In this document: positions 1 through 64,000 of the stretch, in pieces
Numbering within the stretch: the stretch's first letter is position 1
Layout of the letters: each line of letters opens with the position of its first letter
Sequence record: OQ870555.1
Reading direction: 5' to 3' (one strand)
DNA from: Escherichia phage PECP14
DNA: 64,000 nt
Translations under genes and position numbers: made by a program
Notes under the pieces: model-generated
The model's input: the letters and a program-made list of their open reading frames with translations, nothing else
Databases searched by the model: none
What the model was told of the DNA's origin: nothing

Positions 1-28
1 AGTGTTTCTTCTCTAACTTACCAATATA

Positions 29-919
29 TTATACCAAATCTTTGAGCGATTCGGCAACTAAAATTTCAATACGTTGAGCCAACATATCGATCTCTTCTTT
101 ATTTAAATCACCTGGGTCTTTGCCTTCTGGAAGAAGGAAGTTACCAACTACAGGTGTTAAACGTGTTTTTGTACGAATTAGCTTCGCTAGTGCTTGAGCA
201 GCTTTATTACCAGAGGCATCATTATCTAATAGGATAACTACTACTCTTACTCCAGCAATAATGTAAGGACTGAACTTATCAGCAATGTTATCAGATGTAA
301 ACTGATGTGTACCAAAGCAGCAAGAAGCATAATCCACACCGTTATCTTCTAGATTTAACATATCAAAGATACCTTCAACTAGAACAAGAACTGGTGTATT
401 ATATCGTACAGGGAAAATCGGTGGTGAAACTTGTTTTGGTTTTACTAAGTATTTAGGAGGGGCAGAACCGTTTATAGAACGTCCCAGAAATAGGATATTG
501 CGTCCAACAGCATCTGTTATTGGGAATACAATTCTGCCTTCCCAGTCTGCTTGATGTTGGAAAGCAAAATATTTCTTCAAGGTCTTAGAACTGATACCTC
601 GGAAATCACCTTCGAAAAGGTAAGCAGATTCAGGAATTGCAAGATTCGTAGATCCATTCCTAATCTCTGAAATCTTTTTACGTACTTGTGACAATCTTGG
701 TGACTGTCTGTACTGAGTCTCATTAAAATAATGGTAAATGCTCGGTATTCCTCTACCGAAGCCACAACTCAAGCAGTGCATAATACCTGATTCAGGATCA
801 ATACGCAAACTTGGGTGTTTATCATCATGATCTGGATTGAGACAACAGATGAGGATGTCCCCACCTGTGTCTTTGTATTCAATGCCTTTCAGATCAAGTA
901 GTTCTGTTATTCTACTCAT
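29..919 (-). CDS. DNA primase (zinc-finger + TOPRIM-like)
   Basis: N-terminal Cys/His cluster (CCLNPDHDDKHP...HCLSCGFG) and acidic TOPRIM-like core (VLVEGIFDM, LLDNDASG); adjacent to helicase. Confidence 0.65.
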   Translation of the reverse strand: MSRITELLDLKGIEYKDTGGDILICCLNPDHDDKHPSLRIDPESGIMHCLSCGFGRGIPSIYHYFNETQYRQSPRLSQVRKKISEIRNGSTNLAIPESAYLFEGDFRGISSKTLKKYFAFQHQADWEGRIVFPITDAVGRNILFLGRSINGSAPPKYLVKPKQVSPPIFPVRYNTPVLVLVEGIFDMLNLEDNGVDYASCCFGTHQFTSDNIADKFSPYIIAGVRVVVILLDNDASGNKAAQALAKLIRTKTRLTPVVGNFLLPEGKDPGDLNKEEIDMLAQRIEILVAESLKDLV

Positions 920-2439
920 ATATCGCTGGCCTGTTCACCTGTTGAATTTTCAGCTTTGTCTTTCTTAGCACGTTTAGGTTGAGCTGGTTTATCCTTTTCA
1001 ATAGGAATAACGAACTCAGCTTCCATTTGCGCAATATCTTCCATTGCTAGGTTGGTAGTATTATCCATTCGCAGAGTTTCCCAGTTCATCTTAGGCATAA
1101 ACTTCACACTATCAGAGGAACGAGTCTTAACGAAGTCAAACATAATAGCACCTTGACCGTTATCAGCTTTTGCAGCATTAAGATTAGCAGCCATATCTGC
1201 GGAATCAAGAATCCCTTTAGACATACGCGTTCTACCATCTTGGTCAATCTGGTAAGGGGCAACACCAGCCACGTTATGTTTCTGGCAGATAGATTTGAAA
1301 GATGAACTAACAACCATCTGTTCTTTCCAGTCATACATATCAATGGTCTTTGAATCTGGAAGTCTTGTTTGGTTAATATAGTCTAGAAGAGCTACAGTAA
1401 CCTTATCACCATACTTAGCAACTAGTTTATTTAATTCTACGTCAACCGTCGTAATAGACAGTTCAGGATCGTAAACGATGATCATAGGAGTGTGAAGCTC
1501 ATAGCCTTCAAGGAGTTTACTTTCCATATCATAGAAGTCACTCATTTTAGCCATAGTGTATTGCTTAACGAAGTTATCGAAAAGCTCTTCACCACCATTA
1601 AACATCCTAGCCCTAGTTCTGGCTAATCTCAACAGAGCAGCACCTTCAAGAGTGTTATTACGCATTGCTAATGCAGATACTCCAGCTAACATAGCCAGAT
1701 TACGTCTAAACACTTCGTGCTCTTTCATCTCAATTGAGAAGTATGGAGCAATGTCTCCATTCAAATATTGCTGAACCTGTATGTTTGAACAGATAATGGA
1801 TTTACCAGTACCACGCCAACCACCAAGCAGTAACGTTTCTGTGCGAGCTAAACCAATTTGAGCGTCGAACTCATTACAAATACCAAGAGCGATCAAGTTC
1901 AGTTTGGTATCTTCTTCTCTCTGGAAAATACGCATTGTGTCTGCGTTGAATACCTTTCCAGTATTCGTTACTTTCTCTTCTAATTTTAAGTGAAGGGAGG
2001 CAACTCGGTTGAGAATTTCTCCCTGATCCAGCATTGTTAAATCTTGAAGCACGTCTGTTTCTAGAAGTTTCAGGAATAGATCCTGTGTATATTCGGCTTC
2101 TAGGACTTCAAGCGCCTGTTCCATGCTCACTTCTGGAATTTGAGTGTTAGCTAAGACGACAAGAGCTTGAGAAAGGCGGGCGTTCCTATTGGCCTCAAGC
2201 ATCAGTGCGTCAATGGACGGCATTGCGTTATATTTCTTATAATAATTCTGGACGGCTTGGTAAATTGAGGAGAAAGCGTCATTAAAATGATCTTTATGCA
2301 GTTTTGAGAATGTTTCCAATGCTATTTGCTTCTGTTCAGAAGCGAGAAGCATCTTCAACACTACAGCTTGCACGTTAAACAAGGTCATTCTCCTTTGCAC
2401 GCTTTCGTGCCTTCTAAATGCAAAAAGGGGAAGGAGCAT
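916..2439 (-). CDS. DnaB-like replicative DNA helicase
   Basis: Walker A-like GGWRGTGKS and FSIEM motif; 4-bp overlap with primase ORF; start may instead be the internal Met at 2388. Confidence 0.65.
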   Translation of the reverse strand: MLLPLFAFRRHESVQRRMTLFNVQAVVLKMLLASEQKQIALETFSKLHKDHFNDAFSSIYQAVQNYYKKYNAMPSIDALMLEANRNARLSQALVVLANTQIPEVSMEQALEVLEAEYTQDLFLKLLETDVLQDLTMLDQGEILNRVASLHLKLEEKVTNTGKVFNADTMRIFQREEDTKLNLIALGICNEFDAQIGLARTETLLLGGWRGTGKSIICSNIQVQQYLNGDIAPYFSIEMKEHEVFRRNLAMLAGVSALAMRNNTLEGAALLRLARTRARMFNGGEELFDNFVKQYTMAKMSDFYDMESKLLEGYELHTPMIIVYDPELSITTVDVELNKLVAKYGDKVTVALLDYINQTRLPDSKTIDMYDWKEQMVVSSSFKSICQKHNVAGVAPYQIDQDGRTRMSKGILDSADMAANLNAAKADNGQGAIMFDFVKTRSSDSVKFMPKMNWETLRMDNTTNLAMEDIAQMEAEFVIPIEKDKPAQPKRAKKDKAENSTGEQASDI

Positions 2440-2470
2440 AGCCCCCTCCCCTTAGGTTTAATTTACCAGA

Positions 2471-3238
2471 TTATTCAGCAGCCGCAGCTTTTGCATCCAG
2501 TTTAGCACGCTTAGCGGCACCATCATAGTCCTTAGCAACCAGACCACGACGAGACAGCATAGATTTAACACCGCGCTCAGACTTACCAGTTTTCTCAGCG
2601 ATCTCAGCAACAGTCATGTTAGCCAGATCCAGACCTTCTAACAGATCTTCACGAGTTTTAGCACTTGAAGTTTCCTGTACCGGCATAGCAGCGATACGAC
2701 CTTCACGAAGCAGACTCAGAGCTTTACCACGGATCTGCTTAATATTGCGACCGAAGTGAGCAGCGATAGCTTCAATAGTAGCACCAGCAACAACCTGATT
2801 AACGAAATCAGTTTCTTCGTCAGGAGTGAAGGAACGAACAGCAGCAGCTTTTTCGGTTGGCTTAACAGAAGCAGTCATTTCCAGACTCAGGATCTTACCC
2901 TGTACCTGCTTAGCACCGAACTGACCACCAGCTACAGCAGCAGCGATTTCAGCGTAAGTATACTGACCAGCATGAGCGTTCAGGAAATCAACCAGTTCAG
3001 CTTCCTGCTCAGGAGTCCACGGGGATTTCTGTACTTCGTTTGCTTTCTGTACTTCGAAACCTTCTTTACGCAGCTTAGAGCCAACAGAGCGAGCGGTAAC
3101 GTCTTTGCCAGTCTCGGTAGCCAATTCAGCAGCGATAGCAGCTACTTGTTCTTGAGAGATTACAGCAACACCCAGAGCAGTGGCTTTTGCTTTCAGAGAC
3201 TCGGTTACACCTTCTACGTTCCAGTTCAGTTTAGACAT
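2471..3238 (-). CDS. hypothetical protein with three HTH-like repeats
   Basis: three repeated segments (YAEIAAAVAGG.., IEAIAAHFGRN.., VAEIAEKTGKS..); E. coli-optimal codon bias. Confidence 0.5.
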   Translation of the reverse strand: MSKLNWNVEGVTESLKAKATALGVAVISQEQVAAIAAELATETGKDVTARSVGSKLRKEGFEVQKANEVQKSPWTPEQEAELVDFLNAHAGQYTYAEIAAAVAGGQFGAKQVQGKILSLEMTASVKPTEKAAAVRSFTPDEETDFVNQVVAGATIEAIAAHFGRNIKQIRGKALSLLREGRIAAMPVQETSSAKTREDLLEGLDLANMTVAEIAEKTGKSERGVKSMLSRRGLVAKDYDGAAKRAKLDAKAAAAE

Positions 3239-4013
3239 TATTATTTTTCTCCAATAGTTCTTTAATCGACAGGATTTCTATCCCATTCGTTTCGGCTTTC
3301 TTATAAGATGAGGAAGAACGTTTTGATTCATCCTCACAGATTAGGTATTTGACGTCTTTGGTAACGGACTTCTTAACCGTATATCCTAGACTTTCTAAAT
3401 AGTTTGTTGCATCCGTTCGATTTGCAAAATCTTGCAAAGATCCGGTAATACAGACCGTGATTCCATTTGGCTGGGTAACTAAATCATCTGTAATGATGAT
3501 ATCCGCTTTAGCACCTCGAATACCTGTTGAGAATTTCCACGGTAATTCAATAACATCCTTGCCTTGTGGGGAATTTAGCCAGGTTTTGTAATTTTCTCCA
3601 GCCTTGCCGTCAGCCTTCACATCGTGGAAGCTAGTGCAATTTTGGGACAGTTTCTTTGCTGCAACCTCTCCAATAAGAGGAATTCCTAAAGAACCGAGAA
3701 CTGAACCAAAGTCAGTGTCTCCGCGAACCTTAGTATTTAACTCGCTAATCAATTTAGCGGCAACCTTGCTACCCACAGCTCCGACCAAATCTTCTTCGGT
3801 CAGGTAAAACAGTTCTGAGATCTTAGTCAGCTCCAGCTTCTCAATAGTTTTCGGGCCAAAGCCCTTTAACTTCATTTTTGTGCAGAAGTTCTCGATTAAC
3901 TTACTTGATTGCGCTGGACAGTTGGACTTATTCCTACAGAATAATTGCCCGTTGACAAGATCTAGCTTAGAACCACAAGAGGGACATTGTGTTGGAATTT
4001 CGATTTTCATCAA
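3231..4013 (-). CDS. NAD-dependent DNA ligase, C-terminal fragment (Zn-finger/HhH/BRCT)
   Basis: CPSCGSKL..C..C zinc finger, HhH-like GIPLIGEVAAKKL, BRCT-like tail. Confidence 0.7.
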   Translation of the reverse strand: MMKIEIPTQCPSCGSKLDLVNGQLFCRNKSNCPAQSSKLIENFCTKMKLKGFGPKTIEKLELTKISELFYLTEEDLVGAVGSKVAAKLISELNTKVRGDTDFGSVLGSLGIPLIGEVAAKKLSQNCTSFHDVKADGKAGENYKTWLNSPQGKDVIELPWKFSTGIRGAKADIIITDDLVTQPNGITVCITGSLQDFANRTDATNYLESLGYTVKKSVTKDVKYLICEDESKRSSSSYKKAETNGIEILSIKELLEKNNNV

Positions 4014-4040
4014 ATTTCTTCCTTATCAATTTATATAAAT

Positions 4041-4069
4041 ATTATAACAAGTATTTAAGCATTTAGCAA
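4041..4069 (-). promoter_or_regulatory. leftward early promoter inside the ligase gap
   Basis: minus strand TTGCTA-17-TATAAT + TATAAATTGATAAGGAAG directly upstream of the ligase C-terminal ORF. Confidence 0.5.
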
Positions 4070-4212
4070 CTACAATTTTAACTAACTTTGCTTACCCTCG
4101 CCATAACTTTCTATCCCTCAACTGAATGATAATAGTATATACCTAAGCGGCGAAAATGTCAATAACCACTTTATAATTCCGACATGGTAAACGGGTAGCA
4201 AAGGGTTACGAA

Positions 4213-5184
4213 TTAGTCGTATACTCGCTCTACTATACAAGGGATTACACCACCAGCACGAATCACTCGAATCTGGCAACCGATCTCTAAATCGAGAGCG
4301 TTAATATAATCAACGTTATTAAGAGTTGCTTTAACGATTGTGGCATCATCAATAATCACCGGCTCGAAATAACCAACTGGAGTTACTTTACCAGAAGCCC
4401 CTACTTGCCATTCAACTTTAACAAGTGTGGTAATTTCGCCTTCTTCATCCTCTTTAATAGCAAATGCGCCACGAGGAAATTTATTAGTCCAACCTTCACG
4501 GAAGAATTTGTTGTTATCATTAATACGAACAACTTTACCATCTGTCGGAATCCATTTAAAGAAGGAACGAACATTAACAACTGTCAAGAAGTTCTCATTC
4601 TCTAGCCAAAGCATATCTTTTAAATAGGCTTCTGTAATACCGACTGTTTCCGCTGAACACTGGATACCATATGCAACGAAGATTAAACCACCTTCACCAA
4701 TACGTTGGATGAAATCATCGCTGTCTTTCAGGTTAATAGCACCTGAAGCGTAGTTACGTTTGTTCTCTACTTCTTTAGTAATGAGAACTTCACCAGTGAT
4801 TTGAGTTGGAACTTTTTGGGAAATAGTTTTAGGGATGTTCAGCATTTTAACATTATGCGTTACATCATTCCCTAGAATACCGTTACCACGAGTTAACGCT
4901 TGAACAAATTCACCATTAATATATAATAGAGAAATCGCACAACCATCTAACTTATCAGTTTCAACCTGACCTAATGGATTGAATGGAGCTTTATCACCGC
5001 GACCGTAATAGACTTTCTGCAAAGAATACATACGATACAAATGAGGAATATCACCTTTCGGTCCGATTTCTTCCTCCAGTGGGAATCTTTTAATCAGACG
5101 ATCATATTCTTCATCGGAAATAAGACTCATTCCCTGGTAGTACGCTTCTTGACAACGTTTGATAAAGTCTTTTACATTATTCAT
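4213..5184 (-). CDS. NAD-dependent DNA ligase, N-terminal adenylation fragment
   Basis: KLDGCAIS (KxDG adenylation motif), OB-fold region; separate ORF upstream of the C-terminal fragment. Confidence 0.7.
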   Translation of the reverse strand: MNNVKDFIKRCQEAYYQGMSLISDEEYDRLIKRFPLEEEIGPKGDIPHLYRMYSLQKVYYGRGDKAPFNPLGQVETDKLDGCAISLLYINGEFVQALTRGNGILGNDVTHNVKMLNIPKTISQKVPTQITGEVLITKEVENKRNYASGAINLKDSDDFIQRIGEGGLIFVAYGIQCSAETVGITEAYLKDMLWLENENFLTVVNVRSFFKWIPTDGKVVRINDNNKFFREGWTNKFPRGAFAIKEDEEGEITTLVKVEWQVGASGKVTPVGYFEPVIIDDATIVKATLNNVDYINALDLEIGCQIRVIRAGGVIPCIVERVYD

Positions 5185-5395
5185 CGTCTGCGATTTCCAT
5201 TTTGAGTTCTTTGTTATACTGAGCAGCCATACCAGCTAAATCAGCAGCTTCTTTCAACCACGCATCTTTGTACGCTTTCTGGTTTGGAGTGCCGATACTA
5301 TCCTGGTAATTGATTCTTGCTATGGAGAGCAAATTAAGTTTTGCTTGAATCTTTGGAAGTGTTATTGTCATTGCCATAATTGATCCTCTCATCAA
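5177..5395 (-). CDS. hypothetical protein
   Basis: ORF with early-type promoter immediately upstream (5407-5435); overlaps ligase start by 8 nt. Confidence 0.4.
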   Translation of the reverse strand: MMRGSIMAMTITLPKIQAKLNLLSIARINYQDSIGTPNQKAYKDAWLKEAADLAGMAAQYNKELKMEIADDE

Positions 5396-5406
5396 TTTAT
5401 ATAAAT

Positions 5407-5435
5407 ATTATATATGAAAACTGAGTCGAAAGCAA
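5407..5435 (-). promoter_or_regulatory. leftward early promoter cassette
   Basis: minus strand TTGCTT-17-TATAAT + ATAAATTGATGAGAGGA. Confidence 0.5.
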
Positions 5436-5462
5436 GTACATTTATAAAGAAAAAGCCAAGAA

Positions 5463-5771
5463 CTAGGCATTCTTGGCTTTGAGTTCTTCAGCTCGTTTCT
5501 GTACTTCATGCAAGACCTCGGATTCACTGAGGATTTGCGTAAAAGCGTAGAATAGCTGTGATGTAGTTTCTAGGGTATAAGGAAAAGAGAAGCCGGATTT
5601 CGTTGGAAACCACTCTCCAGTAATATCTTGGAGCCAGTAACGAATTCCCATGTATAGATTCCCACGAAATTCAGATACGGTTAGTCTTACTTGTTCCCCC
5701 TCCTTCTCCCAAAGCATGATGGACTGGTCGTCAACGTGTCCTTCATAGTTTTGATTTACCTGATCGCTCAT
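5463..5771 (-). CDS. hypothetical protein
   Basis: ORF in gene-dense minus-strand block; hairpin terminator just downstream (5794-5812). Confidence 0.5.
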   Translation of the reverse strand: MSDQVNQNYEGHVDDQSIMLWEKEGEQVRLTVSEFRGNLYMGIRYWLQDITGEWFPTKSGFSFPYTLETTSQLFYAFTQILSESEVLHEVQKRAEELKAKNA

Positions 5772-5789
5772 TTACATATCCCAAATACA

Positions 5790-5815
5790 CAAAAAGCCCC
5801 ATATAGGGGCTAATT
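5790..5815. terminator. hairpin, possibly bidirectional terminator
   Basis: AAAAAGCCCCATATAGGGGCT palindrome between minus-strand genes. Confidence 0.4.
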
Positions 5816-5821
5816 GGTTTC

Positions 5822-6118
5822 TTATCGGCCTACTGGAGAAGCACGATCTAACTCTGACTGGAGGCTCGTCACACGGCGAACTTTCGCAACAGGAATGAAA
5901 CGGAAGCTATCGTTAGTACGAGAGAAAACGAGGATTTCATCTTCTTTCGGCTTACGGATGCGCTCACGTTTAATACGCTCAGCCAGGTATTTATCCTGAG
6001 CTGGATCAAATTCCATTGTACCCTGAAGGTACGTGGTTCCTTTCTGACGAAGTTTTTCGTAATGAAGATAAAACTCACCAAATTTTTCGCATTGAGCAAT
6101 AATTTCAGCTTTATTCAT
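5822..6118 (-). CDS. hypothetical protein
   Basis: ORF, same strand as neighbours. Confidence 0.45.
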   Translation of the reverse strand: MNKAEIIAQCEKFGEFYLHYEKLRQKGTTYLQGTMEFDPAQDKYLAERIKRERIRKPKEDEILVFSRTNDSFRFIPVAKVRRVTSLQSELDRASPVGR

Positions 6119-6154
6119 AACTGTATTCCTTGTGTTGGTGGATTTATCTAAGAA

Positions 6155-6565
6155 TTACTTAGTGATAGCTCGGATAGCTTCTGCCAGATGAGCAGCTGCT
6201 TTACCGGTCAGCTTGTCGATGATTGCGTCGTCCAGGAAGTCCGGTGCTAAGCCAGCATCAGAGAATGCAGAGCGAAGATCGGAGTGAGCCTGAGCTTTGG
6301 AAGTACGAGAACCACCAGAAGCTTTTTCTCCAGTAGATGCGCTTGATTTAGAAGTAGAGCCAGCAGCTTTCTTGATATACAGACCTGCTTTGGTCAGCTT
6401 CATACGGAAACCGTTCGGAGTTACACCATTTTCCTGAGCAATTTCGCTAACAATTTCCATGCTAACGCCCGGACGCTCATCTTCTGGGAATTGCTCCATA
6501 CGAGCAACGTAGTCGGAAGACATTTTTTCGAACAGTTCATCAGTCCACTGAGTTGGAGTAGTCAT
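6155..6565 (-). CDS. hypothetical protein (Ala/Ser-rich, high-expression codon usage)
   Basis: ORF with early-type promoter upstream (6624-6652); GC3-rich codons. Confidence 0.5.
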   Translation of the reverse strand: MTTPTQWTDELFEKMSSDYVARMEQFPEDERPGVSMEIVSEIAQENGVTPNGFRMKLTKAGLYIKKAAGSTSKSSASTGEKASGGSRTSKAQAHSDLRSAFSDAGLAPDFLDDAIIDKLTGKAAAHLAEAIRAITK

Positions 6566-6623
6566 ATTTTTCGATTTCCTTAATTAAGAATTAAACAGAA
6601 TAGTTCTTTCAAACTATGAGAAT

Positions 6624-6652
6624 ATTATATCAAGAATTACAGGATTAAGCAA
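6624..6652 (-). promoter_or_regulatory. leftward early promoter cassette
   Basis: minus strand TTGCTT-17-TATAAT. Confidence 0.5.
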
Positions 6653-6672
6653 CTGAAATTTTTCAGTAACTG

Positions 6673-6927
6673 CTACACATCTAGTTCAACGATCTCCCAA
6701 TCGTTGGCCAGAGCTTCGTCTAGAGTTAGCTCAGTGGTTTTCCACGATGCATCGTCTAGCGTGAGTTTAGTGCGTCCATCTTTAGACCACCACCATGTAA
6801 ATTCTACGATGTCATTATTATCAACATCTACTTTGATAATAGTAGTAGAATAAGTATTGTTTTCCCAGCTATCTCGCTGGAGATATTTTACATCTCCAGC
6901 TTTTAACAGATCAGTTAGTTTACTCAC
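6673..6927 (-). CDS. hypothetical protein
   Basis: ORF; 8-nt overlap with upstream gene. Confidence 0.45.
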   Translation of the reverse strand: MSKLTDLLKAGDVKYLQRDSWENNTYSTTIIKVDVDNNDIVEFTWWWSKDGRTKLTLDDASWKTTELTLDEALANDWEIVELDV

Positions 6928-7624
6928 GGCGTTTTCCTTTCTCTTTATCGAGTTTCAGGGCAGCTTTAACAGCTTCATTAACCAACGTGATAACTTCTTC
7001 ACGACTCCACTTAAAGCCTAGAGCTTTAACGTCAACACCCAGCTTTTCCAGATGTTTAACAGAAGCTAATTCGTAGTGCATATAGTGCACGTTCTGTTGT
7101 TTACCTTCTGATAACAACCAAACACGATAACAACCAACTGGATTAGTCATTGCTTTCTTGATCTCACCAATACACTGATAGCCAGGAACCCAAACAAGTT
7201 CACCAACTTCAAACTCTTCTGCCATTGCATCATCAGGAATCAGCGGAGGATTCAATGGATCAACAATATCGTTTAAACGAAGCAGAGCACCATAACGTTC
7301 CAGAACAGATTTAATCATCGCTACAGAACGATAGTTACGATCAGCAATTTCTTCAAAAGAATCACCAGAAAGATACTGTTCAATTACGTTTGCAAGCTCA
7401 ACACCCTCAATCAGTGTTCCGCGCTTCTTCTTTTTCATTTCCGCAACTTGAACCTGACGATCTCTCCATTCTTCGATCATTCGTTCCATAGTTGGGTTAG
7501 AAGAAACACCGAGCATTTCACATGCTGCTTTCTTAGTACCACCATTCTCCAGATGTTCAATAACCTTTTTAAAGGTTTCATCAGGGATTTCATGGATAAG
7601 TTTCTTTCTACGAGAACCAGCCAT
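6920..7624 (-). CDS. putative DNA-binding protein (HTH)
   Basis: N-terminal HTH-like segment (TKKAACEMLGVSSNPTMERMIEEW); early-type promoter upstream. Confidence 0.5.
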   Translation of the reverse strand: MAGSRRKKLIHEIPDETFKKVIEHLENGGTKKAACEMLGVSSNPTMERMIEEWRDRQVQVAEMKKKKRGTLIEGVELANVIEQYLSGDSFEEIADRNYRSVAMIKSVLERYGALLRLNDIVDPLNPPLIPDDAMAEEFEVGELVWVPGYQCIGEIKKAMTNPVGCYRVWLLSEGKQQNVHYMHYELASVKHLEKLGVDVKALGFKWSREEVITLVNEAVKAALKLDKEKGKRRE

Positions 7625-7655
7625 ATTTAAACTCCTCTCTCAAATTTATGAATCT

Positions 7656-7684
7656 ATTATACAGAAAATTTTTCCTGAAAGCAA
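7656..7684 (-). promoter_or_regulatory. leftward early promoter cassette
   Basis: minus strand TTGCTT-17-TATAAT + AGATTCATAAATTTGAGAGAGGAG. Confidence 0.5.
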
Positions 7685-7693
7685 ATAAAATTT

Positions 7694-7927
7694 TTATGAT
7701 TCTTTGAGCAAAGAAGCAAGTTCAGCATAGACTTTATCTAACTCAAAGCCAATGCGAAGAGACACACGAGTCTTCCGTTGTTTAAGTAACCATATGGAGA
7801 CATTAGGGATGCCAGCGAGACGAGGTGGTACAACCCTACATAGTTTCTCCGCAGTATCGTAAACAGAAGTTTTACGTTCTTTTATGGGAAACTTCCTTGT
7901 TTCCCACTTTTTATTCTTCACTGTCAT
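7694..7927 (-). CDS. hypothetical protein
   Basis: ORF 7694-7978 trimmed to the internal Met to limit overlap with the upstream helicase gene; start uncertain. Confidence 0.35.
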   Translation of the reverse strand: MTVKNKKWETRKFPIKERKTSVYDTAEKLCRVVPPRLAGIPNVSIWLLKQRKTRVSLRIGFELDKVYAELASLLKES

Positions 7928-10700
7928 TTCTAGCTCCCAATTCAGCAAGAGCTTCCTCATGCATCTGACGTTCTTCATCTGTCATAAACTTAACTGGAAT
8001 CGGCATACATTCGATCTTACAGTAAGTTCTGTACCAGTCCACAATCTTTTCCGTATCCAGATCTTTACCGATACCCATCATGCCAAGATACATACGAGCA
8101 TATTTTGGGTTAGCGCTCTGACCTGTCTTAAGGAAGAAATCCTTCTTCTTATTCTTAAGAGCTTCGATAAACGGTTTGATTGTTACGTTTGAACACTTTT
8201 TAATATCTTCCCAGAACATCTCGTGCATCTTATGGAAAAATGCAGCTCGATCATTCGGTTTATCCTTGATATACTGTTCAACGTGTTCCACTGTTACATC
8301 TTTAATAGAATCCAGATGATAATAGCGAACCAGAAGTAACTTGGCTTCATAGGCATCTGCATGACGTGGTGCGCAATATTCAGGAGTTGAGTGCAGAATA
8401 GCTTTGATTCGCTCTTCTGTATACTCTTTGCCTGCACCTTCGATAGTCCCCCAGCTTTCACTGAAGATATCAATAGTTGCACCTTGATCGAGAAGATAAT
8501 AACGCAAAGTACTGGTATAGTTTCTAGATTCCAGCTCACGACGGCGTGCGTACAGTTGCTGAGCTAACTCAATCCAACCCTCGTCAATATTATATTGCTC
8601 GGAACCCGCAGAGAATCCACTCGTAGATTTATCAATAAAATAATAAATGTTCTGAGCACCACGGTCGCGCCTGATTGCTTGAAAACGCATGTTTGGCGCT
8701 TGGTTTGAGGTTCTAGTGATTACGAATACGTTATCAAAATAGTTAAAGTCAACACCACTCGTTACAGATGGACTACATAATAAACAATCAATCTGTTGAT
8801 CAATTAGCTCATTAGTTGTATAATCCAGAATACGTCGGATATCTACATCAGACGTAGAGTTTGAGTGAATTTCTTTAACTAACGCACCAGTATTACGACG
8901 TAATGCCATTCCCTTCTCATTCAGTTCATCCGGGCCACAGTCAGATACTAGGATTGATTTCTCCCCCATCTCTAAAGATGTTTGAAGTGCAACCCAAATA
9001 CTGGATTCATCAGGGAATTCATAAGCATGAGCTTTCGCCAGCATTTTACGGTGGTGATTATAAAATGCGACTGGTTTATCAAAATCAATCAAAGAACCAT
9101 AGGCTTCAATCGTTTCTGCACTGATATCACCATCGGATAAGATAACAGTTTTAGCAGTAATAAGGATATCACGAAGAACCTGAATACATTCACGACGGTT
9201 TTTAACAACCGGAGCGAATAACAGATCATTCATTACTGCGTCACATTCATCAATAAAGATCGTATCAATCTGACCCACAAAGCTCTTGAACTTATGGATA
9301 GAGTGAATAGTTGAAGACATACGATCAATGGCACCACGTTTGAAGTTCAGCATATCAACTGACTTATCATACTGACCAGCACCGAATTTCTTCGCGTTAG
9401 AAGATACAAGTGCCCTAGTATTTGTGATTGCAATAAAGTTTCCTGGAAGAACACCTGCATCTAGCCACTTAGTTACTGCTGTAGTTTTACCCGTACCAAG
9501 ACTTGCCTTAACAAATGTTAAATGTCCTTTTGGGGGTACAATGTTAATTTTCAGGTACGGAACTTCTGGTGGAGAATCTGTGTCTAGACGTTTTAATGGT
9601 ACACCTTTTAAGTTTGGTGGAATCTCACGTTTGGAGTTATTTACAAAGGCTTTGAGAGCCTGCTTACGACCGTTATTAAAGTAATCTTGAATATTACGAC
9701 TATTATCTTTAGTCGCAATATACTCAGATAAAGCTGGTTTAATCTCACGTTCTAACCACGTAAAGTCAACACCATCTTCTAACGCTCTGTGATAAAGTTT
9801 TGGGATAATACGCAGGTACACTCCATCCTCAGCTTCTTCTAGTTCGCTGATGGTTTCTTCCACTTTATCAGATGCAGCCTTCTTGCCTTTAATTTGATCA
9901 AGTAAGGAGTAGAACTCTTCTTTAAACTCACCTCTAGTTGTTTCAAAGTCAACTAGGTTATTAGGTAGATTCACCTTCGAACCCTTAACATATACAAGAC
10001 GTGGTTTATTCTCCGCTTTAAACGGATCGACTATACCATCATCAAATAAGGGATCTGCAAAATAGTGAAGCTGAACAGAAGAATAATAAGCTAAGTCAGC
10101 AATATCAAAGCCATACTTTTGCTTACTACTGTCATTGATAGATGTAAATAAGAACTTTAACTGTCCCTGCGTTACCTTGACATTAGATTCTAGCATTAAG
10201 TGCATTCGGATACCTGGTTTTAATCCAGCCGAAGACGATGCATGGGCAATAAACCCTGCATCAAGAGGAAACATATCCTCACTAATACTATTCAACATCT
10301 TAATAATATGACGTGCCATGCCAACAAGATTAAACTTGTCATAGCCACCAGTATCTACAATACCATCCACGTCCATAGCAATAATATGACTAGGATTGGA
10401 TACGTTAAAGTTTCCCCTGGTACGACGCACATTATCTTTTGGAGCTAAACATTTACCACGAATAGCTACAATATGCGGGTCTTTGGTAAGACGACGCATG
10501 ATAGGTAACATTTCAGCAAGGTTTTGCGGGTCAAGTTCTTCAAGTACATCAAATTTGAAGGGCATGGAAGCTGGTTTACCTTCTGGATGCTCTTTAGAGA
10601 ATCGCTTTGCAAAGGTGTAATCTTCCACTTTGATCTCTTTCCAGATGCCAGTGGCTTTATCTCTGGAAAATCCTGCGTGACCTTGTAGGATTGAGAACAC
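7911..10700 (-). CDS. SF2 helicase / replication-origin-binding-type protein
   Basis: Walker A VKASLGTGKTT, Walker B FIDECD; ORF is open to 10823 but GTG at 10698-10700 has an AGGAG 7 nt upstream. Confidence 0.55.
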   Translation of the reverse strand: MFSILQGHAGFSRDKATGIWKEIKVEDYTFAKRFSKEHPEGKPASMPFKFDVLEELDPQNLAEMLPIMRRLTKDPHIVAIRGKCLAPKDNVRRTRGNFNVSNPSHIIAMDVDGIVDTGGYDKFNLVGMARHIIKMLNSISEDMFPLDAGFIAHASSSAGLKPGIRMHLMLESNVKVTQGQLKFLFTSINDSSKQKYGFDIADLAYYSSVQLHYFADPLFDDGIVDPFKAENKPRLVYVKGSKVNLPNNLVDFETTRGEFKEEFYSLLDQIKGKKAASDKVEETISELEEAEDGVYLRIIPKLYHRALEDGVDFTWLEREIKPALSEYIATKDNSRNIQDYFNNGRKQALKAFVNNSKREIPPNLKGVPLKRLDTDSPPEVPYLKINIVPPKGHLTFVKASLGTGKTTAVTKWLDAGVLPGNFIAITNTRALVSSNAKKFGAGQYDKSVDMLNFKRGAIDRMSSTIHSIHKFKSFVGQIDTIFIDECDAVMNDLLFAPVVKNRRECIQVLRDILITAKTVILSDGDISAETIEAYGSLIDFDKPVAFYNHHRKMLAKAHAYEFPDESSIWVALQTSLEMGEKSILVSDCGPDELNEKGMALRRNTGALVKEIHSNSTSDVDIRRILDYTTNELIDQQIDCLLCSPSVTSGVDFNYFDNVFVITRTSNQAPNMRFQAIRRDRGAQNIYYFIDKSTSGFSAGSEQYNIDEGWIELAQQLYARRRELESRNYTSTLRYYLLDQGATIDIFSESWGTIEGAGKEYTEERIKAILHSTPEYCAPRHADAYEAKLLLVRYYHLDSIKDVTVEHVEQYIKDKPNDRAAFFHKMHEMFWEDIKKCSNVTIKPFIEALKNKKKDFFLKTGQSANPKYARMYLGMMGIGKDLDTEKIVDWYRTYCKIECMPIPVKFMTDEERQMHEEALAELGARNDSEE

Positions 10701-11196
10701 AACAATACTCCTATGTTGGTTATTCGGATATCTTTCTTTAGGACTATTCAAAAGAATAGAACAACTATTACTACCATTTACACAAACATTAATCATCATC
10801 AAGCAGTATGAATAAGTTATCATACCTCAGTGCTGCGCTCTCTTAACTCTTATCCAGATCAGAACCTAGGTCATTGGCCGCTAAGCCGATTCTGATTGCC
10901 CTCACTATCCTATTGGTAGGTGGCTACTGGACGTGTCACCATTCGCTGCTCTTTTCGTTCGCACCCCCATATAAAGCTCTGCCTATATAACGAGCTAAAT
11001 ATGCACGGTTTGGATTTACCTTTCCGAATTCAGGGTACGCAGATCACTTAATTGATAATTAACTAATGCAGTATAAACACTAGTAATAGTTAAAACAACC
11101 CTTAATGGGGCAGCCTAACTGTTCCGTATTGCGGATTGTAAACAAGAAAAATTAGCAAAATCAATTTTTACTAATGTCTCTCAATTCAATATAAAT

Positions 11197-11225
11197 ATTA
11201 TATCAAGATTTTGAGCATCCTGCAA
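11197..11225 (-). promoter_or_regulatory. leftward early promoter followed by long leader
   Basis: minus strand TTGCAG-17-TATAAT; ~500 nt ORF-free before the helicase ORF. Confidence 0.45.
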
Positions 11226-11316
11226 GTAAAATTTTTCCGAAGGTGCTATCAGTGTCTTTGAGCACAGAGAAAACCGAGTCAAAACGACTCGGTAATCAGG
11301 ATTGAGCTAATGAAAA

Positions 11317-11712
11317 TCAATCATCATTTAGGCCTGGGACATAGATTCCAATGCGATTTAATCGACCTTTAGCTTCTTCGAGAATATCTTCGGTGTACTC
11401 CCAAATATCATCTTCTACTTGCAAAAGATAAGGGGATTCACCAGTTTCGGGGTCACGTGTAATGGCTAAACCACGTGGATGGAATATAGAGAAGTTGAGG
11501 GCAACAATCAAGCCCATGCTGGACAATTCATTCCAGTCAGCTTCCCAACCATCATCTTCATCTTCGTCCACAAAGACACCTACACTAGGGTCTGTTACAG
11601 AAGTAAACGGAAATGTTACACTAACCTTGTCAACCCCCAACCAACGTGCAAGGAGCCCCTCAGCACGCTCTACCAAACTAGGATCTATCTGACGCCAAAA
11701 TACTTGTTCCAT
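11317..11712 (-). CDS. hypothetical protein (paralog 1 of tandem pair)
   Basis: shares DW.EL..MGL..ALN...F.P and C-terminal G(I/Y)x(V/I)PGL with the adjacent ORF. Confidence 0.5.
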   Translation of the reverse strand: MEQVFWRQIDPSLVERAEGLLARWLGVDKVSVTFPFTSVTDPSVGVFVDEDEDDGWEADWNELSSMGLIVALNFSIFHPRGLAITRDPETGESPYLLQVEDDIWEYTEDILEEAKGRLNRIGIYVPGLNDD

Positions 11713-11721
11713 TCTGCCTCC

Positions 11722-12150
11722 TTAAGCAGTTAAACCTGGGATCATATACCCGAAACGACGAAGTTTCTGAATCCCCTCATTTACTTCTTCGGGCGAGTAT
11801 GACCAGCCCTCACGTTCATTTACCTGGAAAGCAGGAGCTTCACCAGTGCGATAATTTACAATAAGACGGTGATTTGCAGGCATAAACAGCTTATGGTTCA
11901 AGGCAAAAACCAGACCCATTTCATCAAGTTCTTTCCAGTCTACAATCTCTTCTACTCCCTCGCCTAAATCCACACTAACTCCAATACACGGAGCTTCCTC
12001 TAGCGGGCCTTTAAAGGATAAGAAGATATCGTTATTCTCACACCAAATCTTGAGCAGATTGATGGTTTCATTATACATACCATTAGGGAGAGAGCGCCAG
12101 AAGTTGAGAAGCATAGGATTTACCTCTTTCATGAAAATATTATTGAACAT
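11722..12150 (-). CDS. hypothetical protein (paralog 2 of tandem pair)
   Basis: paralogous to 11317-11712. Confidence 0.5.
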   Translation of the reverse strand: MFNNIFMKEVNPMLLNFWRSLPNGMYNETINLLKIWCENNDIFLSFKGPLEEAPCIGVSVDLGEGVEEIVDWKELDEMGLVFALNHKLFMPANHRLIVNYRTGEAPAFQVNEREGWSYSPEEVNEGIQKLRRFGYMIPGLTA

Positions 12151-12152
12151 GC

Positions 12153-12692
12153 TTATACCTTAAGTTTCTGAAGAGCCTTACACATTTCAAGATCTGGACT
12201 AAATTCCAGCATATAGCTGATAGCATTTAAATCTTGAAGGTTTATTCCAGTCCTGCCATTTACAATAACAGTAGGAAATTGGTACATCATAGCACCAGCA
12301 TCATCTAGGACGCACCAATGCTTGAGCTTATGTTTTTCTACGAAACGTAAGACAGAATTACCCCGAGATAAACCACCTCCAGTAAAATCTGTTGTACCAA
12401 GAAAACGATCGATCAAACCGAGTCCGGTCATAATCTGAACGTTCTCCATTTCATTTCGTACAGAAAACCATGAAGATACCCCAACAATCATTATTGGGGA
12501 TGGCTTAAGAAAGTTCTGAAAAGCCTGGAGTAATGGCTTGTAAACCCAATCACCACCAAAGAATAGCTTCTCACTATCTGGAGCATGATGGTGAGAGATG
12601 CTCGAATTGAGCACCCCATCAATATCCAGGAAAATCACAGGAGTATTACTTATTTCCACCAGTAGCATCCCACGTCCAGACTTTAACTTCAT
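12153..12692 (-). CDS. HAD-superfamily hydrolase/phosphatase-like
   Basis: motif I VIFLDIDGVLN near N-terminus. Confidence 0.45.
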   Translation of the reverse strand: MKLKSGRGMLLVEISNTPVIFLDIDGVLNSSISHHHAPDSEKLFFGGDWVYKPLLQAFQNFLKPSPIMIVGVSSWFSVRNEMENVQIMTGLGLIDRFLGTTDFTGGGLSRGNSVLRFVEKHKLKHWCVLDDAGAMMYQFPTVIVNGRTGINLQDLNAISYMLEFSPDLEMCKALQKLKV

Positions 12693-12831
12693 CAGTAAAA
12701 GGAACTGGAACCTTCAATTCACCTTTACCCCACATAACAGATAGGAACAGAGAATAAATGGTAATCATACCGATTAGGTTGACAAACCATACTAGACCTT
12801 TCCAGATACCCTTAAAAATCTTCTTCACCAT
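12646..12831 (-). CDS. small membrane protein
   Basis: start reassigned to the Met preceded by AAGGAGGG; hydrophobic segment LVWFVNLIGMITIYSLFL. Confidence 0.4.
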   Translation of the reverse strand: MVKKIFKGIWKGLVWFVNLIGMITIYSLFLSVMWGKGELKVPVPFTDEVKVWTWDATGGNK

Positions 12832-12994
12832 ATTCTCCCTCCTTAATAAGGAACTCTTTCCATTCTGCTGTATCCTCATAGATAACGCAGAAATCATCAC
12901 TCTTCCATGAGAAGTCATCAGTAGCAAATTCGAAACGGTAGCACCAACTACCGTCTGGCCATACTAAAAGATCACACATGCTTTTCTGGGACAT
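12812..12994 (-). CDS. hypothetical small protein
   Basis: internal Met start with GGAGGG SD; acidic C-terminus. Confidence 0.35.
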   Translation of the reverse strand: MSQKSMCDLLVWPDGSWCYRFEFATDDFSWKSDDFCVIYEDTAEWKEFLIKEGEYGEEDF

Positions 12995-13823
12995 AAATAT
13001 TTCCCTCCATAAAAGCTTCAACTTGATCAATAAAGTGTTTATTACCAAAAACTTCGGCAGCTCCAGCACGCCATACAGTAACACCACGTTTCTCATACTC
13101 AAGCTGTTCGTCATAACGAACTTGTGGGTTAACAACCATCATCTTAGTTCCACGACATACAGCAGGAAATAGCTCCCAGTTGAAGTCGATTACTTGGTTG
13201 CTACAACCTACTACAATAACCATATCATTGCTAGTAAGTGTATCAAACAGGTTAATCTGACCCATATACCACGGAGCCGTCTCACCAAAGAATGTTACGT
13301 TTGGTTTTACCCATTCGTAATCCTCAGGGGCAATCGCAGTATACCCAACATCTTCGATGATTTGGTTGCGACCCTGACGATAGATCACCTCTTTCAAGTA
13401 CCCGTGAGCGTGAATGATTTCATCACGAGGGATACCAGCACGTTCCAGAAGGTCATCAACGTTAGTAGTGAAGTTCTTCACGCTATCCTCACCATAACGC
13501 TGGAACCATTCTGCAATTCGCAGATGGGCAATGTTAGGCTCAACAGTCTGTAATTCCTGACGACGCATGTTGTAGAACTCATGAGTCTTGAGATACAGAT
13601 CGTTACCATCTTTATCAATGCCAGGGAAACGAGCACTGAAGTAGTTAGGATCATCTTCACCACAGAAGCGACGGAAGCCAGCTTCAAAGTTAGGCAAGCT
13701 ACATACTTCCTCTAGATCGTACTCATCCCACAAGGATTTCCCACTAGCAGTATCAGTACGGAAAGCACGAACACCACTATCTACACTCAAACCTGCACCA
13801 CTAACAACGATTAGTCTACGCAT
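12972..13823 (-). CDS. Sir2-like NAD-dependent deacylase/ADP-ribosyltransferase
   Basis: GAGLSVDSGVRAFR (Rossmann NAD motif), TTNVDDL (TQNID-like), catalytic HG. Confidence 0.65.
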   Translation of the reverse strand: MRRLIVVSGAGLSVDSGVRAFRTDTASGKSLWDEYDLEEVCSLPNFEAGFRRFCGEDDPNYFSARFPGIDKDGNDLYLKTHEFYNMRRQELQTVEPNIAHLRIAEWFQRYGEDSVKNFTTNVDDLLERAGIPRDEIIHAHGYLKEVIYRQGRNQIIEDVGYTAIAPEDYEWVKPNVTFFGETAPWYMGQINLFDTLTSNDMVIVVGCSNQVIDFNWELFPAVCRGTKMMVVNPQVRYDEQLEYEKRGVTVWRAGAAEVFGNKHFIDQVEAFMEGNIYVPEKHV

Positions 13824-14017
13824 TATACGATTCCTTGCTTGAATCCTTCGATGATATTTTGGAGCAGAATTGCTTCTTCTGGGCGAACCTTCTCTTGCTT
13901 AATAAGCATATCCAAACCAGCAATACAGGTAGCTACTCCAGCATTATACCCAGCATTCCACTGCTCCATGAGCATATTTTCTAAATTACTTTTTAGATTC
14001 TGATTCAAGAAGTCCAT
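13823..14017 (-). CDS. hypothetical protein
   Basis: start set at the internal Met with GGAGG SD (ORF extends to 14101). Confidence 0.35.
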   Translation of the reverse strand: MDFLNQNLKSNLENMLMEQWNAGYNAGVATCIAGLDMLIKQEKVRPEEAILLQNIIEGFKQGIV

Positions 14018-14189
14018 AAAGTTTTTCCTCCAATTCCATAATACGATTTTCGTAAGAAGCACGCAGCTTCTCGATGGACAAAGCACGAACTGTAACTTCA
14101 TCTGAATTGATCGCTAGCTGAGCTAGATCTTCTGTTTCCATACGTCCGTTGTAAATTAAGCGATATTTAAGATGTTTTACGTTTTTCAT
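13986..14189 (-). CDS. hypothetical protein (coiled-coil)
   Basis: ORF with AAGGA SD. Confidence 0.4.
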   Translation of the reverse strand: MKNVKHLKYRLIYNGRMETEDLAQLAINSDEVTVRALSIEKLRASYENRIMELEEKLYGLLESESKK

Positions 14190-14198
14190 TCTTGTTCC

Positions 14199-14480
14199 TT
14201 AGTTCTGTACTGTAAATTCATTCTTATCACAGTGAGCATAATAATACCCATACATACGATAAATTTTCACAGCCTTAGTAGACCCCTTCGATTCTTCATA
14301 ATCAATCCAGAGCCACTTGTCTTTACCTACATAATGTACCCGAAACTTCTTAACTTTCTTATCATTCCATGTTGCAACAACACGACGATAATCAAATCCG
14401 CCCAACCAATCTAGAGCCTTACGTTCTTCACTAGGCTCTCCAAGATGGGAAACATCTACTTTTGGAAGCAATTCGCTCAT
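14199..14480 (-). CDS. hypothetical protein
   Basis: ORF with early-type promoter upstream (14509-14537). Confidence 0.5.
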   Translation of the reverse strand: MSELLPKVDVSHLGEPSEERKALDWLGGFDYRRVVATWNDKKVKKFRVHYVGKDKWLWIDYEESKGSTKAVKIYRMYGYYYAHCDKNEFTVQN

Positions 14481-14508
14481 AGCTTTCTCCTCTCAAATTT
14501 ATAAATCA

Positions 14509-14537
14509 ATTATACATAAGTTTTAGCTCGAAAGCAA
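14509..14537 (-). promoter_or_regulatory. leftward early promoter cassette
   Basis: minus strand TTGCTT-17-TATAAT + ATAAATTTGAGAGGAG. Confidence 0.5.
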
Positions 14538-14573
14538 ATAAAATAAAAGCCAGGTCGACTAGCAACCTGGCTG
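14535..14573 (-). terminator. intrinsic terminator after nrdD
   Basis: minus strand AGCCAGGT...ACCTGGCT + TTTTATTTTATTT. Confidence 0.55.
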
Positions 14574-14578
14574 ATTCA

Positions 14579-16453
14579 TTATTTAGCGCGAATGTCTTGA
14601 TGTTTCACTCGACCCATAACCTCATGTTGTTTACCTGGGTTAAACGGACGAGCACCTGGATTTCCAAGATATCCACAAACTCGACGAGTTACCTCAAGAG
14701 TCTCAGGATCATGATTGCCACAAATTGGGCATTTGAAACCATCCTCAGAAGCTATAGTTTCACCCAAGAACCCACATTCCCCACAAGAGTCTACTGGAGT
14801 ATTAATACCGAAGTAATGAACTTTACTTGCAGCATAGTTAATAACCCATTCCAGTGCATCAGGGAATCGTTTCATATCCGGTAATTCCACATAGGAAATG
14901 CACCCACCAGAAGCAATAGGAGTAAAGTTAGACTCATAATCAAACTTCACATTTGGAGCAACCTTACGTTCTACATCAAGGTGATGGGAATTAGTGTAAT
15001 ATCCTTTAGCCAGAATATCTTCATGCTCTGGGAAATACTCACGGTCTAGGCGACAGAAGCGATCACATAGAGATTCAGATGGTGTAGCATACAGACTATA
15101 CCCTAATTGAGTCTCTTCCTTCTTCTGATCAGCACGATCACGCATGTATTGTAGCACACGTTGAACGAACTTGATACAAGACTCAGACATTGTATCTACA
15201 TCTTTACCAAACATGAGCTGCAACATTTCGTGGCAACCAATATATCCTAGAGATACAGAAGCACGCTTGTAGAAATGATCAAATACATATTCATCTGGCC
15301 CCAGACGTAATCCAAAGGCTCCTGACATATAGAGGATGGGCGCAGCTTTAGCTTGAATGTATTTTAAGCGATCAACCCTCCACTCCAATGCTTTTAACGC
15401 GGTATCCACACGCAGCTCAAGCAGATCGAAGAATAGATCAATATTTCCTTCCGCTTCGATAGCGATTCGAGGAAGGTTTACGGAAACAACGCCTAAGTTG
15501 TTACGACCAGAAGTTTCACCATCTTCCGCAGCAGCCAGGAACGAACGACAGCCCATAGAGACTTTGTAGTCCCCCGTAACTTCTACAACCTTATCATAAC
15601 TGATGTAGTCAGGATACATACGTTCAGCAGTACATTTCATAGCTAACTTCTTGATATCATAGTTAACATCACCAGGTTTCATGTTTACGCCCTCACGCAA
15701 AACAAATACCAGTTTAGGGAAGATAGCTGTACGTTTATTGATACCCAAACCATCCATACGTACTTCTAGTATTGCTTTCTGTACAAGACGTGCTTCCCAA
15801 GAAGTTCCTAGACCAAAACCAAAGGTAATAAACGGACTTTGACCATTAGAGTTGAACATCGTATTGATTTCATACTCCAGGCCCTGACAGGCATCGTAAA
15901 CTTCTTTCTCAGTCATTTCCGTAGCCATTACAGATGCTTTGGCTTCATCCTTAGTCCAACGCTTTGCAAACGCATGATTCTTATCATAAGACTTACGAAC
16001 ATAAGGAGCCAATACTTCATCTAATCGGTCTACAGAAGTACCCCCATATTGATGTGAACTAACCTGAGTGATAATCTGAGCTGTGATAGCAGCCGCAGTA
16101 GTAATAGAGTTTGGTGTACTGATTTCAGCATTACCAACCTTCATACCATTCTTCAACATATCTTCCAAAGCAACCAGGCAACAGTTAGTCATACCTAATG
16201 CAGCGTAATCAGCATCATGGAAGTGAATATCACCAATCATGTGAGCATTTCGAATCTGGATTGGCATTTCTTCCAGAATCAGATATTTACTCAATTCCCC
16301 TGCAAGCATATCCCTTTGTGTAGGGAAACGTTCTGAGGGCTTATTGGCATTATTAAACAGCAGCTCTTCATCTGCTGAACCTTCGATAATTTCTTTGCAG
16401 TTTCGAATCAAGGACTGCATTCCTTTATACTTTAGTTCTTCATTGCGATTCAT
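14579..16453 (-). CDS. nrdD: anaerobic ribonucleoside-triphosphate reductase (class III)
   Basis: C-terminal Cys cluster (CGECG...CPICG) and glycyl-radical motif RVCGYLG. Confidence 0.85.
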   Translation of the reverse strand: MNRNEELKYKGMQSLIRNCKEIIEGSADEELLFNNANKPSERFPTQRDMLAGELSKYLILEEMPIQIRNAHMIGDIHFHDADYAALGMTNCCLVALEDMLKNGMKVGNAEISTPNSITTAAAITAQIITQVSSHQYGGTSVDRLDEVLAPYVRKSYDKNHAFAKRWTKDEAKASVMATEMTEKEVYDACQGLEYEINTMFNSNGQSPFITFGFGLGTSWEARLVQKAILEVRMDGLGINKRTAIFPKLVFVLREGVNMKPGDVNYDIKKLAMKCTAERMYPDYISYDKVVEVTGDYKVSMGCRSFLAAAEDGETSGRNNLGVVSVNLPRIAIEAEGNIDLFFDLLELRVDTALKALEWRVDRLKYIQAKAAPILYMSGAFGLRLGPDEYVFDHFYKRASVSLGYIGCHEMLQLMFGKDVDTMSESCIKFVQRVLQYMRDRADQKKEETQLGYSLYATPSESLCDRFCRLDREYFPEHEDILAKGYYTNSHHLDVERKVAPNVKFDYESNFTPIASGGCISYVELPDMKRFPDALEWVINYAASKVHYFGINTPVDSCGECGFLGETIASEDGFKCPICGNHDPETLEVTRRVCGYLGNPGARPFNPGKQHEVMGRVKHQDIRAK

Positions 16454-16483
16454 TATACCCTCCTTCTCTAACTAAGACTACTA

Positions 16484-16512
16484 TTATAACTCATTCGAAG
16501 GCGGATGTCAAC
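16484..16512 (-). promoter_or_regulatory. leftward consensus promoter for nrdD
   Basis: minus strand reads TTGACA-17-TATAAT, then GAAGGAGGG SD and nrdD ATG. Confidence 0.55.
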
Positions 16513-16562
16513 AATATTTTACTATAAAGTTCTGTAACATGATCTGAGTCAAAAAATTTTAT

Positions 16563-16591
16563 TTGCCAACCTCTACTAAAAATAGTATAAT
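16563..16591 (+). promoter_or_regulatory. rightward promoter in divergent control region
   Basis: TTGCCA-17-TATAAT on plus strand upstream of phoH. Confidence 0.45.
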
Positions 16592-16703
16592 CACGCACCC
16601 GTGTACGCGATATAAAATGATTATCTAGTACCATACATCTCCCAGTAAAAGCAAGTAAATTTTTTATTTAAATGCAATATCATAGGCTTATTTAAAATTG
16701 TAG

Positions 16704-16738
16704 TTGCCTTTTACTGTATATAATGGTATAATATATTT
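16704..16738 (+). promoter_or_regulatory. rightward promoter(s) upstream of phoH
   Basis: TTGCCT followed by two overlapping TATAAT hexamers. Confidence 0.45.
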
Positions 16739-16805
16739 GTAAGTTGATAAACAAGATCTTTTTGTTGATCCTCTGTTAGCGAAGTACACTATAGGAGTGT
16801 TATTT

Positions 16806-17558
16806 ATGGGAAAACCGCGTCAGAAAAGAGAGAACCGTAATGGTTCAAGAAAGCGTAGCAACAAGTACGAGAGTAACGTAATTCAGGCTGACTTTTCGAA
16901 TGATTACGCCAATCCAGTTGCTAAATCCCTAGTTGGTAAAAACCGTGAGCAAAAATCATATATCAATATGATCAAGAATAACACAGTGACTGTGGGTATT
17001 GGTGAACCAGGTACTGGTAAAACCTTCATCCCGTCAGTTCTTGCAGCTCAGGAACTCGTAGACATTCACTCAGATATTGAGCAAGTGATCCTCGTGCGTC
17101 CGAACGAACCTCTAGGTAAATCTCTTGGTATGCTCCCAGGTGATCTGGCAGAAAAGCTAGAGCCTTGGTTGGAACCAATAGCCGATGGCATGAAATGGGC
17201 AATCGGTGATCACGCCTACAAAGGATATGTCGAACGCCAGAAAATTAAATTCCTGGCTATCGAACATGCCCGTGGCCGAACTTTCAACAACTCCTATGTA
17301 ATTGTCGATGAAGCTCAGAATATCTCCGTTGAAGCAATGATCTGTCTCCTGACTCGTGTCGGACAGGATTGCCGTTTAATCATCTGTGGAGATATCGCTC
17401 AGAAAGACATTAAGGGTGACTCCGGTCTAGCACTTCTTATGGAAGTCTATGAGAAGTACGAGAACGCCCCTTTCTCAATGATCGAACTAATTGATAACGT
17501 TCGTTCTGTTGAGTCTAAAGCATTCTACGATATCTTTAAGGATATGGGGAAGGTATAA
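16806..17558 (+). CDS. phoH: PhoH-like ATPase
   Basis: Walker A GEPGTGKTF, Walker B VIVDEAQN; TAGGAG SD before ATG 16806. Confidence 0.75.
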   Translation: MGKPRQKRENRNGSRKRSNKYESNVIQADFSNDYANPVAKSLVGKNREQKSYINMIKNNTVTVGIGEPGTGKTFIPSVLAAQELVDIHSDIEQVILVRPNEPLGKSLGMLPGDLAEKLEPWLEPIADGMKWAIGDHAYKGYVERQKIKFLAIEHARGRTFNNSYVIVDEAQNISVEAMICLLTRVGQDCRLIICGDIAQKDIKGDSGLALLMEVYEKYENAPFSMIELIDNVRSVESKAFYDIFKDMGKV

Positions 17559-17559
17559 T

Positions 17560-17802
17560 ATGGGAAACGTCGTACATCTGCACCGCAAAACTAAGATCCA
17601 CCGTACTTCACTGAGTGCTGCTAATATGATTACACGCAAAGAAGGGGAAGAAAGTCCAAAGACTTCCCTAGCGTGGAAAATTGTAGCCTCTAACCCAAAC
17701 CGGCCATTCAATTATAACGAACTTTCAACATCAGTAGATATTCTTCTGAGGGCGAATGCGAAAGCAAAAGTAATTAATCAAGCCGAAAAACTAGACTGGT
17801 AA
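17560..17802 (+). CDS. hypothetical protein
   Basis: ORF starting at ATG 17560 directly after phoH. Confidence 0.4.
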   Translation: MGNVVHLHRKTKIHRTSLSAANMITRKEGEESPKTSLAWKIVASNPNRPFNYNELSTSVDILLRANAKAKVINQAEKLDW

Positions 17803-17923
17803 TATAGAAGGCCTGGGTATGAAAATACTCGGGCCTTTTCTATCAGAAAATTTTATTTGCCAAATGACTGAGAATAAAGTAAACTATTTCCTTAATCCTG
17901 ATAATTACAAAAAGGAAAGCCAA

Positions 17924-20254
17924 ATGAGCCATCGCATCGAAAAAGTAATTAAACGTGACGGTACTGTTCAGGACTTTGCTCCTGAAAAACTCAATGATTG
18001 GGCCGCATGGGCATGTAAAGATACTGACGTAAGTTGGTCTGCCGTAGTTATGGCTGCCCTGAAAAATCTACCCAAAGGTGTTGTAGACTCCGATACACTC
18101 CAAGATGTGTTAATTAAAGCCGCTGAAGGTCTTATCAAAGACAATCCAGCATATGATACTGTAGCAAAGGAATTACGTCTTGCGCAGATGCGTAAACGCC
18201 TATATGATTCCTTCGAACCACCTTCTCTGCGTTTCTTCCACGATCATATGGTTCGTGTTGGCGCTTGGGAAGACATGAGTGCATGGATTAGCGATGATCA
18301 GTTTGACGCTCTGAATCAAGTTATTGACCATGATCGCGATCGTTTATTCACCAGTGGTGGACTGAAACAGTTCTTCGACAAGTATTCCCGTCGTAATATT
18401 GCAACTGGTGAAATTTATGAAACCCCGCAGTTTGCCTACATGGGTATGGCAATGGCGATGTTATCTCAACCTAACTGGACAATTCTAGATGCAATCGACC
18501 TCTACAATGCAATGTCGCTCCACAAAATCAACGTTCCTACGCCGCCACTGGTTGGCCTGCGCTCTAGTGACCGTGGATTTGCTAGTTGCTGCCTCGTGGA
18601 TTCCACTGACACTCTGGATTCAATCGACACAGCCGAGCACATCGTCTTCAAAATGGTCGCAGCCAGAGCGGGAATCGGGTATCATCTTGAAAGCCGATCA
18701 ATTGCTGATCCGGTGCGAAATGGGGCATTCCCGCATTCCGGAAAACTGCCATATTATCGACACATTGACCGTTCAGTAAAAGCTAACACTCAGCAAACCC
18801 GTGGCGGTTCTGCTACTGTGTCTTATCCATACTTCGATCCTGAAATCATTCAGTTGATGCAGGTTAAACAGCAACGTGCTACAGACGAGAATAAAATCGA
18901 TAAAATGGATTACTCTCTGAGCTTTAACAACCTTCTGTTAAAACGTTACCTGAAAAACGAAGATATTACGCTAATGTCCTACTTCTACGCACCAGAAGTT
19001 CATGAAGCGTTTTATGGCGAAGATGAGGCTAAGTTTGAAGAAATCTACATGGCAGCGGAGAAACGTGTGGCATCTCTTACAAAGATCGACCACGAAGGGA
19101 AAACAATTCCAGCAGCTCCTAGAATCTCTGCAAAAGAAATCCTAGATACTTGGTTACGCATCCGTATGGAAACAGGGCGTATGTACGCTCATCATATTGG
19201 TGAATCTAACCGTCATGGTAACTTCCTTGACCCGATTCGTATGACCAACCTTTGTGTAGAGATTACTCAGCCTACTCGTCCATTCCAGCACATTACGGAA
19301 CTGTACAAAACTGCGGATCAATTAGATGATATGCGTCCAGAAGATATTGGTGAAGTATCTCTGTGTAACTTAGGTGGTGTTGTACTTGGACGCATGGAAT
19401 CTCTGGCTGAGTGGGAAAAAACTTGCTACATCCTACTGAAATTCGTTGATACAATTATTGAAATTCAGGATTATCCGTTCCCAACTATGGAATATACAGC
19501 TAAGAAACGTCGTAATGTTGGTATTGGCCTGATGAACGCAGCAGGTGCAATGGCAGCAGAAGGTCTGGCTTATGAAGGTATTGAAGCCCGTAACTGGATT
19601 CACCGTGAGGCTGAAAAACTGTCTTACTTCCTGCATAAAGCCTCTGTACGCCTAGCTAAAGAACAGGGTGCATGTGAGTGGTTTGATCGTACTAAACCAT
19701 CTAAAGGAATTCTGGTAATCGACACGTACAAGAAAACTGTTGATGAACTGGTATCCGTAGGTCTAGAAATGGATTGGGAGTCTCTGCGTGCAGATATTCT
19801 GAAATATGGTATGCGTAATTCTGTTCTGACTGCTCAGATGCCAGGAGAAAGTTCTTCTGTTCTGCTAGGAGTTACTAACTCTATCGAACCGCCTCGTAAG
19901 ATTGTATCTATCAAGGGTAGTGCAGTGAATAAAGTAATTGCAATTGCTCCAGGTGCAACCGATTGGGAAACGTTAATGAGCTATAAACTGGCTTATGATG
20001 TAGATCGTATCGAGTGGATCAAATGGGTAGCAACTATGCAGAAATTCTTCAGTCAGTCTATCAGTACGAATATGTACTATGACTACACCAAGTTTGATAA
20101 TGAAATCATTCCTGGCCCAGTAGTAGTTCGTGATTTCATGACTGCTGTTAAGTATGGGTGGAAAACTTTCTACTATGCAAACTTCAATACCGCAAATGGT
20201 GGAGGTGCTGGAGAAGAAGCAGCCGGTTGTGCATCCGGCGGTTGTACTATTTAA
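17924..20254 (+). CDS. nrdA: ribonucleotide reductase large subunit (class Ia)
   Basis: ATP-cone N-terminus (VIKRDGTVQDF), catalytic-site Cys motifs, C-terminal CxxC tail; start at Met with AAGGA SD. Confidence 0.85.
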   Translation: MSHRIEKVIKRDGTVQDFAPEKLNDWAAWACKDTDVSWSAVVMAALKNLPKGVVDSDTLQDVLIKAAEGLIKDNPAYDTVAKELRLAQMRKRLYDSFEPPSLRFFHDHMVRVGAWEDMSAWISDDQFDALNQVIDHDRDRLFTSGGLKQFFDKYSRRNIATGEIYETPQFAYMGMAMAMLSQPNWTILDAIDLYNAMSLHKINVPTPPLVGLRSSDRGFASCCLVDSTDTLDSIDTAEHIVFKMVAARAGIGYHLESRSIADPVRNGAFPHSGKLPYYRHIDRSVKANTQQTRGGSATVSYPYFDPEIIQLMQVKQQRATDENKIDKMDYSLSFNNLLLKRYLKNEDITLMSYFYAPEVHEAFYGEDEAKFEEIYMAAEKRVASLTKIDHEGKTIPAAPRISAKEILDTWLRIRMETGRMYAHHIGESNRHGNFLDPIRMTNLCVEITQPTRPFQHITELYKTADQLDDMRPEDIGEVSLCNLGGVVLGRMESLAEWEKTCYILLKFVDTIIEIQDYPFPTMEYTAKKRRNVGIGLMNAAGAMAAEGLAYEGIEARNWIHREAEKLSYFLHKASVRLAKEQGACEWFDRTKPSKGILVIDTYKKTVDELVSVGLEMDWESLRADILKYGMRNSVLTAQMPGESSSVLLGVTNSIEPPRKIVSIKGSAVNKVIAIAPGATDWETLMSYKLAYDVDRIEWIKWVATMQKFFSQSISTNMYYDYTKFDNEIIPGPVVVRDFMTAVKYGWKTFYYANFNTANGGGAGEEAAGCASGGCTI

Positions 20255-20263
20255 TAAAAACAA

Positions 20264-20290
20264 GGAGATCTTCGGGTCTCCTTTTTCTTT
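20264..20290 (+). terminator. intrinsic terminator after nrdA
   Basis: GGAGATC-TTCG-GGTCTCC hairpin + TTTTTCTTT. Confidence 0.6.
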
Positions 20291-20335
20291 GAAATTTTAC
20301 TTGCTAATCGCTACCAGATTTGCTATAATATCTAT

Positions 20336-20833
20336 ATGAAATTAACACAGAGTAGATTAAAAGAGCTAATCTCCTATGACCCTGAAACTGGCGAATTTAC
20401 CTGGCTCCCAAGAAAAACTTTAGCAAAGCATTTATGGAACGCTAAAGCAGGAACCTATGATAAATTAGGGTATCTTCGTATAAAAGTTGAAGGAGTTCAA
20501 TATTTAGCTCATCGCCTAGCCTTCTTGTATATGACTGGAGAAATACCAGAAGGAAAAATTGACCATAAAGATACTAATCCGTCTAATTGCGCCTGGGATA
20601 ATCTCCGTGAAGCCACGAGTTCTCAAAATTCTATGAACTCGTGTGCAAGATCGGATAACCAGCTTGGAATGAAAAATATTCGTGTAAAAGGCACTTCATT
20701 TCAGGTTAGGATAGGCAAAGACGGCAAATCTTATACAAAAACTTTTAAAACCCTAGAAGAAGCTATAGAATGGAGAGACACCAAACTACTAGAACTTCAT
20801 GGGGACTTTGCAAACAACGGAGAAGCTAAATGA
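20336..20833 (+). CDS. HNH homing endonuclease with AP2-like DNA-binding domain
   Basis: IDHKDTNPSNCAWDNLREATSSQN (HNH), NIRVKGTSFQVRIGKDGK (AP2-like); sits between nrdA and nrdB. Confidence 0.7.
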   Translation: MKLTQSRLKELISYDPETGEFTWLPRKTLAKHLWNAKAGTYDKLGYLRIKVEGVQYLAHRLAFLYMTGEIPEGKIDHKDTNPSNCAWDNLREATSSQNSMNSCARSDNQLGMKNIRVKGTSFQVRIGKDGKSYTKTFKTLEEAIEWRDTKLLELHGDFANNGEAK

Positions 20834-21975
20834 CTACTTTACTTAACTTAGAATGGGATCATACTAACGCTGATCTTTTCCTCGGTGATTCTTTGGGTAT
20901 CGCAGATTATGTGCGTGTGGCACACCCCGAACTAGAGCGATTAGCTCTGTTGCAGCGTTCCCAGTTCTGGACTGAAACTGAAATTAGTCTTGAAGCTGAT
21001 AAAAAGCAGTGGGGTAATCTCCCACGTGATATTCAGGAAATTACTCTCCTGAACTTAGCATGGCAGACCCAAACAGATTCTTTCATTAGCCGTGCTCCTG
21101 AAGCAGCTATTATGCCGCTTGTAAGCCGTCCTGAATTGGAGGGTATGCTCAAGCAGTGGAGCTACTTCGAAGATCTGCACAGCCGTGCGTATAGTAATAT
21201 TATTCGTAACGTTCTGACTGATCCAGCAGAATTTATTGATTCTGTAACTAAAAACCAAGAAGCATTTGCACGTATCGCAGATTCTGTTGAACTGTTTGAT
21301 GAATTGTATCTGTTAGGTCAGTATTTCCTTGCAGTACGTGATCATCGTGGTGATAATACTTATCCAGAAACTGAGTTCCCTGAAGTTAAACGTGAAACTC
21401 AGGCTAAGCTGTTAGATGCTTACTTTGCAATCTACGGTCTGGAAGCAATGCAGTTCTACGCATCCTTTGCATGTACCTTTGCTCTAGCAGAGAACGATAT
21501 TCTGCAAGGTATTGCTAAGAACCTGCAATTAATCGCTAAAGATGAAGCTCTACATACTCAAATGTCTAAAGCTATCATCCAGATTATGTTCCAGCAGTTT
21601 GATAAAGATCTGGTAGACGAAGCATTAGCTAAAGCACCAGCACAACTCCTAAAAACTCTGAAAACTGAGATTGAATGGGGTCACTTTATCTTTAAAGGCC
21701 GTAGTCTGATTGGTTTGAACGCAGAACTGCTTGAAGAATACCTTTACTTTGTAGGACGTAACGCATTTATGCACATTGGTGTAGAATGGCCAAGCCACTT
21801 ACCTGTAATTACTAAGAATCCGATTCCGTGGATCATGAACTGGTTGGATACTACTTCTCTACAACCTGCTCCGCAAGAGATTCAGATTGGTGCAGCCTAC
21901 CGCGTAGGTCAAGTCACAGAAACCTCTGCTGATACTCTGAAAGATCTTGGCAACGAATTTGAGGGTATGTTCTAA
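20830..21975 (+). CDS. nrdB: ribonucleotide reductase small subunit
   Basis: di-iron ligand E/H motifs (FEDLHSRAY, DEALH). Confidence 0.8.
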   Translation: MTTLLNLEWDHTNADLFLGDSLGIADYVRVAHPELERLALLQRSQFWTETEISLEADKKQWGNLPRDIQEITLLNLAWQTQTDSFISRAPEAAIMPLVSRPELEGMLKQWSYFEDLHSRAYSNIIRNVLTDPAEFIDSVTKNQEAFARIADSVELFDELYLLGQYFLAVRDHRGDNTYPETEFPEVKRETQAKLLDAYFAIYGLEAMQFYASFACTFALAENDILQGIAKNLQLIAKDEALHTQMSKAIIQIMFQQFDKDLVDEALAKAPAQLLKTLKTEIEWGHFIFKGRSLIGLNAELLEEYLYFVGRNAFMHIGVEWPSHLPVITKNPIPWIMNWLDTTSLQPAPQEIQIGAAYRVGQVTETSADTLKDLGNEFEGMF

Positions 21976-22505
21976 TGATAGCAGCAATCTATGCAACTGG
22001 GCCGAATGGGGAGTTCGGCCTCAATGGTAAGCTCCCCTGGGGTTCTTTCAAAGAAGAACTAGATATCTTCTATGCTACATTGGATTCTCTAGCACCTGAT
22101 AATATTATTGTAGGAGCAGGAACTTGGTTAGCCTTCCCTGAGACTCTGCAAAAAAGAATACTAGGAGATTCTGACCTATTTATTTATGCAAATAGACCAC
22201 TACCTAACTCTGTAGGATCAGCTACACGCATAAGCAACATTGGATACCGTCTGCCTGATTTTCTCAAGGAAGAGGTAACTGTAGTATTAGGGGGAGCAAC
22301 TCTGCTTCTTGAAATGTATGTCAAAAATCATCTAGATATGGCGTATATCTCTACTATTACTTCAGCCACACCATTATCCGCTGATGTACATCTGCATCAT
22401 CATATTACTTTAACTAATTCAATGGCAACTAGAATGGACTATGTGGCAGGACAGAATGCAGATAAAACGCTTTCATTCTTACAAGAATTGGTGATATTTA
22501 AATGA
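21975..22505 (+). CDS. frd: dihydrofolate reductase
   Basis: [23 protein letters not shown]-terminus typical of DHFR. Confidence 0.7.
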
Positions 22506-23356
22506 AGCAATATATTGAAACTGGAAAACGTATTCTTGAAGAGGGTGTATGGGTAACGAATCCTAGAACAGGGGTTCGTTGCCTAACCATTATTGATGCA
22601 GACTTTACCTTTAACGTAGGGGCGGGAGAACTGCCGCTAGTAACTACTCGTAAAGCATTTGCTAAACAAGCAATAATGGAAATGATCGGATATCTCCGTG
22701 GGTACGACTCAGCAGCACAATTCCGCGCTATTGGTGTTAATACATGGAATGCTAATGCAAATGAAAATATTGCCTGGCTAGGTAATCCATTCCGTAAAGG
22801 CGAGGATGATATGGGACGAGTCTATGGTGTTCAAGGACGTCATTGGACTAATTCTGATGGTATGGTATTTGATCAGTTAGCCAAAGTCTATCATAATTTG
22901 AAGAAAGGGATTGACGATCGTGGAGAAATTTTAACTTTTTGGAACCCTGGGGAATTTCGTAAAGGATGCTTACGTCCATGTATGCATACCCATCAATTCT
23001 CTATTTTAGGTGATACACTATACCTAAACTCTTTCCAGAGGTCTAATGATTTCTTGCTGGGCCAAGTATTTAATATGGTGCAATGTTATGCACTTCTAGC
23101 TATTATGGCACAGATTACAGGTCTTAAGCCAGGTATTGCTCGTCAAAAGATTATCAATCTTCATATCTATGAAGATCAGTATAATGTTCTGATGGAGCAC
23201 AAGCAATTCGATCGTAAACCTTTTGCATCTCCTACTTTAGAAATCAATCCAAATATCCAAACTTTGGATGATGTATTAACGTGGGTAAATAAGGATGATT
23301 TTACTGTTCGTGGCTATGAACACCATCCTGCTATTGCATACCCATTCACAGTCTAA
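22502..23356 (+). CDS. thyA: thymidylate synthase
   Basis: ThyA-like length and motifs including catalytic-site CLRPCMHT. Confidence 0.8.
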
Positions 23357-23362
23357 TTCAAA

Positions 23363-23388
23363 TAGCCCTTCGGGGCTATTATATTTAA
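23363..23388 (+). terminator. intrinsic terminator after thyA
   Basis: AGCCC-TTCG-GGGCT hairpin followed by AT-rich tract. Confidence 0.5.
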
Positions 23389-23396
23389 ATTTCATT

Positions 23397-23424
23397 TGCT
23401 TACTGAGTGAAATTCAAATATAAT
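23397..23424 (+). promoter_or_regulatory. early promoter cassette (TTGCTT -35, TATAAT -10)
   Basis: A-rich upstream tract, TTGCT, 16-18 bp spacer, TATAAT, then conserved leader; precedes 23450 CDS. Confidence 0.5.
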
Positions 23425-23449
23425 ATATTTTATAAATTGGAGACACTTA

Positions 23450-23703
23450 TGGGACTCTTTAAAAAGAAAGTTTATTTAACACAAAGTCAAGAACGCAGGT
23501 TCTTAGCTCTGTCTCAGTATTACCATTTACCTTTCGATCATTTCATAGAACGGGCGTTAGAACAATTCCTAGAAAAGGAATTAAGGGCAATTAGACCTGA
23601 ACCGCCAAGAGCACCAAATGATGCACAGAGAGGTCATCCACGTATCCCACCTATGCCGCCAGTTCCACCAGCGACTAGGGTCATTATAGAAGGTGATAAA
23701 TAA
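23450..23703 (+). CDS. hypothetical protein (Pro-rich C-terminus)
   Basis: start after promoter cassette and GGAGA SD. Confidence 0.45.
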
Positions 23704-23972
23704 TGTCTATTCTTTTATCTGCTTTAGAAGCAAAGCAAAATACTATTGCTAGTATTAAAAAGGAAGTAATTGATCTGGAATCACTTATCGCCGTAGAAAT
23801 CGATAAAGCCATTAAAGATAAAGAATTTAACTGCCACATCCAGGGACTGACTGAATACTCAGAAAACGCTAGAAATAGCGTTATGCAAAAACTTAGCAAA
23901 CTAGGTTATGTTGTAGAAGCTAAGTATGAACAGCGTGAAGGTTTTTGGCTTGAAATTGATTGGAGCAAATAA
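23703..23972 (+). CDS. hypothetical protein
   Basis: ORF. Confidence 0.45.
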   Translation: MSILLSALEAKQNTIASIKKEVIDLESLIAVEIDKAIKDKEFNCHIQGLTEYSENARNSVMQKLSKLGYVVEAKYEQREGFWLEIDWSK

Positions 23973-24448
23973 TGTCGGTTTTCCACATATATACAGATGG
24001 TGCATGTAAAGGCAATCCTGGTTTAGGTGCGTGGGGATTTGTTGTCTATAATGATAATGATGATCGTATTGGCTCTAAATCTGGCTTTAGCCCTAAAACT
24101 ACTAATAACGAAATGGAACTTACTGCAATTGTAGAAGTTCTTCGTTGGTCTACTAAGAAAGATAATCGTCCAGTAATTATCTACACTGATTCTGCTTACT
24201 GCAAAAATGGTATGGAAAGCTGGATGTGGTCTTGGCAGAAGAAAGGCTGGAAGAAGGGAGATGGTGAAACTCCTCTCAATTTAGAACTCTGGCAAGAAGC
24301 GTTTAAACTAACTCAACAGTATATTAATTTCCATGATACTAACCCAACCTTTGTTAAGGTTAAAGGTCACTCAGGTATTCGTGGTAATGAAGAAGTTGAT
24401 GCTCTATGCAATACTGTAATTACTGAGCAAGAACTTGATGAGATGTAA
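23972..24448 (+). CDS. rnh: ribonuclease H
   Basis: YTDGAC...ELTAIVE...YTDSAY RNase H motifs. Confidence 0.75.
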   Translation: MSVFHIYTDGACKGNPGLGAWGFVVYNDNDDRIGSKSGFSPKTTNNEMELTAIVEVLRWSTKKDNRPVIIYTDSAYCKNGMESWMWSWQKKGWKKGDGETPLNLELWQEAFKLTQQYINFHDTNPTFVKVKGHSGIRGNEEVDALCNTVITEQELDEM

Positions 24449-24468
24449 TAAATAAATTAAAAATTCAC

Positions 24469-24497
24469 TTGCTTAAAGCCCTCGAATTTAGTATAAT
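24469..24497 (+). promoter_or_regulatory. early promoter cassette
   Basis: AAAAATTCACTTGCTTAAAG...GTATAATATT; 17-bp spacer. Confidence 0.55.
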
Positions 24498-24524
24498 ATT
24501 CGTATTGAAAGTGAGGAGGGCTTT

Positions 24525-24803
24525 ATGCGAATTTACAACTCAAATTCATTAGGATTTAAACCTTTGAGAAAACGCGCACAATCTCCGCGTCAGATCAGAA
24601 AGGCAAATATTGGTGAGCCAGAAACTAGGCTTCCACCACCTCCGGAGCAACGTCTAGTTTACCTAGACGAAGAATTAGCCGAAAGGGAACGCAAAGCTCA
24701 AGAAGAAATTGAGCGTAAGAAACTATGTACTGCTCCTGCATATAATAAGGGTGGTTATCAGTACGTTTCCAGTGAGGAACAAGCTAAGATGATCGGCAGA
24801 TAA
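24525..24803 (+). CDS. hypothetical protein
   Basis: promoter cassette + GAGGAGG SD. Confidence 0.5.
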   Translation: MRIYNSNSLGFKPLRKRAQSPRQIRKANIGEPETRLPPPPEQRLVYLDEELAERERKAQEEIERKKLCTAPAYNKGGYQYVSSEEQAKMIGR

Positions 24804-24820
24804 TTTTTAAAAAATTCATT

Positions 24821-24849
24821 TGCTAAACGCTTCAAAATTTCGTATAATA
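24821..24849 (+). promoter_or_regulatory. early promoter cassette
   Basis: TTGCTA-17-TATAAT followed by ATAAATTGAT leader. Confidence 0.55.
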
Positions 24850-24887
24850 TATCTCATAAATTGATTAACAAAAAAGGAAAACAAATA

Positions 24888-25403
24888 ATGGCTAAGCAGA
24901 AAAACGCAAAAACTCAGGCAGCTCCGGCAGTTAAAACTTTCGCTCAGACCGAAGCCAATCGTAAGGCTCGTCTGGAACGTCATCTGCGTAAGCATCCTAC
25001 TGATGCTCAGGCTCAGACTGCCCTGAAGTCTGCGGCTCCGGTTCGCCAGAAGCCGAAGGCCAAGAACTCTACTCGCGCAACTGCTAAGCAGGTTGTGTTC
25101 ATCAAGGGTGAAGGTCATAAGTCTGTACCGGTAACTCTGAGCTTTAACGGCGGTGCTGAGATGTTCGCCCGCAACGGTATGGCTCTGAAAGACTACGAAA
25201 AAGCAGTCAATCAGAAGCGTAAGCCAATGGCTGACGTAATACGTGAATCCCGTGGACAGTTTGGCTCCGTTAAACCGAATATTTTCGGTGTAGAGTATAG
25301 CCGTGACAACGTTCGCGCTCTGTGCTACGGTATCGGTATTAAGTTTACTGGTGCTTCTGATCGTAAATCCGCTAAACCTACTCGTAAGCGTAAAGCGAAG
25401 TAA
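24888..25403 (+). CDS. highly basic Lys/Ala-rich protein
   Basis: promoter cassette upstream; GC3-rich high-expression codon usage. Confidence 0.5.
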   Translation: MAKQKNAKTQAAPAVKTFAQTEANRKARLERHLRKHPTDAQAQTALKSAAPVRQKPKAKNSTRATAKQVVFIKGEGHKSVPVTLSFNGGAEMFARNGMALKDYEKAVNQKRKPMADVIRESRGQFGSVKPNIFGVEYSRDNVRALCYGIGIKFTGASDRKSAKPTRKRKAK

Positions 25404-25408
25404 TGATT

Positions 25409-25432
25409 GATGGGGCGAAAGCCCCATATACT
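25409..25432 (+). terminator. GAAA-tetraloop hairpin (terminator/stability element)
   Basis: GGGGCGAAAGCCCC; same hairpin recurs at 25689-25704. Confidence 0.4.
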
Positions 25433-25464
25433 AACTCTTTCTCTGACTAATTAAGGATATTTTT

Positions 25465-25680
25465 ATGTTCTCTAAGAAACCACGTTCCGTTACTGAAATC
25501 GTTGCTTCCTTTACCACTATTACTGATGAACTTCAAGCTCGTATTGAAGCTGACCAGAAAACTGCTGCTGATATTCAGAAACAGCAGGAAGAACTCGCTC
25601 TGAAACTGGCTGAAACCAATAAGAGTGAAAAATCTGCTCAAACTATTAAGGAAAATATCCTTAAACTGCTGGACAAGTAA
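25465..25680 (+). CDS. hypothetical small coiled-coil protein
   Basis: ORF with SD; between two GGGGCGAAAGCCCC hairpins. Confidence 0.45.
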   Translation: MFSKKPRSVTEIVASFTTITDELQARIEADQKTAADIQKQQEELALKLAETNKSEKSAQTIKENILKLLDK

Positions 25681-25688
25681 TTTAAATC

Positions 25689-25712
25689 AGGGGGCGAAAG
25701 CCCCTCTTATTT
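25689..25712 (+). terminator. GAAA-tetraloop hairpin (terminator/stability element)
   Basis: GGGGCGAAAGCCCC + CTTATTT. Confidence 0.4.
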
Positions 25713-25721
25713 GGAGAAACT

Positions 25722-25934
25722 ATGCGTAACTTCGTTGCAAAGAATGATTTTAACCGTGCTAGCACTCACAAGTCTGCTAGAGACTACACTCGTCTTTCTA
25801 AACATGAGCTTCTAGAAGAAATCATGGAAGAAAACTGGGATGTTAGTGAAAATGGAACAGACCTGTTTGAAGAAGAGGAACTTCCTCTGAAAGACCCCAA
25901 ACAGTGGGAGTCTATTAAAGAGACAGCTCTTTAA
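25722..25934 (+). CDS. hypothetical protein
   Basis: ORF. Confidence 0.4.
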   Translation: MRNFVAKNDFNRASTHKSARDYTRLSKHELLEEIMEENWDVSENGTDLFEEEELPLKDPKQWESIKETAL

Positions 25935-25964
25935 TAGTTTTCTACAACAATAAAGGACATAATT

Positions 25965-26666
25965 ATGAAATTCAAGCCCTTTGGTATGCTGGACATTGAA
26001 TCTCTAGGTACTCCAGGAAATTGCGGTACTACTCATATTGCAATGCCTTCTTTCGCTTTTGTAGCGATGCACGGAATTGATAAAGATCCTGATCTGGTAT
26101 TCGTTACTCTAGACGTTCAAGATCAGCTTAATGCGGGTGCTAAGGTAACTGCCTCTACTATTGCATTCTGGATGGATCAAGCTAAAAACAGTCCATCTGC
26201 GCTCCATATTATGGAGGCTCTAAATGGTCGTAATCCTAAACTGATTGCCTTCCGTGATGGTAAGCATCACTGCACTAATGACGTAGGCTCTAATTATGCT
26301 GCCTTCTCTATGGCTCAGAACATTATGGAATTGTCTCTAGGAGATAATGCTCTGTATTACGGCAATGGCCCAGAGTTTGATATGACAATCTACTCTGCAA
26401 ATACGTTCCATGCCGGAACCCATGAAGAAATAGTTCCGTGGAAATTCTGGAACTTAGGTAACGTTCGATCTTTCCGTAATCAGTGGATGCAAGCTGGTTA
26501 TAGCTATAAAGATCTAGAAGCCGAAGGTGCTAGCTGGGCAAAAGCTAAAATGGAAAAGATGGACACCATTCGTTATGGAATCTATCCTGTGAAGCATGAT
26601 CCAGCATTCGATGCTTTAGTTGAAAGTTATTGTGTAGCCGTCATGATCGAAAAAATCAAAATTTGA
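25965..26666 (+). CDS. putative DEDDh-type 3'-5' exonuclease
   Basis: MLDIESLG (exo I-like) and HDPAFDALV (exo III-like H..D) motifs. Confidence 0.45.
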   Translation: MKFKPFGMLDIESLGTPGNCGTTHIAMPSFAFVAMHGIDKDPDLVFVTLDVQDQLNAGAKVTASTIAFWMDQAKNSPSALHIMEALNGRNPKLIAFRDGKHHCTNDVGSNYAAFSMAQNIMELSLGDNALYYGNGPEFDMTIYSANTFHAGTHEEIVPWKFWNLGNVRSFRNQWMQAGYSYKDLEAEGASWAKAKMEKMDTIRYGIYPVKHDPAFDALVESYCVAVMIEKIKI

Positions 26667-26667
26667 T

Positions 26668-26696
26668 TTGCTTTCAGCTCCAAAATTCTGTATAAT
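26668..26696 (+). promoter_or_regulatory. early promoter cassette
   Basis: TTGCTT-17-TATAAT. Confidence 0.55.
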
Positions 26697-26736
26697 ATAT
26701 TCATAAATTTGAGAGAACAACAAAAGGAAAACAATT

Positions 26737-26919
26737 ATGCCAGTATCTAAAAACGTCCGTAAAAATGGTAAAGTAGCAAAACGTAACCTGGGTCTGCGTC
26801 GTATGGCTGAACGTCAGTCCGGCATCCAGAAAATCTTTAACGTACTGAATCGCGCCAATCCGAATATTGATAACAGTTCTGATACTGTTCTGCGCACTCT
26901 GCTGGCAATCGGTCTGTAA
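26737..26919 (+). CDS. small basic protein
   Basis: promoter cassette upstream. Confidence 0.45.
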   Translation: MPVSKNVRKNGKVAKRNLGLRRMAERQSGIQKIFNVLNRANPNIDNSSDTVLRTLLAIGL

Positions 26920-26973
26920 TAGACCGTTTTTAAAACAAATTCAAATCTCAAACTTCATATAAGGAAGCAAATA

Positions 26974-27612
26974 ATGACTACTCGTATCTCTAAAACTCGT
27001 GCTCTGGCAACTATCAAGTCTCTGGAAGCTAAAATCCGTAAAGCTACTGAACAACAGCTTTTGATTGCTGTTGGTGAAGGTAAAGACAAGAATCAAGTTG
27101 TCGTTGGTGCTGCAATCGAAGTAGATGCTCTGTCTACTCGTATTAAAACTGATTTCCAGTCTCTGCTGGATATGATGACCCAGCGTGATCATCTGAAAGC
27201 AGCGCTGATCAAGAGCAATGCTGAAACTGTTGTAGAGATCGGTTCCCGCTCTATGACTGTTGCGGAAGCAATCGAAGCTAAGCGTTCTATGGAACTCAAA
27301 GCTCAGTTGCTGGCTAACATGCGTAAGCAGTTCCATGCTGCTACTGTTAAGTTTAACACTCAGAAGGCTCAGTTTGATGCCAAGTATGAGCGTTTGCAGG
27401 ATACCATGGCTACCCGCGACAAGAAGACTTCCGAGGATGAAGTTAAGATGCAGCTTAACCTGCTGGAACTCAAGAACACTCCGTTCCTGATCGATCCGCT
27501 GGAGCTGGAAAAGCTGATCAAGCAACACGACGAAGAATACCAGGACTTTGCAACCAACGTTGACTTTGTTCTGTCTGAGTCCAACGCCTCTACTTTTATC
27601 GAAGTAGAGTAA
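26974..27612 (+). CDS. hypothetical protein (coiled-coil)
   Basis: ORF with strong codon bias. Confidence 0.5.
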   Translation: MTTRISKTRALATIKSLEAKIRKATEQQLLIAVGEGKDKNQVVVGAAIEVDALSTRIKTDFQSLLDMMTQRDHLKAALIKSNAETVVEIGSRSMTVAEAIEAKRSMELKAQLLANMRKQFHAATVKFNTQKAQFDAKYERLQDTMATRDKKTSEDEVKMQLNLLELKNTPFLIDPLELEKLIKQHDEEYQDFATNVDFVLSESNASTFIEVE

Positions 27613-27996
27613 TAATTTAAAAGACTAGTAAATCGGTAGACGAAAGCCCAAGCATCTTACCTCGCAGCAGCGGTTGAAATACGAGGTTAAATAAGACCGC
27701 TGACCATACTATAAAGTATAATCTATTGGAGATTATGTTTATTACATCAGACATTTAATCTGACACGTAAAAACAAAAGGTCGTTGGTAGTACCAACACA
27801 ACTTCAAAGATCAACGCTCAAGTATGAAAGCTGAAAAGTTAAAAGCACTCAAACTTCTAACCTTCTAAAGCTAAAAGATGCAAAGTATTCGTTGATGATT
27901 CAAACCCTAGATCAAAGGTACATGGCTCATAAGATATGGCCTGTGGCGCCTCTAGGCTGTTTATCGGTTTACTAGTCTCTCAATTTAAAAATGTAT

Positions 27997-28025
27997 TTGC
28001 TAATTAGTTTAGTTTTCTGTATAAT
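27997..28025 (+). promoter_or_regulatory. early promoter cassette
   Basis: TTGCTA-17-TATAAT + ...TAAATTGATGAGA. Confidence 0.55.
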
Positions 28026-28055
28026 ATATTTTTAAATTGATGAGACGAGGCTATT

Positions 28056-28373
28056 ATGATTTTTCATATTCTGATTGATGATGTGCGTAACCTTCATGGA
28101 ATGGACATTATCATTCGAACCCCCGAAGCCGCTGTTGAGTTTCTGAATAAAACCGATACCACAGGTCATTTCGTTTATATGGATAACGATCTGGCTGTAG
28201 ATGGTATGGAAGGTTATCAAATTCTTCGTTTACTCCTAGAATTTGGTCAGAGACCCAAGAAAGTGGTACTAGTAACCTCGAACCCAGTAGCTAAAGAGAC
28301 CATGCGTAATGATCTCTTAGACGAAGGGTATCAAGAAAGCCCTAATCGTATTGAGTACGATTGGCCGGAGTAA
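28056..28373 (+). CDS. standalone receiver (CheY-like) domain protein
   Basis: ILIDD ... FVYMDNDLAVDGMEGYQIL ... KVVLVTSNP matches receiver-domain landmarks. Confidence 0.45.
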   Translation: MIFHILIDDVRNLHGMDIIIRTPEAAVEFLNKTDTTGHFVYMDNDLAVDGMEGYQILRLLLEFGQRPKKVVLVTSNPVAKETMRNDLLDEGYQESPNRIEYDWPE

Positions 28374-28378
28374 ATAAA

Positions 28379-28828
28379 ATGAAGGCAGCTTTGCTTTTAA
28401 TAGCTGCCCTAACCTATAGCTTCAATAGTCATGCGACCTACGACTCAAAGCAGATTGATTGCATTGCAAAAAATATCTACTTCGAAGCACGAGGTGAGGG
28501 CACTAAAGGAATGATCGCAGTTGCACAGGTTACTAAAAACCGTGTTAACTCTGGTACTTTTCCTGATTCTTACTGTAAAGTAGTATATCAGTCTAACCAG
28601 TTCTCTTGGGTGGCCAAGAGACCAAAAGTTGATAAAACCGATGAGGCTTGGCAAGTTGCTAAGAATTTAGCTAGAGTGATATACTACGTTGATTTACCAC
28701 AAGATCCAACACATGGAGCGTTATACTTCCATAGTGGTAAAGATAAACCGTACTGGACAAAGAAGTTTAAGAAAACAACGAAGATTCAAGGCCATACGTT
28801 TTACAAGCCTGTGGTTAAGAAAACTTAA
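28379..28828 (+). CDS. SleB/CwlJ-type cell-wall hydrolase, secreted
   Basis: signal peptide MKAALLLIAALTYSFNSHA; NIYFEARGE...AVAQVTKNRV...QFSW motifs. Confidence 0.7.
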   Translation: MKAALLLIAALTYSFNSHATYDSKQIDCIAKNIYFEARGEGTKGMIAVAQVTKNRVNSGTFPDSYCKVVYQSNQFSWVAKRPKVDKTDEAWQVAKNLARVIYYVDLPQDPTHGALYFHSGKDKPYWTKKFKKTTKIQGHTFYKPVVKKT

Positions 28829-28837
28829 AAAATTCGA

Positions 28838-28866
28838 TTGCTTAAAGCCTTAAATTTCTGTATAAT
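28838..28866 (+). promoter_or_regulatory. early promoter cassette
   Basis: TTGCTT-17-TATAAT + ATAAATTAATGAGAGGA. Confidence 0.55.
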
Positions 28867-28897
28867 ACTTTCATAAATTAATGAGAGGAAGCGAAAT

Positions 28898-29068
28898 ATG
28901 AAATCAGTTGTAATTATTGGTGTTAATACTCGTGGTATCCGTACTACGAAAACAGTTAAAACTACTAACGTTGCTGAAATTACTACAAACCCTAAGAAGT
29001 TTGATTTCGCCAAAGTCTCGGCAGTTATGACAGAACAATCTTTTAACCAAGCACTGGGAATTAAATAA
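28898..29068 (+). CDS. small hypothetical protein
   Basis: 56-codon ORF after promoter cassette and GAGAGGA SD. Confidence 0.3.
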   Translation: MKSVVIIGVNTRGIRTTKTVKTTNVAEITTNPKKFDFAKVSAVMTEQSFNQALGIK

Positions 29069-29517
29069 TGGAAGAGAATATTCTAGATGTTTTGCGTAGG
29101 GCTTTGCAGGAATCTAAGGTTGATGGTTCTGATAAAGAAGTAGCTAAAAGCTACCAGACCATAATCGGAGATCTTCAGCGTGTTGATAAAGACTTCATTA
29201 CTTCTGAACAGTTTGTATCTTATCTAAAAGCTCAACTGAAAAGCATTAATCAGACGAAAGCTAAACTTCACGGTCAAGACCTTGATAATTATAGCTTGCA
29301 GTCTGCTCAGTATGAATATATACTGAACAAATGGTTACAACAGTATCTGCCGCCTCAGCTTTCTGATTCTGAGATTCGCAAATACTTTGCAGAATTAGTT
29401 AAGTTGAACCCTGGGATTACGAAGGGTATGCTGATGAAAGCGATTAAGGAAGAATTCCCTGGTCGTTATGATGGTGGTATTGCTGCTCAAGTTGCTGGCG
29501 AATTCAATAAAAATTGA
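29068..29517 (+). CDS. GatB/YqeY-domain-like protein
   Basis: C-terminal GMLMKAIKEEFPGRYDGGIAAQVAGEF. Confidence 0.4.
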   Translation: MEENILDVLRRALQESKVDGSDKEVAKSYQTIIGDLQRVDKDFITSEQFVSYLKAQLKSINQTKAKLHGQDLDNYSLQSAQYEYILNKWLQQYLPPQLSDSEIRKYFAELVKLNPGITKGMLMKAIKEEFPGRYDGGIAAQVAGEFNKN

Positions 29518-29518
29518 T

Positions 29519-29547
29519 TTGCTAAACGCTTCAAAATTCTGTATAAT
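29519..29547 (+). promoter_or_regulatory. early promoter cassette driving a non-coding region
   Basis: TTGCTA-17-TATAAT; no ORF downstream until tRNA-Arg at 30382. Confidence 0.55.
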
Positions 29548-29569
29548 AGATTCATAAATTAGAGAACAG

Positions 29570-30381
29570 CGAGCCGATTACGCTGAGTGAGTTTAGTGAT
29601 TCCTAATAGGATAGCTATTCCACTGAATAGAGTCGGTGAGTTGGAGACTAGTAAGTACTCTGAGAGAGGCTACGAGCTAACGCTTATTGCTATTGATAGG
29701 GAACTGAAAATCTGCGGAAAACTCGGGAGCTGTCCCGAAATCTCGTAAACTCTTCTCTAGTTTATGTTAGTGGGGTGTCGAACTGACTTATGTGATAACA
29801 CTGCCAGATGCTCACAGGCTGACATTGAGCTTTACTGCTCCTTCTGGAAAGAATCGGATAACTCGGGCTTATACCGGATAAGCATTCGCTGCTGGAGTAC
29901 ATACTATGACGGTTCAGGAGGTACGCCACCTGATCAGTATTAGGTTAGAATCGAAACAGCTAAACCACGAGGAAACCTGACGGCCTCAACCAAACTCGGA
30001 ACTCGGGATCACTGCCTAGTGTGTACCCCGTTTAACCTGAGACTAGGCATCCAGCTTCGCATCGAAAATCGGAGGTGCGATTCTAACAGACCGCGTAACT
30101 ATGAGAGTGGGAAACGCTGACATGAGAGATGTCACTAATGGTGCCCAATAGTACAGGTAATTCGCGATAATTCCTGTTGAGCGGCAGCAGTAGGCTGGGA
30201 GTCATGACCTAAGCCTAACCGAGTTCTTCACATACGGAGAACATAACCACAAAGTCACCCTGACTTAAACTGGAAGATATTGTCTGACGGAAGGGCTGCA
30301 GAGCTTAATCTGAGGGGGCTGACCCTACCTACCGTCGGGTATCTTTAAGAGCTTTTATAAGAGTTCTTAAAAATACCTAAA
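29570..30381 (+). ncRNA. candidate long structured non-coding RNA / leader co-transcribed with tRNA-Arg
   Basis: ~810 bp downstream of an early promoter with no ORF of 60 aa or more on either strand; visibly GC-richer than flanking coding DNA. Confidence 0.35.
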
Positions 30382-30456
30382 CGGGGTGTAGTCTAAGGGA
30401 TAGGCAGGAGTCTTCTAAATTCCTTTATGCAGGTTCGAATCCTGTCACCTCGGCCA
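30382..30456 (+). tRNA. tRNA-Arg(TCT)
   Basis: hand-folded cloverleaf; AC loop CTTCTAA; T-arm GCAGG-TTCGAAT-CCTGT; CCA encoded. Confidence 0.6.
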
Positions 30457-30694
30457 ATTTTATTAACTGCTAGGAAAATAAAGTGAAAACACGATATATA
30501 GTAAAAGTAGTAGGTGAACATTCACAAGTAAATACCACCGATGTTACAGCGCTAGCATTTGAAGTAGTCTCCGGTATAGTCATATTTCATAACGGAGATA
30601 TCAAAGCTCCTGAATTTGCTGTGGATGCTAGCCTGTTTATTTCTGCAACTAAAGTAACTGTAGTAGCTAACTCTTCTAAATAATAAGGAAATAT

Positions 30695-31639
30695 ATGTTT
30701 ACTAAAAACACTAAAGAACTGACTTCCGATCAAAAAGTAATTCGTACTATTAAACGTTGGGGTGTTGGTGCTGTAGTTGGTCTTGGCGCTCTTATTCTGG
30801 CTCTCAATTCCTATACAGTTGTTCAGGACGGTACGGTTAAAACTCAGACTTTCCTGGGTAAAGTTAGTCCTAATCCTGTATTGCCGGGGTTCCATATTGT
30901 CAACCCATTCGCCTCTTTTGATACTTTTAGTACGAAAGATATTTCTATGAAACTGGATAAACTTCAGGTTCCTAGCCAGGATAAGTTTAAGTCTACAGTT
31001 GACATTACCGTTATGTTGCAGTTTGATGGTGCTAAAGCTCCTATGAACCGTGTTAACGCAGGTACTCAGGATCAAGCTCTGAACAAGTACGTTGAAGAGA
31101 AGATGCTGTCTACGATTCGTGAGTTTGGTAAGTCTGTACCAAAAGCACAAGATCTGTTCGACGCTAAGATTCAGGCTCAACTGCAAACCGCTATTCAGCA
31201 AGAAGTAGAAGAGTATGCGCGTCCTTATGGTTACACCGTTAAGCAAGTATTCCTTCAGGATATTACTCTGCCACCGGTAATCATGGAACAGGTACAGAAC
31301 ACCAAAGTTCGTGAAGAACAAGTTAACGCTGCAAAAGCTGAACTGGCTCGTGTTGAACAAGAAGCACAGCAGAAAGTTAAGCAAGCTGAGGCAGATCGTT
31401 CCGCTCGTGAAAACATGGCAGTAGCTAACGAACGTGACGCAGATGCTAAACTGTACGCAGCTAAGAAAGAAGCTGAAGCTAACGCCGCTCTGCAACGTAC
31501 CATTACTCCTGAAATGATTCGTTGGAAGCAGCTGGAAGTTGAAATGCTTCGTGCTGAAAAATACCAAGGGGGTGTACCACAGACTGTTGTCGGTACTGGC
31601 TACGATGGTCAAATGATCATGGATATGCGTAACAAGTAA
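30695..31639 (+). CDS. SPFH/band-7 (prohibitin/HflK-like) membrane protein
   Basis: N-terminal TM helix, SPFH core, long Ala/Glu/Gln coiled-coil tail; two terminators downstream. Confidence 0.65.
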   Translation: MFTKNTKELTSDQKVIRTIKRWGVGAVVGLGALILALNSYTVVQDGTVKTQTFLGKVSPNPVLPGFHIVNPFASFDTFSTKDISMKLDKLQVPSQDKFKSTVDITVMLQFDGAKAPMNRVNAGTQDQALNKYVEEKMLSTIREFGKSVPKAQDLFDAKIQAQLQTAIQQEVEEYARPYGYTVKQVFLQDITLPPVIMEQVQNTKVREEQVNAAKAELARVEQEAQQKVKQAEADRSARENMAVANERDADAKLYAAKKEAEANAALQRTITPEMIRWKQLEVEMLRAEKYQGGVPQTVVGTGYDGQMIMDMRNK

Positions 31640-31662
31640 TAGTTACACGTAATCTTCGAACC

Positions 31663-31698
31663 AAGCCCGCGTTTCCTTCGAGAGCGCGGGCTTTTCTG
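31663..31698 (+). terminator. intrinsic terminator after SPFH gene
   Basis: AGCCCGCG...CGCGGGCT stem + TTTTCTG. Confidence 0.6.
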
Positions 31699-31714
31699 TA
31701 TTTAAGGCAAAAGA

Positions 31715-31754
31715 AAAAGCCCCTTACCTTTCGGCAGGGGCTTTTGTTTTTTGG
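31715..31754 (+). terminator. second, possibly bidirectional terminator
   Basis: AAAAAGCCCCT...AGGGGCTTTTGTTTTTT at the convergence point of plus and minus genes. Confidence 0.6.
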
Positions 31755-31959
31755 TTTAGAACCATACTCTCTTGTTACAACAACCACTCATACGGGAGAC
31801 CAATCTTGACTGAAAATCTACTCTAGGGGGCAGGATAAGAGTAGGCTTAAAGGCAAACGGATTGAACACCGGTATTTGTGTAAACATTGCTGGAGAGCAA
31901 CAACGTGCTACAGGTATTGGGCAGCACGAAACAGATTTTCTGCAACACATAATTCCTCC

Positions 31960-32376
31960 TTAGGAGTTATTACCGCCATTTTGAGCTTTTGCAACTTGGC
32001 TTTGGCAGAAGCTATTAAACTTACCCATAAGTGCTACAAGCTGTTTCCCATCCTCTGTCTTTGCGAAGTCTTCGAAAAGGGCTAGTACTGCCTGTCCTTC
32101 CGCAGAAACCTGCGGTTGTTGGGTTTGTTGCTGAACTTGCTGCTGAGGCACCTGTTGCTGCATTTGTTGAGGCATTTGCGACTGCCCGCTCATTTGCTGC
32201 ATCATTTGCATAGGACTCACACTTCCAGGGTTTTGCTGGAGTTGCTGCTGCATCTGTTGCGCTTCTGCTAAACGCTGTTGCAACTGTTGTAGGTAAGGGT
32301 TATCCAGACCCGGAATGGGCTGCTGAGAGCCCATTGGTTGATTAAATCCGTTGTTCACAAAACCATATTTACTCAT
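31960..32376 (-). CDS. glutamine-rich low-complexity protein
   Basis: over 30% Gln with poly-Q(M/P) tracts; convergent with neighbouring plus-strand genes. Confidence 0.45.
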   Translation of the reverse strand: MSKYGFVNNGFNQPMGSQQPIPGLDNPYLQQLQQRLAEAQQMQQQLQQNPGSVSPMQMMQQMSGQSQMPQQMQQQVPQQQVQQQTQQPQVSAEGQAVLALFEDFAKTEDGKQLVALMGKFNSFCQSQVAKAQNGGNNS

Positions 32377-32398
32377 AATGGGCTCCTCCCCTTAAAGA

Positions 32399-33400
32399 TT
32401 AGGCTGGTACTTTAGCCTGTAGAGCTGCTAGAGTCTGAGTAATTGCACCCAGGCTTACAGCGATTTGATTGATTACCTGACCGTTTGCACCGCTACCTGC
32501 AGCGATTGCTTCACGCAGACGGCATTCATTCAGTTCGTCTTGGATACGCGCAGTAGTTACACCAGCAATCGCAGTCTGAAGTTCGCAGCAGCACTCAGCA
32601 AGCTGACGTTCGATAGCGTTCTGGTTAGCACACATCTGAGCCTGAACAGCGGCAAACTGGTTGTTAGTCTGAAGAGACTGCTGGAAAGCAATCTGGGCAG
32701 AGTCAAACTTGTCTTGTGCACGAGCGATCTGGTTAGCAGCGAAAGCTTGATCCATCTGGCGAGAAAGATCGAACTGACCCTGAATAACGTTACGAGTTTC
32801 CTGACAGATCTGGTTGGACAGGTTAGCACCAGTACCATACACAGTAGTCAGAATCTGTTGAGTGCTAGAAGCTTGAGCAGCACCTACACCATTAACAGCG
32901 CTCAGAACAGCACCAGTACCTTGATTCGCTTCGGTACGAGCAGTGTTGATTGCAGCTAGAATACTTGCAGTATCCTGGTTAGATAGGATAGCATCCACAG
33001 CAGTTCCCTCAGCGGCAACACCAGCACCACGTCCGAAACCACCGAAACCACCGAATCCGCCTGTTAATAGAGCACCAATCAGGATAGCTCCGAATAGACC
33101 CATACCTTCACCGCCGAAAGCACCATTTGCTACTGCTGGGTAACCACCCATCAGACCTGGGAAGCCGCTAGTGAATACGTTTACTGGTTCTTGCATTTTA
33201 TGTTTCCTATGTTTATGACAGCCCTCATGGTCGTCATCTTCATCATCTTCATCGTCATCATCGTGATCACGATGTTTCTTTTCGTAGGCCTTGACCTTCT
33301 CCCACTTATGTTTGTCTGATTCCTCATGACGTCTCAGTTCTGCTGCGACTTCACTGACGGTCTCAGGTTTCTTAGTTGCTTCTTCTGTCATTTTTGACAC
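32399..33400 (-). CDS. hypothetical protein: acidic/His-rich N-term, Gly-zipper segment, Ala/Gln-rich domain
   Basis: DDDDEDDEDDDHEGCHKHRKHK then GGFGGFGGFGRG; TTGACA-type promoter and AGGAGGTG SD upstream. Confidence 0.5.
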   Translation of the reverse strand: MSKMTEEATKKPETVSEVAAELRRHEESDKHKWEKVKAYEKKHRDHDDDDEDDEDDDHEGCHKHRKHKMQEPVNVFTSGFPGLMGGYPAVANGAFGGEGMGLFGAILIGALLTGGFGGFGGFGRGAGVAAEGTAVDAILSNQDTASILAAINTARTEANQGTGAVLSAVNGVGAAQASSTQQILTTVYGTGANLSNQICQETRNVIQGQFDLSRQMDQAFAANQIARAQDKFDSAQIAFQQSLQTNNQFAAVQAQMCANQNAIERQLAECCCELQTAIAGVTTARIQDELNECRLREAIAAGSGANGQVINQIAVSLGAITQTLAALQAKVPA

Positions 33401-33459
33401 CTCCTAGTATATAGAAAATGTGTGTCTCTTTGATCACTCATCTATAACATATACTTTAC

Positions 33460-33500
33460 ACTACCCCAGCGAAAATGTCAAGGGGTCTTTAAAAATTGCC
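33460..33500 (-). promoter_or_regulatory. leftward sigma70-like promoter for the convergent module
   Basis: minus strand CCTTGACATTTT...TAAAGT, then TAGGAGGTG SD before 33400 ATG; coordinates approximate. Confidence 0.4.
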
Positions 33501-33597
33501 CCCGGATTTTTAGTGGGATAACAATTTCTGGACCTCACCACTCACCTGCTACCCTTAAGTGCCCTGCGATTTTCCACTAAAAAGTTTAAAAATTCGA

Positions 33598-33626
33598 TTG
33601 CTTGAATGCTAAATTCTCTGTATAAT
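33598..33626 (+). promoter_or_regulatory. early promoter cassette
   Basis: TTGCTT-17-TATAAT + TTATAAATTTGAGAGAGGAA. Confidence 0.55.
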
Positions 33627-33656
33627 ATATTTATAAATTTGAGAGAGGAATCAAAT

Positions 33657-34712
33657 ATGATTAAGACTGGTCTAGTAATTGGTAAGTTCGCACCATTAAC
33701 GCGTGGTCATATTAACCTAATAAACACAGCAGCAACTATGTGTGAACGAGTTATTGTTGTAGTTAGTCATGATAATCGTTGGCTGGATAAGCAGAACACA
33801 CGTGATCAGGAAGTATTACAGTTAAAGAATCGACTTCGTTGGTTAGAACAAACTTACGCGGATATTGAGCACGTTTCGGTAGAGTACATTATTGAAGATG
33901 ATATTCCTGAATATCCGAATGGTTGGCCGGAATATGCTAGAATCCTTAATGAAAATTATGGACATTTGCCTGAGATCACCATTTTCTCTAGCGAACTAGA
34001 CTATGATGCAGAATATAAGAAATATCTGCCGAAGTTTGGTCATTATATTGTAGATTCTGATCGGACTCGTGTTCCAATCTCAGCTACAATGATTCGTAAT
34101 GATCTTATGAAGTATTGGGAGTTTCTTCCTAGCGTAGTTCGTAAAGATTACGTGCGTAAGGTTGTAATCATTGGGACTGAAAGCTCAGGCAAAACAACTT
34201 TAACAAAGTACCTTGCGAAATTATATAATACTTCGTGGGTAGAAGAATATGGTCGTACTTACTGCGAAGTTGATCTAGTTGGTAATGAAGAACTCCTGAC
34301 TAGCGAGGACTATAATAAAATTGCATTCAGGCACAAAGAGCTAGAGTTTGAGGCAGAACGTACTGCAAATAAGATCATGTTTGTAGACACAAATGCTTTC
34401 ATTACAGAGTTTTATCACAGACTTTACGAGCATCGTAAAAATCCGGTTGTAACAGCTATTGCTAAAGAAGAGCATTATGATTTAGTTATAGTTTTAGCAC
34501 CTACTGTTAAGTGGGTAGATGATGGTTTACGTATTAACTCCGATCGTTCAATTACTTCTGAACTGTTCGAGCAGATGAAGAAAGAATTTCCTAATCAGTT
34601 TCCAGAAGGGCGTACTGTATATATTGACTCCCCGGACTATAAGGTTCGTATGGACGAAGCAGTAAACGCAGTAGACTGGCTGATTCATCACTTTAACGTT
34701 GGAGAGTTTTAA
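33657..34712 (+). CDS. NadR-like NMN adenylyltransferase / ribosylnicotinamide kinase
   Basis: GKFAPLTRGH (HxGH nucleotidyltransferase) and GTESSGKTTL (Walker A kinase). Confidence 0.65.
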   Translation: MIKTGLVIGKFAPLTRGHINLINTAATMCERVIVVVSHDNRWLDKQNTRDQEVLQLKNRLRWLEQTYADIEHVSVEYIIEDDIPEYPNGWPEYARILNENYGHLPEITIFSSELDYDAEYKKYLPKFGHYIVDSDRTRVPISATMIRNDLMKYWEFLPSVVRKDYVRKVVIIGTESSGKTTLTKYLAKLYNTSWVEEYGRTYCEVDLVGNEELLTSEDYNKIAFRHKELEFEAERTANKIMFVDTNAFITEFYHRLYEHRKNPVVTAIAKEEHYDLVIVLAPTVKWVDDGLRINSDRSITSELFEQMKKEFPNQFPEGRTVYIDSPDYKVRMDEAVNAVDWLIHHFNVGEF

Positions 34713-34713
34713 T

Positions 34714-35391
34714 ATGACTAACTATCTTGTAAATGACTTTAAAAACTGGAAACCTTTGGAATATCTGTGGCTGTTTATAGCAGTCGCCTTTATTAGTTTA
34801 GCTAACTATAATGGTACAGCTCTAGATTGGGCTACTGCAATAACCAACGTGGTTTGTGTTATTCTGGTTGCAAAAGGACGTGTTTCCAACTATATTTGGG
34901 GCTTAGTTGGTGTTCTTACCTATGGTATTACAGCTTTAAACGCAGATCTTTATGGTAACGCTGCACTAAACCTGCTATACTACGTTCCTATGCAGTTTTA
35001 TGGAATGTACTTATGGCATAAAAATAAGCCAAGTAATCTGCCAGATGTTCCAACTAAGGTTCTGACTAAAGCCCAAGCTCTGCTGACTCTAGGGATTCTA
35101 GCAGTAGCCACGTTAGGGTATGGTAGTTTCTTAGCTACTACGGCTGATCCATTCCCAATGTTGGATGCATTTACTGCGGTAGGTAGTGTGATCGCTATGT
35201 GGCTTATGGTTAAGCAGTATGCCGAGCAGTGGCTGATCTGGATTGCTATTAACATTGGTACTGTATATATTTGGCTTGTAACTGCCCAGTCTACGGGTGC
35301 TTCTTATGCAATCCTAGCAATGTGGCTGGTGTTCTTAGGTAACTCTATTATGGGAGCCTATAAAGGCTACTTTGTAAGAGTTAACAAATAA
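34714..35391 (+). CDS. pnuC: PnuC-like nicotinamide riboside transporter
   Basis: polytopic membrane protein with PnuC-like W/Y-rich helices; directly follows NadR-like gene. Confidence 0.6.
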   Translation: MTNYLVNDFKNWKPLEYLWLFIAVAFISLANYNGTALDWATAITNVVCVILVAKGRVSNYIWGLVGVLTYGITALNADLYGNAALNLLYYVPMQFYGMYLWHKNKPSNLPDVPTKVLTKAQALLTLGILAVATLGYGSFLATTADPFPMLDAFTAVGSVIAMWLMVKQYAEQWLIWIAINIGTVYIWLVTAQSTGASYAILAMWLVFLGNSIMGAYKGYFVRVNK

Positions 35392-35396
35392 AGTAG

Positions 35397-35425
35397 TTAT
35401 AGCCCTCTAAGCGAGGGCTATTATA
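35397..35425 (+). terminator. hairpin terminator after pnuC
   Basis: ATAGCCCTC-TAAGC-GAGGGCTAT. Confidence 0.5.
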
Positions 35426-35438
35426 CAGAAATTTTCAC

Positions 35439-35467
35439 TTGCTTTATATAGAAAATTTCTGTATAAT
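35439..35467 (+). promoter_or_regulatory. early promoter cassette
   Basis: TTGCTT-17-TATAAT; near-identical leader to the 33598 copy. Confidence 0.55.
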
Positions 35468-35497
35468 ATATTTATAAATTTGAGAGAGGAATCAAAC

Positions 35498-35794
35498 ATG
35501 AAACACATTGTACTTGCATTGACTCTAGTATCTACTTCTGTATTTGCTGCTCCACAACAGGAACTTTGTCAAGTTCAAGTTTGTAATAAGCTAGAACGAT
35601 TTACTCTAGACATTTGGTCGCACATTAAAGATAATATGGGTGAACAGTGTTTTGATATTGTTCTGCCAAAAGAACAAGCTGTTCCTGGGGCTGTTCTCAG
35701 CTCAGAATCACGTTGGTGGCAGGGTTCTTCTATCAACCCAACTAAGAAGTCAGTGACACGTATCAAACAAGTATATCAGTGCAATGTTCAGTAA
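35498..35794 (+). CDS. small secreted Cys-containing protein
   Basis: signal peptide MKHIVLALTLVSTSVFAAP. Confidence 0.45.
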   Translation: MKHIVLALTLVSTSVFAAPQQELCQVQVCNKLERFTLDIWSHIKDNMGEQCFDIVLPKEQAVPGAVLSSESRWWQGSSINPTKKSVTRIKQVYQCNVQ

Positions 35795-35802
35795 AATTTC
35801 AC

Positions 35803-35831
35803 TTGCTTAATGCCGAAATTTTCTGTATAAT
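35803..35831 (+). promoter_or_regulatory. early promoter cassette preceding tRNA-Ser
   Basis: TTGCTT-17-TATAAT. Confidence 0.55.
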
Positions 35832-35845
35832 ATATTCATAAATTC

Positions 35846-35939
35846 GGAAGATTAACCCTAAAGGTAAGGGAGCTGTTTGCTAAACAGCCAGTAGCTGTGG
35901 AGACACGGTGTGCCAGTTCGAATCTGGCATCTTCCTCCA
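35846..35939 (+). tRNA. tRNA-Ser(GCT)
   Basis: acceptor GGAAGAT/ATCTTCC; AC loop TTGCTAA; long variable arm; follows promoter. Confidence 0.7.
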
Positions 35940-35944
35940 AATTT

Positions 35945-36022
35945 GGTTCTCAAGCTCATTTGGTATGAGCCGTCGCCTCATAAGCGAAAGGTAGGTAGGT
36001 TCGAATCCTCCGGGAGCCACCA
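35945..36022 (+). tRNA. tRNA-Met/Ile2(CAT)
   Basis: D-stem GCTC/GAGC; AC loop CTCATAA; T-loop TTCGAAT; CCA encoded. Confidence 0.55.
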
Positions 36023-36039
36023 ATTAACTAGGAGACTAT

Positions 36040-36225
36040 ATGTCTAGATTCTATGAAATGAAGAAAGCATTAGAAGAATGTCGGTGTAAGGATTGTCATG
36101 GTGGTGGTAGGCAGGATGATGCAGAACCTGGGGATATTTTCTGTAGAGAATGGGAATGTCCTACATGTAAAGGTACTGGTATCAACCCTGAATATGCAAT
36201 TTGTCTAGACATTGAGCGAGGCTAA
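36040..36225 (+). CDS. small Cys-rich (zinc-ribbon-like) protein
   Basis: CRCKDC...CREWECPTC. Confidence 0.4.
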   Translation: MSRFYEMKKALEECRCKDCHGGGRQDDAEPGDIFCREWECPTCKGTGINPEYAICLDIERG

Positions 36226-36565
36226 GATGGATATTTTTACTACTCCGGCAATAAACCTTTTAGGTGTTGGCTTGTTCCAAGCTACGGTGTATCGTACTGA
36301 TGATTCTACTGATGTGGTAACGTTCATCGTACCTGAGTTCTTCCTAGAAAAGTTCTTTGAAGAGTTTGAGCAGTTCCGTGAAGAACACAATGCTCATTCC
36401 GATATGGAAGATCTAGCAGCTATGTTCCCTGTGGTTTACGGCTATATCTTTGAAGGTAATGGCCTAGATCTTAATAAATCTGAACTCGTTGAACTTAATT
36501 GGGGCATCAATTTTGAAGTTGGCTCTCCATTCCCTCGATATTTCCAGGGTTTAGAGATTCGCTAA
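36212..36565 (+). CDS. hypothetical protein
   Basis: ORF. Confidence 0.45.
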   Translation: MSEAKMDIFTTPAINLLGVGLFQATVYRTDDSTDVVTFIVPEFFLEKFFEEFEQFREEHNAHSDMEDLAAMFPVVYGYIFEGNGLDLNKSELVELNWGINFEVGSPFPRYFQGLEIR

Positions 36566-36573
36566 GATTACAT

Positions 36574-36650
36574 GGGGGTGTAATCGAATTGGCATAGGTA
36601 CTGGACTTAAAATTCAGGTTTTGTGGGTTCGAATCCCACCACCCCTACCA
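36574..36650 (+). tRNA. tRNA, anticodon TAA (isotype uncertain)
   Basis: acceptor GGGGGTG/CACCCCT; T-arm GTGGG-TTCGAAT-CCCAC; AC loop CTTAAAA with short variable loop. Confidence 0.5.
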
Positions 36651-36665
36651 AATTAAGGAAATAAA

Positions 36666-36788
36666 ATGAAAGCTATTAAGAAAGCACTACGTAAATTTAT
36701 GTACTGTCGTTTTCATAGCATCAAGACTTCAACTAATGGTACGACTTATGATCGCTATGATCCTAAGTTTGGCTTACATTCTAAATAA
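36666..36788 (+). CDS. small hypothetical protein
   Basis: 40-codon ORF with AAGGAAA SD after a tRNA. Confidence 0.3.
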   Translation: MKAIKKALRKFMYCRFHSIKTSTNGTTYDRYDPKFGLHSK

Positions 36789-36801
36789 CTGGAGATAATA
36801 A

Positions 36802-37008
36802 ATGGCTAATCCTGAAATTACTGCACAGCGCTTTATGCTGAAAGGTATTATTGCTGAAGCAGGCATGACAGAAGAAGTTGCAGATTTTCAAAAGCAGTTC
36901 CTAAATATTCTCACTCAAGCCAAAGAGCTAGGAGAGAAAGAACATGGCGCGGCTATTATGGCAATCACATTGGTTGGGCTTGATCTGGCAGAAGAATCAG
37001 GAGTTTAA
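36802..37008 (+). CDS. hypothetical protein
   Basis: ORF. Confidence 0.4.
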   Translation: MANPEITAQRFMLKGIIAEAGMTEEVADFQKQFLNILTQAKELGEKEHGAAIMAITLVGLDLAEESGV

Positions 37009-37038
37009 CTCCTCCAAGCAGAAATTTTAAAAATGTAC

Positions 37039-37068
37039 TTGCTTTTTACTTAAGATTTCTGCTATAAT
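37039..37068 (+). promoter_or_regulatory. early promoter cassette
   Basis: TTGCTT-18-TATAAT. Confidence 0.5.
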
Positions 37069-37098
37069 AGTTATATAAATTGATGAAGGAGTTAACGA

Positions 37099-37374
37099 AT
37101 GTCAAAACGTGTTACTGCAACTGGTGTTGAAAGTGCTGTTTGTAAATCCTGGGGTGGCTGGGAAGGTGAGATTGAATGGCTTTATTTCTACGATGTAGAA
37201 CTTCTGCCGGAAGTCAAAGCTAAATGTGTGGAAGCTGGTATGGCTCCTGATGCAAAGGCTGATATCGAAATCACCATGACTAAGCTAGAAGGTCGTGTAA
37301 TTACGCTCAATGATGATTATGAAGAAGTGTTCGAGCTTCCATTCAAACTGAGTGTCACCCCTAGCTTCGAGTAA
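37099..37374 (+). CDS. hypothetical protein
   Basis: promoter cassette + AAGGAG SD. Confidence 0.45.
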   Translation: MSKRVTATGVESAVCKSWGGWEGEIEWLYFYDVELLPEVKAKCVEAGMAPDAKADIEITMTKLEGRVITLNDDYEEVFELPFKLSVTPSFE

Positions 37375-37410
37375 CTGATATAGCACTGAGCAAGTTCTTT
37401 AAAATTTGAC

Positions 37411-37439
37411 TTGCTCAGTCCTTCAAAACTTGATATAAT
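37411..37439 (+). promoter_or_regulatory. early promoter preceding tRNA cluster
   Basis: TTGACTTGCTC / TATAAT. Confidence 0.5.
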
Positions 37440-37503
37440 AGTTATCTAATTTGGAAAACATATTTAAAAGTGTTTAAACTAGTATTTGAATATTTCTAAA
37501 TAT

Positions 37504-37594
37504 GTTGGATTAGTATCGTAGAGGTAGCGAAGCAGACTGTAAATCTGCCGACTCGGAAGGGTCTCGGGTGGTTCGACTCCATCATCCAACACCA
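37504..37594 (+). tRNA. tRNA-Tyr(GTA)
   Basis: AC arm GCAGA-CTGTAAA-TCTGC; long variable arm. Confidence 0.6.
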
Positions 37595-37601
37595 AATTTA
37601 A

Positions 37602-37678
37602 GTCCTGTTAGACAAACTGGTAAAGTCACTACCCTTTCAAGGTAGGATTTGCGGGTTCGATCCCCGCACAGGACGCCA
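37602..37678 (+). tRNA. tRNA-Glu(TTC)
   Basis: acceptor GTCCTGT/ACAGGAC; AC loop CTTTCAA; T-arm GCGGG-TTCGATC-CCCGC. Confidence 0.7.
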
Positions 37679-37687
37679 AATTCTGCA

Positions 37688-37763
37688 TTCCTAGAGTGTT
37701 ACTGGACAGCATGTCGGTCTCCAAAACCGTACGGTCTAGGTTCGAGTCCTAGTAGGTTTGCCA
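37688..37763 (+). tRNA. tRNA-like, anticodon CCA (Trp?), non-canonical acceptor
   Basis: AC arm TCGGT-CTCCAAA-ACCGT and T-arm CTAGG-TTCGAGT-CCTAG are good but acceptor stem does not pair. Confidence 0.35.
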
Positions 37764-37769
37764 ATATTT

Positions 37770-37844
37770 GCACCTTTAGCTGAGATGGATTAGCGCTTGC
37801 CTGAAGAGCTTGAGAGGTTGGATCGTTACCAACGGGGTGCACCA
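37770..37844 (+). tRNA. tRNA-Phe(GAA)
   Basis: acceptor GCACCTT/GGGGTGC; AC loop CTGAAGA; T-arm GTTGG-ATCGTTA-CCAAC (atypical loop). Confidence 0.5.
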
Positions 37845-37846
37845 AT

Positions 37847-38134
37847 TTGAAGGAGATGCTGATGCATCCTGAAAACTTCTTTATTTACTGTGCGGATAAG
37901 TCACTGAAACGCAGAATTAACAAAGTCTATCATTATCGTGCTAGTCAACAGCCTTATGTTTATGCTTTTGATGGAGAAACCATTCCACTAGAGCAGTTGG
38001 CTTGTGATTACATGGTATTGAAGAACTTTGATGAGACAAAGATCTCAAGCGTTCATAATCGACAGAACCCATTAACGTGGAAGTATAAGAAGAAAAAGAA
38101 AGGCATCATATTTCTGAAAAATGTAGTTGCTTAA
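37847..38134 (+). CDS. hypothetical protein
   Basis: ORF after tRNA cluster. Confidence 0.4.
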   Translation: MKEMLMHPENFFIYCADKSLKRRINKVYHYRASQQPYVYAFDGETIPLEQLACDYMVLKNFDETKISSVHNRQNPLTWKYKKKKKGIIFLKNVVA

Positions 38135-38155
38135 CCGCTTAAAGTTCTGTATAAT
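38127..38155 (+). promoter_or_regulatory. early promoter cassette
   Basis: TTGCTT-17-TATAAT. Confidence 0.5.
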
Positions 38156-38184
38156 TATTACATAAATTGAACTGGAGAAGCAAC

Positions 38185-38409
38185 ATGACAGAACAAGAAT
38201 TGAAAGAACGTAAGCTGGTAATGCTTCGCTTACTAAACATTTTCTCTGGTATGGATGGTGGTATTGACTTCGTTAATCTACGTTGCTTTGTAGAAGAAGC
38301 AGAAGGTGAGGCTATCACTAGGATTCTTAAACATATGGGTTTGTTATTAGATGTTGCTAATGTGGCTACTCAATATAAGCTCGAAGATTTACCGGAGCGT
38401 GTTAAATGA
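38185..38409 (+). CDS. hypothetical protein
   Basis: promoter cassette + GGAGA SD. Confidence 0.4.
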   Translation: MTEQELKERKLVMLRLLNIFSGMDGGIDFVNLRCFVEEAEGEAITRILKHMGLLLDVANVATQYKLEDLPERVK

Positions 38410-38597
38410 AAATGTTAGTTAAATTTAAGTGTTGTGGTTCTGAACATATTTTCACTCGTTATAGAGAGTTTAAGATGTGTGAGTGTGGTAAGTCAGGCTA
38501 TGATGCTGGAGATGGCTATTATGCTAGATCTATAGGACATTATAAAGATCTAGAGTTTACTAATCTCGAAAAGCAAGATAAATCGACCGTTGGCTGA
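38406..38597 (+). CDS. small Cys-containing protein
   Basis: ORF overlapping previous stop. Confidence 0.4.
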   Translation: MKMLVKFKCCGSEHIFTRYREFKMCECGKSGYDAGDGYYARSIGHYKDLEFTNLEKQDKSTVG

Positions 38598-38659
38598 ATG
38601 GCTTAGGCGGAGGCCTGCAAAACCTCCTTATGTGAGTTCGAATCTCATGCGGTCGTCCA
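38584..38659 (+). tRNA. tRNA-Cys(GCA)
   Basis: acceptor CGACCGT/GCGGTCG; AC loop CTGCAAA; T-loop TTCGAAT. Confidence 0.6.
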
Positions 38660-38666
38660 AATTTTA

Positions 38667-38749
38667 GGGTCGTTAGCCAAGCGGTTTGGCGGTGGACTGT
38701 TAATCCATGTCGAAAGACAACGTAGGTTCGAATCCTACACGGCCCGCCA
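38667..38749 (+). tRNA. tRNA-Asn(GTT), extended variable region
   Basis: acceptor GGGTCGT/ACGGCCC; AC arm GTGGA-CTGTTAA-TCCAT; T-arm GTAGG-TTCGAAT-CCTAC. Confidence 0.55.
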
Positions 38750-38852
38750 TATTCTGTGTAGAGTTAAGTAAACCGGTAGCCAACCAGCTATCATTACTGA
38801 TATCGAATTCAGTCACAGATACCATTTTTCATTAACAACTGAGGAAATAGAT

Positions 38853-39038
38853 ATGACAACTCGTGCAATTGCTCGACTAGAAGCTGATCGTGATAATCTG
38901 ATTAATAATATTAAGGTTCGTGGTAATATTATTAAGGCTCTGAAAGCTGAACTTCTTGAAGAACTTCAAGGTCAAGTAGAGCGTCGTGAAGCTCTAAAAG
39001 AGGTTGAGGAAGCTATCGAAAAACTCAAAACTGAGTAA
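38853..39038 (+). CDS. small coiled-coil protein
   Basis: ORF with GAGGAAA SD. Confidence 0.4.
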   Translation: MTTRAIARLEADRDNLINNIKVRGNIIKALKAELLEELQGQVERREALKEVEEAIEKLKTE

Positions 39039-39047
39039 ATAAATTAT

Positions 39048-39124
39048 GCGATCGGGGCTGGCTTGGTAATGGTACTCCCCTGTCACGGGAGAGAATGTGG
39101 GTTCGAATCCCATCGGTCGCGCCA
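39048..39124 (+). tRNA. tRNA-Asp(GTC)
   Basis: AC arm CTCCC-CTGTCAC-GGGAG; T-arm GTGGG-TTCGAAT-CCCAT. Confidence 0.7.
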
Positions 39125-39138
39125 ATTTAGGCTATAGT

Positions 39139-39330
39139 ATGACACGCAAATATTTAGTTATTAAAGGTGAACATGCAGGACAAACTGTATACTCATTGAA
39201 ATTTCATGATTATGGTTTAGCCTCAGATGATACTCGATATACTGGAATAGAGCATACAAGTGTAACATTAGACGAAACAGGTGATTATCCTAGTTTTACT
39301 ATTCCTAAAGATTTCTTAAAAGAGATTTAA
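39139..39330 (+). CDS. hypothetical protein
   Basis: start moved downstream of tRNA-Asp. Confidence 0.4.
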   Translation: MTRKYLVIKGEHAGQTVYSLKFHDYGLASDDTRYTGIEHTSVTLDETGDYPSFTIPKDFLKEI

Positions 39331-39331
39331 T

Positions 39332-39408
39332 GCTTCCATAGCTCAACTGGTTAGAGCTACCGCCTCTTAAGCGGAGGGTTGAAGGTTCAAGTCCTTCTGG
39401 GAGTACCA
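39332..39408 (+). tRNA. tRNA-Lys(CTT)
   Basis: D-stem GCTC/GAGC; AC loop CTCTTAA; T-arm GAAGG-TTCAAGT-CCTTC. Confidence 0.6.
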
Positions 39409-39611
39409 AACAAATAGAGTAAAGGCTACAGTAGGTGCACCCTTACGGACTGCTACACCGGACTCTATTCATTAACAAACATTCTAGCGTGGTGGAGAGG
39501 GGACACCAGCTTGCCGAGGGTAGAAGCTCGTTCGATTCGAGTGAAAGAATGGTTCTCGTAAATCCGCACAAGTGATAGCAGGTTCAAGTCCTGCCTAGAT
39601 TGACTTATTAT
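39409..39611 (+). other. degenerate tRNA-like elements
   Basis: two T-arm-like hairpins (CTCG-TTCGATT-CGAG; GCAGG-TTCAAGT-CCTGC) with no complete cloverleaf. Confidence 0.3.
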
Positions 39612-39685
39612 GCGTTCGTAGTTAAAAGGTATAATTTTTGGTTGCCAACCAGAAGTTGAGGGTTCGATTCCCTCCGACCGCACCA
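39612..39685 (+). tRNA. tRNA-Gly(GCC)
   Basis: AC arm TTTGG-TTGCCAA-CCAGA; T-arm GAGGG-TTCGATT-CCCTC. Confidence 0.6.
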
Positions 39686-39933
39686 AATTTAGGTTTCTGC
39701 TTCCTAGAGAACGAACTCCTAGATAAACAAGGTGATGAGTTTCCGGCCGGTTCTAGTCGCTGAAAATCCTCCCGACCAGGTAGGTGTAAGTAAACGAAAG
39801 TTTACTTATTAAGTAAGTCCGACACATCGGCGGGTGTGTTCTAGTACTTAAAGAAGGTCTAGCAAACTTTCTCGCTAGCATGAGTTGATAGCTCGGTGAC
39901 TTACCTAATAAGTAAATTTATTAAAAAATGTAG

Positions 39934-39962
39934 TTGCTATTTAGCTTAATTCTCTGTATAAT
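39934..39962 (+). promoter_or_regulatory. early promoter preceding tRNA-Pro/Met cluster
   Basis: TTGCTA-17-TATAAT. Confidence 0.5.
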
Positions 39963-39994
39963 ATATTTTATAAAGTGAGTTAACAAAGAATATT

Positions 39995-40072
39995 CTCCGT
40001 GTAGCTCAGTTTGGCCAGAGCGTTTCGTTTGGGGCGATAGGGTCGGGGGTTCAAATCCTCCCACGGAGACCA
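39995..40072 (+). tRNA. tRNA-Pro(TGG)
   Basis: acceptor CTCCGTG/CACGGAG; D-stem GCTC/GAGC; AC loop TTTGGGG. Confidence 0.7.
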
Positions 40073-40078
40073 AACAAT

Positions 40079-40156
40079 TGCGGGTTAGATCTCTGGTAGA
40101 GATCGCTAGTCTCATAAGCTAGAAAGAGGTAGGTTCGATTCCTGCACCCGCTTCCA
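40079..40156 (+). tRNA. tRNA-Met(CAT), possibly initiator (1:72 mismatch)
   Basis: D-stem GATC/GATC; AC arm CTAGT-CTCATAA-GCTAG; T-arm GTAGG-TTCGATT-CCTGC. Confidence 0.55.
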
Positions 40157-40177
40157 ATTCAATAGAAGGATTTCGAA

Positions 40178-40342
40178 ATGAAATTATTTCGCTTAAAAGT
40201 AAGTGATCTACGTTCTAGTAAAGATCGTAAGAAGTATCTATTAGCCCATTACGGTAAAGATAAAAATGAAGTAATGGCGGAATTTGGTATTAATCATCCT
40301 TACTTGAAAGTCTACTCTATTAAAGAAGTATACATGTACTAA
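40178..40342 (+). CDS. small hypothetical protein
   Basis: 54-codon ORF between tRNAs. Confidence 0.3.
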   Translation: MKLFRLKVSDLRSSKDRKKYLLAHYGKDKNEVMAEFGINHPYLKVYSIKEVYMY

Positions 40343-40344
40343 AT

Positions 40345-40423
40345 AGATCGCTAGCTCAATTGGTTTAGCAGCACCCGGCTTTTAACCGGAAGGTTCTGGG
40401 TTCGAGTCCCAGGCGGTCTACCA
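40345..40423 (+). tRNA. tRNA-Lys(TTT)
   Basis: acceptor AGATCGC/GCGGTCT; AC loop CTTTTAA; T-arm CTGGG-TTCGAGT-CCCAG. Confidence 0.65.
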
Positions 40424-40440
40424 ATTTAAAGGAATTTGTT

Positions 40441-40758
40441 ATGAATATTAACAAAGTTCTAGAAACAATATCAGAAATGTCTGGTAGAGCTGGAAAACGC
40501 TTTACTGAACTATGTATTAAAAATCAAAAAGTACCAGAACATCAATGTCATTATTGTCGAGATTGTGAACAATACCATGAAATGTGTATGGTTGAAGATT
40601 GGGTCTGGAATCAGATAAGAAAAGAACAACCCAAAGATATTGTTCTATGTTTTACTTGTATGGAACGACGTTTAGGACGTAAAATTACTCTTAAAGATCT
40701 TAAACATGTTCCCTGTAACGCTCCTTACTTCATTGGCTTTAGAATGGAGAGATTTTAA
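40441..40758 (+). CDS. Cys/His-rich protein, possible HNH-type nuclease
   Basis: CHYCRDCEQYHEMC...CFTCMERR. Confidence 0.35.
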   Translation: MNINKVLETISEMSGRAGKRFTELCIKNQKVPEHQCHYCRDCEQYHEMCMVEDWVWNQIRKEQPKDIVLCFTCMERRLGRKITLKDLKHVPCNAPYFIGFRMERF

Positions 40759-40891
40759 TGACTATCTGGTTTTACTTAATGAAGCAGAAAATAAAAGATC
40801 CCTATGTATTCTCTGCCGATTTTACAATAGGTATGTTTATAGCAGGTTTCTGTGAATTTGTAGTTGAAGCCTACATTATAGGAAGTCTTTT

Positions 40892-40965
40892 GCTCGGTTA
40901 GTTTAATGGGAGAACCCCGTCTTTACACGGCGGTTGCGATAGTTCGATTCTATCACCGAGTACCA
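40892..40965 (+). tRNA. tRNA-Val(TAC)
   Basis: AC arm CCGTC-TTTACAC-GGCGG; T-arm GATAG-TTCGATT-CTATC. Confidence 0.65.
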
Positions 40966-40990
40966 ATTAACTCAAAATAAGGAATTGCAA

Positions 40991-41344
40991 ATGCAATTAT
41001 CAAGCAAGGTTCAAGGCTATTTCGGACATGTAACAATGGAGTTCGCTATCTCTAAAGGTTGGGACTTCGAACAAGATTTAGCTGAGTTCTACAAAGATAT
41101 TGATCTGAACGTACCGTACATGGGACTCTCAACTGGTCAAGAGATCACAGAAGCCGACGTGTTCAAGGCAAGTCAAGGTGAGGTAACACCTAGTTTTGCC
41201 GAGTTCTGGTTAGGTATCACACTGAAAGAAGATGCACCGGATAGTGGAGTACTAATGACTAGTATGCACTCTGGAAGCTCTGATTACCTTTTCGTTAGTG
41301 ACGTTAAGGAAATACAAGAAATCTGCAAAAATGTACTTGCTTGA
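40991..41344 (+). CDS. hypothetical protein
   Basis: ORF after tRNA-Val. Confidence 0.45.
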   Translation: MQLSSKVQGYFGHVTMEFAISKGWDFEQDLAEFYKDIDLNVPYMGLSTGQEITEADVFKASQGEVTPSFAEFWLGITLKEDAPDSGVLMTSMHSGSSDYLFVSDVKEIQEICKNVLA

Positions 41345-41365
41345 TGCTTAATTTCTTGTTATAAT
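41337..41365 (+). promoter_or_regulatory. early promoter driving a non-coding stretch
   Basis: TTGCTT-17-TATAAT; next ORF starts 360 bp downstream. Confidence 0.5.
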
Positions 41366-41725
41366 ATTTATATAAATTGATGTGAAAATAGCTGCCTAGA
41401 TATTAGGTGTATGACGTCTACACTAGCAGAGCTACCGAAAAAAGAGATCCTCAGGATAAACGCCGTAGCAAAATTAGTCTGATATCCATCAATTTAGTTC
41501 ACTAAGGTATTAGCTCGACCTAGGACTGGCTGCCAAAAAGCACGGTTGCAATTAGACCCATAATGGCGGGGGATACTTTGCAAGAAGTTCTAGATTAGTC
41601 CACTAGATTCAGCGGCAACTGAATAGTGTATCGGGTTTGTGGAGAGCGGTTATCCTCTACTGGCTAATGTCTGAGGGTAATACGCACACCGAGCTAATAG
41701 CCTTAGTAAACTAGAAGGAATATCT
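41366..41725 (+). ncRNA. candidate promoter-driven non-coding RNA
   Basis: 360 bp with no ORF after the promoter at 41337-41365; GC-rich. Confidence 0.3.
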
Positions 41726-41989
41726 ATGTTTGATCTTAAAGATATGGCTAAGAAACTAATGTCGCAACGTTATCAACAAAGAACCCTCCATAAACGAGTT
41801 TCCGATATGAAGAAACGTTGCAATAATGCTAAGTATTATAATAGTCTTAATAAACTATCTGATATAGATCTTGCTAAAACTGAAGCAATATATAATCACT
41901 TAGTAGTAGAATCTGATATAGTGAATAAAGATATTGCTAGGCTAGAAGCTCAGATTGTAGCAACTGTTCTCGATATGTATAGAGAATAA
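41726..41989 (+). CDS. hypothetical protein
   Basis: ORF. Confidence 0.45.
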   Translation: MFDLKDMAKKLMSQRYQQRTLHKRVSDMKKRCNNAKYYNSLNKLSDIDLAKTEAIYNHLVVESDIVNKDIARLEAQIVATVLDMYRE

Positions 41990-41998
41990 ATAAATTTT

Positions 41999-42077
41999 GG
42001 GGAATGGGTCTGCATGGAGTGGACACCTCGCTTGCACCGAGGACATCAGAACGGTTCGATTCCGTTATTCTCCACCA
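41999..42077 (+). tRNA. tRNA-Ala(TGC)
   Basis: AC arm CCTCG-CTTGCAC-CGAGG; T-arm AACGG-TTCGATT-CCGTT. Confidence 0.6.
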
Positions 42078-42083
42078 AAATTC

Positions 42084-42159
42084 GGGGTCATAGGTTATTT
42101 GGTTAAACTTACTGCCTTGCAAGCAGTGGAACTCAGTTCAATTCTGAGTGACTCCACCA
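42084..42159 (+). tRNA. tRNA, anticodon TGC (second Ala-type)
   Basis: AC arm ACTGC-CTTGCAA-GCAGT; T-arm CTCAG-TTCAATT-CTGAG. Confidence 0.55.
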
Positions 42160-42178
42160 AACAAATTAAGGAAATAAT

Positions 42179-42397
42179 ATGGTATTCTTAGCAGCCTCTG
42201 TAGTTCTTGCAGCTTTAGCACTAGCTATCTATTTTAGAACTATTAAAGATTTAGCTAAAGAAAAGAAAACTTTCTTTACTGATTATTCTTGGGGCGCTCC
42301 ATATACCGTCCGCTTTATCAGCTTAGAAGCTATGCTGATAATGGTATTCAGTGGTATAGGTTCCGTTGTTACAGGGTTACTATTTATTTCTAACTAA
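42179..42397 (+). CDS. small membrane protein
   Basis: two hydrophobic helices. Confidence 0.45.
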   Translation: MVFLAASVVLAALALAIYFRTIKDLAKEKKTFFTDYSWGAPYTVRFISLEAMLIMVFSGIGSVVTGLLFISN

Positions 42398-42404
42398 ATA
42401 AAAT

Positions 42405-42485
42405 GGGGATGTGGCGAAATTGGCAGACGCGCTAGATTTAGGTTCTAGTCTTCGGGTGTGGGTTCGAGTCCCTCCATCCCTACCA
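42405..42485 (+). tRNA. tRNA-Leu(TAG)
   Basis: AC arm CTAGA-TTTAGGT-TCTAG; long variable arm. Confidence 0.6.
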
Positions 42486-42659
42486 AACATTGGATTAACT
42501 CATGATGAAAACTCCTATAACTGATATCTGGTTAGCTGTTAATACATTAACTAAAGAGTATGTGTTTATAGAGTATGGTCAGAGGTATGACCAAAAGATG
42601 TATAATCTCATACTTCCAGTATCCGCTAATGAAGTTTATGATTTAATCCTGAGATCTAC

Positions 42660-42750
42660 GGAAGAGCAAATCGATTAGGTGACGAAAACCACTTGGAAAG
42701 TGGCTGACTGGTAAAACGGCTTGAGAGTTCGAATCTCTCTTCTTCCGCCA
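42660..42750 (+). tRNA. tRNA-Ser(GGA)
   Basis: AC loop TTGGAAA; long variable arm; T-arm GAGAG-TTCGAAT-CTCTC. Confidence 0.55.
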
Positions 42751-42757
42751 AACAACT

Positions 42758-42847
42758 GGAAGGTAGGACATAGTGGTATGTAACAGGTCTTGAAAACCTG
42801 CCCGCTGTAGCGATATGGTGATGGTTCGACTCCATTACCTTCCTCCA
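42758..42847 (+). tRNA. tRNA-Ser(TGA)
   Basis: AC arm CAGGT-CTTGAAA-ACCTG; long variable arm; T-loop TTCGACT. Confidence 0.65.
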
Positions 42848-42865
42848 ACTAATAAGGAAAACCTT

Positions 42866-43069
42866 ATGAAACACATTGTTAAGTATACCGAAAGCGAACG
42901 TGGCTGGGGTGGTGAAATCTGGTATCGTCCATTTGACACCGAGGCCGAAGCCTTGATGGAAGTTAATGATGTAAATAAAGATCTACCTAAAGATCATGTG
43001 CCAACATACTACATCCAAGCTGAGTATATTGGTGTTAAGGATAAGGTTCCCGAAGGTTACAAGTTTTAA
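42866..43069 (+). CDS. hypothetical protein
   Basis: start after tRNA-Ser with AAGGAAA SD. Confidence 0.45.
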   Translation: MKHIVKYTESERGWGGEIWYRPFDTEAEALMEVNDVNKDLPKDHVPTYYIQAEYIGVKDKVPEGYKF

Positions 43070-43388
43070 ATAATTCTTGAAGTATGCCGGAATCGGTAGA
43101 CGGGGCTTCCTAAAGGGCGTAAGGGGAACATCCACTCCTCATAAGATACCCGAAAACGAGGCTGAGATAAATGGTCTATCTCGTGAAGGTTCAAGTCCTT
43201 CTGCTTCTTGATACATCAATGGCTCAAAGAGTAACGGTGCACCTTTCTAGAGAATTTCCTGGGCGAGAATCCAGGTGTAATCAACTAGTTGTTAGTGTGA
43301 TGAGTTTCGGAGAGCCGCCACAATTGAAGTCTTTAGAATGGGTATCGCCCTTTAGCCCCTCCGAAAGGGATAACTAGAGATTTCAATT

Positions 43389-43465
43389 GTGGCTATATCA
43401 TAATTGGTTAATGATCCTGATTGTGAATCAGGCCTATGTGGATTCGAATTCCACTAGCCACCCCA
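43389..43465 (+). tRNA. tRNA-His(GTG)
   Basis: AC arm CCTGA-TTGTGAA-TCAGG; T-arm GTGGA-TTCGAAT-TCCAC. Confidence 0.7.
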
Positions 43466-43471
43466 AATATT

Positions 43472-43546
43472 GCGTCCTTATTTCAATGGAAAGAATGTAA
43501 AGCTACGAACTTTACGATCGGGGTTCGATTCCCTGAGGATGCACCA
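43472..43546 (+). tRNA. tRNA-Arg(ACG)
   Basis: AC arm TAAAG-CTACGAA-CTTTA; T-loop TTCGATT. Confidence 0.65.
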
Positions 43547-43570
43547 ATTAACTTATATAGGAACTAAAAT

Positions 43571-43771
43571 ATGGCTGATTTCTGCAAAGAATGCTCTATC
43601 GATATGTGGGGCAAAGATACTGGTGATCTTTCTGGTCTGATTACAGAAGCCGAAGTTAAAGAAGGCTATGGTGCTGTTGTAATCTGTGAAGGTTGTGGTA
43701 TTATTCGTGTTGATCATAATGGTAAACGTCTAGAAGAACCAGATCCAATTGCCACGGTTCCTGTAGAATAA
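43571..43771 (+). CDS. small Cys-rich protein
   Basis: CKEC...CEGCG. Confidence 0.4.
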   Translation: MADFCKECSIDMWGKDTGDLSGLITEAEVKEGYGAVVICEGCGIIRVDHNGKRLEEPDPIATVPVE

Positions 43772-43778
43772 AAATTAT

Positions 43779-43854
43779 TGGGATGTAGATCAATTGGCAG
43801 ATCGTCGGCCTCTGACTCCGAAGGTTCCACGTTCGATCCGTGGCATCCCAGCCA
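43779..43854 (+). tRNA. tRNA-Gln(CTG)
   Basis: AC loop CTCTGAC; T-arm CCACG-TTCGATC-CGTGG. Confidence 0.65.
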
Positions 43855-43860
43855 AATACT

Positions 43861-43936
43861 TGGAGAGTAGTGTAACGGTTAGCACAACGGCCTTTGACTC
43901 CGTTAATGGTAGGTTCGATTCCTCCTTCTCCAGCCA
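43861..43936 (+). tRNA. tRNA-Gln(TTG)
   Basis: AC loop CTTTGAC; T-loop TTCGATT. Confidence 0.6.
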
Positions 43937-43942
43937 ATTTAT

Positions 43943-44017
43943 GCGTGATTAGTTCAGTGGCTAGAATAACTGGCTTCCAACCAGTAGACACGAGTTCGAC
44001 TCTCGTATCCCGCACCA
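43943..44017 (+). tRNA. tRNA-Gly(TCC)
   Basis: AC arm ACTGG-CTTCCAA-CCAGT; T-arm ACGAG-TTCGACT-CTCGT. Confidence 0.65.
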
Positions 44018-44033
44018 AATATAAGGAAACGTT

Positions 44034-44255
44034 ATGCACGTTTTTGAGTTTCGTAATAAAAACCCTAATAGACGAGTTTTAATTATTGGTGAAACATATC
44101 GAGCTTATGAGCAAGAAGATGGTTCGGTTTTATTAAATGATGAAAAGCAAGGCTATAGTTTTCATCCAGAAGAAACATATGAGGAATTTCGTACTAAGTT
44201 TCTTTTACCAGACTGGCTAGCAATAGCTGAGCAAAGAGAACCCGAAGATGGCTGA
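44034..44255 (+). CDS. hypothetical protein
   Basis: ORF. Confidence 0.45.
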   Translation: MHVFEFRNKNPNRRVLIIGETYRAYEQEDGSVLLNDEKQGYSFHPEETYEEFRTKFLLPDWLAIAEQREPEDG

Positions 44256-44422
44256 TAATCTAAAGCTAAAGGTAGATAAACAAATGAAGTGCGTTGAGGT
44301 TGAGTTGGGTGAAGAACGTTTAAAACTCTCCTTCGAATTCTTACAACAGTTGGCTATGACAGTAATGTCTGATAAGTCTCCTGTATTTGAAAAAGAAATT
44401 CCGTTGAAATAACGGGTTTATT

Positions 44423-44497
44423 GCTCCTAAAGCATTGCTGGCAATGCAGTTGCCTTGTAAGCATCTGAACCGGGTTCGATTCCTGGTGGGAGCACCA
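44423..44497 (+). tRNA. tRNA-Thr(TGT)
   Basis: D-stem GCAT/ATGC; AC loop CTTGTAA; T-loop TTCGATT. Confidence 0.65.
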
Positions 44498-44512
44498 AAT
44501 TTAAAAATTCAT

Positions 44513-44541
44513 TTGCCTTCTCTCTTATTTCTTGTTATAAT
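44513..44541 (+). promoter_or_regulatory. early promoter cassette
   Basis: TTGCCT-17-TATAAT. Confidence 0.5.
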
Positions 44542-44571
44542 ATTTATATAAATTAATGAGAGGGAAGGCAA

Positions 44572-44865
44572 ATGAAACGTTATCTTTCTGTCGTATTCCA
44601 AACGGGTGGTCAACGCTACACTTACGAATTTCCTGAGTCTTGGAAAATCAAAGAGGGTGATCAAGTTGTTGTGCTAACACCTCGTGAAGGCTTCAAAGTA
44701 GTAACGGTTAAACAAGTATTTCCAAAAGATCACGAACCATCTAAGTCTATTAACTATAAGATGATTCATGGTCTGGTACGAAAAGTACCTAGAACAGAAG
44801 TCGAAGTAGATAAAACTGGAGAAGCTAAATACCAGTATACCTCTTACTTAGACGAAATGATGTAA
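44572..44865 (+). CDS. hypothetical protein
   Basis: promoter cassette + GAGGGAAGG SD. Confidence 0.5.
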   Translation: MKRYLSVVFQTGGQRYTYEFPESWKIKEGDQVVVLTPREGFKVVTVKQVFPKDHEPSKSINYKMIHGLVRKVPRTEVEVDKTGEAKYQYTSYLDEMM

Positions 44866-44866
44866 T

Positions 44867-44942
44867 GCTCCGATAGTTCAAACGGTTAGAACAGGCGACC
44901 GATAATCATCAAATCTTGGTTCGATCCCAAGTCGGAGTACCA
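44867..44942 (+). tRNA. tRNA-Ile(GAT)
   Basis: D-stem GTTC/GAAC; AC loop CCGATAA; T-arm CTTGG-TTCGATC-CCAAG. Confidence 0.55.
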
Positions 44943-44948
44943 AATTAT

Positions 44949-45021
44949 AGTTAGTTGGCAGAGTGGTTATGCACCTCCTTCATACGGAGTGACTACAGTG
45001 GTTCAAATCCACTACTAACTA
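44949..45021 (+). tRNA. tRNA-Met/Ile2(CAT), CCA not encoded
   Basis: acceptor AGTTAGT/ACTAACT; AC loop TTCATAC; T-arm AGTGG-TTCAAAT-CCACT. Confidence 0.55.
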
Positions 45022-45393
45022 CTAAACAGAGGATCAGGTCATTGTACCAGATCCTGCTGAGAAGAGAGTCCACATTCTATAAATGCCCGGGCGTGACAGC
45101 AGGAAGTAGACTGCAACTCCATGCTATCCAGGAGTATAAATGTAGAAGCTAGGACTTTAGATAGACATTGTCTTAGCGTGAGCAATCACGTAGTTGCAAC
45201 AGACCTGGAAGATCGCAACGTTAAAATCAAAGTTCCAGTGCTTATTTATCTAATCGAGACCATCAATCTCACCGGAATGCTAGCACCCCAACAGTAGCTA
45301 GTGATTAGATAATAAGCAAGCCTGCCTTCCAGTTTTTATCTTGCTTCTGGGTTAACAAAAAGCTGAGCCAAATTCTAACATCAGGGAGATCTA
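45022..45393 (+). ncRNA. candidate non-coding RNA downstream of tRNA cluster
   Basis: 370 bp ORF-poor GC-rich stretch between the last tRNA and the grcA-like gene. Confidence 0.25.
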
Positions 45394-45762
45394 ATGAAAG
45401 CATATCAAAGTCTTAAGTCTGGCGTAATTAACATTGTTCATAACAATCAGATCATTCAACTATATTCTAAAGATGGTGAACTTAAACAGAAAGTTCTAGT
45501 CGAAGATCTAGAAGGTATCACACCTCACTTTGACCCTGAGGCCTTTCGCATTGTAGATGTGGAAGTGGTTCCTCAAGTCGAGGGTGGTCAGCACCTAAAT
45601 GTCAATGTGTTAAGCCGTGATCAGCTTTTGGATGCACAGAAACATCCTGAAAAATATCCTCAGTTGACCATCCGTGTCTCTGGCTATGCTGTTCGATTTA
45701 ACGCATTGACGCGTGAACAACAGAACGACGTTATTAGTCGTACATTTACTCAGGCGATATAA
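45394..45762 (+). CDS. grcA: autonomous glycyl-radical cofactor (GrcA/YfiD-like)
   Basis: C-terminus [35 protein letters not shown] (glycyl-radical motif RVSGY). Confidence 0.75.
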
Positions 45763-45843
45763 TGGGGTTTGGATACGATTTCTCCCAGCTACGCAAGGTA
45801 GTCGAGCAAACTCCATTTATCTCCCAAGTTTTAGGAGAAATGT

Positions 45844-46137
45844 GTGGATCGAGCATTAAGACGCCATCACCGGCAACGTGTGAAAAACAATCGCAAGAAG
45901 TATTGGACAGTCTTCCCACATGAAGAAAGCCCTAAGCGGTTAGGCATTATCACTACCACTCCTTGCATCTGTTCTTGTTGGATGTGTGGGAATCCTCGCA
46001 AATACCATAAGAATAGTAAAGCAGGCATGAAAATCTCGGAGATTAAAAAGATGGATGCAATGATCTTAGGTATCGGATACGGCGAAGGTATTTCAAATGA
46101 TGAATTTGATGGCTTCGTAGGTTTCGGTGAAGGTTAA
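45844..46137 (+). CDS. hypothetical protein
   Basis: ORF followed by hairpin terminator. Confidence 0.4.
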   Translation: MDRALRRHHRQRVKNNRKKYWTVFPHEESPKRLGIITTTPCICSCWMCGNPRKYHKNSKAGMKISEIKKMDAMILGIGYGEGISNDEFDGFVGFGEG

Positions 46138-46145
46138 TTAATAAC

Positions 46146-46184
46146 AAACCCCAGCTATTGAATAAGTAGTCTGGGGTTTTCTTG
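46146..46184 (+). terminator. intrinsic terminator
   Basis: AACCCCAG...CTGGGGTT + TTTCTT. Confidence 0.55.
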
Positions 46185-46201
46185 TATATAGGATTTTCGA
46201 A

Positions 46202-46387
46202 ATGAAAATTTTTAAAGTGAACTATAGCGGCCTGTGGTTAGGTGGTACAGCTATTGTTGTTGCGGAAACTGCGGAAGAAGCAATCGAACTGGCTAGAAAC
46301 CATAGAAGTTCTATAGAATTCGAGAATGTGACAGTAGAAGAACTCCCTAGCAGTGGGGTAGTGTACAACGACAACGGAGATTACTAA
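46202..46387 (+). CDS. hypothetical protein
   Basis: ORF. Confidence 0.4.
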   Translation: MKIFKVNYSGLWLGGTAIVVAETAEEAIELARNHRSSIEFENVTVEELPSSGVVYNDNGDY

Positions 46388-46445
46388 TGTTATATTTTGA
46401 AGTTCGTCCACATTAAGTTAATTTAAGAGACTTAATGGAGGTAAT

Positions 46446-46841
46446 ATGAGCCGTACATATCGTAAACAATCTGGTAATCGTCACTGGCGTGATGCACATC
46501 GTTCTACTTATAATTTTCATAGCACTAATATCCGTATTCCATATATCTACACGGATAGGGATGGTAAGCAGTGGAAATATTATCAAGTTCGATCCAATGA
46601 AGCATGGGCTAAAACTTGGGATGAAATTGAGAAGGAGATCCAGGAAAACATCATTCGTAACGAGAAGAAAGATGGGCACTGGTGGGATTCTATTAGTAGA
46701 AGTGTTAAGTGGCATTCTAACAAAATGGTTCGTCAGGGAAACCGTCGTGAACTTCACCGTGTGATGAAAGATCCAGAAAATTACGACTATAATCGTGATC
46801 ATGACCTGCGTAAGCGTGGGTTATGGTGGGTTTACGACTAA
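46446..46841 (+). CDS. hypothetical protein (basic, Trp-rich)
   Basis: ORF. Confidence 0.45.
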   Translation: MSRTYRKQSGNRHWRDAHRSTYNFHSTNIRIPYIYTDRDGKQWKYYQVRSNEAWAKTWDEIEKEIQENIIRNEKKDGHWWDSISRSVKWHSNKMVRQGNRRELHRVMKDPENYDYNRDHDLRKRGLWWVYD

Positions 46842-46858
46842 TTTCATAAATAATTCAT

Positions 46859-46888
46859 TTGCTAAAACCCTCTCCTTTTGATATAATA
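46859..46888 (+). promoter_or_regulatory. early promoter cassette
   Basis: TTGCTA-18-TATAAT + ATAAATTGATGAGAGGG. Confidence 0.5.
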
Positions 46889-46917
46889 TTTATATAAATT
46901 GATGAGAGGGCTTTGAA

Positions 46918-47190
46918 ATGAAAGAAGCAGAAATTAATGAAATGGCTAGAGTATTCATCGTTTCCTATATGCAAGGCAGTTGCAATAGTTTATTCGAGTC
47001 TGCTGTAGTATTTCAGGAAATGTTAGCCGAGAAAGGCGTACATATGGAAGATACTGAAATTGAAGATCTTCTAATGGAAACTTGTAGTAGTGCTGAAGTC
47101 TTCCAGTGTGGTAACTGTAATTGGTGGTGTCCAGAGCATGACCGTTCTGAAGAAGGTTCCTACTGTTCCGATTGTGAAGGAGAAGAATAA
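46918..47190 (+). CDS. Cys-rich hypothetical protein
   Basis: CGNCNWWC...CSDCEGEE. Confidence 0.45.
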   Translation: MKEAEINEMARVFIVSYMQGSCNSLFESAVVFQEMLAEKGVHMEDTEIEDLLMETCSSAEVFQCGNCNWWCPEHDRSEEGSYCSDCEGEE

Positions 47191-47489
47191 TGAATAAGTT
47201 TATTATTGCTCTGGTAATTTCAGCAGTCAGTTTCGGTTCTCTGGCATCTACCAAAGTTTCTATGAAAAATGGTAATGTTAAAGTTCAGCAGAATGGCATT
47301 ACCACCGAATATGGTAAAGTACGTGATGTAAAAGAACGTAATGGCAAAGTAGAAATATATACTAATAAAAACTTCTCTACTCCGGCTGTTACTGTTAGTA
47401 AACGTGGTGAAATCACTACTCAACGTACTAATAGTTCTGATTCTTTTACTTGCCGTTATGACTGCGGCTTTGAAGGTGAAGATGAGTAA
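47190..47489 (+). CDS. secreted hypothetical protein
   Basis: signal peptide MNKFIIALVISAVSFGSLAS. Confidence 0.45.
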   Translation: MNKFIIALVISAVSFGSLASTKVSMKNGNVKVQQNGITTEYGKVRDVKERNGKVEIYTNKNFSTPAVTVSKRGEITTQRTNSSDSFTCRYDCGFEGEDE

Positions 47490-47901
47490 TTTAGACCCTA
47501 GAATTAAACATGCAGTTGAAGAAATCCAAGATCAAATCGATGAGGATTTCACTGTTTGGTCAAGATTTGGTAATGGTGAAGGTTGTCAGCTTTATAGCAT
47601 GAAAATGGGTATCTCGATTGAACTTAGTATCAATCCCGAGGGTAACGTAGAAGCCCAACCCATGTTCAGTGTTCCAGGCTTCTCTGGATTTGTTATGGGC
47701 ATGAAACTATGTCTACCAAATAAACATCTTTACCGTGTTATCTGTCAGCTAGAAACAATTAAACATTTCTTGCCAGAAGATAACATTAATGACTACTATC
47801 ATGAAGTTGTAGCAGCTTACATGATGAAAGAACGCAAACGTCGGAGAGCAGAACGTGAAAGAGCTAAATCTCAACAGTCTAGTACAGATTCCAGCAACTG
47901 A
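47482..47901 (+). CDS. hypothetical protein
   Basis: start set to the internal Met overlapping previous stop. Confidence 0.4.
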   Translation: MSNLDPRIKHAVEEIQDQIDEDFTVWSRFGNGEGCQLYSMKMGISIELSINPEGNVEAQPMFSVPGFSGFVMGMKLCLPNKHLYRVICQLETIKHFLPEDNINDYYHEVVAAYMMKERKRRRAERERAKSQQSSTDSSN

Positions 47902-48151
47902 TGCTGTACTAGACTTCCTCAAGCAGGAACATATTAAGTTCTGGACTAACTATGCAGAACAGTACGAAGAAACTTCTAGTGCAATAACATTCGCGGATAA
48001 ACGAATAGCTGAGTATACAGATCCTAGAGTTAAGAATGGTATGATTACTTTACCGCTTTGGGATGTAATGGAAAAGTTTGGTAAAGATTTGTGCCCAGGT
48101 TGTATACCATTATTTGTTACTATTCTAATTGATGAAAAGGATCTTAAATGA
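47855..48151 (+). CDS. hypothetical protein
   Basis: GTG-initiated ORF. Confidence 0.35.
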   Translation: MKELNLNSLVQIPATDAVLDFLKQEHIKFWTNYAEQYEETSSAITFADKRIAEYTDPRVKNGMITLPLWDVMEKFGKDLCPGCIPLFVTILIDEKDLK

Positions 48152-48432
48152 TTATCTCTCCATTTGCTTTGTGGTTTGTTATTGGTGCAGTTGTCGCGAT
48201 TTACAGTCTGATTGATGATCTGTATATCTCTAAAAATAAAGATGTTATTCTTTATGTTATAAACAAATATCGTCCACCAGAATTAGCAGAATTTGACGAT
48301 GAAAAGATGTTCAAATTCATTATGTCAGGTATGCTTATTATGGACACCTTGTTCGGGCCAGTAGCTACTTATTTCTTCTTCCGTAAAACTCGTAAGATGA
48401 AAAAGTTCCGTGCTGAAATGCAGAGCAAGTAA
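48148..48432 (+). CDS. small membrane protein
   Basis: hydrophobic helices. Confidence 0.45.
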   Translation: MIISPFALWFVIGAVVAIYSLIDDLYISKNKDVILYVINKYRPPELAEFDDEKMFKFIMSGMLIMDTLFGPVATYFFFRKTRKMKKFRAEMQSK

Positions 48433-48548
48433 AGAACTCGCGTAGGACCGAGTTGCGTCACCTGCAACTGTTACGGATAAGGGAGTCGTGCCCCTTAGTG
48501 CGGTAAGTGGTGAGTTGGTCGCTGACCTCAACTTTAACTGGAGATATC

Positions 48549-48896
48549 ATGAGCTTTATTTTATTCATTGTAGCAACATGGTTTATTATTGGTTTAGGCT
48601 ATGCTATTGCAGTTATTCGTCATCTGGATGAATACTCTGCTGAATGGTTTATTAAGTACCTACGTTTAGACGATCAAGAACACGAGTTCGACAGTGCTGA
48701 GGAAAGGCAGGCTGTCCAGTCAATGACTCCCAAAGAATGCTTGCTTTACATGCGTGTAATTGGTTTCTTTGGACTGTTGGTAGCAGGGCCATTAGGTCTT
48801 ACTATTGCTCCCTACAAAGAAGTTGTTGACGACATTAAACTATGGAGAACCGCTGGATCGCTACGTCGTGCTAGAGAATTAAGTAAACAAGAGTGA
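48549..48896 (+). CDS. membrane protein
   Basis: GGAGA SD; TM helices; terminator follows. Confidence 0.45.
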   Translation: MSFILFIVATWFIIGLGYAIAVIRHLDEYSAEWFIKYLRLDDQEHEFDSAEERQAVQSMTPKECLLYMRVIGFFGLLVAGPLGLTIAPYKEVVDDIKLWRTAGSLRRARELSKQE

Positions 48897-48930
48897 TGAT
48901 AATCACCTCCTAGCAAGAATAATAATGACA

Positions 48931-48968
48931 AAGCCCAGCCTGCAATTTTGCGACTGGGCTATTTTTGT
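48931..48968 (+). terminator. intrinsic terminator
   Basis: AGCCCAG...CTGGGCT + ATTTTTG. Confidence 0.55.
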
Positions 48969-48981
48969 AATAAAATTTCAG

Positions 48982-49010
48982 TTGCTCAGATGCCACAAGT
49001 ATTGTATAAT
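48982..49010 (+). promoter_or_regulatory. early promoter
   Basis: TTGCTC-17-TATAAT. Confidence 0.5.
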
Positions 49011-49041
49011 ATGTTTATAGATTGAGGCAAAAGGATAATTT

Positions 49042-49740
49042 ATGAGAATCATTTCAAAGTTCAATGATGTATACGATTTGCAGAATAGTTTATTTGATCC
49101 AGATCGTGTCTGGGAGCGTAAAACTGAAGAGCTGCTAGTAAAAGTAACTGACGATGTAGAAAAGAATATCGTTCATAATCGTCAGGTGTTTCGTGAGGGT
49201 TCCTTATCCTTCCGTGGTGACTTCGAATACTCAGTAAATCCACTGTTTATTGCAGGTGAAGTTTACTGGTTACATGAACTGTCCTGCTGGCATCCAGCAT
49301 TCAGTTTCAAAACGTTCAACATCGATGCTGTGTTCGATAAAATGGAAGAAATGGGATTACATGCCCGTTCTTACTTACTAGATAAGAATCGTGGTGATGT
49401 TCGTGAAACCATGCGAGATATGTTGGTTGAAGCAAAACCTAAAGCAGAACGTATCTTATCTGAACTGCGCGTACCAATTGCATATGTGAAGGGTATTAAG
49501 AAGAACGATAACGACGATGTTCGTAACTTCGTAATTCAGACCAACATTCGTTTCCACCAGTCGGGTATTCCGTGGCAGGAAATTGAAAGTAACTTATACC
49601 GTTTACACCAAGTTCTCGAACAGTATATTTTCGGTGTACTAGGAACTGGTGAGCCTGATATGATTACCGTATCAGATAAAGACAGGTTAGCAGCACATGG
49701 ATTTGATACAAAAACTTCTTTCAGGAATATGGCAAGGTAA
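49042..49740 (+). CDS. hypothetical protein
   Basis: promoter cassette upstream. Confidence 0.5.
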   Translation: MRIISKFNDVYDLQNSLFDPDRVWERKTEELLVKVTDDVEKNIVHNRQVFREGSLSFRGDFEYSVNPLFIAGEVYWLHELSCWHPAFSFKTFNIDAVFDKMEEMGLHARSYLLDKNRGDVRETMRDMLVEAKPKAERILSELRVPIAYVKGIKKNDNDDVRNFVIQTNIRFHQSGIPWQEIESNLYRLHQVLEQYIFGVLGTGEPDMITVSDKDRLAAHGFDTKTSFRNMAR

Positions 49741-50146
49741 GTGGTATATCCTGGGAGCTGGTCTTGCGATAGGTATCGGATTCGGTGCTTATCACTTAGT
49801 AAGTAAGGTTGAAACTCTAGCTGGAGATCTTGCAGTTGCGACTAAAAAGATCTCCACTCTAGAGACTTCCCTTAATAAGGTGAAAACTGAGAGTGAACTT
49901 CGTGAGACTCGAATGAACCAGTATTTCACAATGAATAATATTTCGCAAGCAGATCTAGACAAAAAGATTAAGCAGCTAGATAAAGCTCTTAGTCGTCAAG
50001 ATGTTATCGCTGCAAAGCCTGGATTGGTAACATTAATTGCTAAAAAGCAGAATAAAGAGTTCGAGGAAAGATTAGCATGTTTAACTGGAAACTTGGAGTA
50101 CTGCTCGCAGCCGCAATCACAATCACAGGCTGTGCAGAAGAAATAA
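49697..50146 (+). CDS. membrane-anchored coiled-coil protein
   Basis: N-terminal TM then coiled coil. Confidence 0.45.
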   Translation: MDLIQKLLSGIWQGKWYILGAGLAIGIGFGAYHLVSKVETLAGDLAVATKKISTLETSLNKVKTESELRETRMNQYFTMNNISQADLDKKIKQLDKALSRQDVIAAKPGLVTLIAKKQNKEFEERLACLTGNLEYCSQPQSQSQAVQKK

Positions 50147-50430
50147 AACCAGAGCCATCTCATGAGTTAAAGCAAGCTCATGTTGACTGGCCTAAAGGAC
50201 TTCAGCCGTGTAGCTTTGATTTCAAATTCGAAAAGAAATTAGCTACAAATGGTGAAGATGGCGTAGTAGTTGTTGTACCTTACAAAGATTGGAATGCAAA
50301 AGCAAAATGCGAGGAAGCAGTTTACTCTTACATTTCACGACTGACCGGTATGGTTTGCTTCTATCGTCAAGATTTACAAGAAAAACGTTGCTTAGTTTAC
50401 TATCCACCCATTACAAATAGGAAAGATTAA
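50077..50430 (+). CDS. putative lipoprotein
   Basis: lipobox LAAAITITGC. Confidence 0.45.
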   Translation: MFNWKLGVLLAAAITITGCAEEIKPEPSHELKQAHVDWPKGLQPCSFDFKFEKKLATNGEDGVVVVVPYKDWNAKAKCEEAVYSYISRLTGMVCFYRQDLQEKRCLVYYPPITNRKD

Positions 50431-51182
50431 TGTCAGTATTAGTCGGTTTACATGGTGAGGCTGGTGCGGGAAAAGATACCGTTGCAGAATTAATGATTGA
50501 CTGGTGTAATGACACGTTCCCAACGTGTTTATCCCGTCGTTACAGTTTTGCTAAACCCGTTTACGAACTTGCATCCGTAATCCTCGGGGTAACTCCAGAG
50601 TTTCTGGGAGAGCGCAGGGGAAAAGAGATTGACCAATGGTTTACGGTCACACAATCTCAATTGGAGCGAGCTAGAGACGTATGGTTTAAGTATGGTATCG
50701 ATAAGTTTGAGGACTTCTCGTACGTTTGGCCGATTTTTGAAGGAAAATACCTTGATCCTCAGCAGTTAATTGGGCAAGCTGATGATGCGCTGTATAGCGT
50801 ATTTATCTCCCCAAGAAAAATGCTACAGCTTGTAGGTACTGAGTTAGGAAGGCAGCTGGTGCATGAACGCATTTGGCTCATAATTCTGGAGCAATCCATC
50901 GATAAAGACGACCCAGACGTCGCAATCGTTACCGATGTGCGTTTCCCCAATGAGGGAGAGCTAATCATGGAAACCAATACTCTAGATATGGATTCCATGC
51001 TTATTAAGGTTGAATCTGGTATTACTAATAAGTATCGCATCGAGACAGATCATCCGTCTGAAAGCGGTATTCCTGAAAAATACATTTCTCATAAATTTGA
51101 GAATACCTTCAACGGACTTGATGCACTTCGTACTGATGTGTACCACTTCTGTGACTTAGAGCTAGAACCACTAGTTGGATAA
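50430..51182 (+). CDS. deoxynucleoside monophosphate kinase-like P-loop kinase
   Basis: P-loop GEAGAGKDT at N-terminus. Confidence 0.55.
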   Translation: MSVLVGLHGEAGAGKDTVAELMIDWCNDTFPTCLSRRYSFAKPVYELASVILGVTPEFLGERRGKEIDQWFTVTQSQLERARDVWFKYGIDKFEDFSYVWPIFEGKYLDPQQLIGQADDALYSVFISPRKMLQLVGTELGRQLVHERIWLIILEQSIDKDDPDVAIVTDVRFPNEGELIMETNTLDMDSMLIKVESGITNKYRIETDHPSESGIPEKYISHKFENTFNGLDALRTDVYHFCDLELEPLVG

Positions 51183-51194
51183 TTAAGGATCACT

Positions 51195-51794
51195 ATGACT
51201 AATAAGAAAGAAGAAAAGACTAACCTGTTTCACACTGTTCGCCAATCTAACGAATATACCTTTTTCTTTGATGAAGAATTAGGCTCACCGGATGAGTATC
51301 GTGACCTATCCATGATACTGATGCAGGCTGGTGAAGATGATGAAATTAATCTGATGATTAATGGGCCTGGTGGTTACGTTGATACTGCTGCACAACTATC
51401 TAATCTAATCGCTAACTGTCGTGGAACGGTTATTGGACACCTGCTCGGTCCTAGTGCTTCTGCTTACTGCACAATCTTCCTGTCTTGCCACGGTTGGGTT
51501 GTACATCCACATGCTACGCTTATGGGACATACGTTCTCTGGCGGATTCTGTGAGAAAGGTCAAGAAATCAAGAAAGCCTATGAATCTTACAACCAGTTTG
51601 TAGAAGATATGATGCTCGATGTTTACTTCCCGTTCTTCTCTATTGACGAGATCGAGGACATGGTAAAAGAGAATAAGAATATCTACCTCAACAGCAAAGA
51701 AATCAATAAGCGTATTGAAATTTTGGCGAATTATCGCAAAGAGCAATATAGTAAAGCTCAAGCTCCACATCCAGAAGAACATGGAGAAGTGTAA
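51195..51794 (+). CDS. ClpP/S14-like peptidase domain protein (tentative)
   Basis: INGPGGYVDTAAQLSNLI...GPSASAYCTIFLSC resembles ClpP core. Confidence 0.35.
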   Translation: MTNKKEEKTNLFHTVRQSNEYTFFFDEELGSPDEYRDLSMILMQAGEDDEINLMINGPGGYVDTAAQLSNLIANCRGTVIGHLLGPSASAYCTIFLSCHGWVVHPHATLMGHTFSGGFCEKGQEIKKAYESYNQFVEDMMLDVYFPFFSIDEIEDMVKENKNIYLNSKEINKRIEILANYRKEQYSKAQAPHPEEHGEV

Positions 51795-51802
51795 GTAGTT
51801 TT

Positions 51803-51836
51803 AAGCCAGAGTTGTTAAACTCTGGCTTTTCTTTTG
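51803..51836 (+). terminator. intrinsic terminator
   Basis: AGCCAGAGTT-GTTA-AACTCTGGCT + TTTCTTTT. Confidence 0.6.
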
Positions 51837-51897
51837 CCTAAAATTCTTCTTGACAACGACAAAAAATTATGCTCCAGAAGTGATCTTTAAAAACACG

Positions 51898-51926
51898 TTG
51901 TAATTTTCCTCTAGAATTAGTATAAT
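51898..51926 (+). promoter_or_regulatory. sigma70-like promoter upstream of holin-like gene
   Basis: TTGTAA-17-TATAAT followed by GGAGG SD and GTG start. Confidence 0.45.
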
Positions 51927-51950
51927 GGTAATGGTTAGAGGAGGTTACAA

Positions 51951-52607
51951 GTGGAAAAGTTTCTACAACTATTAACGGTACTGCTCCAAGAAGCGAAAGA
52001 TCCAGCTTCGCTACTAAAACGTCTGCTAACTATCTTAGTTGCTGTCATTATTTTCTTGTTTGTAAGTAACACTAGCGAGGTGATGTCATTTTTAAAGACT
52101 TTCTCCACGTCTGCGGTTTTACAGGATGTTCAAACCCAAAGGATAGATAACTTTCCTAATGTAGCACGAGAAAAGAGCATGGTCCTTTTCTCTCAGACGG
52201 GTGCGGATGCTGTTTTTGTAGTCAAGTATAAACCCGATGCTATAAACGATTATTCGAACATTATTGCATGGGAAAGCAATGCGCAATTGGATAGGGCTGA
52301 CTTGGCCGATAAAGCAGTAAACAAGACGTCTGAACTTTATAGACGTCACCTGGAAGGCTTTAACTACGCTTCGGATTTAAGTGTAAAAGTAAATAAATAT
52401 ATGGGGTCAAATATACCCGCGTTTAAGAACGTTACTTTTAATTACGTCTACACTTGTCCGTATTTCAATCTAAATAATATCTATGCTGGATACATAGGTA
52501 TTGCCTGGAAGGATAAACCCGTAGATACAGCTGACTCGGAACAATTTAATGAGTACTTAACAAAGCTTTGCTCACCGCAGCAAAGATCATTAGGTAGATC
52601 TATATGA
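51951..52607 (+). CDS. membrane protein, holin candidate
   Basis: GTG start with GGAGG SD; N-terminal TM; immediately upstream of endolysin. Confidence 0.4.
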   Translation: MEKFLQLLTVLLQEAKDPASLLKRLLTILVAVIIFLFVSNTSEVMSFLKTFSTSAVLQDVQTQRIDNFPNVAREKSMVLFSQTGADAVFVVKYKPDAINDYSNIIAWESNAQLDRADLADKAVNKTSELYRRHLEGFNYASDLSVKVNKYMGSNIPAFKNVTFNYVYTCPYFNLNNIYAGYIGIAWKDKPVDTADSEQFNEYLTKLCSPQQRSLGRSI

Positions 52608-53017
52608 GTTTTAAATTTGGTAAAAATAGCGAAAAACAATTAGCAACTGTTAAGCCCGAGCTACAAAAGGTAGCTCGTAGGGCTTTAGAACTATCTCCGT
52701 ATGATTTCACAATCGTACAAGGTATTCGTACAGTAGCACAAAGTGCCCAAAACATTGCTAATGGTACTTCATTTTTGAAAGACCCTAGCAAGAGTAAACA
52801 TGTAACGGGAGACGCTATCGATTTTGCACCATATATTAATGGTAAGATTGATTGGAAAGATCTGGAAGCATTTTGGGCTGTTAAGAAGGCTTTTGAACAA
52901 GCTGGTAAGGAACTTGGTGTCAAACTTCGTTTTGGTGCCGACTGGAATAGTTCTGGTGATTATCATGATGAGATCGATCGTGGTACTTACGACGGTGGTC
53001 ACGTAGAATTAGTCTGA
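52604..53017 (+). CDS. lys: endolysin, L-alanyl-D-glutamate peptidase (M15-like)
   Basis: SKHVTGDAIDF ... DGGHVEL zinc-ligand H/D/H pattern; 137 aa. Confidence 0.65.
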   Translation: MSFKFGKNSEKQLATVKPELQKVARRALELSPYDFTIVQGIRTVAQSAQNIANGTSFLKDPSKSKHVTGDAIDFAPYINGKIDWKDLEAFWAVKKAFEQAGKELGVKLRFGADWNSSGDYHDEIDRGTYDGGHVELV

Positions 53018-53027
53018 TAATAAATCA

Positions 53028-53052
53028 AGGCGGGGTAATTCCCGCCTTTTAA
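53028..53052 (+). terminator. intrinsic terminator after endolysin
   Basis: GGCGGG-GTAATT-CCCGCC + TTTT. Confidence 0.55.
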
Positions 53053-53092
53053 AGCAAAGGGGGCTTTAAAAACTTAATGATAGGAGAAAGCC

Positions 53093-53509
53093 ATGTTTGC
53101 AGAACTATTCACCATGATATTACTAGGAATATGGAAAATAAGCCTAGTAATTTTCATCTTAATGATAATTCTCACTATTGTCGCACTAGTTACCCAAAAT
53201 GATACATTAAAGAAAGTCGTTCATGGGCTAGAGTATATAATTATGGGCACATTCGGCGTTTGCAAATGCAACTGCCAGAGGAATACGAAATATTGTTGGC
53301 TTTGGATGGAGTTAGAGAACTGCATCACAGTAGCCCTGGCTGTCTCATTCGGTATGATTCTTATGGCCCTTACTCTAGCATTGATACCACTAATGTTAGC
53401 TGGGGGAGTCACGGCTTATTTCACCCTTTTCTCCCCTATACTTATGTATTCAATATATCCAATAACTATGTACTTAGTTAGGAAGAGATTCCCACATCAA
53501 GCACACTAA
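53093..53509 (+). CDS. polytopic membrane protein
   Basis: four hydrophobic helices. Confidence 0.45.
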   Translation: MFAELFTMILLGIWKISLVIFILMIILTIVALVTQNDTLKKVVHGLEYIIMGTFGVCKCNCQRNTKYCWLWMELENCITVALAVSFGMILMALTLALIPLMLAGGVTAYFTLFSPILMYSIYPITMYLVRKRFPHQAH

Positions 53510-53522
53510 TATAAAAAAGTAG

Positions 53523-53551
53523 TTGACTTTCCGCTGAAATTTTTATATAAT
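53523..53551 (+). promoter_or_regulatory. early promoter (TTGACT variant)
   Basis: TTGACT-17-TATAAT + ATAAATTGAATCAGAGGAG. Confidence 0.55.
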
Positions 53552-53584
53552 ATTTGTATAAATTGAATCAGAGGAGTTTCACAA

Positions 53585-53995
53585 ATGTCAGATCGTTACT
53601 ATACTCAGATGGCTAACCATTACAATATGGCTCCGTATGAATTGAACATCGCATTACGTGACCTCGATTCACCAGAGCGTGCAAAACTTGAGAAAAAGGC
53701 GGGAATTCGTATGTCTAGCAAGGGCAAGAAACTTACTCGTATTGACTTAAATACCATGCTAATGGAAGAGCTTGGCGTGAATATTGAAGGTCAGAAGTTG
53801 CCTCTCAATGTTCTTGAAACGATGCTGGATAAAGTCAAAAAGAAAACCTATAAGAAAGTACAAGTACCGGAAGGCAGGCTAAAAGCCCCTTATCAGGCTG
53901 CTGTATCTGAGTGCTTAGGTGCTACCTTAGATCTTAGCACTGCAACAGTAAAAGTAATGAAGGCATTTTTGGAGGCCATTAATAAACATGAGTAA
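53585..53995 (+). CDS. hypothetical protein
   Basis: promoter cassette upstream. Confidence 0.5.
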   Translation: MSDRYYTQMANHYNMAPYELNIALRDLDSPERAKLEKKAGIRMSSKGKKLTRIDLNTMLMEELGVNIEGQKLPLNVLETMLDKVKKKTYKKVQVPEGRLKAPYQAAVSECLGATLDLSTATVKVMKAFLEAINKHE

Positions 53996-54278
53996 ATTAG
54001 TATATCTATTGAAGGGATCTACCTGCAATCCATGCAAGATGTTTGAGCCTGTATTTGATAAAGTAGTACAGGATTACAGTTTAGAAGTTCATAAAGAGAC
54101 TGATAACACAGAACTTATGCAGAAATTTGGCGTTCGTCAGGTTCCTGTAGTAGTTCTAGCAGATCGTCTCCCGAATGGTCGTGTGGAAGCCAACCACATT
54201 CTGATTGGTCGTCAGCTTCGTAAGGAAACTATGCACGATGCAATCAAAAACTTCCTGGAAGATAATCCAGAAGATTAA
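53988..54278 (+). CDS. thioredoxin/glutaredoxin-like protein
   Basis: CNPC active-site-like motif. Confidence 0.5.
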   Translation: MSKLVYLLKGSTCNPCKMFEPVFDKVVQDYSLEVHKETDNTELMQKFGVRQVPVVVLADRLPNGRVEANHILIGRQLRKETMHDAIKNFLEDNPED

Positions 54279-54284
54279 TACCCA

Positions 54285-54316
54285 AAGCCTAGTCTTAGCT
54301 GACTAGGCTTTTTTAT
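54285..54316 (+). terminator. intrinsic terminator
   Basis: AAGCCTAGTC...GACTAGGCTT + TTTTT. Confidence 0.6.
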
Positions 54317-54319
54317 TAC

Positions 54320-54349
54320 TTGCTTTCTGCTAAAAATTTTGATATAATA
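54320..54349 (+). promoter_or_regulatory. early promoter cassette
   Basis: TTGCTT-18-TATAAT. Confidence 0.5.
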
Positions 54350-54379
54350 TATGTATAAATTGATGAGAGGAGTATCACA

Positions 54380-54760
54380 TTGAATTACGCATATCTTATA
54401 ATACATAACAACGTGGTCTGTGGTACTCGTGCTGTAGAAATGGGAATCACAGAAGAAAAATATAAGTCACTGCCTGAAAAGGAGCAAGAATATTATGTTG
54501 AGCAAGCTGCTTGGGAATATGCTGAAGTTTATCCCGAAGAACGTGAAGGCCGTGTTACTATTGTTGTTGCTCTGGGGCTGGTGGGCTGTGATACCGAAGT
54601 TGATACAGATCTAGAAACACTTGAAGAATGGGAAGGATTGGATATTGCAGAACAAAATGCTATCATCCGTCAATCTTTCTGGGAAGTAGTAGACTGTCAC
54701 GTTGTCTTTGAGCCAAATGATACAGAAGCTGAAAAACACACTAATTGGATGACTCGATAA
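54380..54760 (+). CDS. hypothetical acidic protein
   Basis: TTG start after promoter cassette. Confidence 0.4.
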   Translation: MNYAYLIIHNNVVCGTRAVEMGITEEKYKSLPEKEQEYYVEQAAWEYAEVYPEEREGRVTIVVALGLVGCDTEVDTDLETLEEWEGLDIAEQNAIIRQSFWEVVDCHVVFEPNDTEAEKHTNWMTR

Positions 54761-55623
54761 TGAAAAAAGAATTTAACCTGCACGAAATGTTAGTAGTACC
54801 AGACGATGTTAACCTGTTCTTCGTAGGAGATATTCACGGCTGTAATGATATGCTGGAAGATGCTCTTAAACTAGCAGGATATAAAGAAAAGCGTGACTAT
54901 GTTGTCTGTGTTGGCGACTTAATTGACCGTGGCCCGCAGAACTTACAGGTTCTAGCCAAATTCTTATATAACCCACGCTTCCGTAGCGTTCGTGGCAACC
55001 ATGATCAGTTTATGATTGCCGGGGATTATGCCAACTGGATGTATAATGGTGGAATGTGGGCAATGAATGATCTGGATACCGATACAATTAAAGGTATCGC
55101 AGAAGATATGGCAGTTAAAATGCCAGTATTCATGACTGTACTCCATCGTGGCAAGAAATACGGTGTTGTTCATGGTGGAATACCATTCCAGTATAAAGAT
55201 GCGGGATTCGATGTACATACACCTAATTGGGACGATATTATTGATCATATCGCTGCAAGTGAAAATGATCCTAATGATCATCCTAGTTATTACATTGAGC
55301 CATATCTATGGGATCGTGATGTAATTCAGGAAATTGGTTTTCATCTGTCTAAGCAAGGTGCAGAGCACCCCTATTTCCAGCGTTATGCAGGATTTAAAGA
55401 TGAATTGACTGTGGAAGTACCAGAAGTTGAGAGTGTGGATTTCGTATTCCACGGACACACTGGTGTTCCTTACCCAATTCTGTACAAGAACCGTGTTTAT
55501 CTCGATACTGGCGGTGTTTTCAACGGGCAGTTGACGGTTGCGCAAGTTAATGATGAAGCTGGTAAGATTATGACATTTACCACTGACAAAGATGATAGCT
55601 GTGGTGTACAGAGGATTCTATAA
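54760..55623 (+). CDS. Ser/Thr protein phosphatase (PPP-family metallophosphatase)
   Basis: GDIHGC, GDLIDRG, RGNHD motifs. Confidence 0.75.
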   Translation: MKKEFNLHEMLVVPDDVNLFFVGDIHGCNDMLEDALKLAGYKEKRDYVVCVGDLIDRGPQNLQVLAKFLYNPRFRSVRGNHDQFMIAGDYANWMYNGGMWAMNDLDTDTIKGIAEDMAVKMPVFMTVLHRGKKYGVVHGGIPFQYKDAGFDVHTPNWDDIIDHIAASENDPNDHPSYYIEPYLWDRDVIQEIGFHLSKQGAEHPYFQRYAGFKDELTVEVPEVESVDFVFHGHTGVPYPILYKNRVYLDTGGVFNGQLTVAQVNDEAGKIMTFTTDKDDSCGVQRIL

Positions 55624-55991
55624 TGGAACGTGAAGAACGTTATGTAGTTATAAAGCTGTCTGATATTGAGAAAGCCCTAGAATTAGGGCATATCACTCAA
55701 AGTAACTTTACCACTTTGGAACATATCTTGTCCAAACTATGGTATAGTCGAGCACAACGTGGTAAAGAAGATCTCAAAACCGTCGTGGTAGAGCATGATT
55801 GGCCAGAGTACGAAGAAGTCTGGAAAATGCTAGAGAATCGTGTTGGTTTTGAGCAAGCACGACAGGAAGAACTTGACAAAGGATATCAAGAAGCGAAAGA
55901 GCACCATGAGGTTTATGATGAAATATTCAAACTTCGTGGTATTAGTAGTTATTGTCAGGGTTGGAATAAATATGCGGAGGAAGTTCTGTAA
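55623..55991 (+). CDS. hypothetical protein
   Basis: ORF. Confidence 0.45.
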   Translation: MEREERYVVIKLSDIEKALELGHITQSNFTTLEHILSKLWYSRAQRGKEDLKTVVVEHDWPEYEEVWKMLENRVGFEQARQEELDKGYQEAKEHHEVYDEIFKLRGISSYCQGWNKYAEEVL

Positions 55992-56197
55992 TGAAGAGAT
56001 TACTACTATTATCAGTACTAATACTAGCTGGATGTGATTCCTACGATGATAATATGAGATTTACTGCAGAAGATACAAAACACTTATGTGATGTAGCTGG
56101 AGGTGAGCTAGATTATTCCAGTATTCAAATTGGACTCACAAAAGGTATATTCTACGATAGTTATACTATTACATCCACATGTGTAAGGGATAAATAA
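55991..56197 (+). CDS. putative lipoprotein
   Basis: lipobox LILAGC. Confidence 0.4.
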   Translation: MKRLLLLSVLILAGCDSYDDNMRFTAEDTKHLCDVAGGELDYSSIQIGLTKGIFYDSYTITSTCVRDK

Positions 56198-56787
56198 TGA
56201 AAGTTAAATTCTGGAGTGAACTCCACTTAGACCACCCAGGGATTCTTCGTTTTCGCCCCTGGTTTAAGAACATGAAAGAGCACGATGAGTATATCCTAGA
56301 TACTTTGTCCAAGCACATTGGCAAGCGTACAAAACTTGTGCTGCTAGGAGATAGTGCCGTGGGGCGAGAAGGGTTGGCCAAGTTGAAGTCGGTTATCCAC
56401 AACGTGCCTAACCAGCTAATTATGGGAAACCACGATGCAGAGCGTCAGGGTCTACGTATTAAAGATCTTGTAGACGTTTATGACGATATTCAGGCTCTAG
56501 GTAAGCAAACAGGTGGTGGCAAGAAGTTCTGGCTGTCGCACTGTCCTTTACACCCAGAGGAACTTCGTGGTAAGCTGAACATTCACGGACATGTGCACAC
56601 CAATTCTGTGCGTGACCCACGTTATATCAACGTCTCTTTTGAGATGAGCAAGACTCCTATTCCTTTAGAGGATATTGTGTCTGGCAAGTTCACAAGCTAT
56701 GATAAAGTGGTTAACTGCACTACTGGTGAAGTACTCCAAATCGATGAAGATGTGGTAGCGGTATTGAGGGAAGATATCAATGTTTGA
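56197..56787 (+). CDS. calcineurin-like metallophosphoesterase
   Basis: LLGDSAVG, GNHD, GHVHT motifs. Confidence 0.55.
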   Translation: MKVKFWSELHLDHPGILRFRPWFKNMKEHDEYILDTLSKHIGKRTKLVLLGDSAVGREGLAKLKSVIHNVPNQLIMGNHDAERQGLRIKDLVDVYDDIQALGKQTGGGKKFWLSHCPLHPEELRGKLNIHGHVHTNSVRDPRYINVSFEMSKTPIPLEDIVSGKFTSYDKVVNCTTGEVLQIDEDVVAVLREDINV

Positions 56788-56849
56788 TTTTGATGGCATG
56801 GCTCGTGAGATATTTATAGCAATAGGGATAGTAGTTCTTATCTCTTTCT

Positions 56850-56880
56850 TTATAGGCCTAGGCTTAGGCCTTTTATTTTA
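56850..56880 (+). terminator. palindromic hairpin + T-run
   Basis: GGCCTAGGCTTAGGCC + TTTTATTTTA. Confidence 0.45.
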
Positions 56881-56888
56881 AAACTTCA

Positions 56889-56918
56889 TTTGCTAAAACG
56901 CTTAGTTTTCTGTATAAT
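56889..56918 (+). promoter_or_regulatory. early promoter cassette
   Basis: TTGCTA-18-TATAAT. Confidence 0.5.
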
Positions 56919-56948
56919 TACTTTATAAATTGATGAGAAGGAATCAAA

Positions 56949-57380
56949 ATGCAAAAGATTGATAAAGCACTCTTAATCGCAACAGCAGATAAGTTTGAGC
57001 AAGTTAAAGCTACTTTTAAGGCAGTCTTTCAGTCCTATGTTCAAGACAAATCGAACCCGATTTCTGAGCGTTTGATGATGTGGGAATGTTTTGCTTGCAA
57101 TGCTCTGCTAATTTCCGATTATAAGGGAGAAGTATCTGAGGAATTGCATGAGATCTTTATTAATGAGGATACTCCACGCTATCAGTTAGTGAACTTCCAA
57201 GATCTAGCTGAGCAAGTTATTCCTGATGATCTTTGGGACAAGTATTACGGTGATCCTGAAGAAGATGGTATGGAACCTGAGAAGTGCATTGAACTGATCT
57301 GTAAGGATCATCCTGAAATTGCTGAGAAATTTGAGTTAGTATTTGCTTCTGAGTTCTCAGGTTTCGTTAACGATTGGTAA
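56949..57380 (+). CDS. hypothetical protein
   Basis: promoter cassette upstream. Confidence 0.5.
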   Translation: MQKIDKALLIATADKFEQVKATFKAVFQSYVQDKSNPISERLMMWECFACNALLISDYKGEVSEELHEIFINEDTPRYQLVNFQDLAEQVIPDDLWDKYYGDPEEDGMEPEKCIELICKDHPEIAEKFELVFASEFSGFVNDW

Positions 57381-57397
57381 GTAAATAAAAAATTCAG

Positions 57398-57426
57398 TTG
57401 CTTTTAGCTTTAAAATTCTGTATAAT
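57398..57426 (+). promoter_or_regulatory. early promoter cassette
   Basis: TTGCTT-17-TATAAT. Confidence 0.5.
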
Positions 57427-57458
57427 AAGTTCATAAATTAATGAGAGAGGAAATTCTA

Positions 57459-57710
57459 ATGGAAAACATGACTAAAACTGAAATGGCTAACGTTCTGGCA
57501 ATTCTCCTCGATATGCAGGGTTTTGAAGGTCAGCTCATGAAGATGTCTATTCCGGCAATGAAAAAGATGTACGATTCTCTGAACAAGAATGCTATGGCAT
57601 TCAACCTCGCAAAACAGGAAGCACGTTTTGCGAAAGAGCATCAAGCAACTGCCGAACGTCGTGCAGCATCTTTTGAGCGTGAAGTTAAGCAACTAAAAGG
57701 TAAGAAATAA
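57459..57710 (+). CDS. hypothetical protein
   Basis: promoter cassette + GAGAGAGG SD. Confidence 0.45.
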   Translation: MENMTKTEMANVLAILLDMQGFEGQLMKMSIPAMKKMYDSLNKNAMAFNLAKQEARFAKEHQATAERRAASFEREVKQLKGKK

Positions 57711-58123
57711 TGACTTACAGCCAATTCTTCTATTCACTAGGGCTTGGTGCCTTAGTTTCACTCTGTATTTCGATGGGCACGACGGGCTATATGCTTAGTC
57801 AAAGAGATGCAGATTTACCAAAACCAGTAACTAAAGAAGTATACGTTTATTCTAGTCCTGAAGTACAAGCAATAGCGGAACGTAATAGAGTGCTCGCAGA
57901 AGCAAACGTTGCACTTAAACAAACAGAATTAGATGAAGCGTTATCGAAATATTCTGGGGTTGAAGTAGTAGATGCCTACAAAATGGAAGACTCAATTGAA
58001 GTCAAGCTTCAAATTGAAGAGGGTAAAAGATTCTGTAAAATGAATGATTCCTCCTTATTAAAAATTAAGTTTTATGAAACTATAAGCCCCTACATTAAAT
58101 GTAGTAATGGAGTAACGGATTAA
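57710..58123 (+). CDS. membrane-anchored protein
   Basis: N-terminal TM. Confidence 0.45.
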   Translation: MTYSQFFYSLGLGALVSLCISMGTTGYMLSQRDADLPKPVTKEVYVYSSPEVQAIAERNRVLAEANVALKQTELDEALSKYSGVEVVDAYKMEDSIEVKLQIEEGKRFCKMNDSSLLKIKFYETISPYIKCSNGVTD

Positions 58124-58404
58124 TGATTACAGAAATTTTAATTGGATTGCTGGTTCTCACGACTTTAGCAGCAATTGGTGGAATCATTGGCATTCTTAAT
58201 GCTAATAAAAATATGGAAGCAATGAAGGCCACCAATAATGCGCTTTGGGAAAAATATATAGCTGCTGAAAAAGATATCGAAGACACGCAAAGACGTTCAG
58301 ATCTTCTTAAAGAAAAGCTAAAGAATGTTGAAGCTCTTGTTGGTAACACTAAACTTCCTATTAAAGTCCTGCGCGCTCAGGTAATCACGGAGATTAAGAA
58401 ATGA
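58123..58404 (+). CDS. small membrane protein
   Basis: ORF. Confidence 0.4.
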   Translation: MITEILIGLLVLTTLAAIGGIIGILNANKNMEAMKATNNALWEKYIAAEKDIEDTQRRSDLLKEKLKNVEALVGNTKLPIKVLRAQVITEIKK

Positions 58405-58646
58405 TGTTAATTATCTTAGCTTTTTATCTGGTTATTATTGGTGTTCTGGTTACTAAGTATCACACCTGGACTCCAAAGAACGTTGGTAAAGTAGCACTGT
58501 TTGTTCTGCCAGTTCCTATCATCATTGTTGCTATGTTGTTCACGATGTTGGCAGGTAAAGTGACAAAAACTGACGTAAAACGCATTGTAGACGAACTACA
58601 GCAATCTTCTGACCTGATCGAGGATATTCTGAAAGATGAAGCTTAA
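58401..58646 (+). CDS. small membrane protein
   Basis: ORF. Confidence 0.4.
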   Translation: MMLIILAFYLVIIGVLVTKYHTWTPKNVGKVALFVLPVPIIIVAMLFTMLAGKVTKTDVKRIVDELQQSSDLIEDILKDEA

Positions 58647-58968
58647 TTTTAGTGAATTAACCCTGCTGGACGAGTTTCTAGGTTTTGTTACTGAACGTGG
58701 GTTTATTAACGTAGACCCCCAGACACTAGAAGTCCTTCAATCTATCCAGAATAAAACTAAAACAGATCTGGAAGACTTATGGCGACCGCTTTCTGAGTTA
58801 ACTCCTCTTAATATGAAGGTGATTGTTAAAAATATTGAAACTGGTGAAGAACGTGAGATGGTTCGTAAAGAACTAGCTAATAGTTATTCTCCAGAGTCCT
58901 TAGTGATGCATCATGACGATGAACCAGAAACACTTTGGACAGCCCATTACGTTTGGCGTCTACCTTGA
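58636..58968 (+). CDS. hypothetical protein
   Basis: ORF. Confidence 0.45.
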   Translation: MKLNFSELTLLDEFLGFVTERGFINVDPQTLEVLQSIQNKTKTDLEDLWRPLSELTPLNMKVIVKNIETGEEREMVRKELANSYSPESLVMHHDDEPETLWTAHYVWRLP

Positions 58969-59067
58969 TTGATTTAACAACTGTTACGGCAATCCTAATC
59001 TTCGGTTTAGTGGTTGCCGTTTTCATAATCGTTGAGCAGGCCAAAGTAATACGGAGACTTAAAAACA

Positions 59068-59268
59068 ATGCTAAGACTTCTTAGTTCTAAGCTCTCCCAA
59101 TCCATTTGGGAGTATTTTATAATTTTACCAGCTTTTATGTTAAGTTGTGCAATCATTAACATTATGTATCAAGAAGCTGGTTGGACAGTTCAAGATTTCC
59201 ACATTTCACAAGTTCTTCCTTTCATGTATGAAGGCGTTATCGCAGCAATAAATGGAGTTCGTAAATGA
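59068..59268 (+). CDS. small membrane protein
   Basis: ORF. Confidence 0.4.
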   Translation: MLRLLSSKLSQSIWEYFIILPAFMLSCAIINIMYQEAGWTVQDFHISQVLPFMYEGVIAAINGVRK

Positions 59269-59732
59269 CAGCACTGCAAAGATTACAGAATTACTGGTTT
59301 GATGGCCAATTTAATGATCTATTCATCCAGTTGTTTGTCGAAACGAACGGACGTTTTAATTACCGCTTCTTTAATACTTTCCATGAGACGAAGTTCTCGC
59401 ATACAGAGATTAATGCAGCGATTCAAGATCTCACCGGTTCTAAGGTAATTCCTTATCGTGATGTAGATTTTGCACCTGATTGTTTTGGTTTTGAACTGTT
59501 TAAGAAAGCGTATAAGTTCGGTAAGTTCGAAGATGCACGACATTGGATTCATGACTTCTGGTATAACACCGATATCGTTCCTAGCCGTGTACTGATCCTC
59601 AACTGGATTGCTAAACAACATCCGCCGAAAGCACAGTCGGCATTCCTTCCAACTGATACAGGAAATCTTTACCATGACACAAAAGAAAAATCCAGTGCTA
59701 GAGCAGATGAAGCAGTTGGAGAAGCAGATTGA
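59265..59732 (+). CDS. hypothetical protein
   Basis: ORF. Confidence 0.45.
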   Translation: MTALQRLQNYWFDGQFNDLFIQLFVETNGRFNYRFFNTFHETKFSHTEINAAIQDLTGSKVIPYRDVDFAPDCFGFELFKKAYKFGKFEDARHWIHDFWYNTDIVPSRVLILNWIAKQHPPKAQSAFLPTDTGNLYHDTKEKSSARADEAVGEAD

Positions 59733-60057
59733 GGAAGGAAGCGTTGATGGGCAGTCAATTGTCAATCATGCTTTCGATCTTACAGTAGGATGTGCTAATC
59801 CGCTGGTGGCAGGTGAAACAGCAGATATTCTTGGGCTTTTAATGGCAGTTGGCCAGTTAATCGAGATTACCCAAGAAGAGCTAGATAATGATGAAGAAGT
59901 AACTGTTCATGATGTTCTCGGTGCTCTAGATCTGATTGTTAATGCTTATGCCTATAAACGCCGCCACTCAATTGATGAATATCTAGTTTCTCGTGAGATT
60001 ACTGAATCTCTTCTGGAAACTGCTGATATGGCCTTAAACGGCAAGCAACTTCACTAA
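59674..60057 (+). CDS. hypothetical protein
   Basis: internal Met start; overlaps previous ORF by 59 nt; terminator follows. Confidence 0.35.
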   Translation: MTQKKNPVLEQMKQLEKQIEEGSVDGQSIVNHAFDLTVGCANPLVAGETADILGLLMAVGQLIEITQEELDNDEEVTVHDVLGALDLIVNAYAYKRRHSIDEYLVSREITESLLETADMALNGKQLH

Positions 60058-60062
60058 TCCTA

Positions 60063-60092
60063 GAGGCCAGGACTTAATTGTTCTGGCCTTTC
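60063..60092 (+). terminator. hairpin terminator
   Basis: GGCCAG...CTGGCC + TTTCGTG. Confidence 0.45.
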
Positions 60093-60614
60093 GTGTATAC
60101 TATGAGAGATAAAATAAACGAATTACTTTATGAGGAAGCATTACAATTCCCCATAAATAGATTCACTAAATCAGATGGATCTATTAATAGAACTAAGCTC
60201 AAACAACTTCATCCAGACTTCCAGCAAGATGCACTTAATCTTATCTTTATCAGGAGAGCTGTAGAAGCACATGGTAAGTTCTTTGGATATGAAAGAGTTA
60301 AGTATAGAACTATGCAGCAGCAGGTTGAGATCTATTGCCCAGATCACGATGGTTACTTCTTGCAAACTGCACGGTCTCACTTAGAAGGACATGGTTGCCG
60401 ATTATGCGCTCATAAAGTTGTGACACGCTTAACAGAATATGGAGTGTACACCGTACCAGCACCTTTCCACAAATTTGTAGTTGACGGTGAGCATATAATT
60501 TGGTATAATAAAGATCAAAAGTTAAAACAGGAGTTAAAGAAAGATGGAGTACGTAGTCTGGTCAAACCCATTAGCTCTACTCTCCCACAAACTGTTCAAG
60601 ACGACGTGGGGTAG
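60078..60614 (+). CDS. hypothetical Cys/His-containing protein
   Basis: YCPDHDG...HGCRLCAHK. Confidence 0.4.
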   Translation: MFWPFVYTMRDKINELLYEEALQFPINRFTKSDGSINRTKLKQLHPDFQQDALNLIFIRRAVEAHGKFFGYERVKYRTMQQQVEIYCPDHDGYFLQTARSHLEGHGCRLCAHKVVTRLTEYGVYTVPAPFHKFVVDGEHIIWYNKDQKLKQELKKDGVRSLVKPISSTLPQTVQDDVG

Positions 60615-60828
60615 GAATGAGATAACTGTTAATGAGAATCCACTTAATCATCAACATCCTTTAGTCCCAATTCTCTATAAGATTATTATAAATGGTACAG
60701 AATACTTATTAGATGATTTTGGTAAAGAGTTTGTACAAGAAGCCATAGAAGATAATAGTATCTCTATGCGTGAAGTAATTAATAGAGCAGCCAACTTTGA
60801 TAAGAGTTGGATGCTAATCTGGGGTTAA
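60544..60828 (+). CDS. hypothetical protein
   Basis: ORF overlapping previous by 71 nt; start uncertain. Confidence 0.3.
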   Translation: MEYVVWSNPLALLSHKLFKTTWGRNEITVNENPLNHQHPLVPILYKIIINGTEYLLDDFGKEFVQEAIEDNSISMREVINRAANFDKSWMLIWG

Positions 60829-60829
60829 T

Positions 60830-61063
60830 ATGGAAATTATAGCAAGTGTCTTAGTAGTTATGTTATTCATCGTAATACTTGTATCTTTCGTTATTATGCG
60901 TAGAGCTAGAGAACTAGCGGAGGACGTAATGAAGTTACGTGGCGAGGTGGCTACTCTTAAATTACAGCGTGAGTCTCTTAAGTTATTTGTGGCTCAAGGT
61001 AGCCTAGAACATACAGCGGAAGACTTCATCGTATATCTTAAACGTTACATGGGAATCAAATAA
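60830..61063 (+). CDS. small membrane protein
   Basis: ORF. Confidence 0.4.
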   Translation: MEIIASVLVVMLFIVILVSFVIMRRARELAEDVMKLRGEVATLKLQRESLKLFVAQGSLEHTAEDFIVYLKRYMGIK

Positions 61064-61248
61064 TGGAAACACTACTTCTTGTACTACTAGGTGGCTCACT
61101 CTTAACCATTCTAGGCTTGATAATTGTATGCAGTCGCCTCAATGTTAAGAATCTAGAATTAAATAGTGAGAATGAGATTCTTAACCGAGAAATTAAACAA
61201 CATAATATCGCAGCTCGTAAGCTATTAGATAAACTGGAGAATAAATAA
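61063..61248 (+). CDS. small membrane protein
   Basis: ORF. Confidence 0.4.
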   Translation: METLLLVLLGGSLLTILGLIIVCSRLNVKNLELNSENEILNREIKQHNIAARKLLDKLENK

Positions 61249-61859
61249 TGTTTACACAACAAACCATTAAAGTAGTTGCAGATCATGAACTAGACACATG
61301 GGATTACAGCTTTAAAGATCTGACTGCTACAGTACAGTTTAAATCTATGCAACTGTCGTTTTTACACACTGATCTTCAAGGTTGTAAAGAGTTTCAGGCT
61401 AAACTCATGAATGCTCGTGCTATCTTTGGCACAGCTCGCATTCCGGCTGATAATCTGATTAATGCACTGATCGATGCAGGATACAAACTTGTGAAGACTG
61501 AGGTGAACCGCCCAAGTACTCCAGTGACTATTCGGGATCCGTGGCAGTCAGGGCCAATCGCAATGCTGAATAATTCTGATAAAAGATTAATGTCGGATAT
61601 GCACAATGTTCCTTGTGGTGGCGTGGTAAGTAATACGCAATCATATAAGTTTGGGGAAGATTGCAGTCCTTCTGTACAATTGAAACATACTCAAGAAGCT
61701 CTCGAATCTGATATGCGAAGCGTAGCACCTGCGGATGCTGGAGTTTCTAGGAACTCATATACTATTCATCTGAGCACGCCATCTAGTAAGAATGAGAGCT
61801 TAGCTGATGCTGTTATGGAAGCTCTTGTTGATCTGACTAACAGTAAGGGTTTTAATTAA
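61248..61859 (+). CDS. hypothetical protein
   Basis: ORF. Confidence 0.5.
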   Translation: MFTQQTIKVVADHELDTWDYSFKDLTATVQFKSMQLSFLHTDLQGCKEFQAKLMNARAIFGTARIPADNLINALIDAGYKLVKTEVNRPSTPVTIRDPWQSGPIAMLNNSDKRLMSDMHNVPCGGVVSNTQSYKFGEDCSPSVQLKHTQEALESDMRSVAPADAGVSRNSYTIHLSTPSSKNESLADAVMEALVDLTNSKGFN

Positions 61860-62590
61860 TGAAAGATTTGGCTGTAAAGTTTAAGAATATTCTAGCCCTC
61901 GCTAAGGGGGCAGATCATCGCTGTTTCTCTGATCTAACCGCTGAGGAGAAACATGCAGTAATGTTTGTTTGTGAGATGTTCCCTGCTAGATGGGAAGGTG
62001 GTAAGATTAAGTATGATAACAAAGCTGCAAAAGCTGACCTTGCTTACTCTTACGTTGATATGAATAAACTTCTCAAGTCTTTAGACCCAACTGCTAAAGG
62101 CCACATGGGAAACTATATTCACGTTATTATTGATGAACCTCTCCCAGCTTATAGAGAAACATCCGCTAGAGAAGCATTAGAAGCATATCCAGAACAATTG
62201 TACATTCCACCTAAGAAATGTAAGTTCGATCATCTTCCAACATTAGCATTTGAAACTAGCATCACATTTGAAGATATTTATAGAACGATTGGAGCTGTAG
62301 TAGCACGGATTGCAGTGGCACATCATCGTGATATAGAACTTACTACAGCGGAAGATTATATTCTATATGCTATTCATGATGAAAAGGATTCTTTCAAACG
62401 TTTAATGGATGCCCTAGGATTAGGTAGTCTCACTGCGCTTGTGCTTAACCAGGCTCCTAGAACCAAGCGTTATGCAAAAGGATCTATTACTCTCGAAGAA
62501 ACAGGATCTACATCTTCATTCCTTGCTACATATATTTATCTAGCATCTAAAGGAATCTATCTAAAGGCTAGAAAGAATGTCACTATATAA
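61859..62590 (+). CDS. hypothetical protein
   Basis: ORF. Confidence 0.5.
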   Translation: MKDLAVKFKNILALAKGADHRCFSDLTAEEKHAVMFVCEMFPARWEGGKIKYDNKAAKADLAYSYVDMNKLLKSLDPTAKGHMGNYIHVIIDEPLPAYRETSAREALEAYPEQLYIPPKKCKFDHLPTLAFETSITFEDIYRTIGAVVARIAVAHHRDIELTTAEDYILYAIHDEKDSFKRLMDALGLGSLTALVLNQAPRTKRYAKGSITLEETGSTSSFLATYIYLASKGIYLKARKNVTI

Positions 62591-62933
62591 AGTATATATT
62601 CTTGCAAATAGGGATCTGACGAAGATCCCTAAGAGAACAAAGATCGGTATTAGTATGAATCCACATAATAGGATTCAAACACTAAACTTAGATAAGATAG
62701 TTTATCGAGGTTTTGACGATCTATATGTATATGGAATCTATGAAACCCACAATCCTAGAGATCTAGAAGCCGCTGCACATATCTACTTTAAGAAATACCG
62801 CTGTAACTTAAAAGGATTCGAAGGATGCACAGAGTTCTTTGATATTCACCCACAACTTGCAGAACGATTCCTATTAAATACAGGAGCCAAGAAGATTTAC
62901 GAACCCAATATCAATCTCGAAGAGGATGTATAA
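62577..62933 (+). CDS. GIY-YIG-like (T5orf172-type) domain protein
   Basis: YKVYILAN...KIGISMNPHNRIQTLN resembles GIY-YIG/T5orf172 core. Confidence 0.45.
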   Translation: MSLYKVYILANRDLTKIPKRTKIGISMNPHNRIQTLNLDKIVYRGFDDLYVYGIYETHNPRDLEAAAHIYFKKYRCNLKGFEGCTEFFDIHPQLAERFLLNTGAKKIYEPNINLEEDV

Positions 62934-62950
62934 ACGTTAACAAAATCTTC

Positions 62951-62980
62951 TTGACAACTCATTGCGGCACATGTTATAAT
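62951..62980 (+). promoter_or_regulatory. sigma70 consensus-like promoter facing the repeat region
   Basis: TTGACA-18-TATAAT; no ORF downstream within the window. Confidence 0.5.
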
Positions 62981-63256
62981 AATCTCATAGATTAAAAACA
63001 ACTCTTGTTTTGAACTCTAGGGGCGATGATTATTACACTTAGTATTACGTCTATACGTTGCGACAGCACGAGTATAGATCTAATTACTAAGTCTTCCGTA
63101 ATACTCACGCGCCCCACGGGTAAGCTCTCATGAAATGGGGGCTACTTTACTTTTTTATTTATATGAATATATTTAAAGGCAATATTTGTGTTCAAGATGA
63201 TACACTTGTTGCCTCCGCTCTTCCTAGGATGGCACAACACTTTCTAGTAGACTCCT

Positions 63257-63880
63257 AAGTTTCTAGGAAAACTCTTGCATTCTAGGGCAGTTTCTCACCT
63301 ACTATAAATATCCTAGGCCGGTTTCCTATACAGGGCGGTTATAGGGAGGGCGGTTATTTCTAGAAGACATTTTTCCAAAACACATTTCTGGAAATTGCTA
63401 TCGGATTTGCACATTATGTTTCTAGAAATTTATGGTCGGATTTGCACATTGATAGGAGTCTCCGAAGTTTTTAGGAACACTGAAAATAGCAGCATTATTT
63501 CGGGCCGAAGGCCCATGATTGCCTGAGTTTTTAGAGCCACAGGAATTTTCACTTGTCAAGCGATTTTGCCCCATTTTGCTAATAAAATTTCGCAGAATCT
63601 CCACTAATCTCAATTCTAGCCAAAACATCTCACATTATCCCCAAAAACGCAGCAAATCGGTGCTAAAGCACCAACACCGCTGCTCCTCTCGTAGTTCCTC
63701 CCAAAATCTCGTCGAATTCGCACTTCTCCCCAAACTCACACAATCACACACCCTCTCATCGAAGTCACAAAAATCTTGTCGGATTCGCACACCTTAACAC
63801 TTGCCAGATTTGCACATATTCTAGCTAATTCCACAAGAATCGAGCCGCGCTCGTGATTGCTGGAGTTTTTAGGAAAATTC
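63257..63880 (+). repeat. second dispersed repeat family (A/G)AGTTT(T/C)TAG(G/A)
   Basis: copies near 63257, 63463, 63525, 63862; plus GGGCGGTTAT tandem pair at 63335-63358 and GGGCCGAAGGCCC hairpin at 63501-63515. Confidence 0.55.
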
Positions 63881-64000
63881 ATTGTCGGATTCGCACATAT
63901 AAAAAATATTTCCCATCGGATTTGCACACTACCAAAAATTGTCGGATTCGCACATGCACGCTGGCACGTAATCCGTGGGGGCAAATGTCGGATTTGCACA
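63401..64000 (+). repeat. array of 8 direct copies of a ~15-bp motif (T)GTCGGAT(T/C)(T/C)GCACA
   Basis: copies near 63401, 63435, 63777, 63807 (partial), 63883, 63915, 63939, 63986; same orientation, irregular spacing, no ORF. Confidence 0.7.

What the first reader, a model, noticed from the sequence alone, without database searches (positions are those of the whole stretch)
29519..30456. Promoter-driven ~800-nt ORF-free GC-rich segment ending in tRNA-Arg(TCT)
A canonical early promoter (29519-29547) is followed by ~810 bp with no ORF of 60 aa or more in any frame, visibly GC-richer than neighbouring coding DNA, and ending in a well-formed tRNA-Arg. A promoter-proximal non-coding stretch this long in a tightly packed phage genome suggests a stable structured RNA, a long processed tRNA precursor leader, or a decayed gene.
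Basis: seen in the sequence. Interest (0 to 1): 0.75.

Follow-up and report, generated by a model that had tools for sequence, protein, structure and literature searches.

The report
Large structured phage RNA (T5 RNAX)
This gene-free stretch encodes a roughly 830-base, intricately folded RNA that T5-like phages make early in infection together with a tRNA; the T5 database record already lists it as "RNAX, stable RNA with unknown functions", but nobody has described its fold or its job.

Summary
A T5-type early promoter (29519-29547) is followed by about 830 nt with no ORF of 60 aa or more. The stretch is GC-richer than its surroundings and ends exactly at tRNA-Arg(UCU) (30382-30456).

The window comes from a T5-like phage (Demerecviridae). 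The T5, BF23 and DT571/2 GenBank records annotate the same locus as misc_RNA rnaX, "RNAX, stable RNA with unknown functions". The existence of this RNA is therefore already on record.

What I add:
- It is a large, modular, highly structured RNA conserved in more than 500 phage genomes across three Demerecviridae lineages.
- Covariation is strong in the 3' domain: 93% of cells paired, 33 of 52 pairs with compensatory changes, 0 of 500 shuffles as good.
- Many hairpins elsewhere keep their shape while their sequence is replaced.
- Several RNA blocks are better conserved than the neighbouring protein gene.

It matches no Rfam family, and I found no paper on it. Its layout resembles GOLLD and ROOL: phage-encoded, at a tRNA island, with a variable 5' domain, a tRNA-like module in the linker of most relatives, and a conserved 3' domain. 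The T5st0 deletion removes it, so it is dispensable in the laboratory. Its function is unknown. My best guess is an abundant, nuclease-protected RNA particle that works with the phage tRNA island.

The parts
29519..29547 (+). Early sigma-70 promoter: -35 TTGCTA at 29519-24 and -10 TATAAT at 29542-47. It is homologous to T5 'promoter P16-17'. The predicted start of transcription is A29554.
   Evidence: Consensus scan. Conserved in relatives. Annotated as a promoter in T5 and BF23. The start site is inferred from spacing and from similarity to T5 PN25-type promoters (my own knowledge).
29554..30381 (+). RNAX-family large structured non-coding RNA, about 828 nt.
   Evidence: Syntenic with and homologous to the annotated rnaX of T5, DT571/2 and BF23. 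No ORF. No Rfam match. Covariation support. Strand-specific folding z-score.
29554..29765 (+). 5' domain, closed by helix P1 (29554-29566 pairs with 29753-29765), which sequesters the predicted 5' end. It contains hairpin P2 (29567-71/29581-85), a conserved junction (29624-29642), hairpin P5 with a GCUG loop (29723-28/29733-38), and a candidate pseudoknot (29573-79 with 29631-37). T5, DT571/2 and Gostya9 lack this whole domain.
   Evidence: P1 appears in the minimum-energy fold and is kept in T5, the Klebsiella phages and DU_PP_V, where AAAGAA/TTCTTT replaces AGAGAA/TTCTCT. P2 has 3 variants and P5 has 14, all forming the hairpin. The domain deletion is seen.
29766..29805 (+). Highly conserved linker, UAGUGGGGUGUCGAA...ACUUAUGU..AACACUGCC. 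GUGG at 29770-73 is a candidate long-range partner of CCAC at 30247-50 (helix LR1), which would close the central domain.
   Evidence: 84-87% identical even to Klebsiella phages. In DU_PP_V and My1, GUGG has become ACGG and CCAC has become CCGU. Only that one lineage is informative, so this pairing is inferred.
29804..29847 (+). Slot hairpin (CCAGA...UCUGG). It occupies the position where most relatives carry a roughly 72-nt tRNA-like module.
   Evidence: Alignment. The relatives' module is called a tRNA by ARAGORN and scores 29.7-38.3 bits on Rfam tRNA. No tRNA match exists here in the window.
29846..30191 (+). Central domain. Helices: Pa (29867-72/29878-83); Pb (29891-94/29957-60), which encloses a clade-specific insert; Ht (30057-61/30076-80), whose loop carries the conserved AUCGGAGG; Hg (30118-23/30129-34); Hi (30142-45/30183-86); and Hh (30153-57/30173-77), whose conserved loop contains CGCGAUAA. 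Candidate long-range helix LR2 joins CCAC 29965-68 to GUGG 30107-10.
   Evidence: Pa has 13 variants, Hg 7 and Ht 4, all folding as the hairpin. Pb covaries GCUG/CAGC against GCUA/UAGC. Model R2 alignment: 93.3% of cells paired and 5 of 15 pairs with compensatory changes. LR2 comes and is inferred.
30192..30216 (+). Hairpin S1. Its stem covaries, while its loop GGGAGUCAUGACC is almost invariant and contains the palindromes UCAUGA and GUCAUGAC. This is a candidate kissing-loop or tertiary-contact site.
   Evidence: helices 1-2: all 4 outer pairs have compensatory changes. The loop residues are invariant in 32 sequences apart from one substitution in My1.
30223..30338 (+). Remainder of the 3' domain: hairpin S2 (30223-29/30236-42), conserved AUAACCAC (30243-50), hairpin S3 (30253-57/30261-65), the conserved single strand UAAACUGGAAGAUA (30266-79), and a three-way junction of S4 (30284-94/30328-38), S5 (30295-97/30302-04) and S6 (30313-16/30323-26).
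   Evidence: compensatory changes at 6 of 7 pairs in S2, 9 of 11 in S4, 2 of 3 in S5 and 4 of 4 in S6; S3 is invariant. RNAalifold on an unfitted MAFFT alignment recovers S1, S2, S3, S6 and S7 independently.
30339..30376 (+). Terminal hairpin S7: 14 pairs, loop UUUUAUAAGA, no U-tract. It lies 5 nt before the tRNA and would protect the 3' end left by RNase P.
   Evidence: Conserved in all relatives except AAS21. 97.9% of cells paired and 6 pairs with compensatory changes. The scan does not call it a terminator.
30382..30456 (+). tRNA-Arg(UCU) with an encoded CCA end. Its 5' end defines the 3' end of RNAX.
   Evidence: ARAGORN. Rfam 49.3 bits. The T5, BF23 and DT571/2 records end rnaX at the base before tRNA-Arg.

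Best explanation
The segment is the gene for a large (about 828 nt), modular, highly structured, trans-acting stable RNA. It is the ortholog of phage T5 'RNAX'.

Proposed mechanism:
1. Host RNA polymerase transcribes it early in infection from a strong T5-type early promoter, as one precursor with tRNA-Arg(UCU). This step is inferred from the promoter and from the direct abutment of the two genes.
2. RNase P cleavage at the 5' end of the tRNA releases RNAX. This is inferred from the established action of RNase P on tRNA precursors, and from the T5, BF23 and DT571/2 annotations, which end rnaX at that base.
3. Both ends of RNAX are buried in helices. P1 pairs the first 13 nt, and the 14-pair hairpin S7 ends 5 nt from the 3' end. 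This would explain why it accumulates as a stable RNA.
4. The body is a string of separately closed domains: a dispensable 5' domain; a slot that in most relatives holds a tRNA-like module; a central domain probably closed by a long-range helix; and an almost universally conserved 3' domain. Variable hairpins hang on invariant single-stranded joints and loops.

Function is not established. The reading I commit to, at roughly 0.25-0.3 on its own, is that RNAX is the T5-family counterpart of the GOLLD and ROOL RNAs. On that reading it is an abundant folded RNA particle, possibly self-associating through its invariant palindromic loops, that works together with the phage tRNA island in translation takeover or in countering tRNA-directed host defences. 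It is an accessory rather than an essential part of the lytic cycle.
For: Identity:
- The window is 99.7% identical to T5-like Salmonella phages.
- The T5, DT571/2 and BF23 records annotate the same position, between promoter P16-17 and tRNA-Arg, as misc_RNA rnaX, 'stable RNA with unknown functions'.

Conservation:
- Homologous blocks occur in 523 phage records. They span Markadamsvirinae, Klebsiella Sugarlandvirus, the Pectobacterium Mccorquodalevirinae phages, Yersinia phiR2-01 and Pantoea AAS21.
- RNAX blocks are 82-100% identical to Klebsiella phage K32, while the adjacent endolysin gene is only 70% identical.

Structure:
- 3' domain: 93.4% of cells paired, 33 of 52 pairs with compensatory changes, 0 of 500 shuffles as good, and slid controls at 34-48% paired.
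- Central piece: 93.3% of cells paired.
- Hairpins P2, P5, Pa, Hg, Ht and S2 exist in 3-14 sequence variants, all of which fold the same way.
- RNAalifold on an unfitted alignment recovers five of the helices.
- Folding z-score is -2.77 for the sense strand and -0.44 for the antisense strand.

Non-coding: there is no ORF of 60 aa or more, no Pfam hit, and the ORFs in relatives are not conserved.

Parallel with GOLLD and ROOL: those RNAs are phage-encoded and lie near tRNA islands, and GOLLD has a variable 5' region, a conserved 3' region and sometimes a tRNA in the linker (Kretsch et al., bioRxiv 10.1101/2024.12.08.627333; Weinberg et al. 2017, PMC5737381). RNAX shows each of these features.
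Against: - I had no transcript data. That the RNA is stable rests on database annotations whose primary publication I could not find.
- The transcription start site and the RNase P maturation step are inferred.
- No Rfam family matches, including GOLLD and ROOL, even at E-values up to 10. Any link to those RNAs is analogy, not homology.
- The covariation alignments were fitted to my own model, which biases them towards it.
- The long-range helices LR1 and LR2 rest on substitutions in a single lineage (DU_PP_V and My1).
- The palindromic loops are invariant, so covariation cannot test whether they pair, and My1 carries a substitution in one of them.
- The viable T5st0 mutant lacks the whole locus, so any function is conditional.
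- The window's copy lacks the tRNA-like module, and T5 lacks the 5' domain, so neither of these can be the core of the function.
Confidence: 0.8

Rival explanations
1. The segment is only a long 5' leader or spacer of the tRNA-Arg precursor. It would be structured enough to guide processing or to insulate the tRNA, but would be degraded after RNase P cleavage and would have no function of its own.
For: It abuts tRNA-Arg directly. The linkage of RNAX to tRNA-Arg(UCU) is kept in all lineages examined, although ORFs sometimes lie between them. The locus is dispensable in T5st0.
Against: - An 830-1340 nt leader with invariant loops, more than 15 covarying helices and better conservation than neighbouring genes is far more than tRNA processing needs.
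- The other 27 tRNAs in the window do without such leaders.
- In Klebsiella phages, Pantoea AAS21, oselot and S132, 0.3-0.75 kb of ORFs separate RNAX from the tRNA, yet the RNA is conserved.
- The T5 and BF23 annotators call it a stable RNA.
Confidence: 0.07
2. It is a highly diverged member, a true homolog, of the GOLLD or ROOL families.
For: It shares their genomic context and the GOLLD-like domain logic: a variable 5' region, a tRNA in the linker and a conserved 3' region. Its size is similar (0.65-1.3 kb).
Against: Rfam covariance models gave no match at E-values up to 10, with lax filters, on the window copy or on five diverse relatives. I saw no shared sequence motif.
Confidence: 0.06
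3. It is a string of decayed tRNA genes, remnants of the tRNA island, with no present function.
For: Most relatives carry one tRNA-like module inside RNAX that passes the Rfam tRNA threshold (29.7-38.3 bits). Pipelines annotate that module as tRNA-Ser, Sec or OTHER.
Against: - Only one module is tRNA-like, and the window copy has none.
- The other roughly 750 nt have no tRNA similarity.
- They are under strong structural selection, with compensatory changes, which is the opposite of decay.
Confidence: 0.03
4. It is a cis-acting structured 5' UTR, or a pseudogene, that regulates or once encoded the downstream proteins (the 66-aa ORF at 30483 and the SPFH/Band_7 protein at 30695).
For: There is no terminator between the RNA, the tRNA and the downstream ORFs, so the transcript probably reads through. 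The region is long enough to have held a gene.
Against: - A tRNA sits between the RNA and the ORFs and would be excised.
- No Rfam riboswitch or leader family matches.
- No conserved reading frame or Pfam similarity exists.
- Downstream genes differ between lineages while the RNA stays.
Confidence: 0.03

Closest known systems
RNAX (gene rnaX) of phages T5, BF23, Salmonella phage 5 and DT571/2, annotated in GenBank as 'stable RNA with unknown functions'
   Same: Same locus: promoter P16-17, then the RNA, then tRNA-Arg(UCU), with a YqeY-like gene upstream and an SPFH gene downstream. The central and 3' blocks are 77-87% identical. The terminal hairpin, the S1 loop and the junction motifs are shared.
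   Different: The window's copy is 828 nt; T5's is 719 nt, DT571/2's 636 nt and BF23's 784 nt. The window has a roughly 190-nt 5' domain that T5 and DT571/2 lack. It lacks the embedded tRNA-like module that T5 has. It lacks T5's 83-nt repeat-flanked insertion, but carries a clade-specific insert inside helix Pb.
GOLLD RNA
   Same: A very large structured RNA of phages and prophages that lies at tRNA islands. [quoted passage not shown] RNAX has the same layout.
   Different: The Rfam model gives no match. Known GOLLD hosts are mainly Lactobacillales, Mycobacterium and marine or lake metagenomes, whereas RNAX is confined to Demerecviridae of Enterobacterales. The 14-mer cage formation shown for GOLLD is untested here.
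ROOL RNA
   Same: A large (mean 581 nt) ornate RNA of phages and prophages that lies near tRNAs. It is abundant but non-essential, and its function is unknown.
   Different: The Rfam model gives no match. RNAX is longer, and it has many more invariant nucleotides than are described for ROOL.
Small stable RNAs of the phage T4 tRNA gene cluster (species 1 and 2; recalled from my own knowledge, not tested here)
   Same: Phage-encoded stable RNAs of unknown function, co-transcribed with tRNAs and released by the tRNA-processing machinery.
   Different: The T4 RNAs are only about 120-140 nt, and I detected no sequence relation to them. RNAX is 5-10 times larger and multi-domain.

Membership tests
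T5 RNAX (rnaX) family | Lies between the early promoter P16-17 and tRNA-Arg(UCU), on the same strand as the tRNA island | tested here: met
   for the window. for the annotated T5, DT571/2 and BF23 loci.
T5 RNAX (rnaX) family | Sequence homology to an annotated rnaX | tested here: met
   blastn against T5 and DT571/2 gives blocks of 77-92% identity covering the promoter and leader, the linker, and the central and 3' domains. The 3'-domain model scores 106.6 bits on T5.
T5 RNAX (rnaX) family | Accumulates as a stable RNA in infected cells | not testable with these tools
   Only the database note 'stable RNA with unknown functions' is available. I found no primary paper or RNA-seq data.
GOLLD RNA | Match to the family's covariance model (conserved 3' domain) | tested here: not met
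   Rfam 15 cmscan at E-values up to 10 on 29548-30385 gave zero hits. Five relatives gave only tRNA hits.
GOLLD RNA | Phage or prophage location next to a tRNA island, with a variable 5' region, a conserved 3' region and an optional tRNA in the linker | tested here: met
   Context. Domain pattern. This shows resemblance only, not homology.
GOLLD / ROOL RNA | Self-assembly into RNA-only homo-oligomeric cages | not testable with these tools
   The only hints are invariant palindromic loop sequences: GUCAUGAC in the S1 loop and CGCG in the Hh loop.
ROOL RNA | Match to the family's covariance model | tested here: not met
tRNA or tRNA-like element (within the ORF-free segment) | Cloverleaf recognised by ARAGORN or by the Rfam tRNA model | tested here: not met
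   In the window, only tRNA-Arg at 30382 is recognised. Relatives do have one embedded tRNA-like module.
tmRNA | tRNA-like domain plus a tag reading frame, detected by ARAGORN | tested here: not met
   No tmRNA was found in the window or in the relatives' regions.
Protein-coding gene or pseudogene | A conserved reading frame or similarity to a protein family | tested here: not met
   The longest ORF is 59 aa. No Pfam hits. ORFs in relatives differ by frameshifts.
Intrinsic terminator (for the terminal hairpin) | GC-rich stem followed by a U-tract | tested here: not met
   The scan calls no terminator on the + strand. The stem is AU-rich and is followed by CUAAA.

The most novel reading that the evidence does not exclude
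RNAX is a third, independent class of giant ornate phage RNA, alongside GOLLD and ROOL. On this reading it self-assembles through its invariant palindromic loops (GUCAUGAC, CGCG) into an RNA-only particle, and it acts on tRNAs, ribosomes or tRNA-targeting defence systems during infection. Because it sits in T5, a classical and genetically tractable E. coli phage, the long-open question of what such RNAs do would become directly testable.
Probability: 0.2. Interest if true: 0.85.

Novelty: new member of a known kind. Interest (0 to 1): 0.68.

Why it matters
Only a handful of bacterial or phage non-coding RNAs are this large and this intricately folded: rRNAs, group II introns, GOLLD, ROOL and OLE. 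For GOLLD and ROOL the biological function is still unknown, even though cryo-EM structures exist.

RNAX has sat in GenBank for about twenty years as an unexplained 'stable RNA'. It has no Rfam family, and I could find no paper about it. This analysis shows three things:
- It is under strong structural selection across the whole T5 family.
- It is modular.
- It shares the genomic logic of GOLLD and ROOL.

T5-like phages infect E. coli and Salmonella, are easy to engineer, and already have a viable deletion mutant (T5st0) that lacks the locus. That makes RNAX an unusually accessible model for this class of RNA.

There is also a practical point. Annotation pipelines currently fill this region with spurious small ORFs and odd tRNA calls.

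Tried and rejected
- Rfam scans gave only tRNAs. I ran them at gathering thresholds and at lax E-values, on the window and on five relatives.
- RNAalifold on the full-length 45-sequence MAFFT alignment gave an unreliable global fold, because the variable modules are not homologous.
- A naive all-against-all helix finder was swamped by G-U 'covariation'. I switched to a module-by-module analysis.
- MAFFT put helix S4 of the T5-type sequences out of register, and misaligned the S2 region of the Klebsiella phages. I therefore used covariance-model alignment instead. The first such alignment was contaminated by reverse-strand hits of the near-palindromic terminal hairpin, and I redid it.
- IMG/VR scans returned only isolate genomes.
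- The metagenome scan with the terminal-hairpin pattern returned 81 hits, of which only 6 were real.
- The scan of representative bacterial and archaeal genomes with the S1-loop pattern returned 109 chance hits and no relative. The one Enterobacterales hit was a coding region.
- Literature searches for RNAX, T5 stable RNA, and structured RNA in Demerecviridae found nothing relevant. The Weinberg 2009 GOLLD paper was not available.
- I considered and dropped several readings. A CsrB-like GGA sponge fails because a hand count finds GGA motifs no more frequent than composition predicts. Decayed-gene, riboswitch, tmRNA and intrinsic-terminator readings also failed.
- An alternative pairing of CCA (30247-49) with UGG (30271-73), proposed by RNAalifold, is invariant and is contradicted by DU_PP_V. 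I therefore prefer helix LR1.
Full report
**1. The observation.**
The region reads as the first-stage reader described it.
- A sigma-70 promoter lies at 29519-29547: TTGCTA, a 17-nt spacer, then TATAAT, matching 10 of 12 consensus positions.
- From there to 30381, no frame on either strand holds an ORF of 60 aa or more; the longest is 59 aa.
- tRNA-Arg(tct) occupies 30382-30456 (ARAGORN; Rfam tRNA 49.3 bits).
- GC content is 0.463 against 0.403 for the window, the 97th percentile of 828-nt windows.
- The stretch is the second-longest gap free of ORFs of 80 aa or more in the 64 kb; only the tRNA cluster gap is longer.
- The promoter scan as a whole is not enriched over shuffles (5 hits against 5.1 expected). 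The case for this promoter therefore rests on conservation and on outside annotation, covered next.

**2. What the locus is.**
- The window is a T5-like phage (Demerecviridae). Its nearest records are 99.6-99.7% identical Salmonella phages.
- In the T5 reference genome the same place is annotated in this order: 'promoter P 16-17'; misc_RNA rnaX, 'RNAX, stable RNA with unknown functions' (719 nt); tRNA-Arg. A YqeY-like gene lies upstream and an SPFH/Band_7 gene downstream.
- The same annotation appears in DT571/2 (636 nt), in the T5 tRNA-region record and in BF23 (784 nt).
- In the window, the upstream ORF has a weak YqeY match and the downstream ORF a clear Band_7 match, so synteny holds.
- The existence of this RNA is therefore already on record. 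Full-text searches found no paper that discusses it, and Rfam 15 has no family for it.

**3. Distribution.**
- Sensitive blastn finds homologous blocks in 523 phage records, of which 111 cover the whole window copy.
- I fetched representatives from Tequintavirus, Epseptimavirus, Klebsiella Sugarlandvirus, the Pectobacterium phages DU_PP_V and My1, Yersinia phiR2-01, Pantoea AAS21 and phage Eos. All of them have the element.
- Pattern scans of IMG/VR, of metagenomes and of 100,044 representative bacterial and archaeal genomes added only six metagenomic T5-like contigs and no bacterial copy.
- As far as these patterns can see, the family is confined to T5-like phages of Enterobacterales.
- Several blocks are better conserved than the neighbouring protein gene. 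Against Klebsiella phage K32, RNAX blocks are 82-100% identical, while the endolysin gene is 70% identical.

**4. Architecture.**
The element is a mosaic of invariant joints and replaceable modules. Its length ranges from about 650 to about 1340 nt.
- *5' domain (29554-29765).* Helix P1 closes it by pairing the first 13 nt of the predicted transcript with 29753-29765. T5, DT571/2 and Gostya9 have lost the whole domain and keep only a P1 stub.
- *Linker (29766-29805).* This is a very conserved stretch.
- *Slot.* In most relatives the slot holds a roughly 72-nt tRNA-like module. ARAGORN calls it 'Ser(act)', 'SeC' or 'Leu(tag)', and it scores 29.7-38.3 bits on Rfam tRNA. It has a canonical T-arm and an odd anticodon arm, and the aligned sequences show no CCA end. 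In the window's clade an unrelated hairpin (29804-29847) replaces it, and no tRNA match is found there.
- *Central domain (to about 30191) and 3' domain (30192-30379).* The 3' domain is the most widely conserved part.
- *Extra modules.* Klebsiella phages, TrudiGerster and S132 carry additional modules of 100-200 nt.
- *Insertions.* ORFs of about 170 aa sit between the terminal hairpin and tRNA-Arg in oselot, S132, KFSSM and My1. Their position resembles that of free-standing homing endonuclease genes, but the records call them hypothetical proteins. In KFSSM, an ORF annotated as a homing endonuclease takes the place of the 5' domain.

**5. Evidence that it is a folded RNA.**
- *3' domain.* I wrote a seven-helix model (S1-S7) by comparing sequences. 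I built a covariance model from five window-type sequences and aligned 39 family members to it. Of the pair cells, 93.4% are standard pairs, and 33 of 52 pairs show changes on both sides. No shuffle out of 500 reaches any of the five measures. Sliding the 3' partners by 1-3 columns drops pairing to 34-48% and the compensatory pairs to 7-13.
- *Caveat.* That alignment was fitted to my model, which favours it. As a check, RNAalifold on an unfitted MAFFT alignment recovers S1, S2, S3, S6 and S7 on its own.
- *Central piece (30100-30195).* A second model gives 93.3% of cells paired and 5 of 15 pairs with compensatory changes.
- *Anchor-based extraction.* Extracting hairpins between conserved anchors shows structure-preserving sequence replacement all along the RNA. 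P2 has 3 variants, P5 14, Pa 13, Hg 7, Ht 4 and S2 12, and every variant folds into the same hairpin. For P5, UCGGGA/UCCCGA alternates with CCCGGA/UCCGGG, CUCAGU/ACUGAG and UUGGGA/UCCCAA.
- *Folding energy.* The sense strand folds better than dinucleotide shuffles (z = -2.77, 0 of 20 shuffles as good). The antisense strand does not (z = -0.44).
- *Long-range pairings.* Two are suggested by a double substitution in the DU_PP_V/My1 lineage: GUGG 29770-73 with CCAC 30247-50, and CCAC 29965-68 with GUGG 30107-10. A pseudoknot in the 5' domain is also possible. I treat all three as inferred.

**6. How it probably works.**
- *Shown.* The promoter motif and its conservation; the direct abutment to tRNA-Arg; the absence of a terminator on the + strand; and both ends buried in helices (P1, and S7 ending 5 nt from the tRNA).
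- *Inferred from established RNase P biology and from the T5 and BF23 annotations.* RNAX and tRNA-Arg are made as one early transcript, RNase P cleavage at 30381/30382 releases RNAX, and the paired ends make it long-lived.
- *Dispensability.* The T5 tRNA-region record places the st0 deletion at 33667-41891, which removes rnaX (40848-41566). T5st0 is routinely grown. The RNA is therefore dispensable on laboratory E. coli.
- *Where the function must lie.* Neither the 5' domain (absent in T5) nor the tRNA-like module (absent here) can be essential to the RNA's role. The role must reside in the linker, the central domain and the 3' domain.
- *Candidate contact sites.* These parts carry invariant loops that include the palindromes GUCAUGAC (S1 loop) and CGCG (Hh loop), and a Shine-Dalgarno-like GGAGG in the Ht loop. 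These could be sites for self-association or for contacts with partners, but nothing here tests that.

**7. Comparison with known RNAs.**
GOLLD and ROOL are large ornate RNAs of phages and prophages that lie near tRNA islands. Their function is unknown. [quoted passage not shown] ROOL is abundant but non-essential. Both form RNA-only cages. RNAX resembles them in context, size, domain logic and dispensability. It fails the one membership test I could run, a match to their covariance models. I therefore file it as the window's copy of the T5 RNAX family and as an analogue, not a member, of GOLLD or ROOL.

**8. Rivals.**
- *A mere tRNA leader.* This is unlikely given the scale of structural selection, and because ORFs separate the RNA from the tRNA in several lineages.
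- *A decayed gene.* No conserved frame exists.
- *A decayed tRNA array.* Only one module is tRNA-like, and the window has none.
- *A cis-regulatory leader.* No known family matches, and a tRNA lies between the RNA and the downstream genes.

**9. Verdict.**
The entity is already annotated in T5 but is otherwise uncharacterised. Its interest lies in being a very large, strongly constrained, unexplained RNA in a model phage.

Noticed in passing
L001:2557-2628 (T5); L005:1705-1776; L011:1693-1764; L013:1959-2029: Most relatives carry a tRNA-like module inside RNAX. It has a canonical T-arm and an odd anticodon arm, and the aligned sequences show no CCA end. It passes the Rfam tRNA threshold, and pipelines annotate it variously as tRNA-Ser, Sec, Leu, OTHER or Undet. 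It is probably a structural domain of RNAX rather than a decoding tRNA.
   Followed up: partly
L004:2087-2596; L007:2211-2723; L008:918-1400 and 2048-2557; L152:1981-2526: ORFs of about 170 aa are inserted between the RNAX terminal hairpin and tRNA-Arg. Their position resembles that of homing endonuclease genes, but the records call them hypothetical proteins. In KFSSM an ORF annotated as a homing endonuclease takes the place of the 5' domain. The RNA gene boundaries therefore look like insertion hot spots.
   Followed up: no
L001:~3000-3090 (T5): T5's RNAX has an 83-nt insertion flanked by the direct repeat AGTCACCTTGAC(T/A)TAAACTGGAA. This duplicates hairpin S3 and the conserved joint, and explains why T5's copy (719 nt) is longer than DT571/2's (636 nt).
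   Followed up: no
window 37770-37841 (+): Rfam gives a tRNA match of 33.4 bits, above the gathering score, that ARAGORN does not call. It lies directly after tRNA-Trp and may be an extra or degenerate tRNA.
   Followed up: no
window 10824-11316, 25428-25964, 27613-28055, 60829-61247, 62934-63518: These are further stretches of 420-590 nt, outside the tRNA cluster, without any ORF of 80 aa or more in six frames. I did not examine them. Rfam gathering thresholds find nothing there.
   Followed up: no
window 29718-29724, 29858-29864, 29993-29999, 30001-30007: The heptamer AACTCGG occurs four times inside RNAX, against roughly 0.05 expected by my own rough estimate. More generally, joints of the form (U/A)AAAC(U/C) precede many helices. 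The repeats are only partly conserved in relatives.
   Followed up: partly
window 28828-28890 and 29508-29561: The RNAX promoter unit is paralogous to another early-promoter unit upstream of the DUF7616 ORF, and to T5 'promoter P-D/E 33'. T5-type early promoters thus recur as units of roughly 60 nt.
   Followed up: no
L009:1858-2178; L005:1151-1829; L010:1287-2481: Gene callers place 'hypothetical protein' ORFs inside RNAX on either strand. These ORFs are not conserved; for example, the 106-aa ORF of K32 is frameshifted in Re28. They are probably spurious.
   Followed up: partly
window 30339-30376: The terminal hairpin is so nearly palindromic that the covariance model hits it on both strands. 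Its loop, UUUUACGAGA, is itself conserved.
   Followed up: partly

What the first reader, a model, noticed from the sequence alone, without database searches (positions are those of the whole stretch)
31960..33400. Convergently transcribed two-gene module with extreme low-complexity proteins
Two minus-strand genes are embedded in otherwise plus-strand DNA, with their own TTGACA-type promoter and a strong AGGAGGTG SD. The upstream product has a poly-Asp/Glu/His N-terminus, a GGFGGFGGFG glycine-zipper segment and a long Ala/Gln-rich domain with a CCC triplet. The downstream product is over 30% glutamine. Their GC-rich, E. coli-optimal codon usage differs from most neighbours, and they face the SPFH-domain gene across a double terminator. 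No function can be assigned by eye.
Basis: seen in the sequence. Interest (0 to 1): 0.65.

Follow-up and report, generated by a model that had tools for sequence, protein, structure and literature searches.

The report
Mobile three-gene phage membrane cassette
The flagged stretch of this T5-like phage genome is a real, self-contained set of three (not two) genes that also turns up in several unrelated phages, is not needed for growth in the laboratory, probably makes a membrane-anchored helical protein complex, and resembles nothing whose function is known.

Summary
The window is a T5-like phage, 99.6% identical to Salmonella phage Sepoy. The minus-strand island is real, but it holds three genes.

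- **A** (32399-33391, 330 aa) has an acidic/His tract, a Gly-rich hydrophobic helix, an all-helical Ala/Gln domain and an invariant CCC.
- **B** (31960-32376, 138 aa) is 27.5% Gln.
- **C** (31756-31950, 64 aa) is an overlooked Cys/Pro-rich 'MCC...' peptide.

The island has its own TTGACA-17-TAAAGT promoter, a strong ribosome-binding site on each gene, and its own terminator.

The same A-B-C trio, always antisense to its neighbours, occurs in distant T5-likes, an E. coli N4-like phage, a lambdoid contig and Pseudomonas phage KPP23. It is missing from the viable T5st0 deletion mutant and from phage Shivani.

A and B are under purifying selection (dN/dS 0.16 and 0.14). C gives 0.36.

No match was found in Pfam, NCBIfam, PADLOC or PDB, and no paper mentions these genes. 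GenBank's 'cAMP-dependent protein kinase' label for B has no support.

Charge patterns in 133 homologues predict that the helical CCC domain lies in the cytoplasm.

Best reading: a horizontally mobile accessory (moron-type) operon making an inner-membrane-anchored complex. It is probably used in phage-phage or phage-host conflict. That function is inferred, not shown.

The parts
33453..33481 (-). Sigma-70 promoter: -35 TTGACA (33481-33476), 17-nt spacer, -10 TAAAGT (33458-33453). It is followed by ATATG, which matches 4 of 5 bases of the ATATT discriminator motif of T5 early promoters.
   Evidence: 10 of 12 consensus matches. (invariant in 7 T5-like loci, with an A/T-rich block upstream). T5 records annotate a promoter here, as P12 / T5P21. 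The discriminator motif is from PMC7472727.
33398..33405 (-). Shine-Dalgarno AGGAGGTG of gene A, 8 nt upstream of ATG 33391.
32399..33391 (-). Gene A (T5.077 homologue, PHROG 8119), 330 aa. It has an N-terminal amphipathic helix, an acidic/His tract, a Gly-rich hydrophobic helix and an all-helical Ala/Gln/Asn-rich domain of about 200 aa.
   Evidence: AF2 gave helix 15-44 at pLDDT 82-94 and residues 134-330 helical at pLDDT 50-70. dN/dS is 0.16.
33197..33274 (-). Asp/Glu/His-rich tract of A (residues 43-68 in the 333-aa numbering).
   Evidence: The tract is expanded to poly-His in some T5-likes and is absent from the N4-like and distant clades.
33032..33106 (-). Uncharged hydrophobic Gly-rich segment of A (residues 99-123, GMGLFGAILIGALLTGGFGGFGGFG). 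Small residues recur every fourth position. This is the putative membrane anchor.
   Evidence: The best 13-residue window has a Kyte-Doolittle mean of 2.41. In 133 homologues the first flanking charge on the N side is always D/E, and on the C side it is R/K in 80 of 133.
32585..32593 (-). Invariant CCC triplet of A (residues 270-272).
   Evidence: Invariant in alignment A3. At least 90% conserved in the 56-sequence alignment. Present in 123 of 133 homologues.
32402..32491 (-). Most conserved part of A: the C-terminal heptad-repeat helix NGQVINQIAVSLGAITQTLAALQAKV.
   Evidence: a run of invariant columns. (best a/d heptad score in the protein).
31960..32376 (-). Gene B (T5.078 homologue, PHROG 7894), 138 aa. 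It has a conserved helix (27-48), a variable Q/P/M-rich linker (49-91) and a conserved 40-aa C-terminal helical hairpin (92-133). It is mislabelled 'cAMP-dependent protein kinase catalytic subunit' in GenBank.
   Evidence: In AF2 the hairpin has pLDDT 83-90 and the linker is below 50. dN/dS is 0.14. There is no Pkinase hit.
31756..31950 (-). Gene C (T5.079 homologue), a 64-aa Cys/Pro-rich peptide: MCC...CCPIPVARCC...CC. Its SD AAGGAGGA (31955-31962) overlaps B's stop codon.
   Evidence: The ORF is intact at 64 aa in 20 of 20 T5-like loci, and all 8 Cys are invariant. Positional counterparts exist in KPP23, N4-like, lambdoid and distant T5-like loci. One shares the CCP[IM]PV[AP]RCC motif.
31711..31745 (-). 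Intrinsic terminator of the cassette: 10-bp stem AAAAGCCCCT/AGGGGCTTTT followed by a T-run.
   Evidence: -20.6 kcal/mol, z = -3.5. It is annotated as a terminator in Sepoy and as 'efficient bidirectional terminator' in T5.
31663..31703 (+). Terminator of the convergent SPFH gene. It belongs to the neighbour, not the cassette. It contains AGCGC (31683-31687), which matches the T5 nick consensus.

Best explanation
This is an autonomous, horizontally mobile accessory ('moron'-type) operon of three genes.

Shown:
- It carries its own strong sigma-70 promoter, a strong ribosome-binding site on each gene, and its own terminator.
- It is inserted antisense to the surrounding operons.
- It occurs as the same A-B-C trio in unrelated phage backbones.
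- It is dispensable for lytic growth.
- It has no detectable relative of known function.

Inferred:
- A is anchored in the inner membrane by its Gly-rich small-xxx-small helix. It self-associates through that helix and through its amphipathic, heptad-containing C-terminal domain.
- Flanking charges place the C-terminal CCC-bearing helical domain in the cytoplasm (N-out/C-in). This fits B and C, which have no signal peptides, and the many cysteines in the domain.
- B docks on A through its two conserved helical modules, which are joined by a flexible Q/P/M-rich spacer.
- The Cys-pair peptide C binds at or near the invariant CCC through thiol contacts, either metal-bridged or disulfide.

Most speculative: the complex is made early and abundantly and works in conflict at the cell envelope. 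The most likely role is excluding or disadvantaging other phages (superinfection exclusion) or neutralising a membrane-based host response. It does not appear to serve replication, morphogenesis or lysis.
For: Autonomy:
- Promoter, SDs and terminator are present.
- T5 curators annotated a promoter and a bidirectional terminator at the same places.
- The discriminator ATATG resembles the early-class ATATT motif (PMC7472727).

Mobility (same gene order, antisense island):
- Window and 19 T5-likes.
- Distant T5-like contigs L029 and L030.
- E. coli N4-like contig L009, next to the virion RNA polymerase gene.
- Lambdoid contig L031, between the Q antiterminator and holin/lysozyme/Rz.
- Pseudomonas siphophage KPP23.

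Dispensability and patchy distribution:
- Absent from T5st0 and Shivani.
- A is in 222 phage records, against 565 records with the neighbouring SPFH gene at 80% identity or more.
- No relative in 185,579 species-representative genomes or in 5,426 E. coli genomes.

Real genes: dN/dS is 0.16, 0.14 and 0.36.

Membrane anchor and topology:
- Kyte-Doolittle mean of 2.41.
- D/E on the N side in 133 of 133 homologues, and R/K on the C side in 80 of 133.
- Gut-phage homologues have N-tails of about 30 aa with no K/R.

Helical domain.

B architecture.

Context of remote homologues: they sit between the integrase and an ImmA/IrrE-like peptidase, which is the usual place for lysogenic-conversion and exclusion genes. 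They are flanked by Q/M-rich small proteins.
Against: - No functional evidence of any kind exists. No exclusion, toxicity, localisation or expression data were found.
- The AF2 model of A is poor: mean pLDDT 57 and pTM 0.22.
- The hydrophobic core is short (13-16 uncharged residues) in three homologues (P0003, P0004, P0005), so a monotopic or non-membrane role is possible.
- In the T5-like clade the N-tail is about 98 aa with 16 K/R. This makes N-out translocation doubtful there.
- PADLOC gives no hit, so nothing links the cassette to known defence systems.
- The link between C and the CCC motif is a guess from composition.
- Evidence for selection on C is weak, because there are few substitutions (dS 0.06).
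Confidence: 0.4

Rival explanations
1. Host-takeover tether. A is a type-Ib (N-out/C-in) membrane anchor. Through B's P/Q-rich spacer and C-terminal hairpin it captures a cytoplasmic host machine, for example the division or elongation cytoskeleton, in the manner of ZipA or EzrA. This would block division or position phage processes at the membrane.
For: - The predicted topology puts a large cytoplasmic helical domain on a membrane anchor.
- B has a flexible Q/P/M-rich linker between conserved modules.
- The promoter is early-type.
- From my own knowledge, ZipA is a type-Ib protein with a P/Q linker, and many phages encode early division inhibitors.
Against: - No sequence or profile similarity to ZipA, EzrA or known phage division inhibitors.
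- The resemblance is in composition and architecture only.
- The cassette also sits in a lambdoid phage antisense to the late operon, a position more typical of lysogen-expressed morons.
Confidence: 0.15
2. Thiol- or metal-handling module. The His/Asp tract, the invariant CCC and the Cys-pair peptide C bind or buffer a metal (Zn, Cu or Ni), or form a redox-sensitive assembly.
For: - CCC is nearly invariant in 123 of 133 homologues.
- All 8 Cys of C are invariant among T5-likes.
- His-rich tracts are expanded in some T5-likes.
- There is a weak, sub-threshold similarity to the His-rich loop of ZIP transporters (E = 0.036).
Against: - The His tract is confined to one sub-clade.
- C is 12.5% Cys, which from memory is well below metallothioneins.
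- No metal-binding family is matched.
- There is no obvious benefit to such different phages.
Confidence: 0.1
3. Cytoplasmic self-assembling scaffold or condensate. The GGFGG repeats of A and the Gln-rich B act as low-complexity 'sticky' regions that form a filament, lattice or droplet. C cross-links it, and there is no true membrane span.
For: - Extreme composition: B is 27.5% Gln, and A is 15% Ala and 10% Gly.
- The hydrophobic core is short in some homologues.
- A has a long helical domain like intermediate-filament rods.
- None of the three proteins has a signal peptide.
Against: - The hydrophobic segment is conserved as hydrophobic across the whole family. Its asymmetric flanking charge (acidic on one side, basic on the other) is typical of membrane insertion.
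- B's low-complexity part varies in length and sequence while its ends are conserved. That is how a spacer behaves, not an interaction domain.
Confidence: 0.1
4. Lysis accessory, or a spanin-like or fusogenic system. A would be an Rz-like membrane-anchored helical protein with cysteines and C a small Pro/Cys-rich partner, acting on the envelope at lysis.
For: - There is a superficial architectural likeness: a membrane helix plus a helical Cys-containing domain, with a small Pro/Cys-rich partner.
- The cassette lies beside the lysis genes in L031, and a remote homologue lies near an NlpC/P60 endolysin in L034.
- From memory, the hydrophobic segment contains GLFGAI, identical to the start of the influenza HA2 fusion peptide.
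Against: - C has no signal peptide or lipobox.
- Flanking charges predict the opposite topology to an i-spanin.
- L031 carries a bona fide Rz (PF03245) as well.
- Shivani is reported to have spanins (PMC4342426) but lacks the cassette.
- T5st0 lacks it and is viable.
- In L031 it is antisense to the late operon.
Confidence: 0.04
5. The database annotation is right, meaning B is a cAMP-dependent protein kinase catalytic subunit. Alternatively, the ORFs are not translated genes at all.
For: GenBank labels in T5 AY587007 ('kapc'), Sepoy and several other records.
Against: - No kinase domain is found in Pfam or NCBIfam, even at E = 1.
- B has 138 aa, which from memory is too short for a kinase domain.
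- The label is most simply explained as a low-complexity poly-Gln database hit. That is my inference.
- Non-coding status is excluded by dN/dS of 0.14-0.16 and by conserved synteny across phage families.
Confidence: 0.01

Closest known systems
Phage morons (for example lambda bor and lom, HK97 gp15)
   Same: It is an independent transcription unit with its own promoter and terminator, inserted between, and here antisense to, essential operons. Its base composition differs from the flanks. Its distribution among close relatives is patchy, and it is dispensable for lytic growth.
   Different: It has three co-transcribed genes rather than one. It is found mainly in virulent phages (T5-like, N4-like, KPP23). 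It has no sequence similarity to any described moron product. Expression from a prophage has not been shown.
Superinfection-exclusion membrane proteins (T4 Imm/Sp, P22 SieA, HK97 gp15, T5 Llp)
   Same: It is a predicted inner-membrane protein made from an early-type, host-RNAP promoter. It is accessory and patchy. Remote homologues occupy the integrase/repressor-side slot where Sie genes of Gram-positive phages usually sit (the usual location is from my own knowledge).
   Different: There is no homology. No known Sie system has a roughly 200-aa helical cytoplasmic domain with a CCC motif, a Gln-rich partner and a Cys-pair peptide. No exclusion phenotype has been tested.
Two-component spanins (Rz/Rz1)
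   Same: It combines a membrane-anchored helical protein with conserved cysteines and a small Pro/Cys-rich partner encoded just downstream.
   Different: The predicted topology is the opposite. C has no lipoprotein signal. A third gene lies between the two. The cassette coexists with a true Rz and is absent from viable phages.
ZipA / EzrA-type bitopic tethers
   Same: The predicted orientation is N-out/C-in with the bulk of the protein in the cytoplasm. A flexible P/Q-rich spacer is present in the system, within B.
   Different: No sequence or profile similarity. The spacer is on a separate polypeptide. These are host proteins, not phage proteins.
Glycine-zipper membrane proteins (SlyB / 17-kDa antigen family)
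   Same: It has a Gly-rich small-xxx-small hydrophobic segment. The best PDB profile hit is SlyB, over this segment only.
   Different: The hit is not significant (E = 0.11). No Pfam glycine-zipper model is matched. From memory, SlyB is an outer-membrane lipoprotein without a helical domain.

Membership tests
Phage moron / accessory cassette | Own promoter and terminator, independent of the flanking operons | tested here: met
   The promoter matches 10 of 12 consensus positions and is invariant among T5-likes. The terminator hairpin folds at -20.6 kcal/mol. The cassette lies on the opposite strand to its neighbours in most of the contexts examined; in KPP23 the genes downstream of it run on the same strand.
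Phage moron / accessory cassette | Patchy presence among close relatives, and dispensability | tested here: met
   It is absent from T5st0 and Shivani. A is in 222 records, against 565 records carrying the neighbouring SPFH gene.
Phage moron / accessory cassette | Base composition distinct from the flanks | tested here: met
   GC is 0.47-0.50 across the cassette and 0.36-0.42 in the flanks. The excess is driven by amino-acid composition, because GC3 is not raised.
Superinfection-exclusion systems | Expression blocks infection by the same or other phages | not testable with these tools
   This needs plating assays. No literature was found.
Superinfection-exclusion systems | Membrane or envelope location of the effector | tested here: inconclusive
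   A hydrophobic segment with asymmetric flanking charges is conserved in 133 homologues. The core is short in some of them, and there are no experimental data.
Two-component spanin (Rz/Rz1) | i-spanin is type II (N-in/C-out) with a periplasmic helical domain | tested here: not met
   The N side is acidic and the C side basic across the family, which predicts C-in.
Two-component spanin (Rz/Rz1) | o-spanin is a lipoprotein with a signal peptide and lipobox Cys | tested here: not met
   C starts MCCRKS and has no hydrophobic signal sequence. The same holds for the C-like ORFs in four other backbones.
Two-component spanin (Rz/Rz1) | It is the phage's only spanin and is needed for lysis | tested here: not met
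   It coexists with Rz (PF03245) in L031. It is absent from viable T5st0 and from Shivani, which is reported to have spanins.
cAMP-dependent protein kinase catalytic subunit (GenBank label of B) | Protein kinase catalytic domain | tested here: not met
   No Pkinase hit in Pfam or NCBIfam at E up to 1. The protein is 138 aa and 27.5% Gln.
Glycine-zipper families (Pfam Gly-zipper_*, SlyB/Rick_17kDa) | Match to the family profile | tested here: not met
   No Pfam hit in any of 56 homologues. The SlyB hit has E = 0.11. Small-xxx-small spacing is visible in the sequence, but that is a motif, not family membership.
Coiled-coil proteins | Heptad a/d hydrophobic periodicity in a long helix | tested here: inconclusive
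   AF2 makes residues 134-330 helical, but at pLDDT 50-70. The a/d occupancy exceeds all 300 shuffles (2.80 against 1.68 +/- 0.27). Global 3.5-residue periodicity is weak (z = 0.9-2.2). The clear heptads are at the C-terminal 28 residues.
Known anti-phage defence systems (PADLOC) | Profile match to a defence-system component | tested here: not met
   A, B and C give no hit. One remote homologue gives a weak hit to the helical tail of ZorA (E = 0.0018), probably a composition effect.

The most novel reading that the evidence does not exclude
T5.077-079 and their counterparts would be a previously unrecognised three-component membrane system. It would consist of a type-Ib-anchored helical stalk with an invariant CCC, a Gln-rich adaptor, and an N-terminal Cys-cluster peptide. 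Unrelated virulent and temperate phages would exchange it as a unit, and it would perform a new kind of superinfection exclusion or counter-defence at the cytoplasmic face of the inner membrane, possibly through a thiol- or metal-linked assembly.
Probability: 0.3. Interest if true: 0.7.

Novelty: new variant of a known kind. Interest (0 to 1): 0.5.

Why it matters
T5 is a classical model phage, yet this strongly signalled operon has no literature and carries a misleading kinase label.

The same three genes travel together between T5-like, N4-like, lambdoid and Pseudomonas phages while being dispensable in the laboratory. That pattern is typical of genes used in phage-phage or phage-host conflict, such as exclusion or counter-defence.

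The proteins match nothing characterised. Working out the function could therefore reveal a new envelope-level mechanism.

It is easy to test. T5st0 is a natural deletion, the cassette is only 1.8 kb and has its own promoter, and phage and defence-system panels for E. coli already exist.

If the function turns out to be trivial, the result still corrects the annotation: three genes, the true start of A, the bogus kinase name, and the mis-framed KPP23 ORF072.

Tried and rejected
Searches that found no characterised relative:
- Pfam, PHROGs, NCBIfam and PADLOC scans of A, B and C. PHROGs returned only unknown-function families 8119 and 7894.
- A Pfam scan of 56 homologues.
- PDB sequence and profile searches.
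- An exhaustive phmmer search of A against 1.84 billion representatives. It gave 20 hits, all unnamed.
- Profile searches in the 5.8-billion-sequence set. They gave 222 hits, none with a Pfam domain.

Structure:
- AF2 of A was low-confidence, and Foldseek against PDB gave nothing.
- AF2 of B gave a confident C-terminal hairpin only. Foldseek against viral structures returned one strong match, an unnamed 143-aa protein that is probably the KPP23 homologue by length, and nothing informative.

Distribution:
- A species-genome scan and a search of E. coli complete genomes found no relatives.
- A search with C-like peptides returned only 3 proteins, because the ORF is rarely called.
- The viral-contig scan with the wide alignment failed for lack of conserved columns. 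The narrower alignment recovered only T5-likes.
- L031 has no match to known phage DNA.

Literature:
- Searches for T5.077, T5.078 and T5.079 and for the kinase label found nothing.
- The phiR2-01 proteomics paper was not informative without its tables.

Ideas rejected:
- Spanin: wrong topology, no lipobox, and it coexists with Rz.
- Virion protein: it sits in the early region, is antisense to the late operon in L031, and is absent from viable T5st0.
- Functional coupling to the SPFH neighbour: not conserved in other backbones.
- MCP-like, flagellin-like or R-body-like domains: no profile hits.
- A cleavable signal peptide in the short-tailed homologues: their N-regions have no positive charge.
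Full report
**Identity of the window.** The flagged region is 99.6% identical to Salmonella phage Sepoy (Epseptimavirus, Demerecviridae). It matches 311 phage records, almost all from T5-like Salmonella or Escherichia phages. In T5 (NC_005859) the homologous genes are T5.077, T5.078 and T5.079. They lie between 'promoter P12' and an 'efficient bidirectional rho-independent terminator', convergent with the SPFH/band-7 gene T5.080.

**Checking the observation.** They lie inside roughly 47 kb of plus-strand genes.
- The promoter TTGACA-17-TAAAGT (33481..33453, minus strand) scores 10 of 12. It is invariant, with its A/T-rich upstream block, in seven T5-like loci.
- The bases after the -10 (ATATG) resemble the ATATT discriminator that marks T5 early promoters (PMC7472727).
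- AGGAGGTG lies 8 nt upstream of ATG 33391. Most T5-likes carry one more A in the spacer, which puts GTG 33400 out of frame. ATG is therefore the true start, and A is 330 aa.
- The acidic/His tract, GGFGGFGGFG and CCC are all present.
- Two terminator hairpins stand back to back, each at about -20.5 kcal/mol, with z = -3.5 and -3.8.

Four points need correcting.
1. There is a third gene, C (31756-31950, 64 aa). Its AAGGAGGA ribosome-binding site overlaps B's stop codon. It is annotated in Sepoy and T5.
2. B is 27.5% Gln, not over 30%.
B scores 0.27 and C 0.21.
4. The raised GC (0.47-0.50 against 0.36-0.42) comes from Ala/Gly codons. A's GC3 is 0.37, like its neighbours.

**Are these real genes?** Among 20 T5-like loci, dN/dS by the Nei-Gojobori method is 0.16 for A, 0.14 for B and 0.36 for C. 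The SPFH control gives 0.07. C has few substitutions (dS 0.06). Even so, its ORF is exactly 64 aa in 20 of 20 loci and all eight cysteines are invariant.

**The trio is a mobile unit.** This is the key result. The same A-B-C order was found in five further contexts. In four of them it is an island antisense to the flanking genes.
- Two distant T5-like contigs, with A only 42-43% identical.
- An E. coli N4-like contig, next to the giant virion RNA polymerase gene.
- A lambdoid contig, between the Q antiterminator and holin/lysozyme/Rz and antisense to the late operon.
- Pseudomonas siphophage KPP23, where the genes downstream run on the same strand.

In KPP23 the third gene is annotated in the wrong frame. 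The correct frame gives MCCNQPVPQCC.... The lambdoid C-like protein shares the motif CCPMPVPRCC with the window's CCPIPVARCC. All C-like peptides start with MCC, MCGCGC or MSCNCGCG.

**The cassette is dispensable and patchy.**
- It is missing from the viable deletion mutant T5st0, whose deletion junction is annotated between tRNA-Asp and the SleB-like gene.
- It is missing, on its own, from phage Shivani.
- A is present in 222 phage records. The neighbouring SPFH gene is present at 80% identity or more in 565.
- No relative was found in 185,579 species-representative bacterial genomes or in 5,426 complete E. coli genomes.

**What the proteins look like.** A has five parts in order.
- A confidently predicted N-terminal helix, residues 15-44 at pLDDT 82-94. 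Its motif AAEL+xHExxD is conserved in the proteobacterial-phage clade.
- A charged tract. It is acidic in all clades but His-rich only in the T5-like sub-clade.
- EPVNVF followed by a Gly-rich hydrophobic segment.
- An all-helical domain of about 200 aa, at pLDDT 50-70.
- A strongly conserved C-terminus...QIAECCCE...TARIQDEL..RL......NGQVINQIAVSLGAITQTLAALQAKV.

Heptad a/d occupancy in the helical domain exceeds all 300 shuffles. It is clearest in the last 28 residues, and overall periodicity is only weakly coiled-coil-like.

B has a conserved helix (27-48), a Q/P/M-rich linker that varies in length by repeat indels, and a nearly invariant 40-aa helical hairpin at pLDDT 83-90.

**A wider family.** An exhaustive search of 1.84 billion representative proteins gave only 20 hits for A. 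A profile search gave 222, none with a Pfam domain or a name. Across 133 homologues:
- 123 keep the CCC.
- The first charged residue before the hydrophobic segment is always Asp or Glu (133 of 133).
- The first charged residue after it is Arg or Lys in 80 of 133.
- The gut-phage clade has N-tails of about 30 aa with no Lys or Arg at all.

By the positive-inside rule this predicts N-out/C-in, which puts the Cys-rich helical domain in the cytoplasm. That fits B and C having no signal peptides. It also fits the 9-16 cysteines in the gut-phage homologues; from my own knowledge, exported proteins of Gram-positive bacteria avoid Cys, and I take these phages' hosts to be Gram-positive from their SPP1-type genes.

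In the T5-like clade the N-tail is about 98 aa with 16 K/R, so the topology there is uncertain. From memory, the 100-residue N-tail of ProW is a precedent for translocating a tail this long.

The gut-phage homologues (PHROG 16490) sit between an integrase and an ImmA/IrrE-like peptidase. They are preceded by Q/M-rich small proteins.

**Comparison with known systems.** Nothing characterised matches. This holds for Pfam, NCBIfam, PADLOC, PDB sequences and profiles, and Foldseek. The best PDB profile hit is SlyB at E = 0.11, over the Gly-rich segment only. The GenBank name 'cAMP-dependent protein kinase catalytic subunit' for B has no support, because there is no kinase domain. I attribute it to a poly-Gln low-complexity hit.

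The spanin idea fails on four counts:
- C has no lipobox.
- The predicted topology is the opposite of an i-spanin.
- The lambdoid contig carries a genuine Rz as well.
- Shivani is reported to have T5-type spanins (PMC4342426) but lacks the cassette.

Coupling to the SPFH neighbour is not conserved in other backbones.

**Interpretation.** The behaviour is that of a moron. The unit is autonomous, has a distinct base composition, is antisense, patchy and dispensable, and moves as a unit between unrelated phages. Such units usually serve phage-phage or phage-host conflict.

My best-supported model has three parts:
- A forms an inner-membrane-anchored oligomeric helical stalk.
- B binds it through its two conserved modules.
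- The Cys-pair peptide C sits at the invariant CCC.

The complex would be made early and abundantly, and would most likely exclude other phages or counter a membrane-based host response. Only the genetic anatomy and distribution are shown. Anchoring, topology, complex formation and function are inferred. Overall confidence is 0.4.

The rivals are a ZipA/EzrA-like host-takeover tether (0.15), a thiol/metal module (0.1), a non-membrane low-complexity scaffold (0.1), a lysis accessory (0.04), and the kinase label or non-coding status (0.01).

**Verdict.** This is a real and somewhat unusual feature of a model phage. Its function is still unknown. Interest is moderate (0.5). It would rise if the cassette proves to be a new exclusion or counter-defence mechanism (probability about 0.3).

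Noticed in passing
window 31683-31687 (+), inside terminator hairpin 31663-31693; whole window: AGCGC, matching the T5 single-strand nick consensus Pu|GCGC, sits in the SPFH terminator hairpin. This is syntenic with T5's annotated 'major nick 3, 32.6%'. RGCGC is also about two-fold under-represented in the whole window: 55 sites against 107 +/- 12 expected.
   Followed up: partly
window 31756-33391 (-) and homologous loci L010-L028: Synonymous divergence among 20 T5-like phages falls steeply along the operon: A 0.31, B 0.15, C 0.06. The adjacent SPFH gene has 0.36. This suggests an extra nucleotide-level constraint or recent recombination at the 3' end. It remains unexplained.
   Followed up: no
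window 33391-33400 (-): There is a one-base length difference in the A-run between the SD and the ATG. In this window GTG 33400 is in frame with ATG 33391, while most T5-likes have an extra A. ORF callers therefore give 333 aa here, but the conserved start gives 330 aa.
   Followed up: yes
window about 33459-33487 (-): A 5-bp inverted repeat, ACCCC...GGGGT, brackets the -35 hexamer and spacer of the cassette promoter. It is invariant in seven T5-like loci and could be an operator.
   Followed up: no
L003 (T5 AY587007) 3678-4468; L016 (phage SE11): Gene A is split into two ORFs in the ATCC T5 record (ORF072/ORF073) and in phage SE11, but is intact in NC_005859 and 18 other loci. This is either a sequencing error or pseudogenisation of a dispensable gene.
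   Followed up: partly
L004 (Pseudomonas phage KPP23) 6969-7151 (+): KPP23 ORF072 is annotated in the wrong reading frame. The frame that is conserved with gene C gives a 60-aa MCC... Cys-rich peptide. The homologue in phage RSP is labelled 'alpha/beta hydrolase like protein', which is also unfounded.
   Followed up: yes
L009 6756-6911 (-); L031 5744-5917 (-): A small Zn-ribbon ORF (CPxCG...CPECG) lies divergently just upstream of gene A in both the N4-like and the lambdoid contexts, but not in the T5-like window. It could be a regulator of the cassette or a fourth component.
   Followed up: partly
window 33606-35391 (+): A NadR-like nicotinamide-nucleotide adenylyltransferase/kinase gene and a PnuC-like transporter gene (NAD salvage) lie upstream of the cassette. 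In T5 the upstream neighbour is the primase-like T5.076. The left boundary of the cassette is therefore a variable junction.
   Followed up: partly
L005 5176-8002 (+) and L032-L034: In gut phages the remote A homologue sits in a conserved block. It is preceded by two Q/M-rich proteins. It is followed by one or two Cys-containing proteins of about 140 aa that look beta-rich (PHROG 20016) and a Tyr/Met/Glu-rich 211-aa protein. All are of unknown function.
   Followed up: partly

What the first reader, a model, noticed from the sequence alone, without database searches (positions are those of the whole stretch)
33657..35391. NAD+ salvage pair (NadR-like enzyme + PnuC transporter) in a genome that also has an NAD-ligase and a Sir2 homolog
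A NadR-like bifunctional enzyme (HxGH nucleotidyltransferase motif GKFAPLTRGH plus Walker-A kinase) is followed directly by a PnuC-like permease. The same window encodes an NAD-dependent ligase (3231-5184) and a Sir2-like protein (12972-13823). Together these suggest the phage manipulates the NAD+ pool, possibly to feed its ligase or to counter NAD-depleting host defences.
Basis: partly seen in the sequence, partly recalled or inferred. Interest (0 to 1): 0.65.

Follow-up and report, generated by a model that had tools for sequence, protein, structure and literature searches.

The report
Phage NadR–PnuC NAD salvage module
Two adjacent early genes of a T5-like phage encode an importer for the vitamin nicotinamide riboside and the enzyme that converts it to NAD+; the pair is real and intact, but it is already annotated, structurally solved and discussed in print as a possible phage route to refill NAD+.

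Summary
nadR (33657-34712) and pnuC (34714-35391) pass curated profile cut-offs. All catalytic and substrate-site motifs are present, and dN/dS is about 0.02. The split NAD-dependent ligase and the Sir2 gene are also real.

The window is a T5-like Epseptimavirus, 96-98% identical to sequenced phages in which both genes are already named. PHROGs has a family for each gene. A 99%-identical protein is in the PDB (9x6f/9x6h). Osterman et al. 2024 and Iyer et al. 2022 already propose the phage NadR-PnuC operon as an untested NAD+ route. No experimental test was found.

New detail from this work:
- The enzyme lacks the regulator HTH domain and has TxGH in place of HxGH.
- The pair is an accessory cassette driven by a homolog of T5's mapped early promoter P15a.
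- It is bracketed by an exact 37-bp promoter/leader repeat.
- It is absent from T5 itself and cleanly excised, repeat to repeat, in the close relative NG_S8.

T5 keeps the ligase and Sir2 without the pair, so "feeding the ligase" is not a requirement. The Sir2 gene sits beside an RNA-repair phosphatase, not with the salvage genes.

Verdict: an ordinary, already known auxiliary metabolic module. A role against host defences remains plausible but untested.

The parts
33580..33656 (+). Early promoter and leader of the operon. The -35 is TTGCTT (33598-33603), followed by a 17-nt spacer and the -10 TATAAT (33621-33626). The ribosome-binding site GAGG is at 33645-33648. This block is homologous to T5's mapped promoter P15a.
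   Evidence: Sequence. Alignment A1 is near-identical to the T5 and Lindwurm P15a region up to the ATG. T5 annotation. The simple consensus scan picked a different hexamer pair, so the -35 assignment is by eye.
33619..33655 (+). Copy 1 of an exact 37-bp direct repeat (promoter -10 through the ribosome-binding site).
   Evidence: 2 exact copies in the window, 0 expected by chance.
33657..34712 (+). nadR-like gene: a bifunctional NMN adenylyltransferase (residues ~1-160) and ribosylnicotinamide kinase (residues ~165-351), with no HTH domain.
   Evidence: Profiles. PDB matches: 9x6f at 99% identity, 1lw7 at E = 4e-55. Motifs. AF2 model with pLDDT 92, TM 0.83 to 8x7f. dN/dS 0.017.
34714..35391 (+). 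pnuC: a nicotinamide riboside facilitator, translationally coupled to nadR.
   Evidence: Profiles. 4qtn at E = 9e-33, aligned over residues 12-225 of 244. WLIWIAIN, matching WxxW(x)3N, at residues 173-180; the motif is defined in PMC5749112. dN/dS 0.02.
35399..35421 (+). A 9-bp GC-rich hairpin just after pnuC. It is a likely terminator or RNA-end structure, but the U-tract is weak.
   Evidence: -17.1 kcal/mol, z = -4.2. A 'terminator' feature is annotated here in phages Stitch and Sw2. The consensus scan did not call it.
35460..35496 (+). Copy 2 of the 37-bp repeat, lying in a second promoter/leader block (35434-35497). The period to copy 1 is 1841 bp, which equals nadR + pnuC + hairpin.
   Evidence: In phage NG_S8 the two copies are collapsed into one, with the cassette gone.
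35498..35794 (+). A small ORF (98 aa) with a signal-peptide-like N-terminus and unknown function. It forms the second module of the variable block and is not part of the salvage pathway as far as can be told.
   Evidence: phrog_6894, function unknown. Absent from T5. About 195 T5-like records carry it, and homologs occur in jumbo phages.
35793..35845 (+). Third copy of the promoter block, in front of tRNA-Ser. Homology with T5 resumes here.
4213..5184 (-). NAD-dependent DNA ligase subunit A (adenylation and OB domains). It consumes NAD+ and releases NMN. It is context only and is not genetically linked to the pair.
3231..4013 (-). NAD-dependent DNA ligase subunit B (HhH and BRCT domains).
12972..13823 (-). 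Sir2-like protein with intact sirtuin motifs. It is context only.
12153..12692 (-). HAD_SAK_2 phosphatase near Sir2. This places Sir2 in an RNA-repair-type neighbourhood.
   Evidence: Iyer et al. 2022.

Best explanation
This is an accessory, early-expressed, two-gene nicotinamide riboside (NR) salvage module.

1. Host RNA polymerase transcribes nadR-pnuC from a T5 P15a-type early promoter. This is inferred from homology to a mapped T5 promoter.
2. pnuC is translated by coupling to nadR (1-nt spacer).
3. PnuC lets NR diffuse across the inner membrane.
4. The kinase domain of NadR traps NR as NMN, and its adenylyltransferase domain converts NMN plus ATP to NAD+. This chemistry is established for the H. 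influenzae, S. enterica and L. lactis homologs. Here it is inferred from intact motifs, fold and a 99%-identical solved structure.
5. The enzyme has no HTH domain, so it cannot act as the NadR repressor.

The net effect is a phage-controlled top-up of NAD+ in the infected cell that does not depend on host gene expression. The adenylyltransferase domain can also re-adenylate NMN from any source, including NMN released by the phage ligase.

The selective benefit is most likely buffering of NAD+ loss during infection. Host NADase defences are the most attractive but unproven source of that loss.
For: - Curated profile hits for both genes.
- NadR motifs are all present and conserved in 32 homologs: TRGH, ISATMIR, GTESSGKT, IMFVDTN and WVDDGLR.
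- Model TM is 0.83 and 0.79 to solved NadR structures.
- PDB 9x6f/9x6h is 99% identical.
- PnuC has the WxxW(x)3N substrate motif, and gate Trp and Tyr residues align to 4qtn.
- dN/dS is about 0.02.
- The promoter and leader are homologous to T5 P15a up to the ATG.
- NadR and PnuC occur in almost the same phage records, 791 against 779, with the same genus breakdown. They are adjacent in T5-like, Vibrio, Bacillus and T4-like genomes.
- The same reading is given in the literature.
Against: - No activity, transport or NAD+ measurement was found for this phage operon.
- TIGR01526, the equivalog-domain model, scores 272.6 bits, below its cut-off of 341.
- The hosts already have nadR and pnuC, so the added value is unclear.
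- T5 and NG_S8 do without the pair.
- NR must come from outside the cell. NADase defences produce ADPR and nicotinamide, which NadR cannot use.
Confidence: 0.78

Rival explanations
1. The module is a dedicated counter-defence, a third 'NAD+ reconstitution pathway'. It exists specifically to rebuild NAD+ when Thoeris, SIR2-HerA, DSR or similar NADase systems fire. It uses imported NR, so it does not depend on the breakdown products.
For: - Accessory, patchy distribution and a cassette-like architecture.
- Early expression signal.
- Presence in many unrelated phage lineages.
- Explicitly hypothesised by Osterman et al., including BASEL T5-like phages in their Fig. S3B, and by Iyer et al..
Against: - Untested.
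- NadR cannot use ADPR or nicotinamide, so rescue would require external NR or NMN at sufficient flux while the NADase is active.
- No defence-related genes sit beside the cassette.
- The distribution largely follows genus (Epseptimavirus against Tequintavirus), so it could be lineage history.
Confidence: 0.35
2. One reading: the pair exists to feed the phage's own NAD-consuming enzymes (split LigA/LigB and Sir2), for example by re-adenylating the NMN released at each ligation.
For: - The ligase and Sir2 are present and look intact.
- The NMNAT domain would convert the ligase product NMN to NAD+ in one step. This is inference from known chemistry.
Against: - T5 has ligA, ligB and Sir2 but no nadR or pnuC.
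- NG_S8 lost the pair by repeat recombination.
- Only about 206 of roughly 450 T5-like records carry NadR.
- The genes are in separate transcription units 20-30 kb apart.
- Sir2 is paired with an RNA-repair HAD phosphatase.
- A transporter is not needed for NMN recycling.
Confidence: 0.12
3. The proteins act on a different substrate (another Pnu-family vitamin or a nucleoside analogue), or NadR acts as a regulator of host NAD genes.
For: - The Pnu family also contains thiamine and riboflavin transporters.
- The first motif residue is Thr rather than His.
- Some GenBank records label the gene 'NadR transcriptional regulator'.
Against: - The PnuC equivalog model TIGR01528 is passed nearly three-fold.
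- pnuC is tightly linked to nadR, an NR kinase.
- No HTH domain is present in this protein or in any of 31 homologs.
- Thr and His alternate at the first motif position within the subfamily, 25 against 7.
- The fold matches NadR structures bound to NAD or NR.
Confidence: 0.05

Closest known systems
Phage NadR-PnuC operon of T5-like phages (Epseptimavirus: EPS7, Stitch, Sw2 and the BASEL phage GreteKellenberger); PHROGs phrog_3462 and phrog_1880; PDB 9x6f/9x6h
   Same: It is the same genes. Nucleotide identity is 95-98% and protein identity 98-100%, with the same order, promoter and hairpin.
   Different: Nothing of substance. The window is another isolate of this group.
PnuC/NadR nicotinamide riboside salvage of Haemophilus influenzae (NadR 1lw7; PnuC structure 4qtn from Neisseria mucosa)
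   Same: - Two-domain NMNAT and RNK enzyme with all motifs.
- PnuC with the WxxW(x)3N motif and, like 4qtn, an aligned N-terminal extra helix.
- Expected metabolic trapping mechanism.
   Different: - Only about 30-37% identity.
- Phage-borne and early-promoter driven.
- TxGH in place of HxGH.
- The two genes are fused into one translationally coupled operon.
Enterobacterial trifunctional NadR (repressor + NMNAT + RNK) with nadA-pnuC
   Same: The enzymatic domains are homologous; NF005988 is passed.
   Different: - No HTH domain (model positions 1-64 are absent).
- 35% identity to Salmonella NadR.
- The enterobacterial PnuC subfamily model NF011926 is failed, 67.8 bits against a cut-off of 335. 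This is therefore not a recent copy of the host genes.
- The nearest cellular relatives (57%) are HTH-less NadR proteins that include Candidatus Schmidhempelia.
Phage NAD+ reconstitution pathways NARP1 (Adps + Namat) and NARP2 (NadV + NMNAT), Osterman et al. 2024
   Same: A phage-encoded two-gene route ending in NAD+. The authors themselves proposed NadR-PnuC as a possible further member.
   Different: - The substrate is imported NR, not the ADPR and nicotinamide left by NADases.
- No homology to Adps, Namat or NadV.
- A counter-defence role has not been demonstrated.

Membership tests
NadR-type bifunctional NMN adenylyltransferase / ribosylnicotinamide kinase | Full-length curated profile score above cut-off | tested here: met
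   NF005988 scores 254.9 bits against a cut-off of 201, covering model positions 65-407 of 411. phrog_3462 E = 3e-153.
NadR-type bifunctional NMN adenylyltransferase / ribosylnicotinamide kinase | TIGR01526 nadR_NMN_Atrans equivalog-domain cut-off | tested here: not met
   The score is 272.6 bits against a cut-off of 341.15. The protein is a divergent subfamily, not a close ortholog of the seed proteins.
NadR-type bifunctional NMN adenylyltransferase / ribosylnicotinamide kinase | Nucleotidyltransferase (H/T)xGH and ISxTxxR motifs in the N-terminal domain | tested here: met
   GKFAPLTRGH is at residues 9-18, with Thr at the first position. Across 32 homologs the count is T 25 and H 7. ISATMIR is at residues 141-147. 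That Thr is an accepted variant, as in PPAT and eukaryotic NMNAT, rests on my own knowledge.
NadR-type bifunctional NMN adenylyltransferase / ribosylnicotinamide kinase | Kinase-domain Walker A, Walker B Asp and lid region | tested here: met
   GTESSGKT at residues 173-180, IMFVDTN at 240-246, and WVDDGLR identical to H. influenzae NadR. The motifs are as described in PMC7221760.
NadR-type bifunctional NMN adenylyltransferase / ribosylnicotinamide kinase | Two-domain NadR fold | tested here: met
   The AF2 model has pLDDT 92.3. TM is 0.83 to 8x7f and 0.79 to 1lw7. 9x6f is 99% identical.
NadR-type bifunctional NMN adenylyltransferase / ribosylnicotinamide kinase | NR kinase and NMN adenylyltransferase activity | not testable with these tools
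   No assay data were found.
Trifunctional NadR repressor (enterobacterial type) | N-terminal helix-turn-helix DNA-binding domain | tested here: not met
   The protein starts at model position 65. No homolog has an N-terminal extension longer than 17 aa.
PnuC nicotinamide riboside transporter (Pnu family) | Curated profile cut-offs | tested here: met
   PF04973 scores 148 bits (cut-off 27.3). TIGR01528 scores 121 bits (cut-off 42.45).
PnuC nicotinamide riboside transporter (Pnu family) | WxxW(x)3D/N ligand-binding motif in TM6, and gate Trp at the ends of TM3 and TM7 | tested here: met
   WLIWIAIN is at residues 173-180. YGMYLW and TVYIW align to the 4qtn gate tryptophans.
PnuC nicotinamide riboside transporter (Pnu family) | Seven-helix core | tested here: met
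   The alignment spans 4qtn residues 12-225 of 244. Hydropathy shows 7 clear hydrophobic segments, plus the aligned TM3. This is a crude hydropathy test only.
PnuC nicotinamide riboside transporter (Pnu family) | NR transport | not testable with these tools
   Specificity is inferred from the equivalog model and the linkage to nadR.
Enterobacterial PnuC subfamily (host-type) | NF011926 cut-off | tested here: not met
   The score is 67.8 bits against a cut-off of 335.
Phage NAD+ reconstitution pathways (NARP1/NARP2) | Rebuilds NAD+ from NADase products (ADPR and/or nicotinamide) and rescues the phage from NAD-depleting defence | not tested
   No Adps, Namat or NadV was seen among the annotated or profiled ORFs of the window span, though many small ORFs were not profiled. 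Rescue from defence needs an experiment.

The most novel reading that the evidence does not exclude
The nadR-pnuC cassette is a genuine third phage NAD+ reconstitution route. It draws on external nicotinamide riboside, so it works whatever chemistry a host NADase uses, including systems that evade NARP1. The repeated promoter/leader blocks of the T5 tRNA region act as plug-in points that let T5-like phages gain and lose such early accessory cassettes by homologous recombination.
Probability: 0.3. Interest if true: 0.55.

Novelty: already known. Interest (0 to 1): 0.2.

Why it matters
If the module does rescue phages from NAD+-depleting immunity, it would add a substrate-independent route to the two pathways shown so far. 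It would also make phage success depend on vitamin B3 availability in the environment, which is relevant to phage therapy with T5-like Salmonella and E. coli phages. That question is already posed in the literature and is directly testable with BASEL phages. This finding adds no new element to it beyond the cassette architecture and the natural empty-site variant.

Tried and rejected
1. I looked for an experimental paper on the phage operon or on PDB 9x6f/9x6h and found none. The searches covered 'NARP3', the PDB codes and NadR/PnuC/phage combinations. 9x6f is absent from the Foldseek PDB copy that runs to 2026-04-08, so the deposit appears to be more recent.

2. I looked for an NAD riboswitch or pnuC-motif RNA in the leader. 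Rfam at E <= 1 finds only the two downstream tRNAs.

3. I hypothesised that the pair strictly replaces T5's small Toprim gene (T5.076). This is rejected. chee130_1/saus132, S147 and bombadil carry the Toprim gene downstream of the small ORF, and chee/saus also carry nadR-pnuC. The slot is a modular array of cassettes.

4. I hypothesised a recent capture from the host. This is rejected. Identity to Salmonella NadR is 35%, and the enterobacterial PnuC model is failed.

5. I looked for further NAD genes (NadV, Nudix, macro, ART) and found none among the annotated genes of T5 and GreteKellenberger over the window span, or among 29 profiled ORFs.

6. The consensus promoter/terminator scan was uninformative. 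Counts were at the chance level, and it missed the P15a-type promoter and the hairpin.

Full report
**What is there**

The window is a T5-like phage. It has 28 tRNA genes between 30.4 and 45.0 kb, a split NAD-dependent ligase, and a DnaB-like helicase, NrdD, NrdAB, Thy and Frd. It is 96-98% identical in nucleotides to Epseptimavirus genomes such as Sepoy, JNwz02, Stitch and the BASEL phage GreteKellenberger.

At the stated coordinates there are two co-directional ORFs.

ORF 33657-34712 (351 aa) is a NadR-type enzyme.
- It passes NCBIfam's NadR model NF005988 (254.9 bits, cut-off 201). The match starts at model position 65, so the HTH repressor domain is missing.
- Pfam gives CTP_transf_like and AAA_28.
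- It falls below the stricter TIGR01526 cut-off (272.6 against 341), so it is a divergent subfamily.

ORF 34714-35391 (225 aa) is a PnuC transporter. PF04973 gives E = 3e-43, and TIGR01528 scores 121 bits against a cut-off of 42.

The ligase (LigA 4213-5184, LigB 3231-4013) and the Sir2 gene (12972-13823) are confirmed by Pfam.

**Are the proteins intact?**

NadR:
- The motifs present are GKFAPLTRGH (9-18), ISATMIR (141-147), Walker A GTESSGKT (173-180), IMFVDTN (240-246), and EYGR and WVDDGLR identical to H. influenzae NadR.
- In an alignment with 31 homologs of 43-87% identity these motifs are conserved. Thr and His alternate at the first motif position (25 against 7), and no member has room for an HTH domain.
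- An AlphaFold model (pLDDT 92.3) superposes on solved NadR structures, with TM 0.83 to 8x7f and 0.79 to 1lw7.

PnuC:
- It aligns over almost the whole of the N. mucosa structure 4qtn.
- It has the TM6 ligand motif WxxW(x)3N (WLIWIAIN, 173-180) and the gate tryptophans.

Against GreteKellenberger, nadR has 57 nucleotide differences but 3 amino-acid differences, and pnuC has 15 and 0. dN/dS is about 0.02. Both genes are under strong purifying selection.

**Operon anatomy**

- The region 33395-33656 aligns almost base for base with the T5 and Lindwurm intergenic region that carries the mapped promoters P12 and P15a, right up to the ATG. It has a perfect TATAAT (33621-33626) 17 nt after TTGCTT, and a GAGG ribosome-binding site.
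- The upstream in-frame ATG at 33606 lies 5' of the -10 box, so 33657 is the real start, as in GenBank.
- nadR ends in TAA at 34710-34712. pnuC starts at 34714, with GGAG inside the end of nadR, which implies translational coupling.
- A 9-bp GC-rich hairpin follows pnuC (35399-35421; -17.1 kcal/mol; z = -4.2). It is annotated as a terminator in Stitch and Sw2.
- No riboswitch-like RNA is present.

**Accessory cassette**

- An exact 37-bp block running from the -10 box to the ribosome-binding site occurs at 33619-33655 and again at 35460-35496. The second copy lies in front of a 98-aa ORF with a signal-peptide-like N-terminus. A third, diverged copy precedes tRNA-Ser.
- Homology with T5 stops at 33660 and resumes at about 35793-35817.
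- T5 carries only a small Toprim gene (T5.076) behind P15a. It has no homolog of nadR, pnuC or the small ORF in 30-75 kb. The window in turn has no T5.076 homolog.
- The modules are not strictly exclusive. chee130_1/saus132 carry nadR, pnuC, the small ORF and the Toprim gene in tandem.
- Among T5-like records at 80% identity or more, about 206 have NadR, 208 have PnuC, 195 have the small ORF and 272 have the Toprim gene. Roughly 450 records share the flanks.
- Phage NG_S8 is 97.6% identical in the flanks. Its P15a leader is fused directly to the small ORF's ATG. This is the exact product of recombination between the two 37-bp repeats, and it removes nadR, pnuC and the hairpin.

The pair is therefore a discrete, dispensable cassette.

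**Origin and spread**

- Outside the T5-like group the best phage NadR matches are Klebsiella jumbo phage FBKp24 (61%), ICP1 (46%) and V5/Mydo-like, Bacillus, Enterococcus and Lactobacillus phages (29-38%). Salmonella's own NadR is 35% identical.
- PnuC hits almost the same records: 779 against 791, with the same genus counts.
- The two genes are adjacent in Stitch, in Vibrio phage D371, in Bacillus phage PBC2 (reverse order) and in a T4-like metagenomic contig. They lie 2 kb apart in Mydo.
- The nearest cellular proteins (57%) are HTH-less NadR proteins on 2.4-2.6 Mb chromosomes, with a cluster member named Candidatus Schmidhempelia. pnuC is not adjacent there.
- The module is an old, widely shared phage auxiliary gene pair, not a recent host capture.

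**What is already known**

- Both genes are named in many GenBank records.
- Each has its own PHROG, in the category 'moron, auxiliary metabolic gene and host takeover'.
- PDB entries 9x6f and 9x6h hold a protein with 4 differences in 351 residues.
- Iyer et al. 2022 list NadR among phage NAD+-synthesis domains.
- Osterman et al. 2024 state that phage NadR genes usually sit in an operon with PnuC. They say this may be another NAD+ pathway, and that the BASEL phages carrying it (their Fig. S3B) were not examined.
- A 2024 jumbo-phage survey says the same of pnuC-nadR clusters.
- I found no experimental test.

**Mechanism and purpose**

The chemistry is NR import by facilitated diffusion, trapping as NMN, and adenylation to NAD+. 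It is established for the bacterial homologs and inferred here.

- T5 and NG_S8 keep those genes without the pair.
- The genes are 20-30 kb away on the other strand.
- Sir2's neighbour is a HAD_SAK_2 RNA-repair phosphatase. This is the arrangement Iyer et al. assign to RNA repair.

A counter-defence role fits the accessory distribution and early expression. It faces the objection that NadR cannot use ADPR or nicotinamide and needs external NR. I therefore commit to 'phage-controlled NR-to-NAD+ top-up' as the mechanism (confidence about 0.78). I rate the dedicated counter-defence purpose at about 0.35 and the ligase-feeding purpose at about 0.12.

**Verdict**

The finding is a correct reading of an already known and annotated auxiliary module. 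Interest is low. The only additions are the TxGH/HTH-less subfamily description, the P15a-driven repeat-bounded cassette, and the natural empty site.

Noticed in passing
33580-33656, 35434-35497, 35793-35845 (+): Three copies of a T5 P15a/P15b-type promoter-leader block lie within 2.3 kb, and two of them share an exact 37-bp core. They delimit gene modules: nadR-pnuC, a small secreted ORF, and then the tRNAs. They coincide with the homology breakpoints against T5 and with the deletion junction in NG_S8. This suggests that promoter repeats act as recombination points for early accessory cassettes.
   Followed up: partly
35498-35794 (+): A 98-aa ORF with a signal-peptide-like N-terminus (MKHIVLALTLVSTSVFA/AP) and four Cys. 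It belongs to phrog_6894 (function unknown). It is absent from T5 and present in about 195 T5-like records. Homologs of 52-62% identity occur in Aeromonas, Erwinia, Klebsiella and Edwardsiella jumbo phages.
   Followed up: partly
12153-13823 (-): The Sir2-like gene (motifs intact, with no obvious zinc-binding Cys tetrad) lies about 280 bp from a HAD_SAK_2 'Swiss-army-knife RNA repair' phosphatase. In the T5 RefSeq record the HAD gene (T5.105) is mislabelled 'Sir2'. Two tandem DUF7415 paralogs follow at 11317-12150.
   Followed up: partly
3231-5184 (-): The NAD-dependent ligase is split into an adenylation/OB subunit and an HhH/BRCT subunit by a 199-bp spacer. In T5 this spacer carries two mapped promoters (P-K 28a and 28b).
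   Followed up: no
31960-33400 (-): Two conserved proteins of unknown function are transcribed divergently from nadR (T5.077 and T5.078 homologs). One is a 333-aa protein with an Asp/Glu/His-rich N-terminus, a Gly-rich hydrophobic stretch and a long Gln/Ala-rich C-terminus. The other is a 138-aa Gln-rich protein. Neither has a Pfam hit. Both are deleted in NG_S8.
   Followed up: no
30695-31639 (+): An SPFH/Band-7 (stomatin/prohibitin-like) membrane protein. It is annotated 'lipoprotein' or 'membrane protease' in T5. NG_S8 has an internal deletion in it.
   Followed up: no
30382-45022 (+): An array of 28 tRNA genes interspersed with small ORFs, including a 61-aa CxxC zinc-ribbon protein annotated 'anti-termination protein Q-like' (36040-36225). 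Relatives carry homing endonuclease insertions at varying positions in this array.
   Followed up: no
L004 (CP050253.1): The closest cellular NadR relatives (57% identity) are HTH-less 349-aa proteins on small (2.4-2.6 Mb) chromosomes, including Candidatus Schmidhempelia. NCBI nevertheless names them 'multifunctional transcriptional regulator', which is probably an over-annotation.
   Followed up: partly
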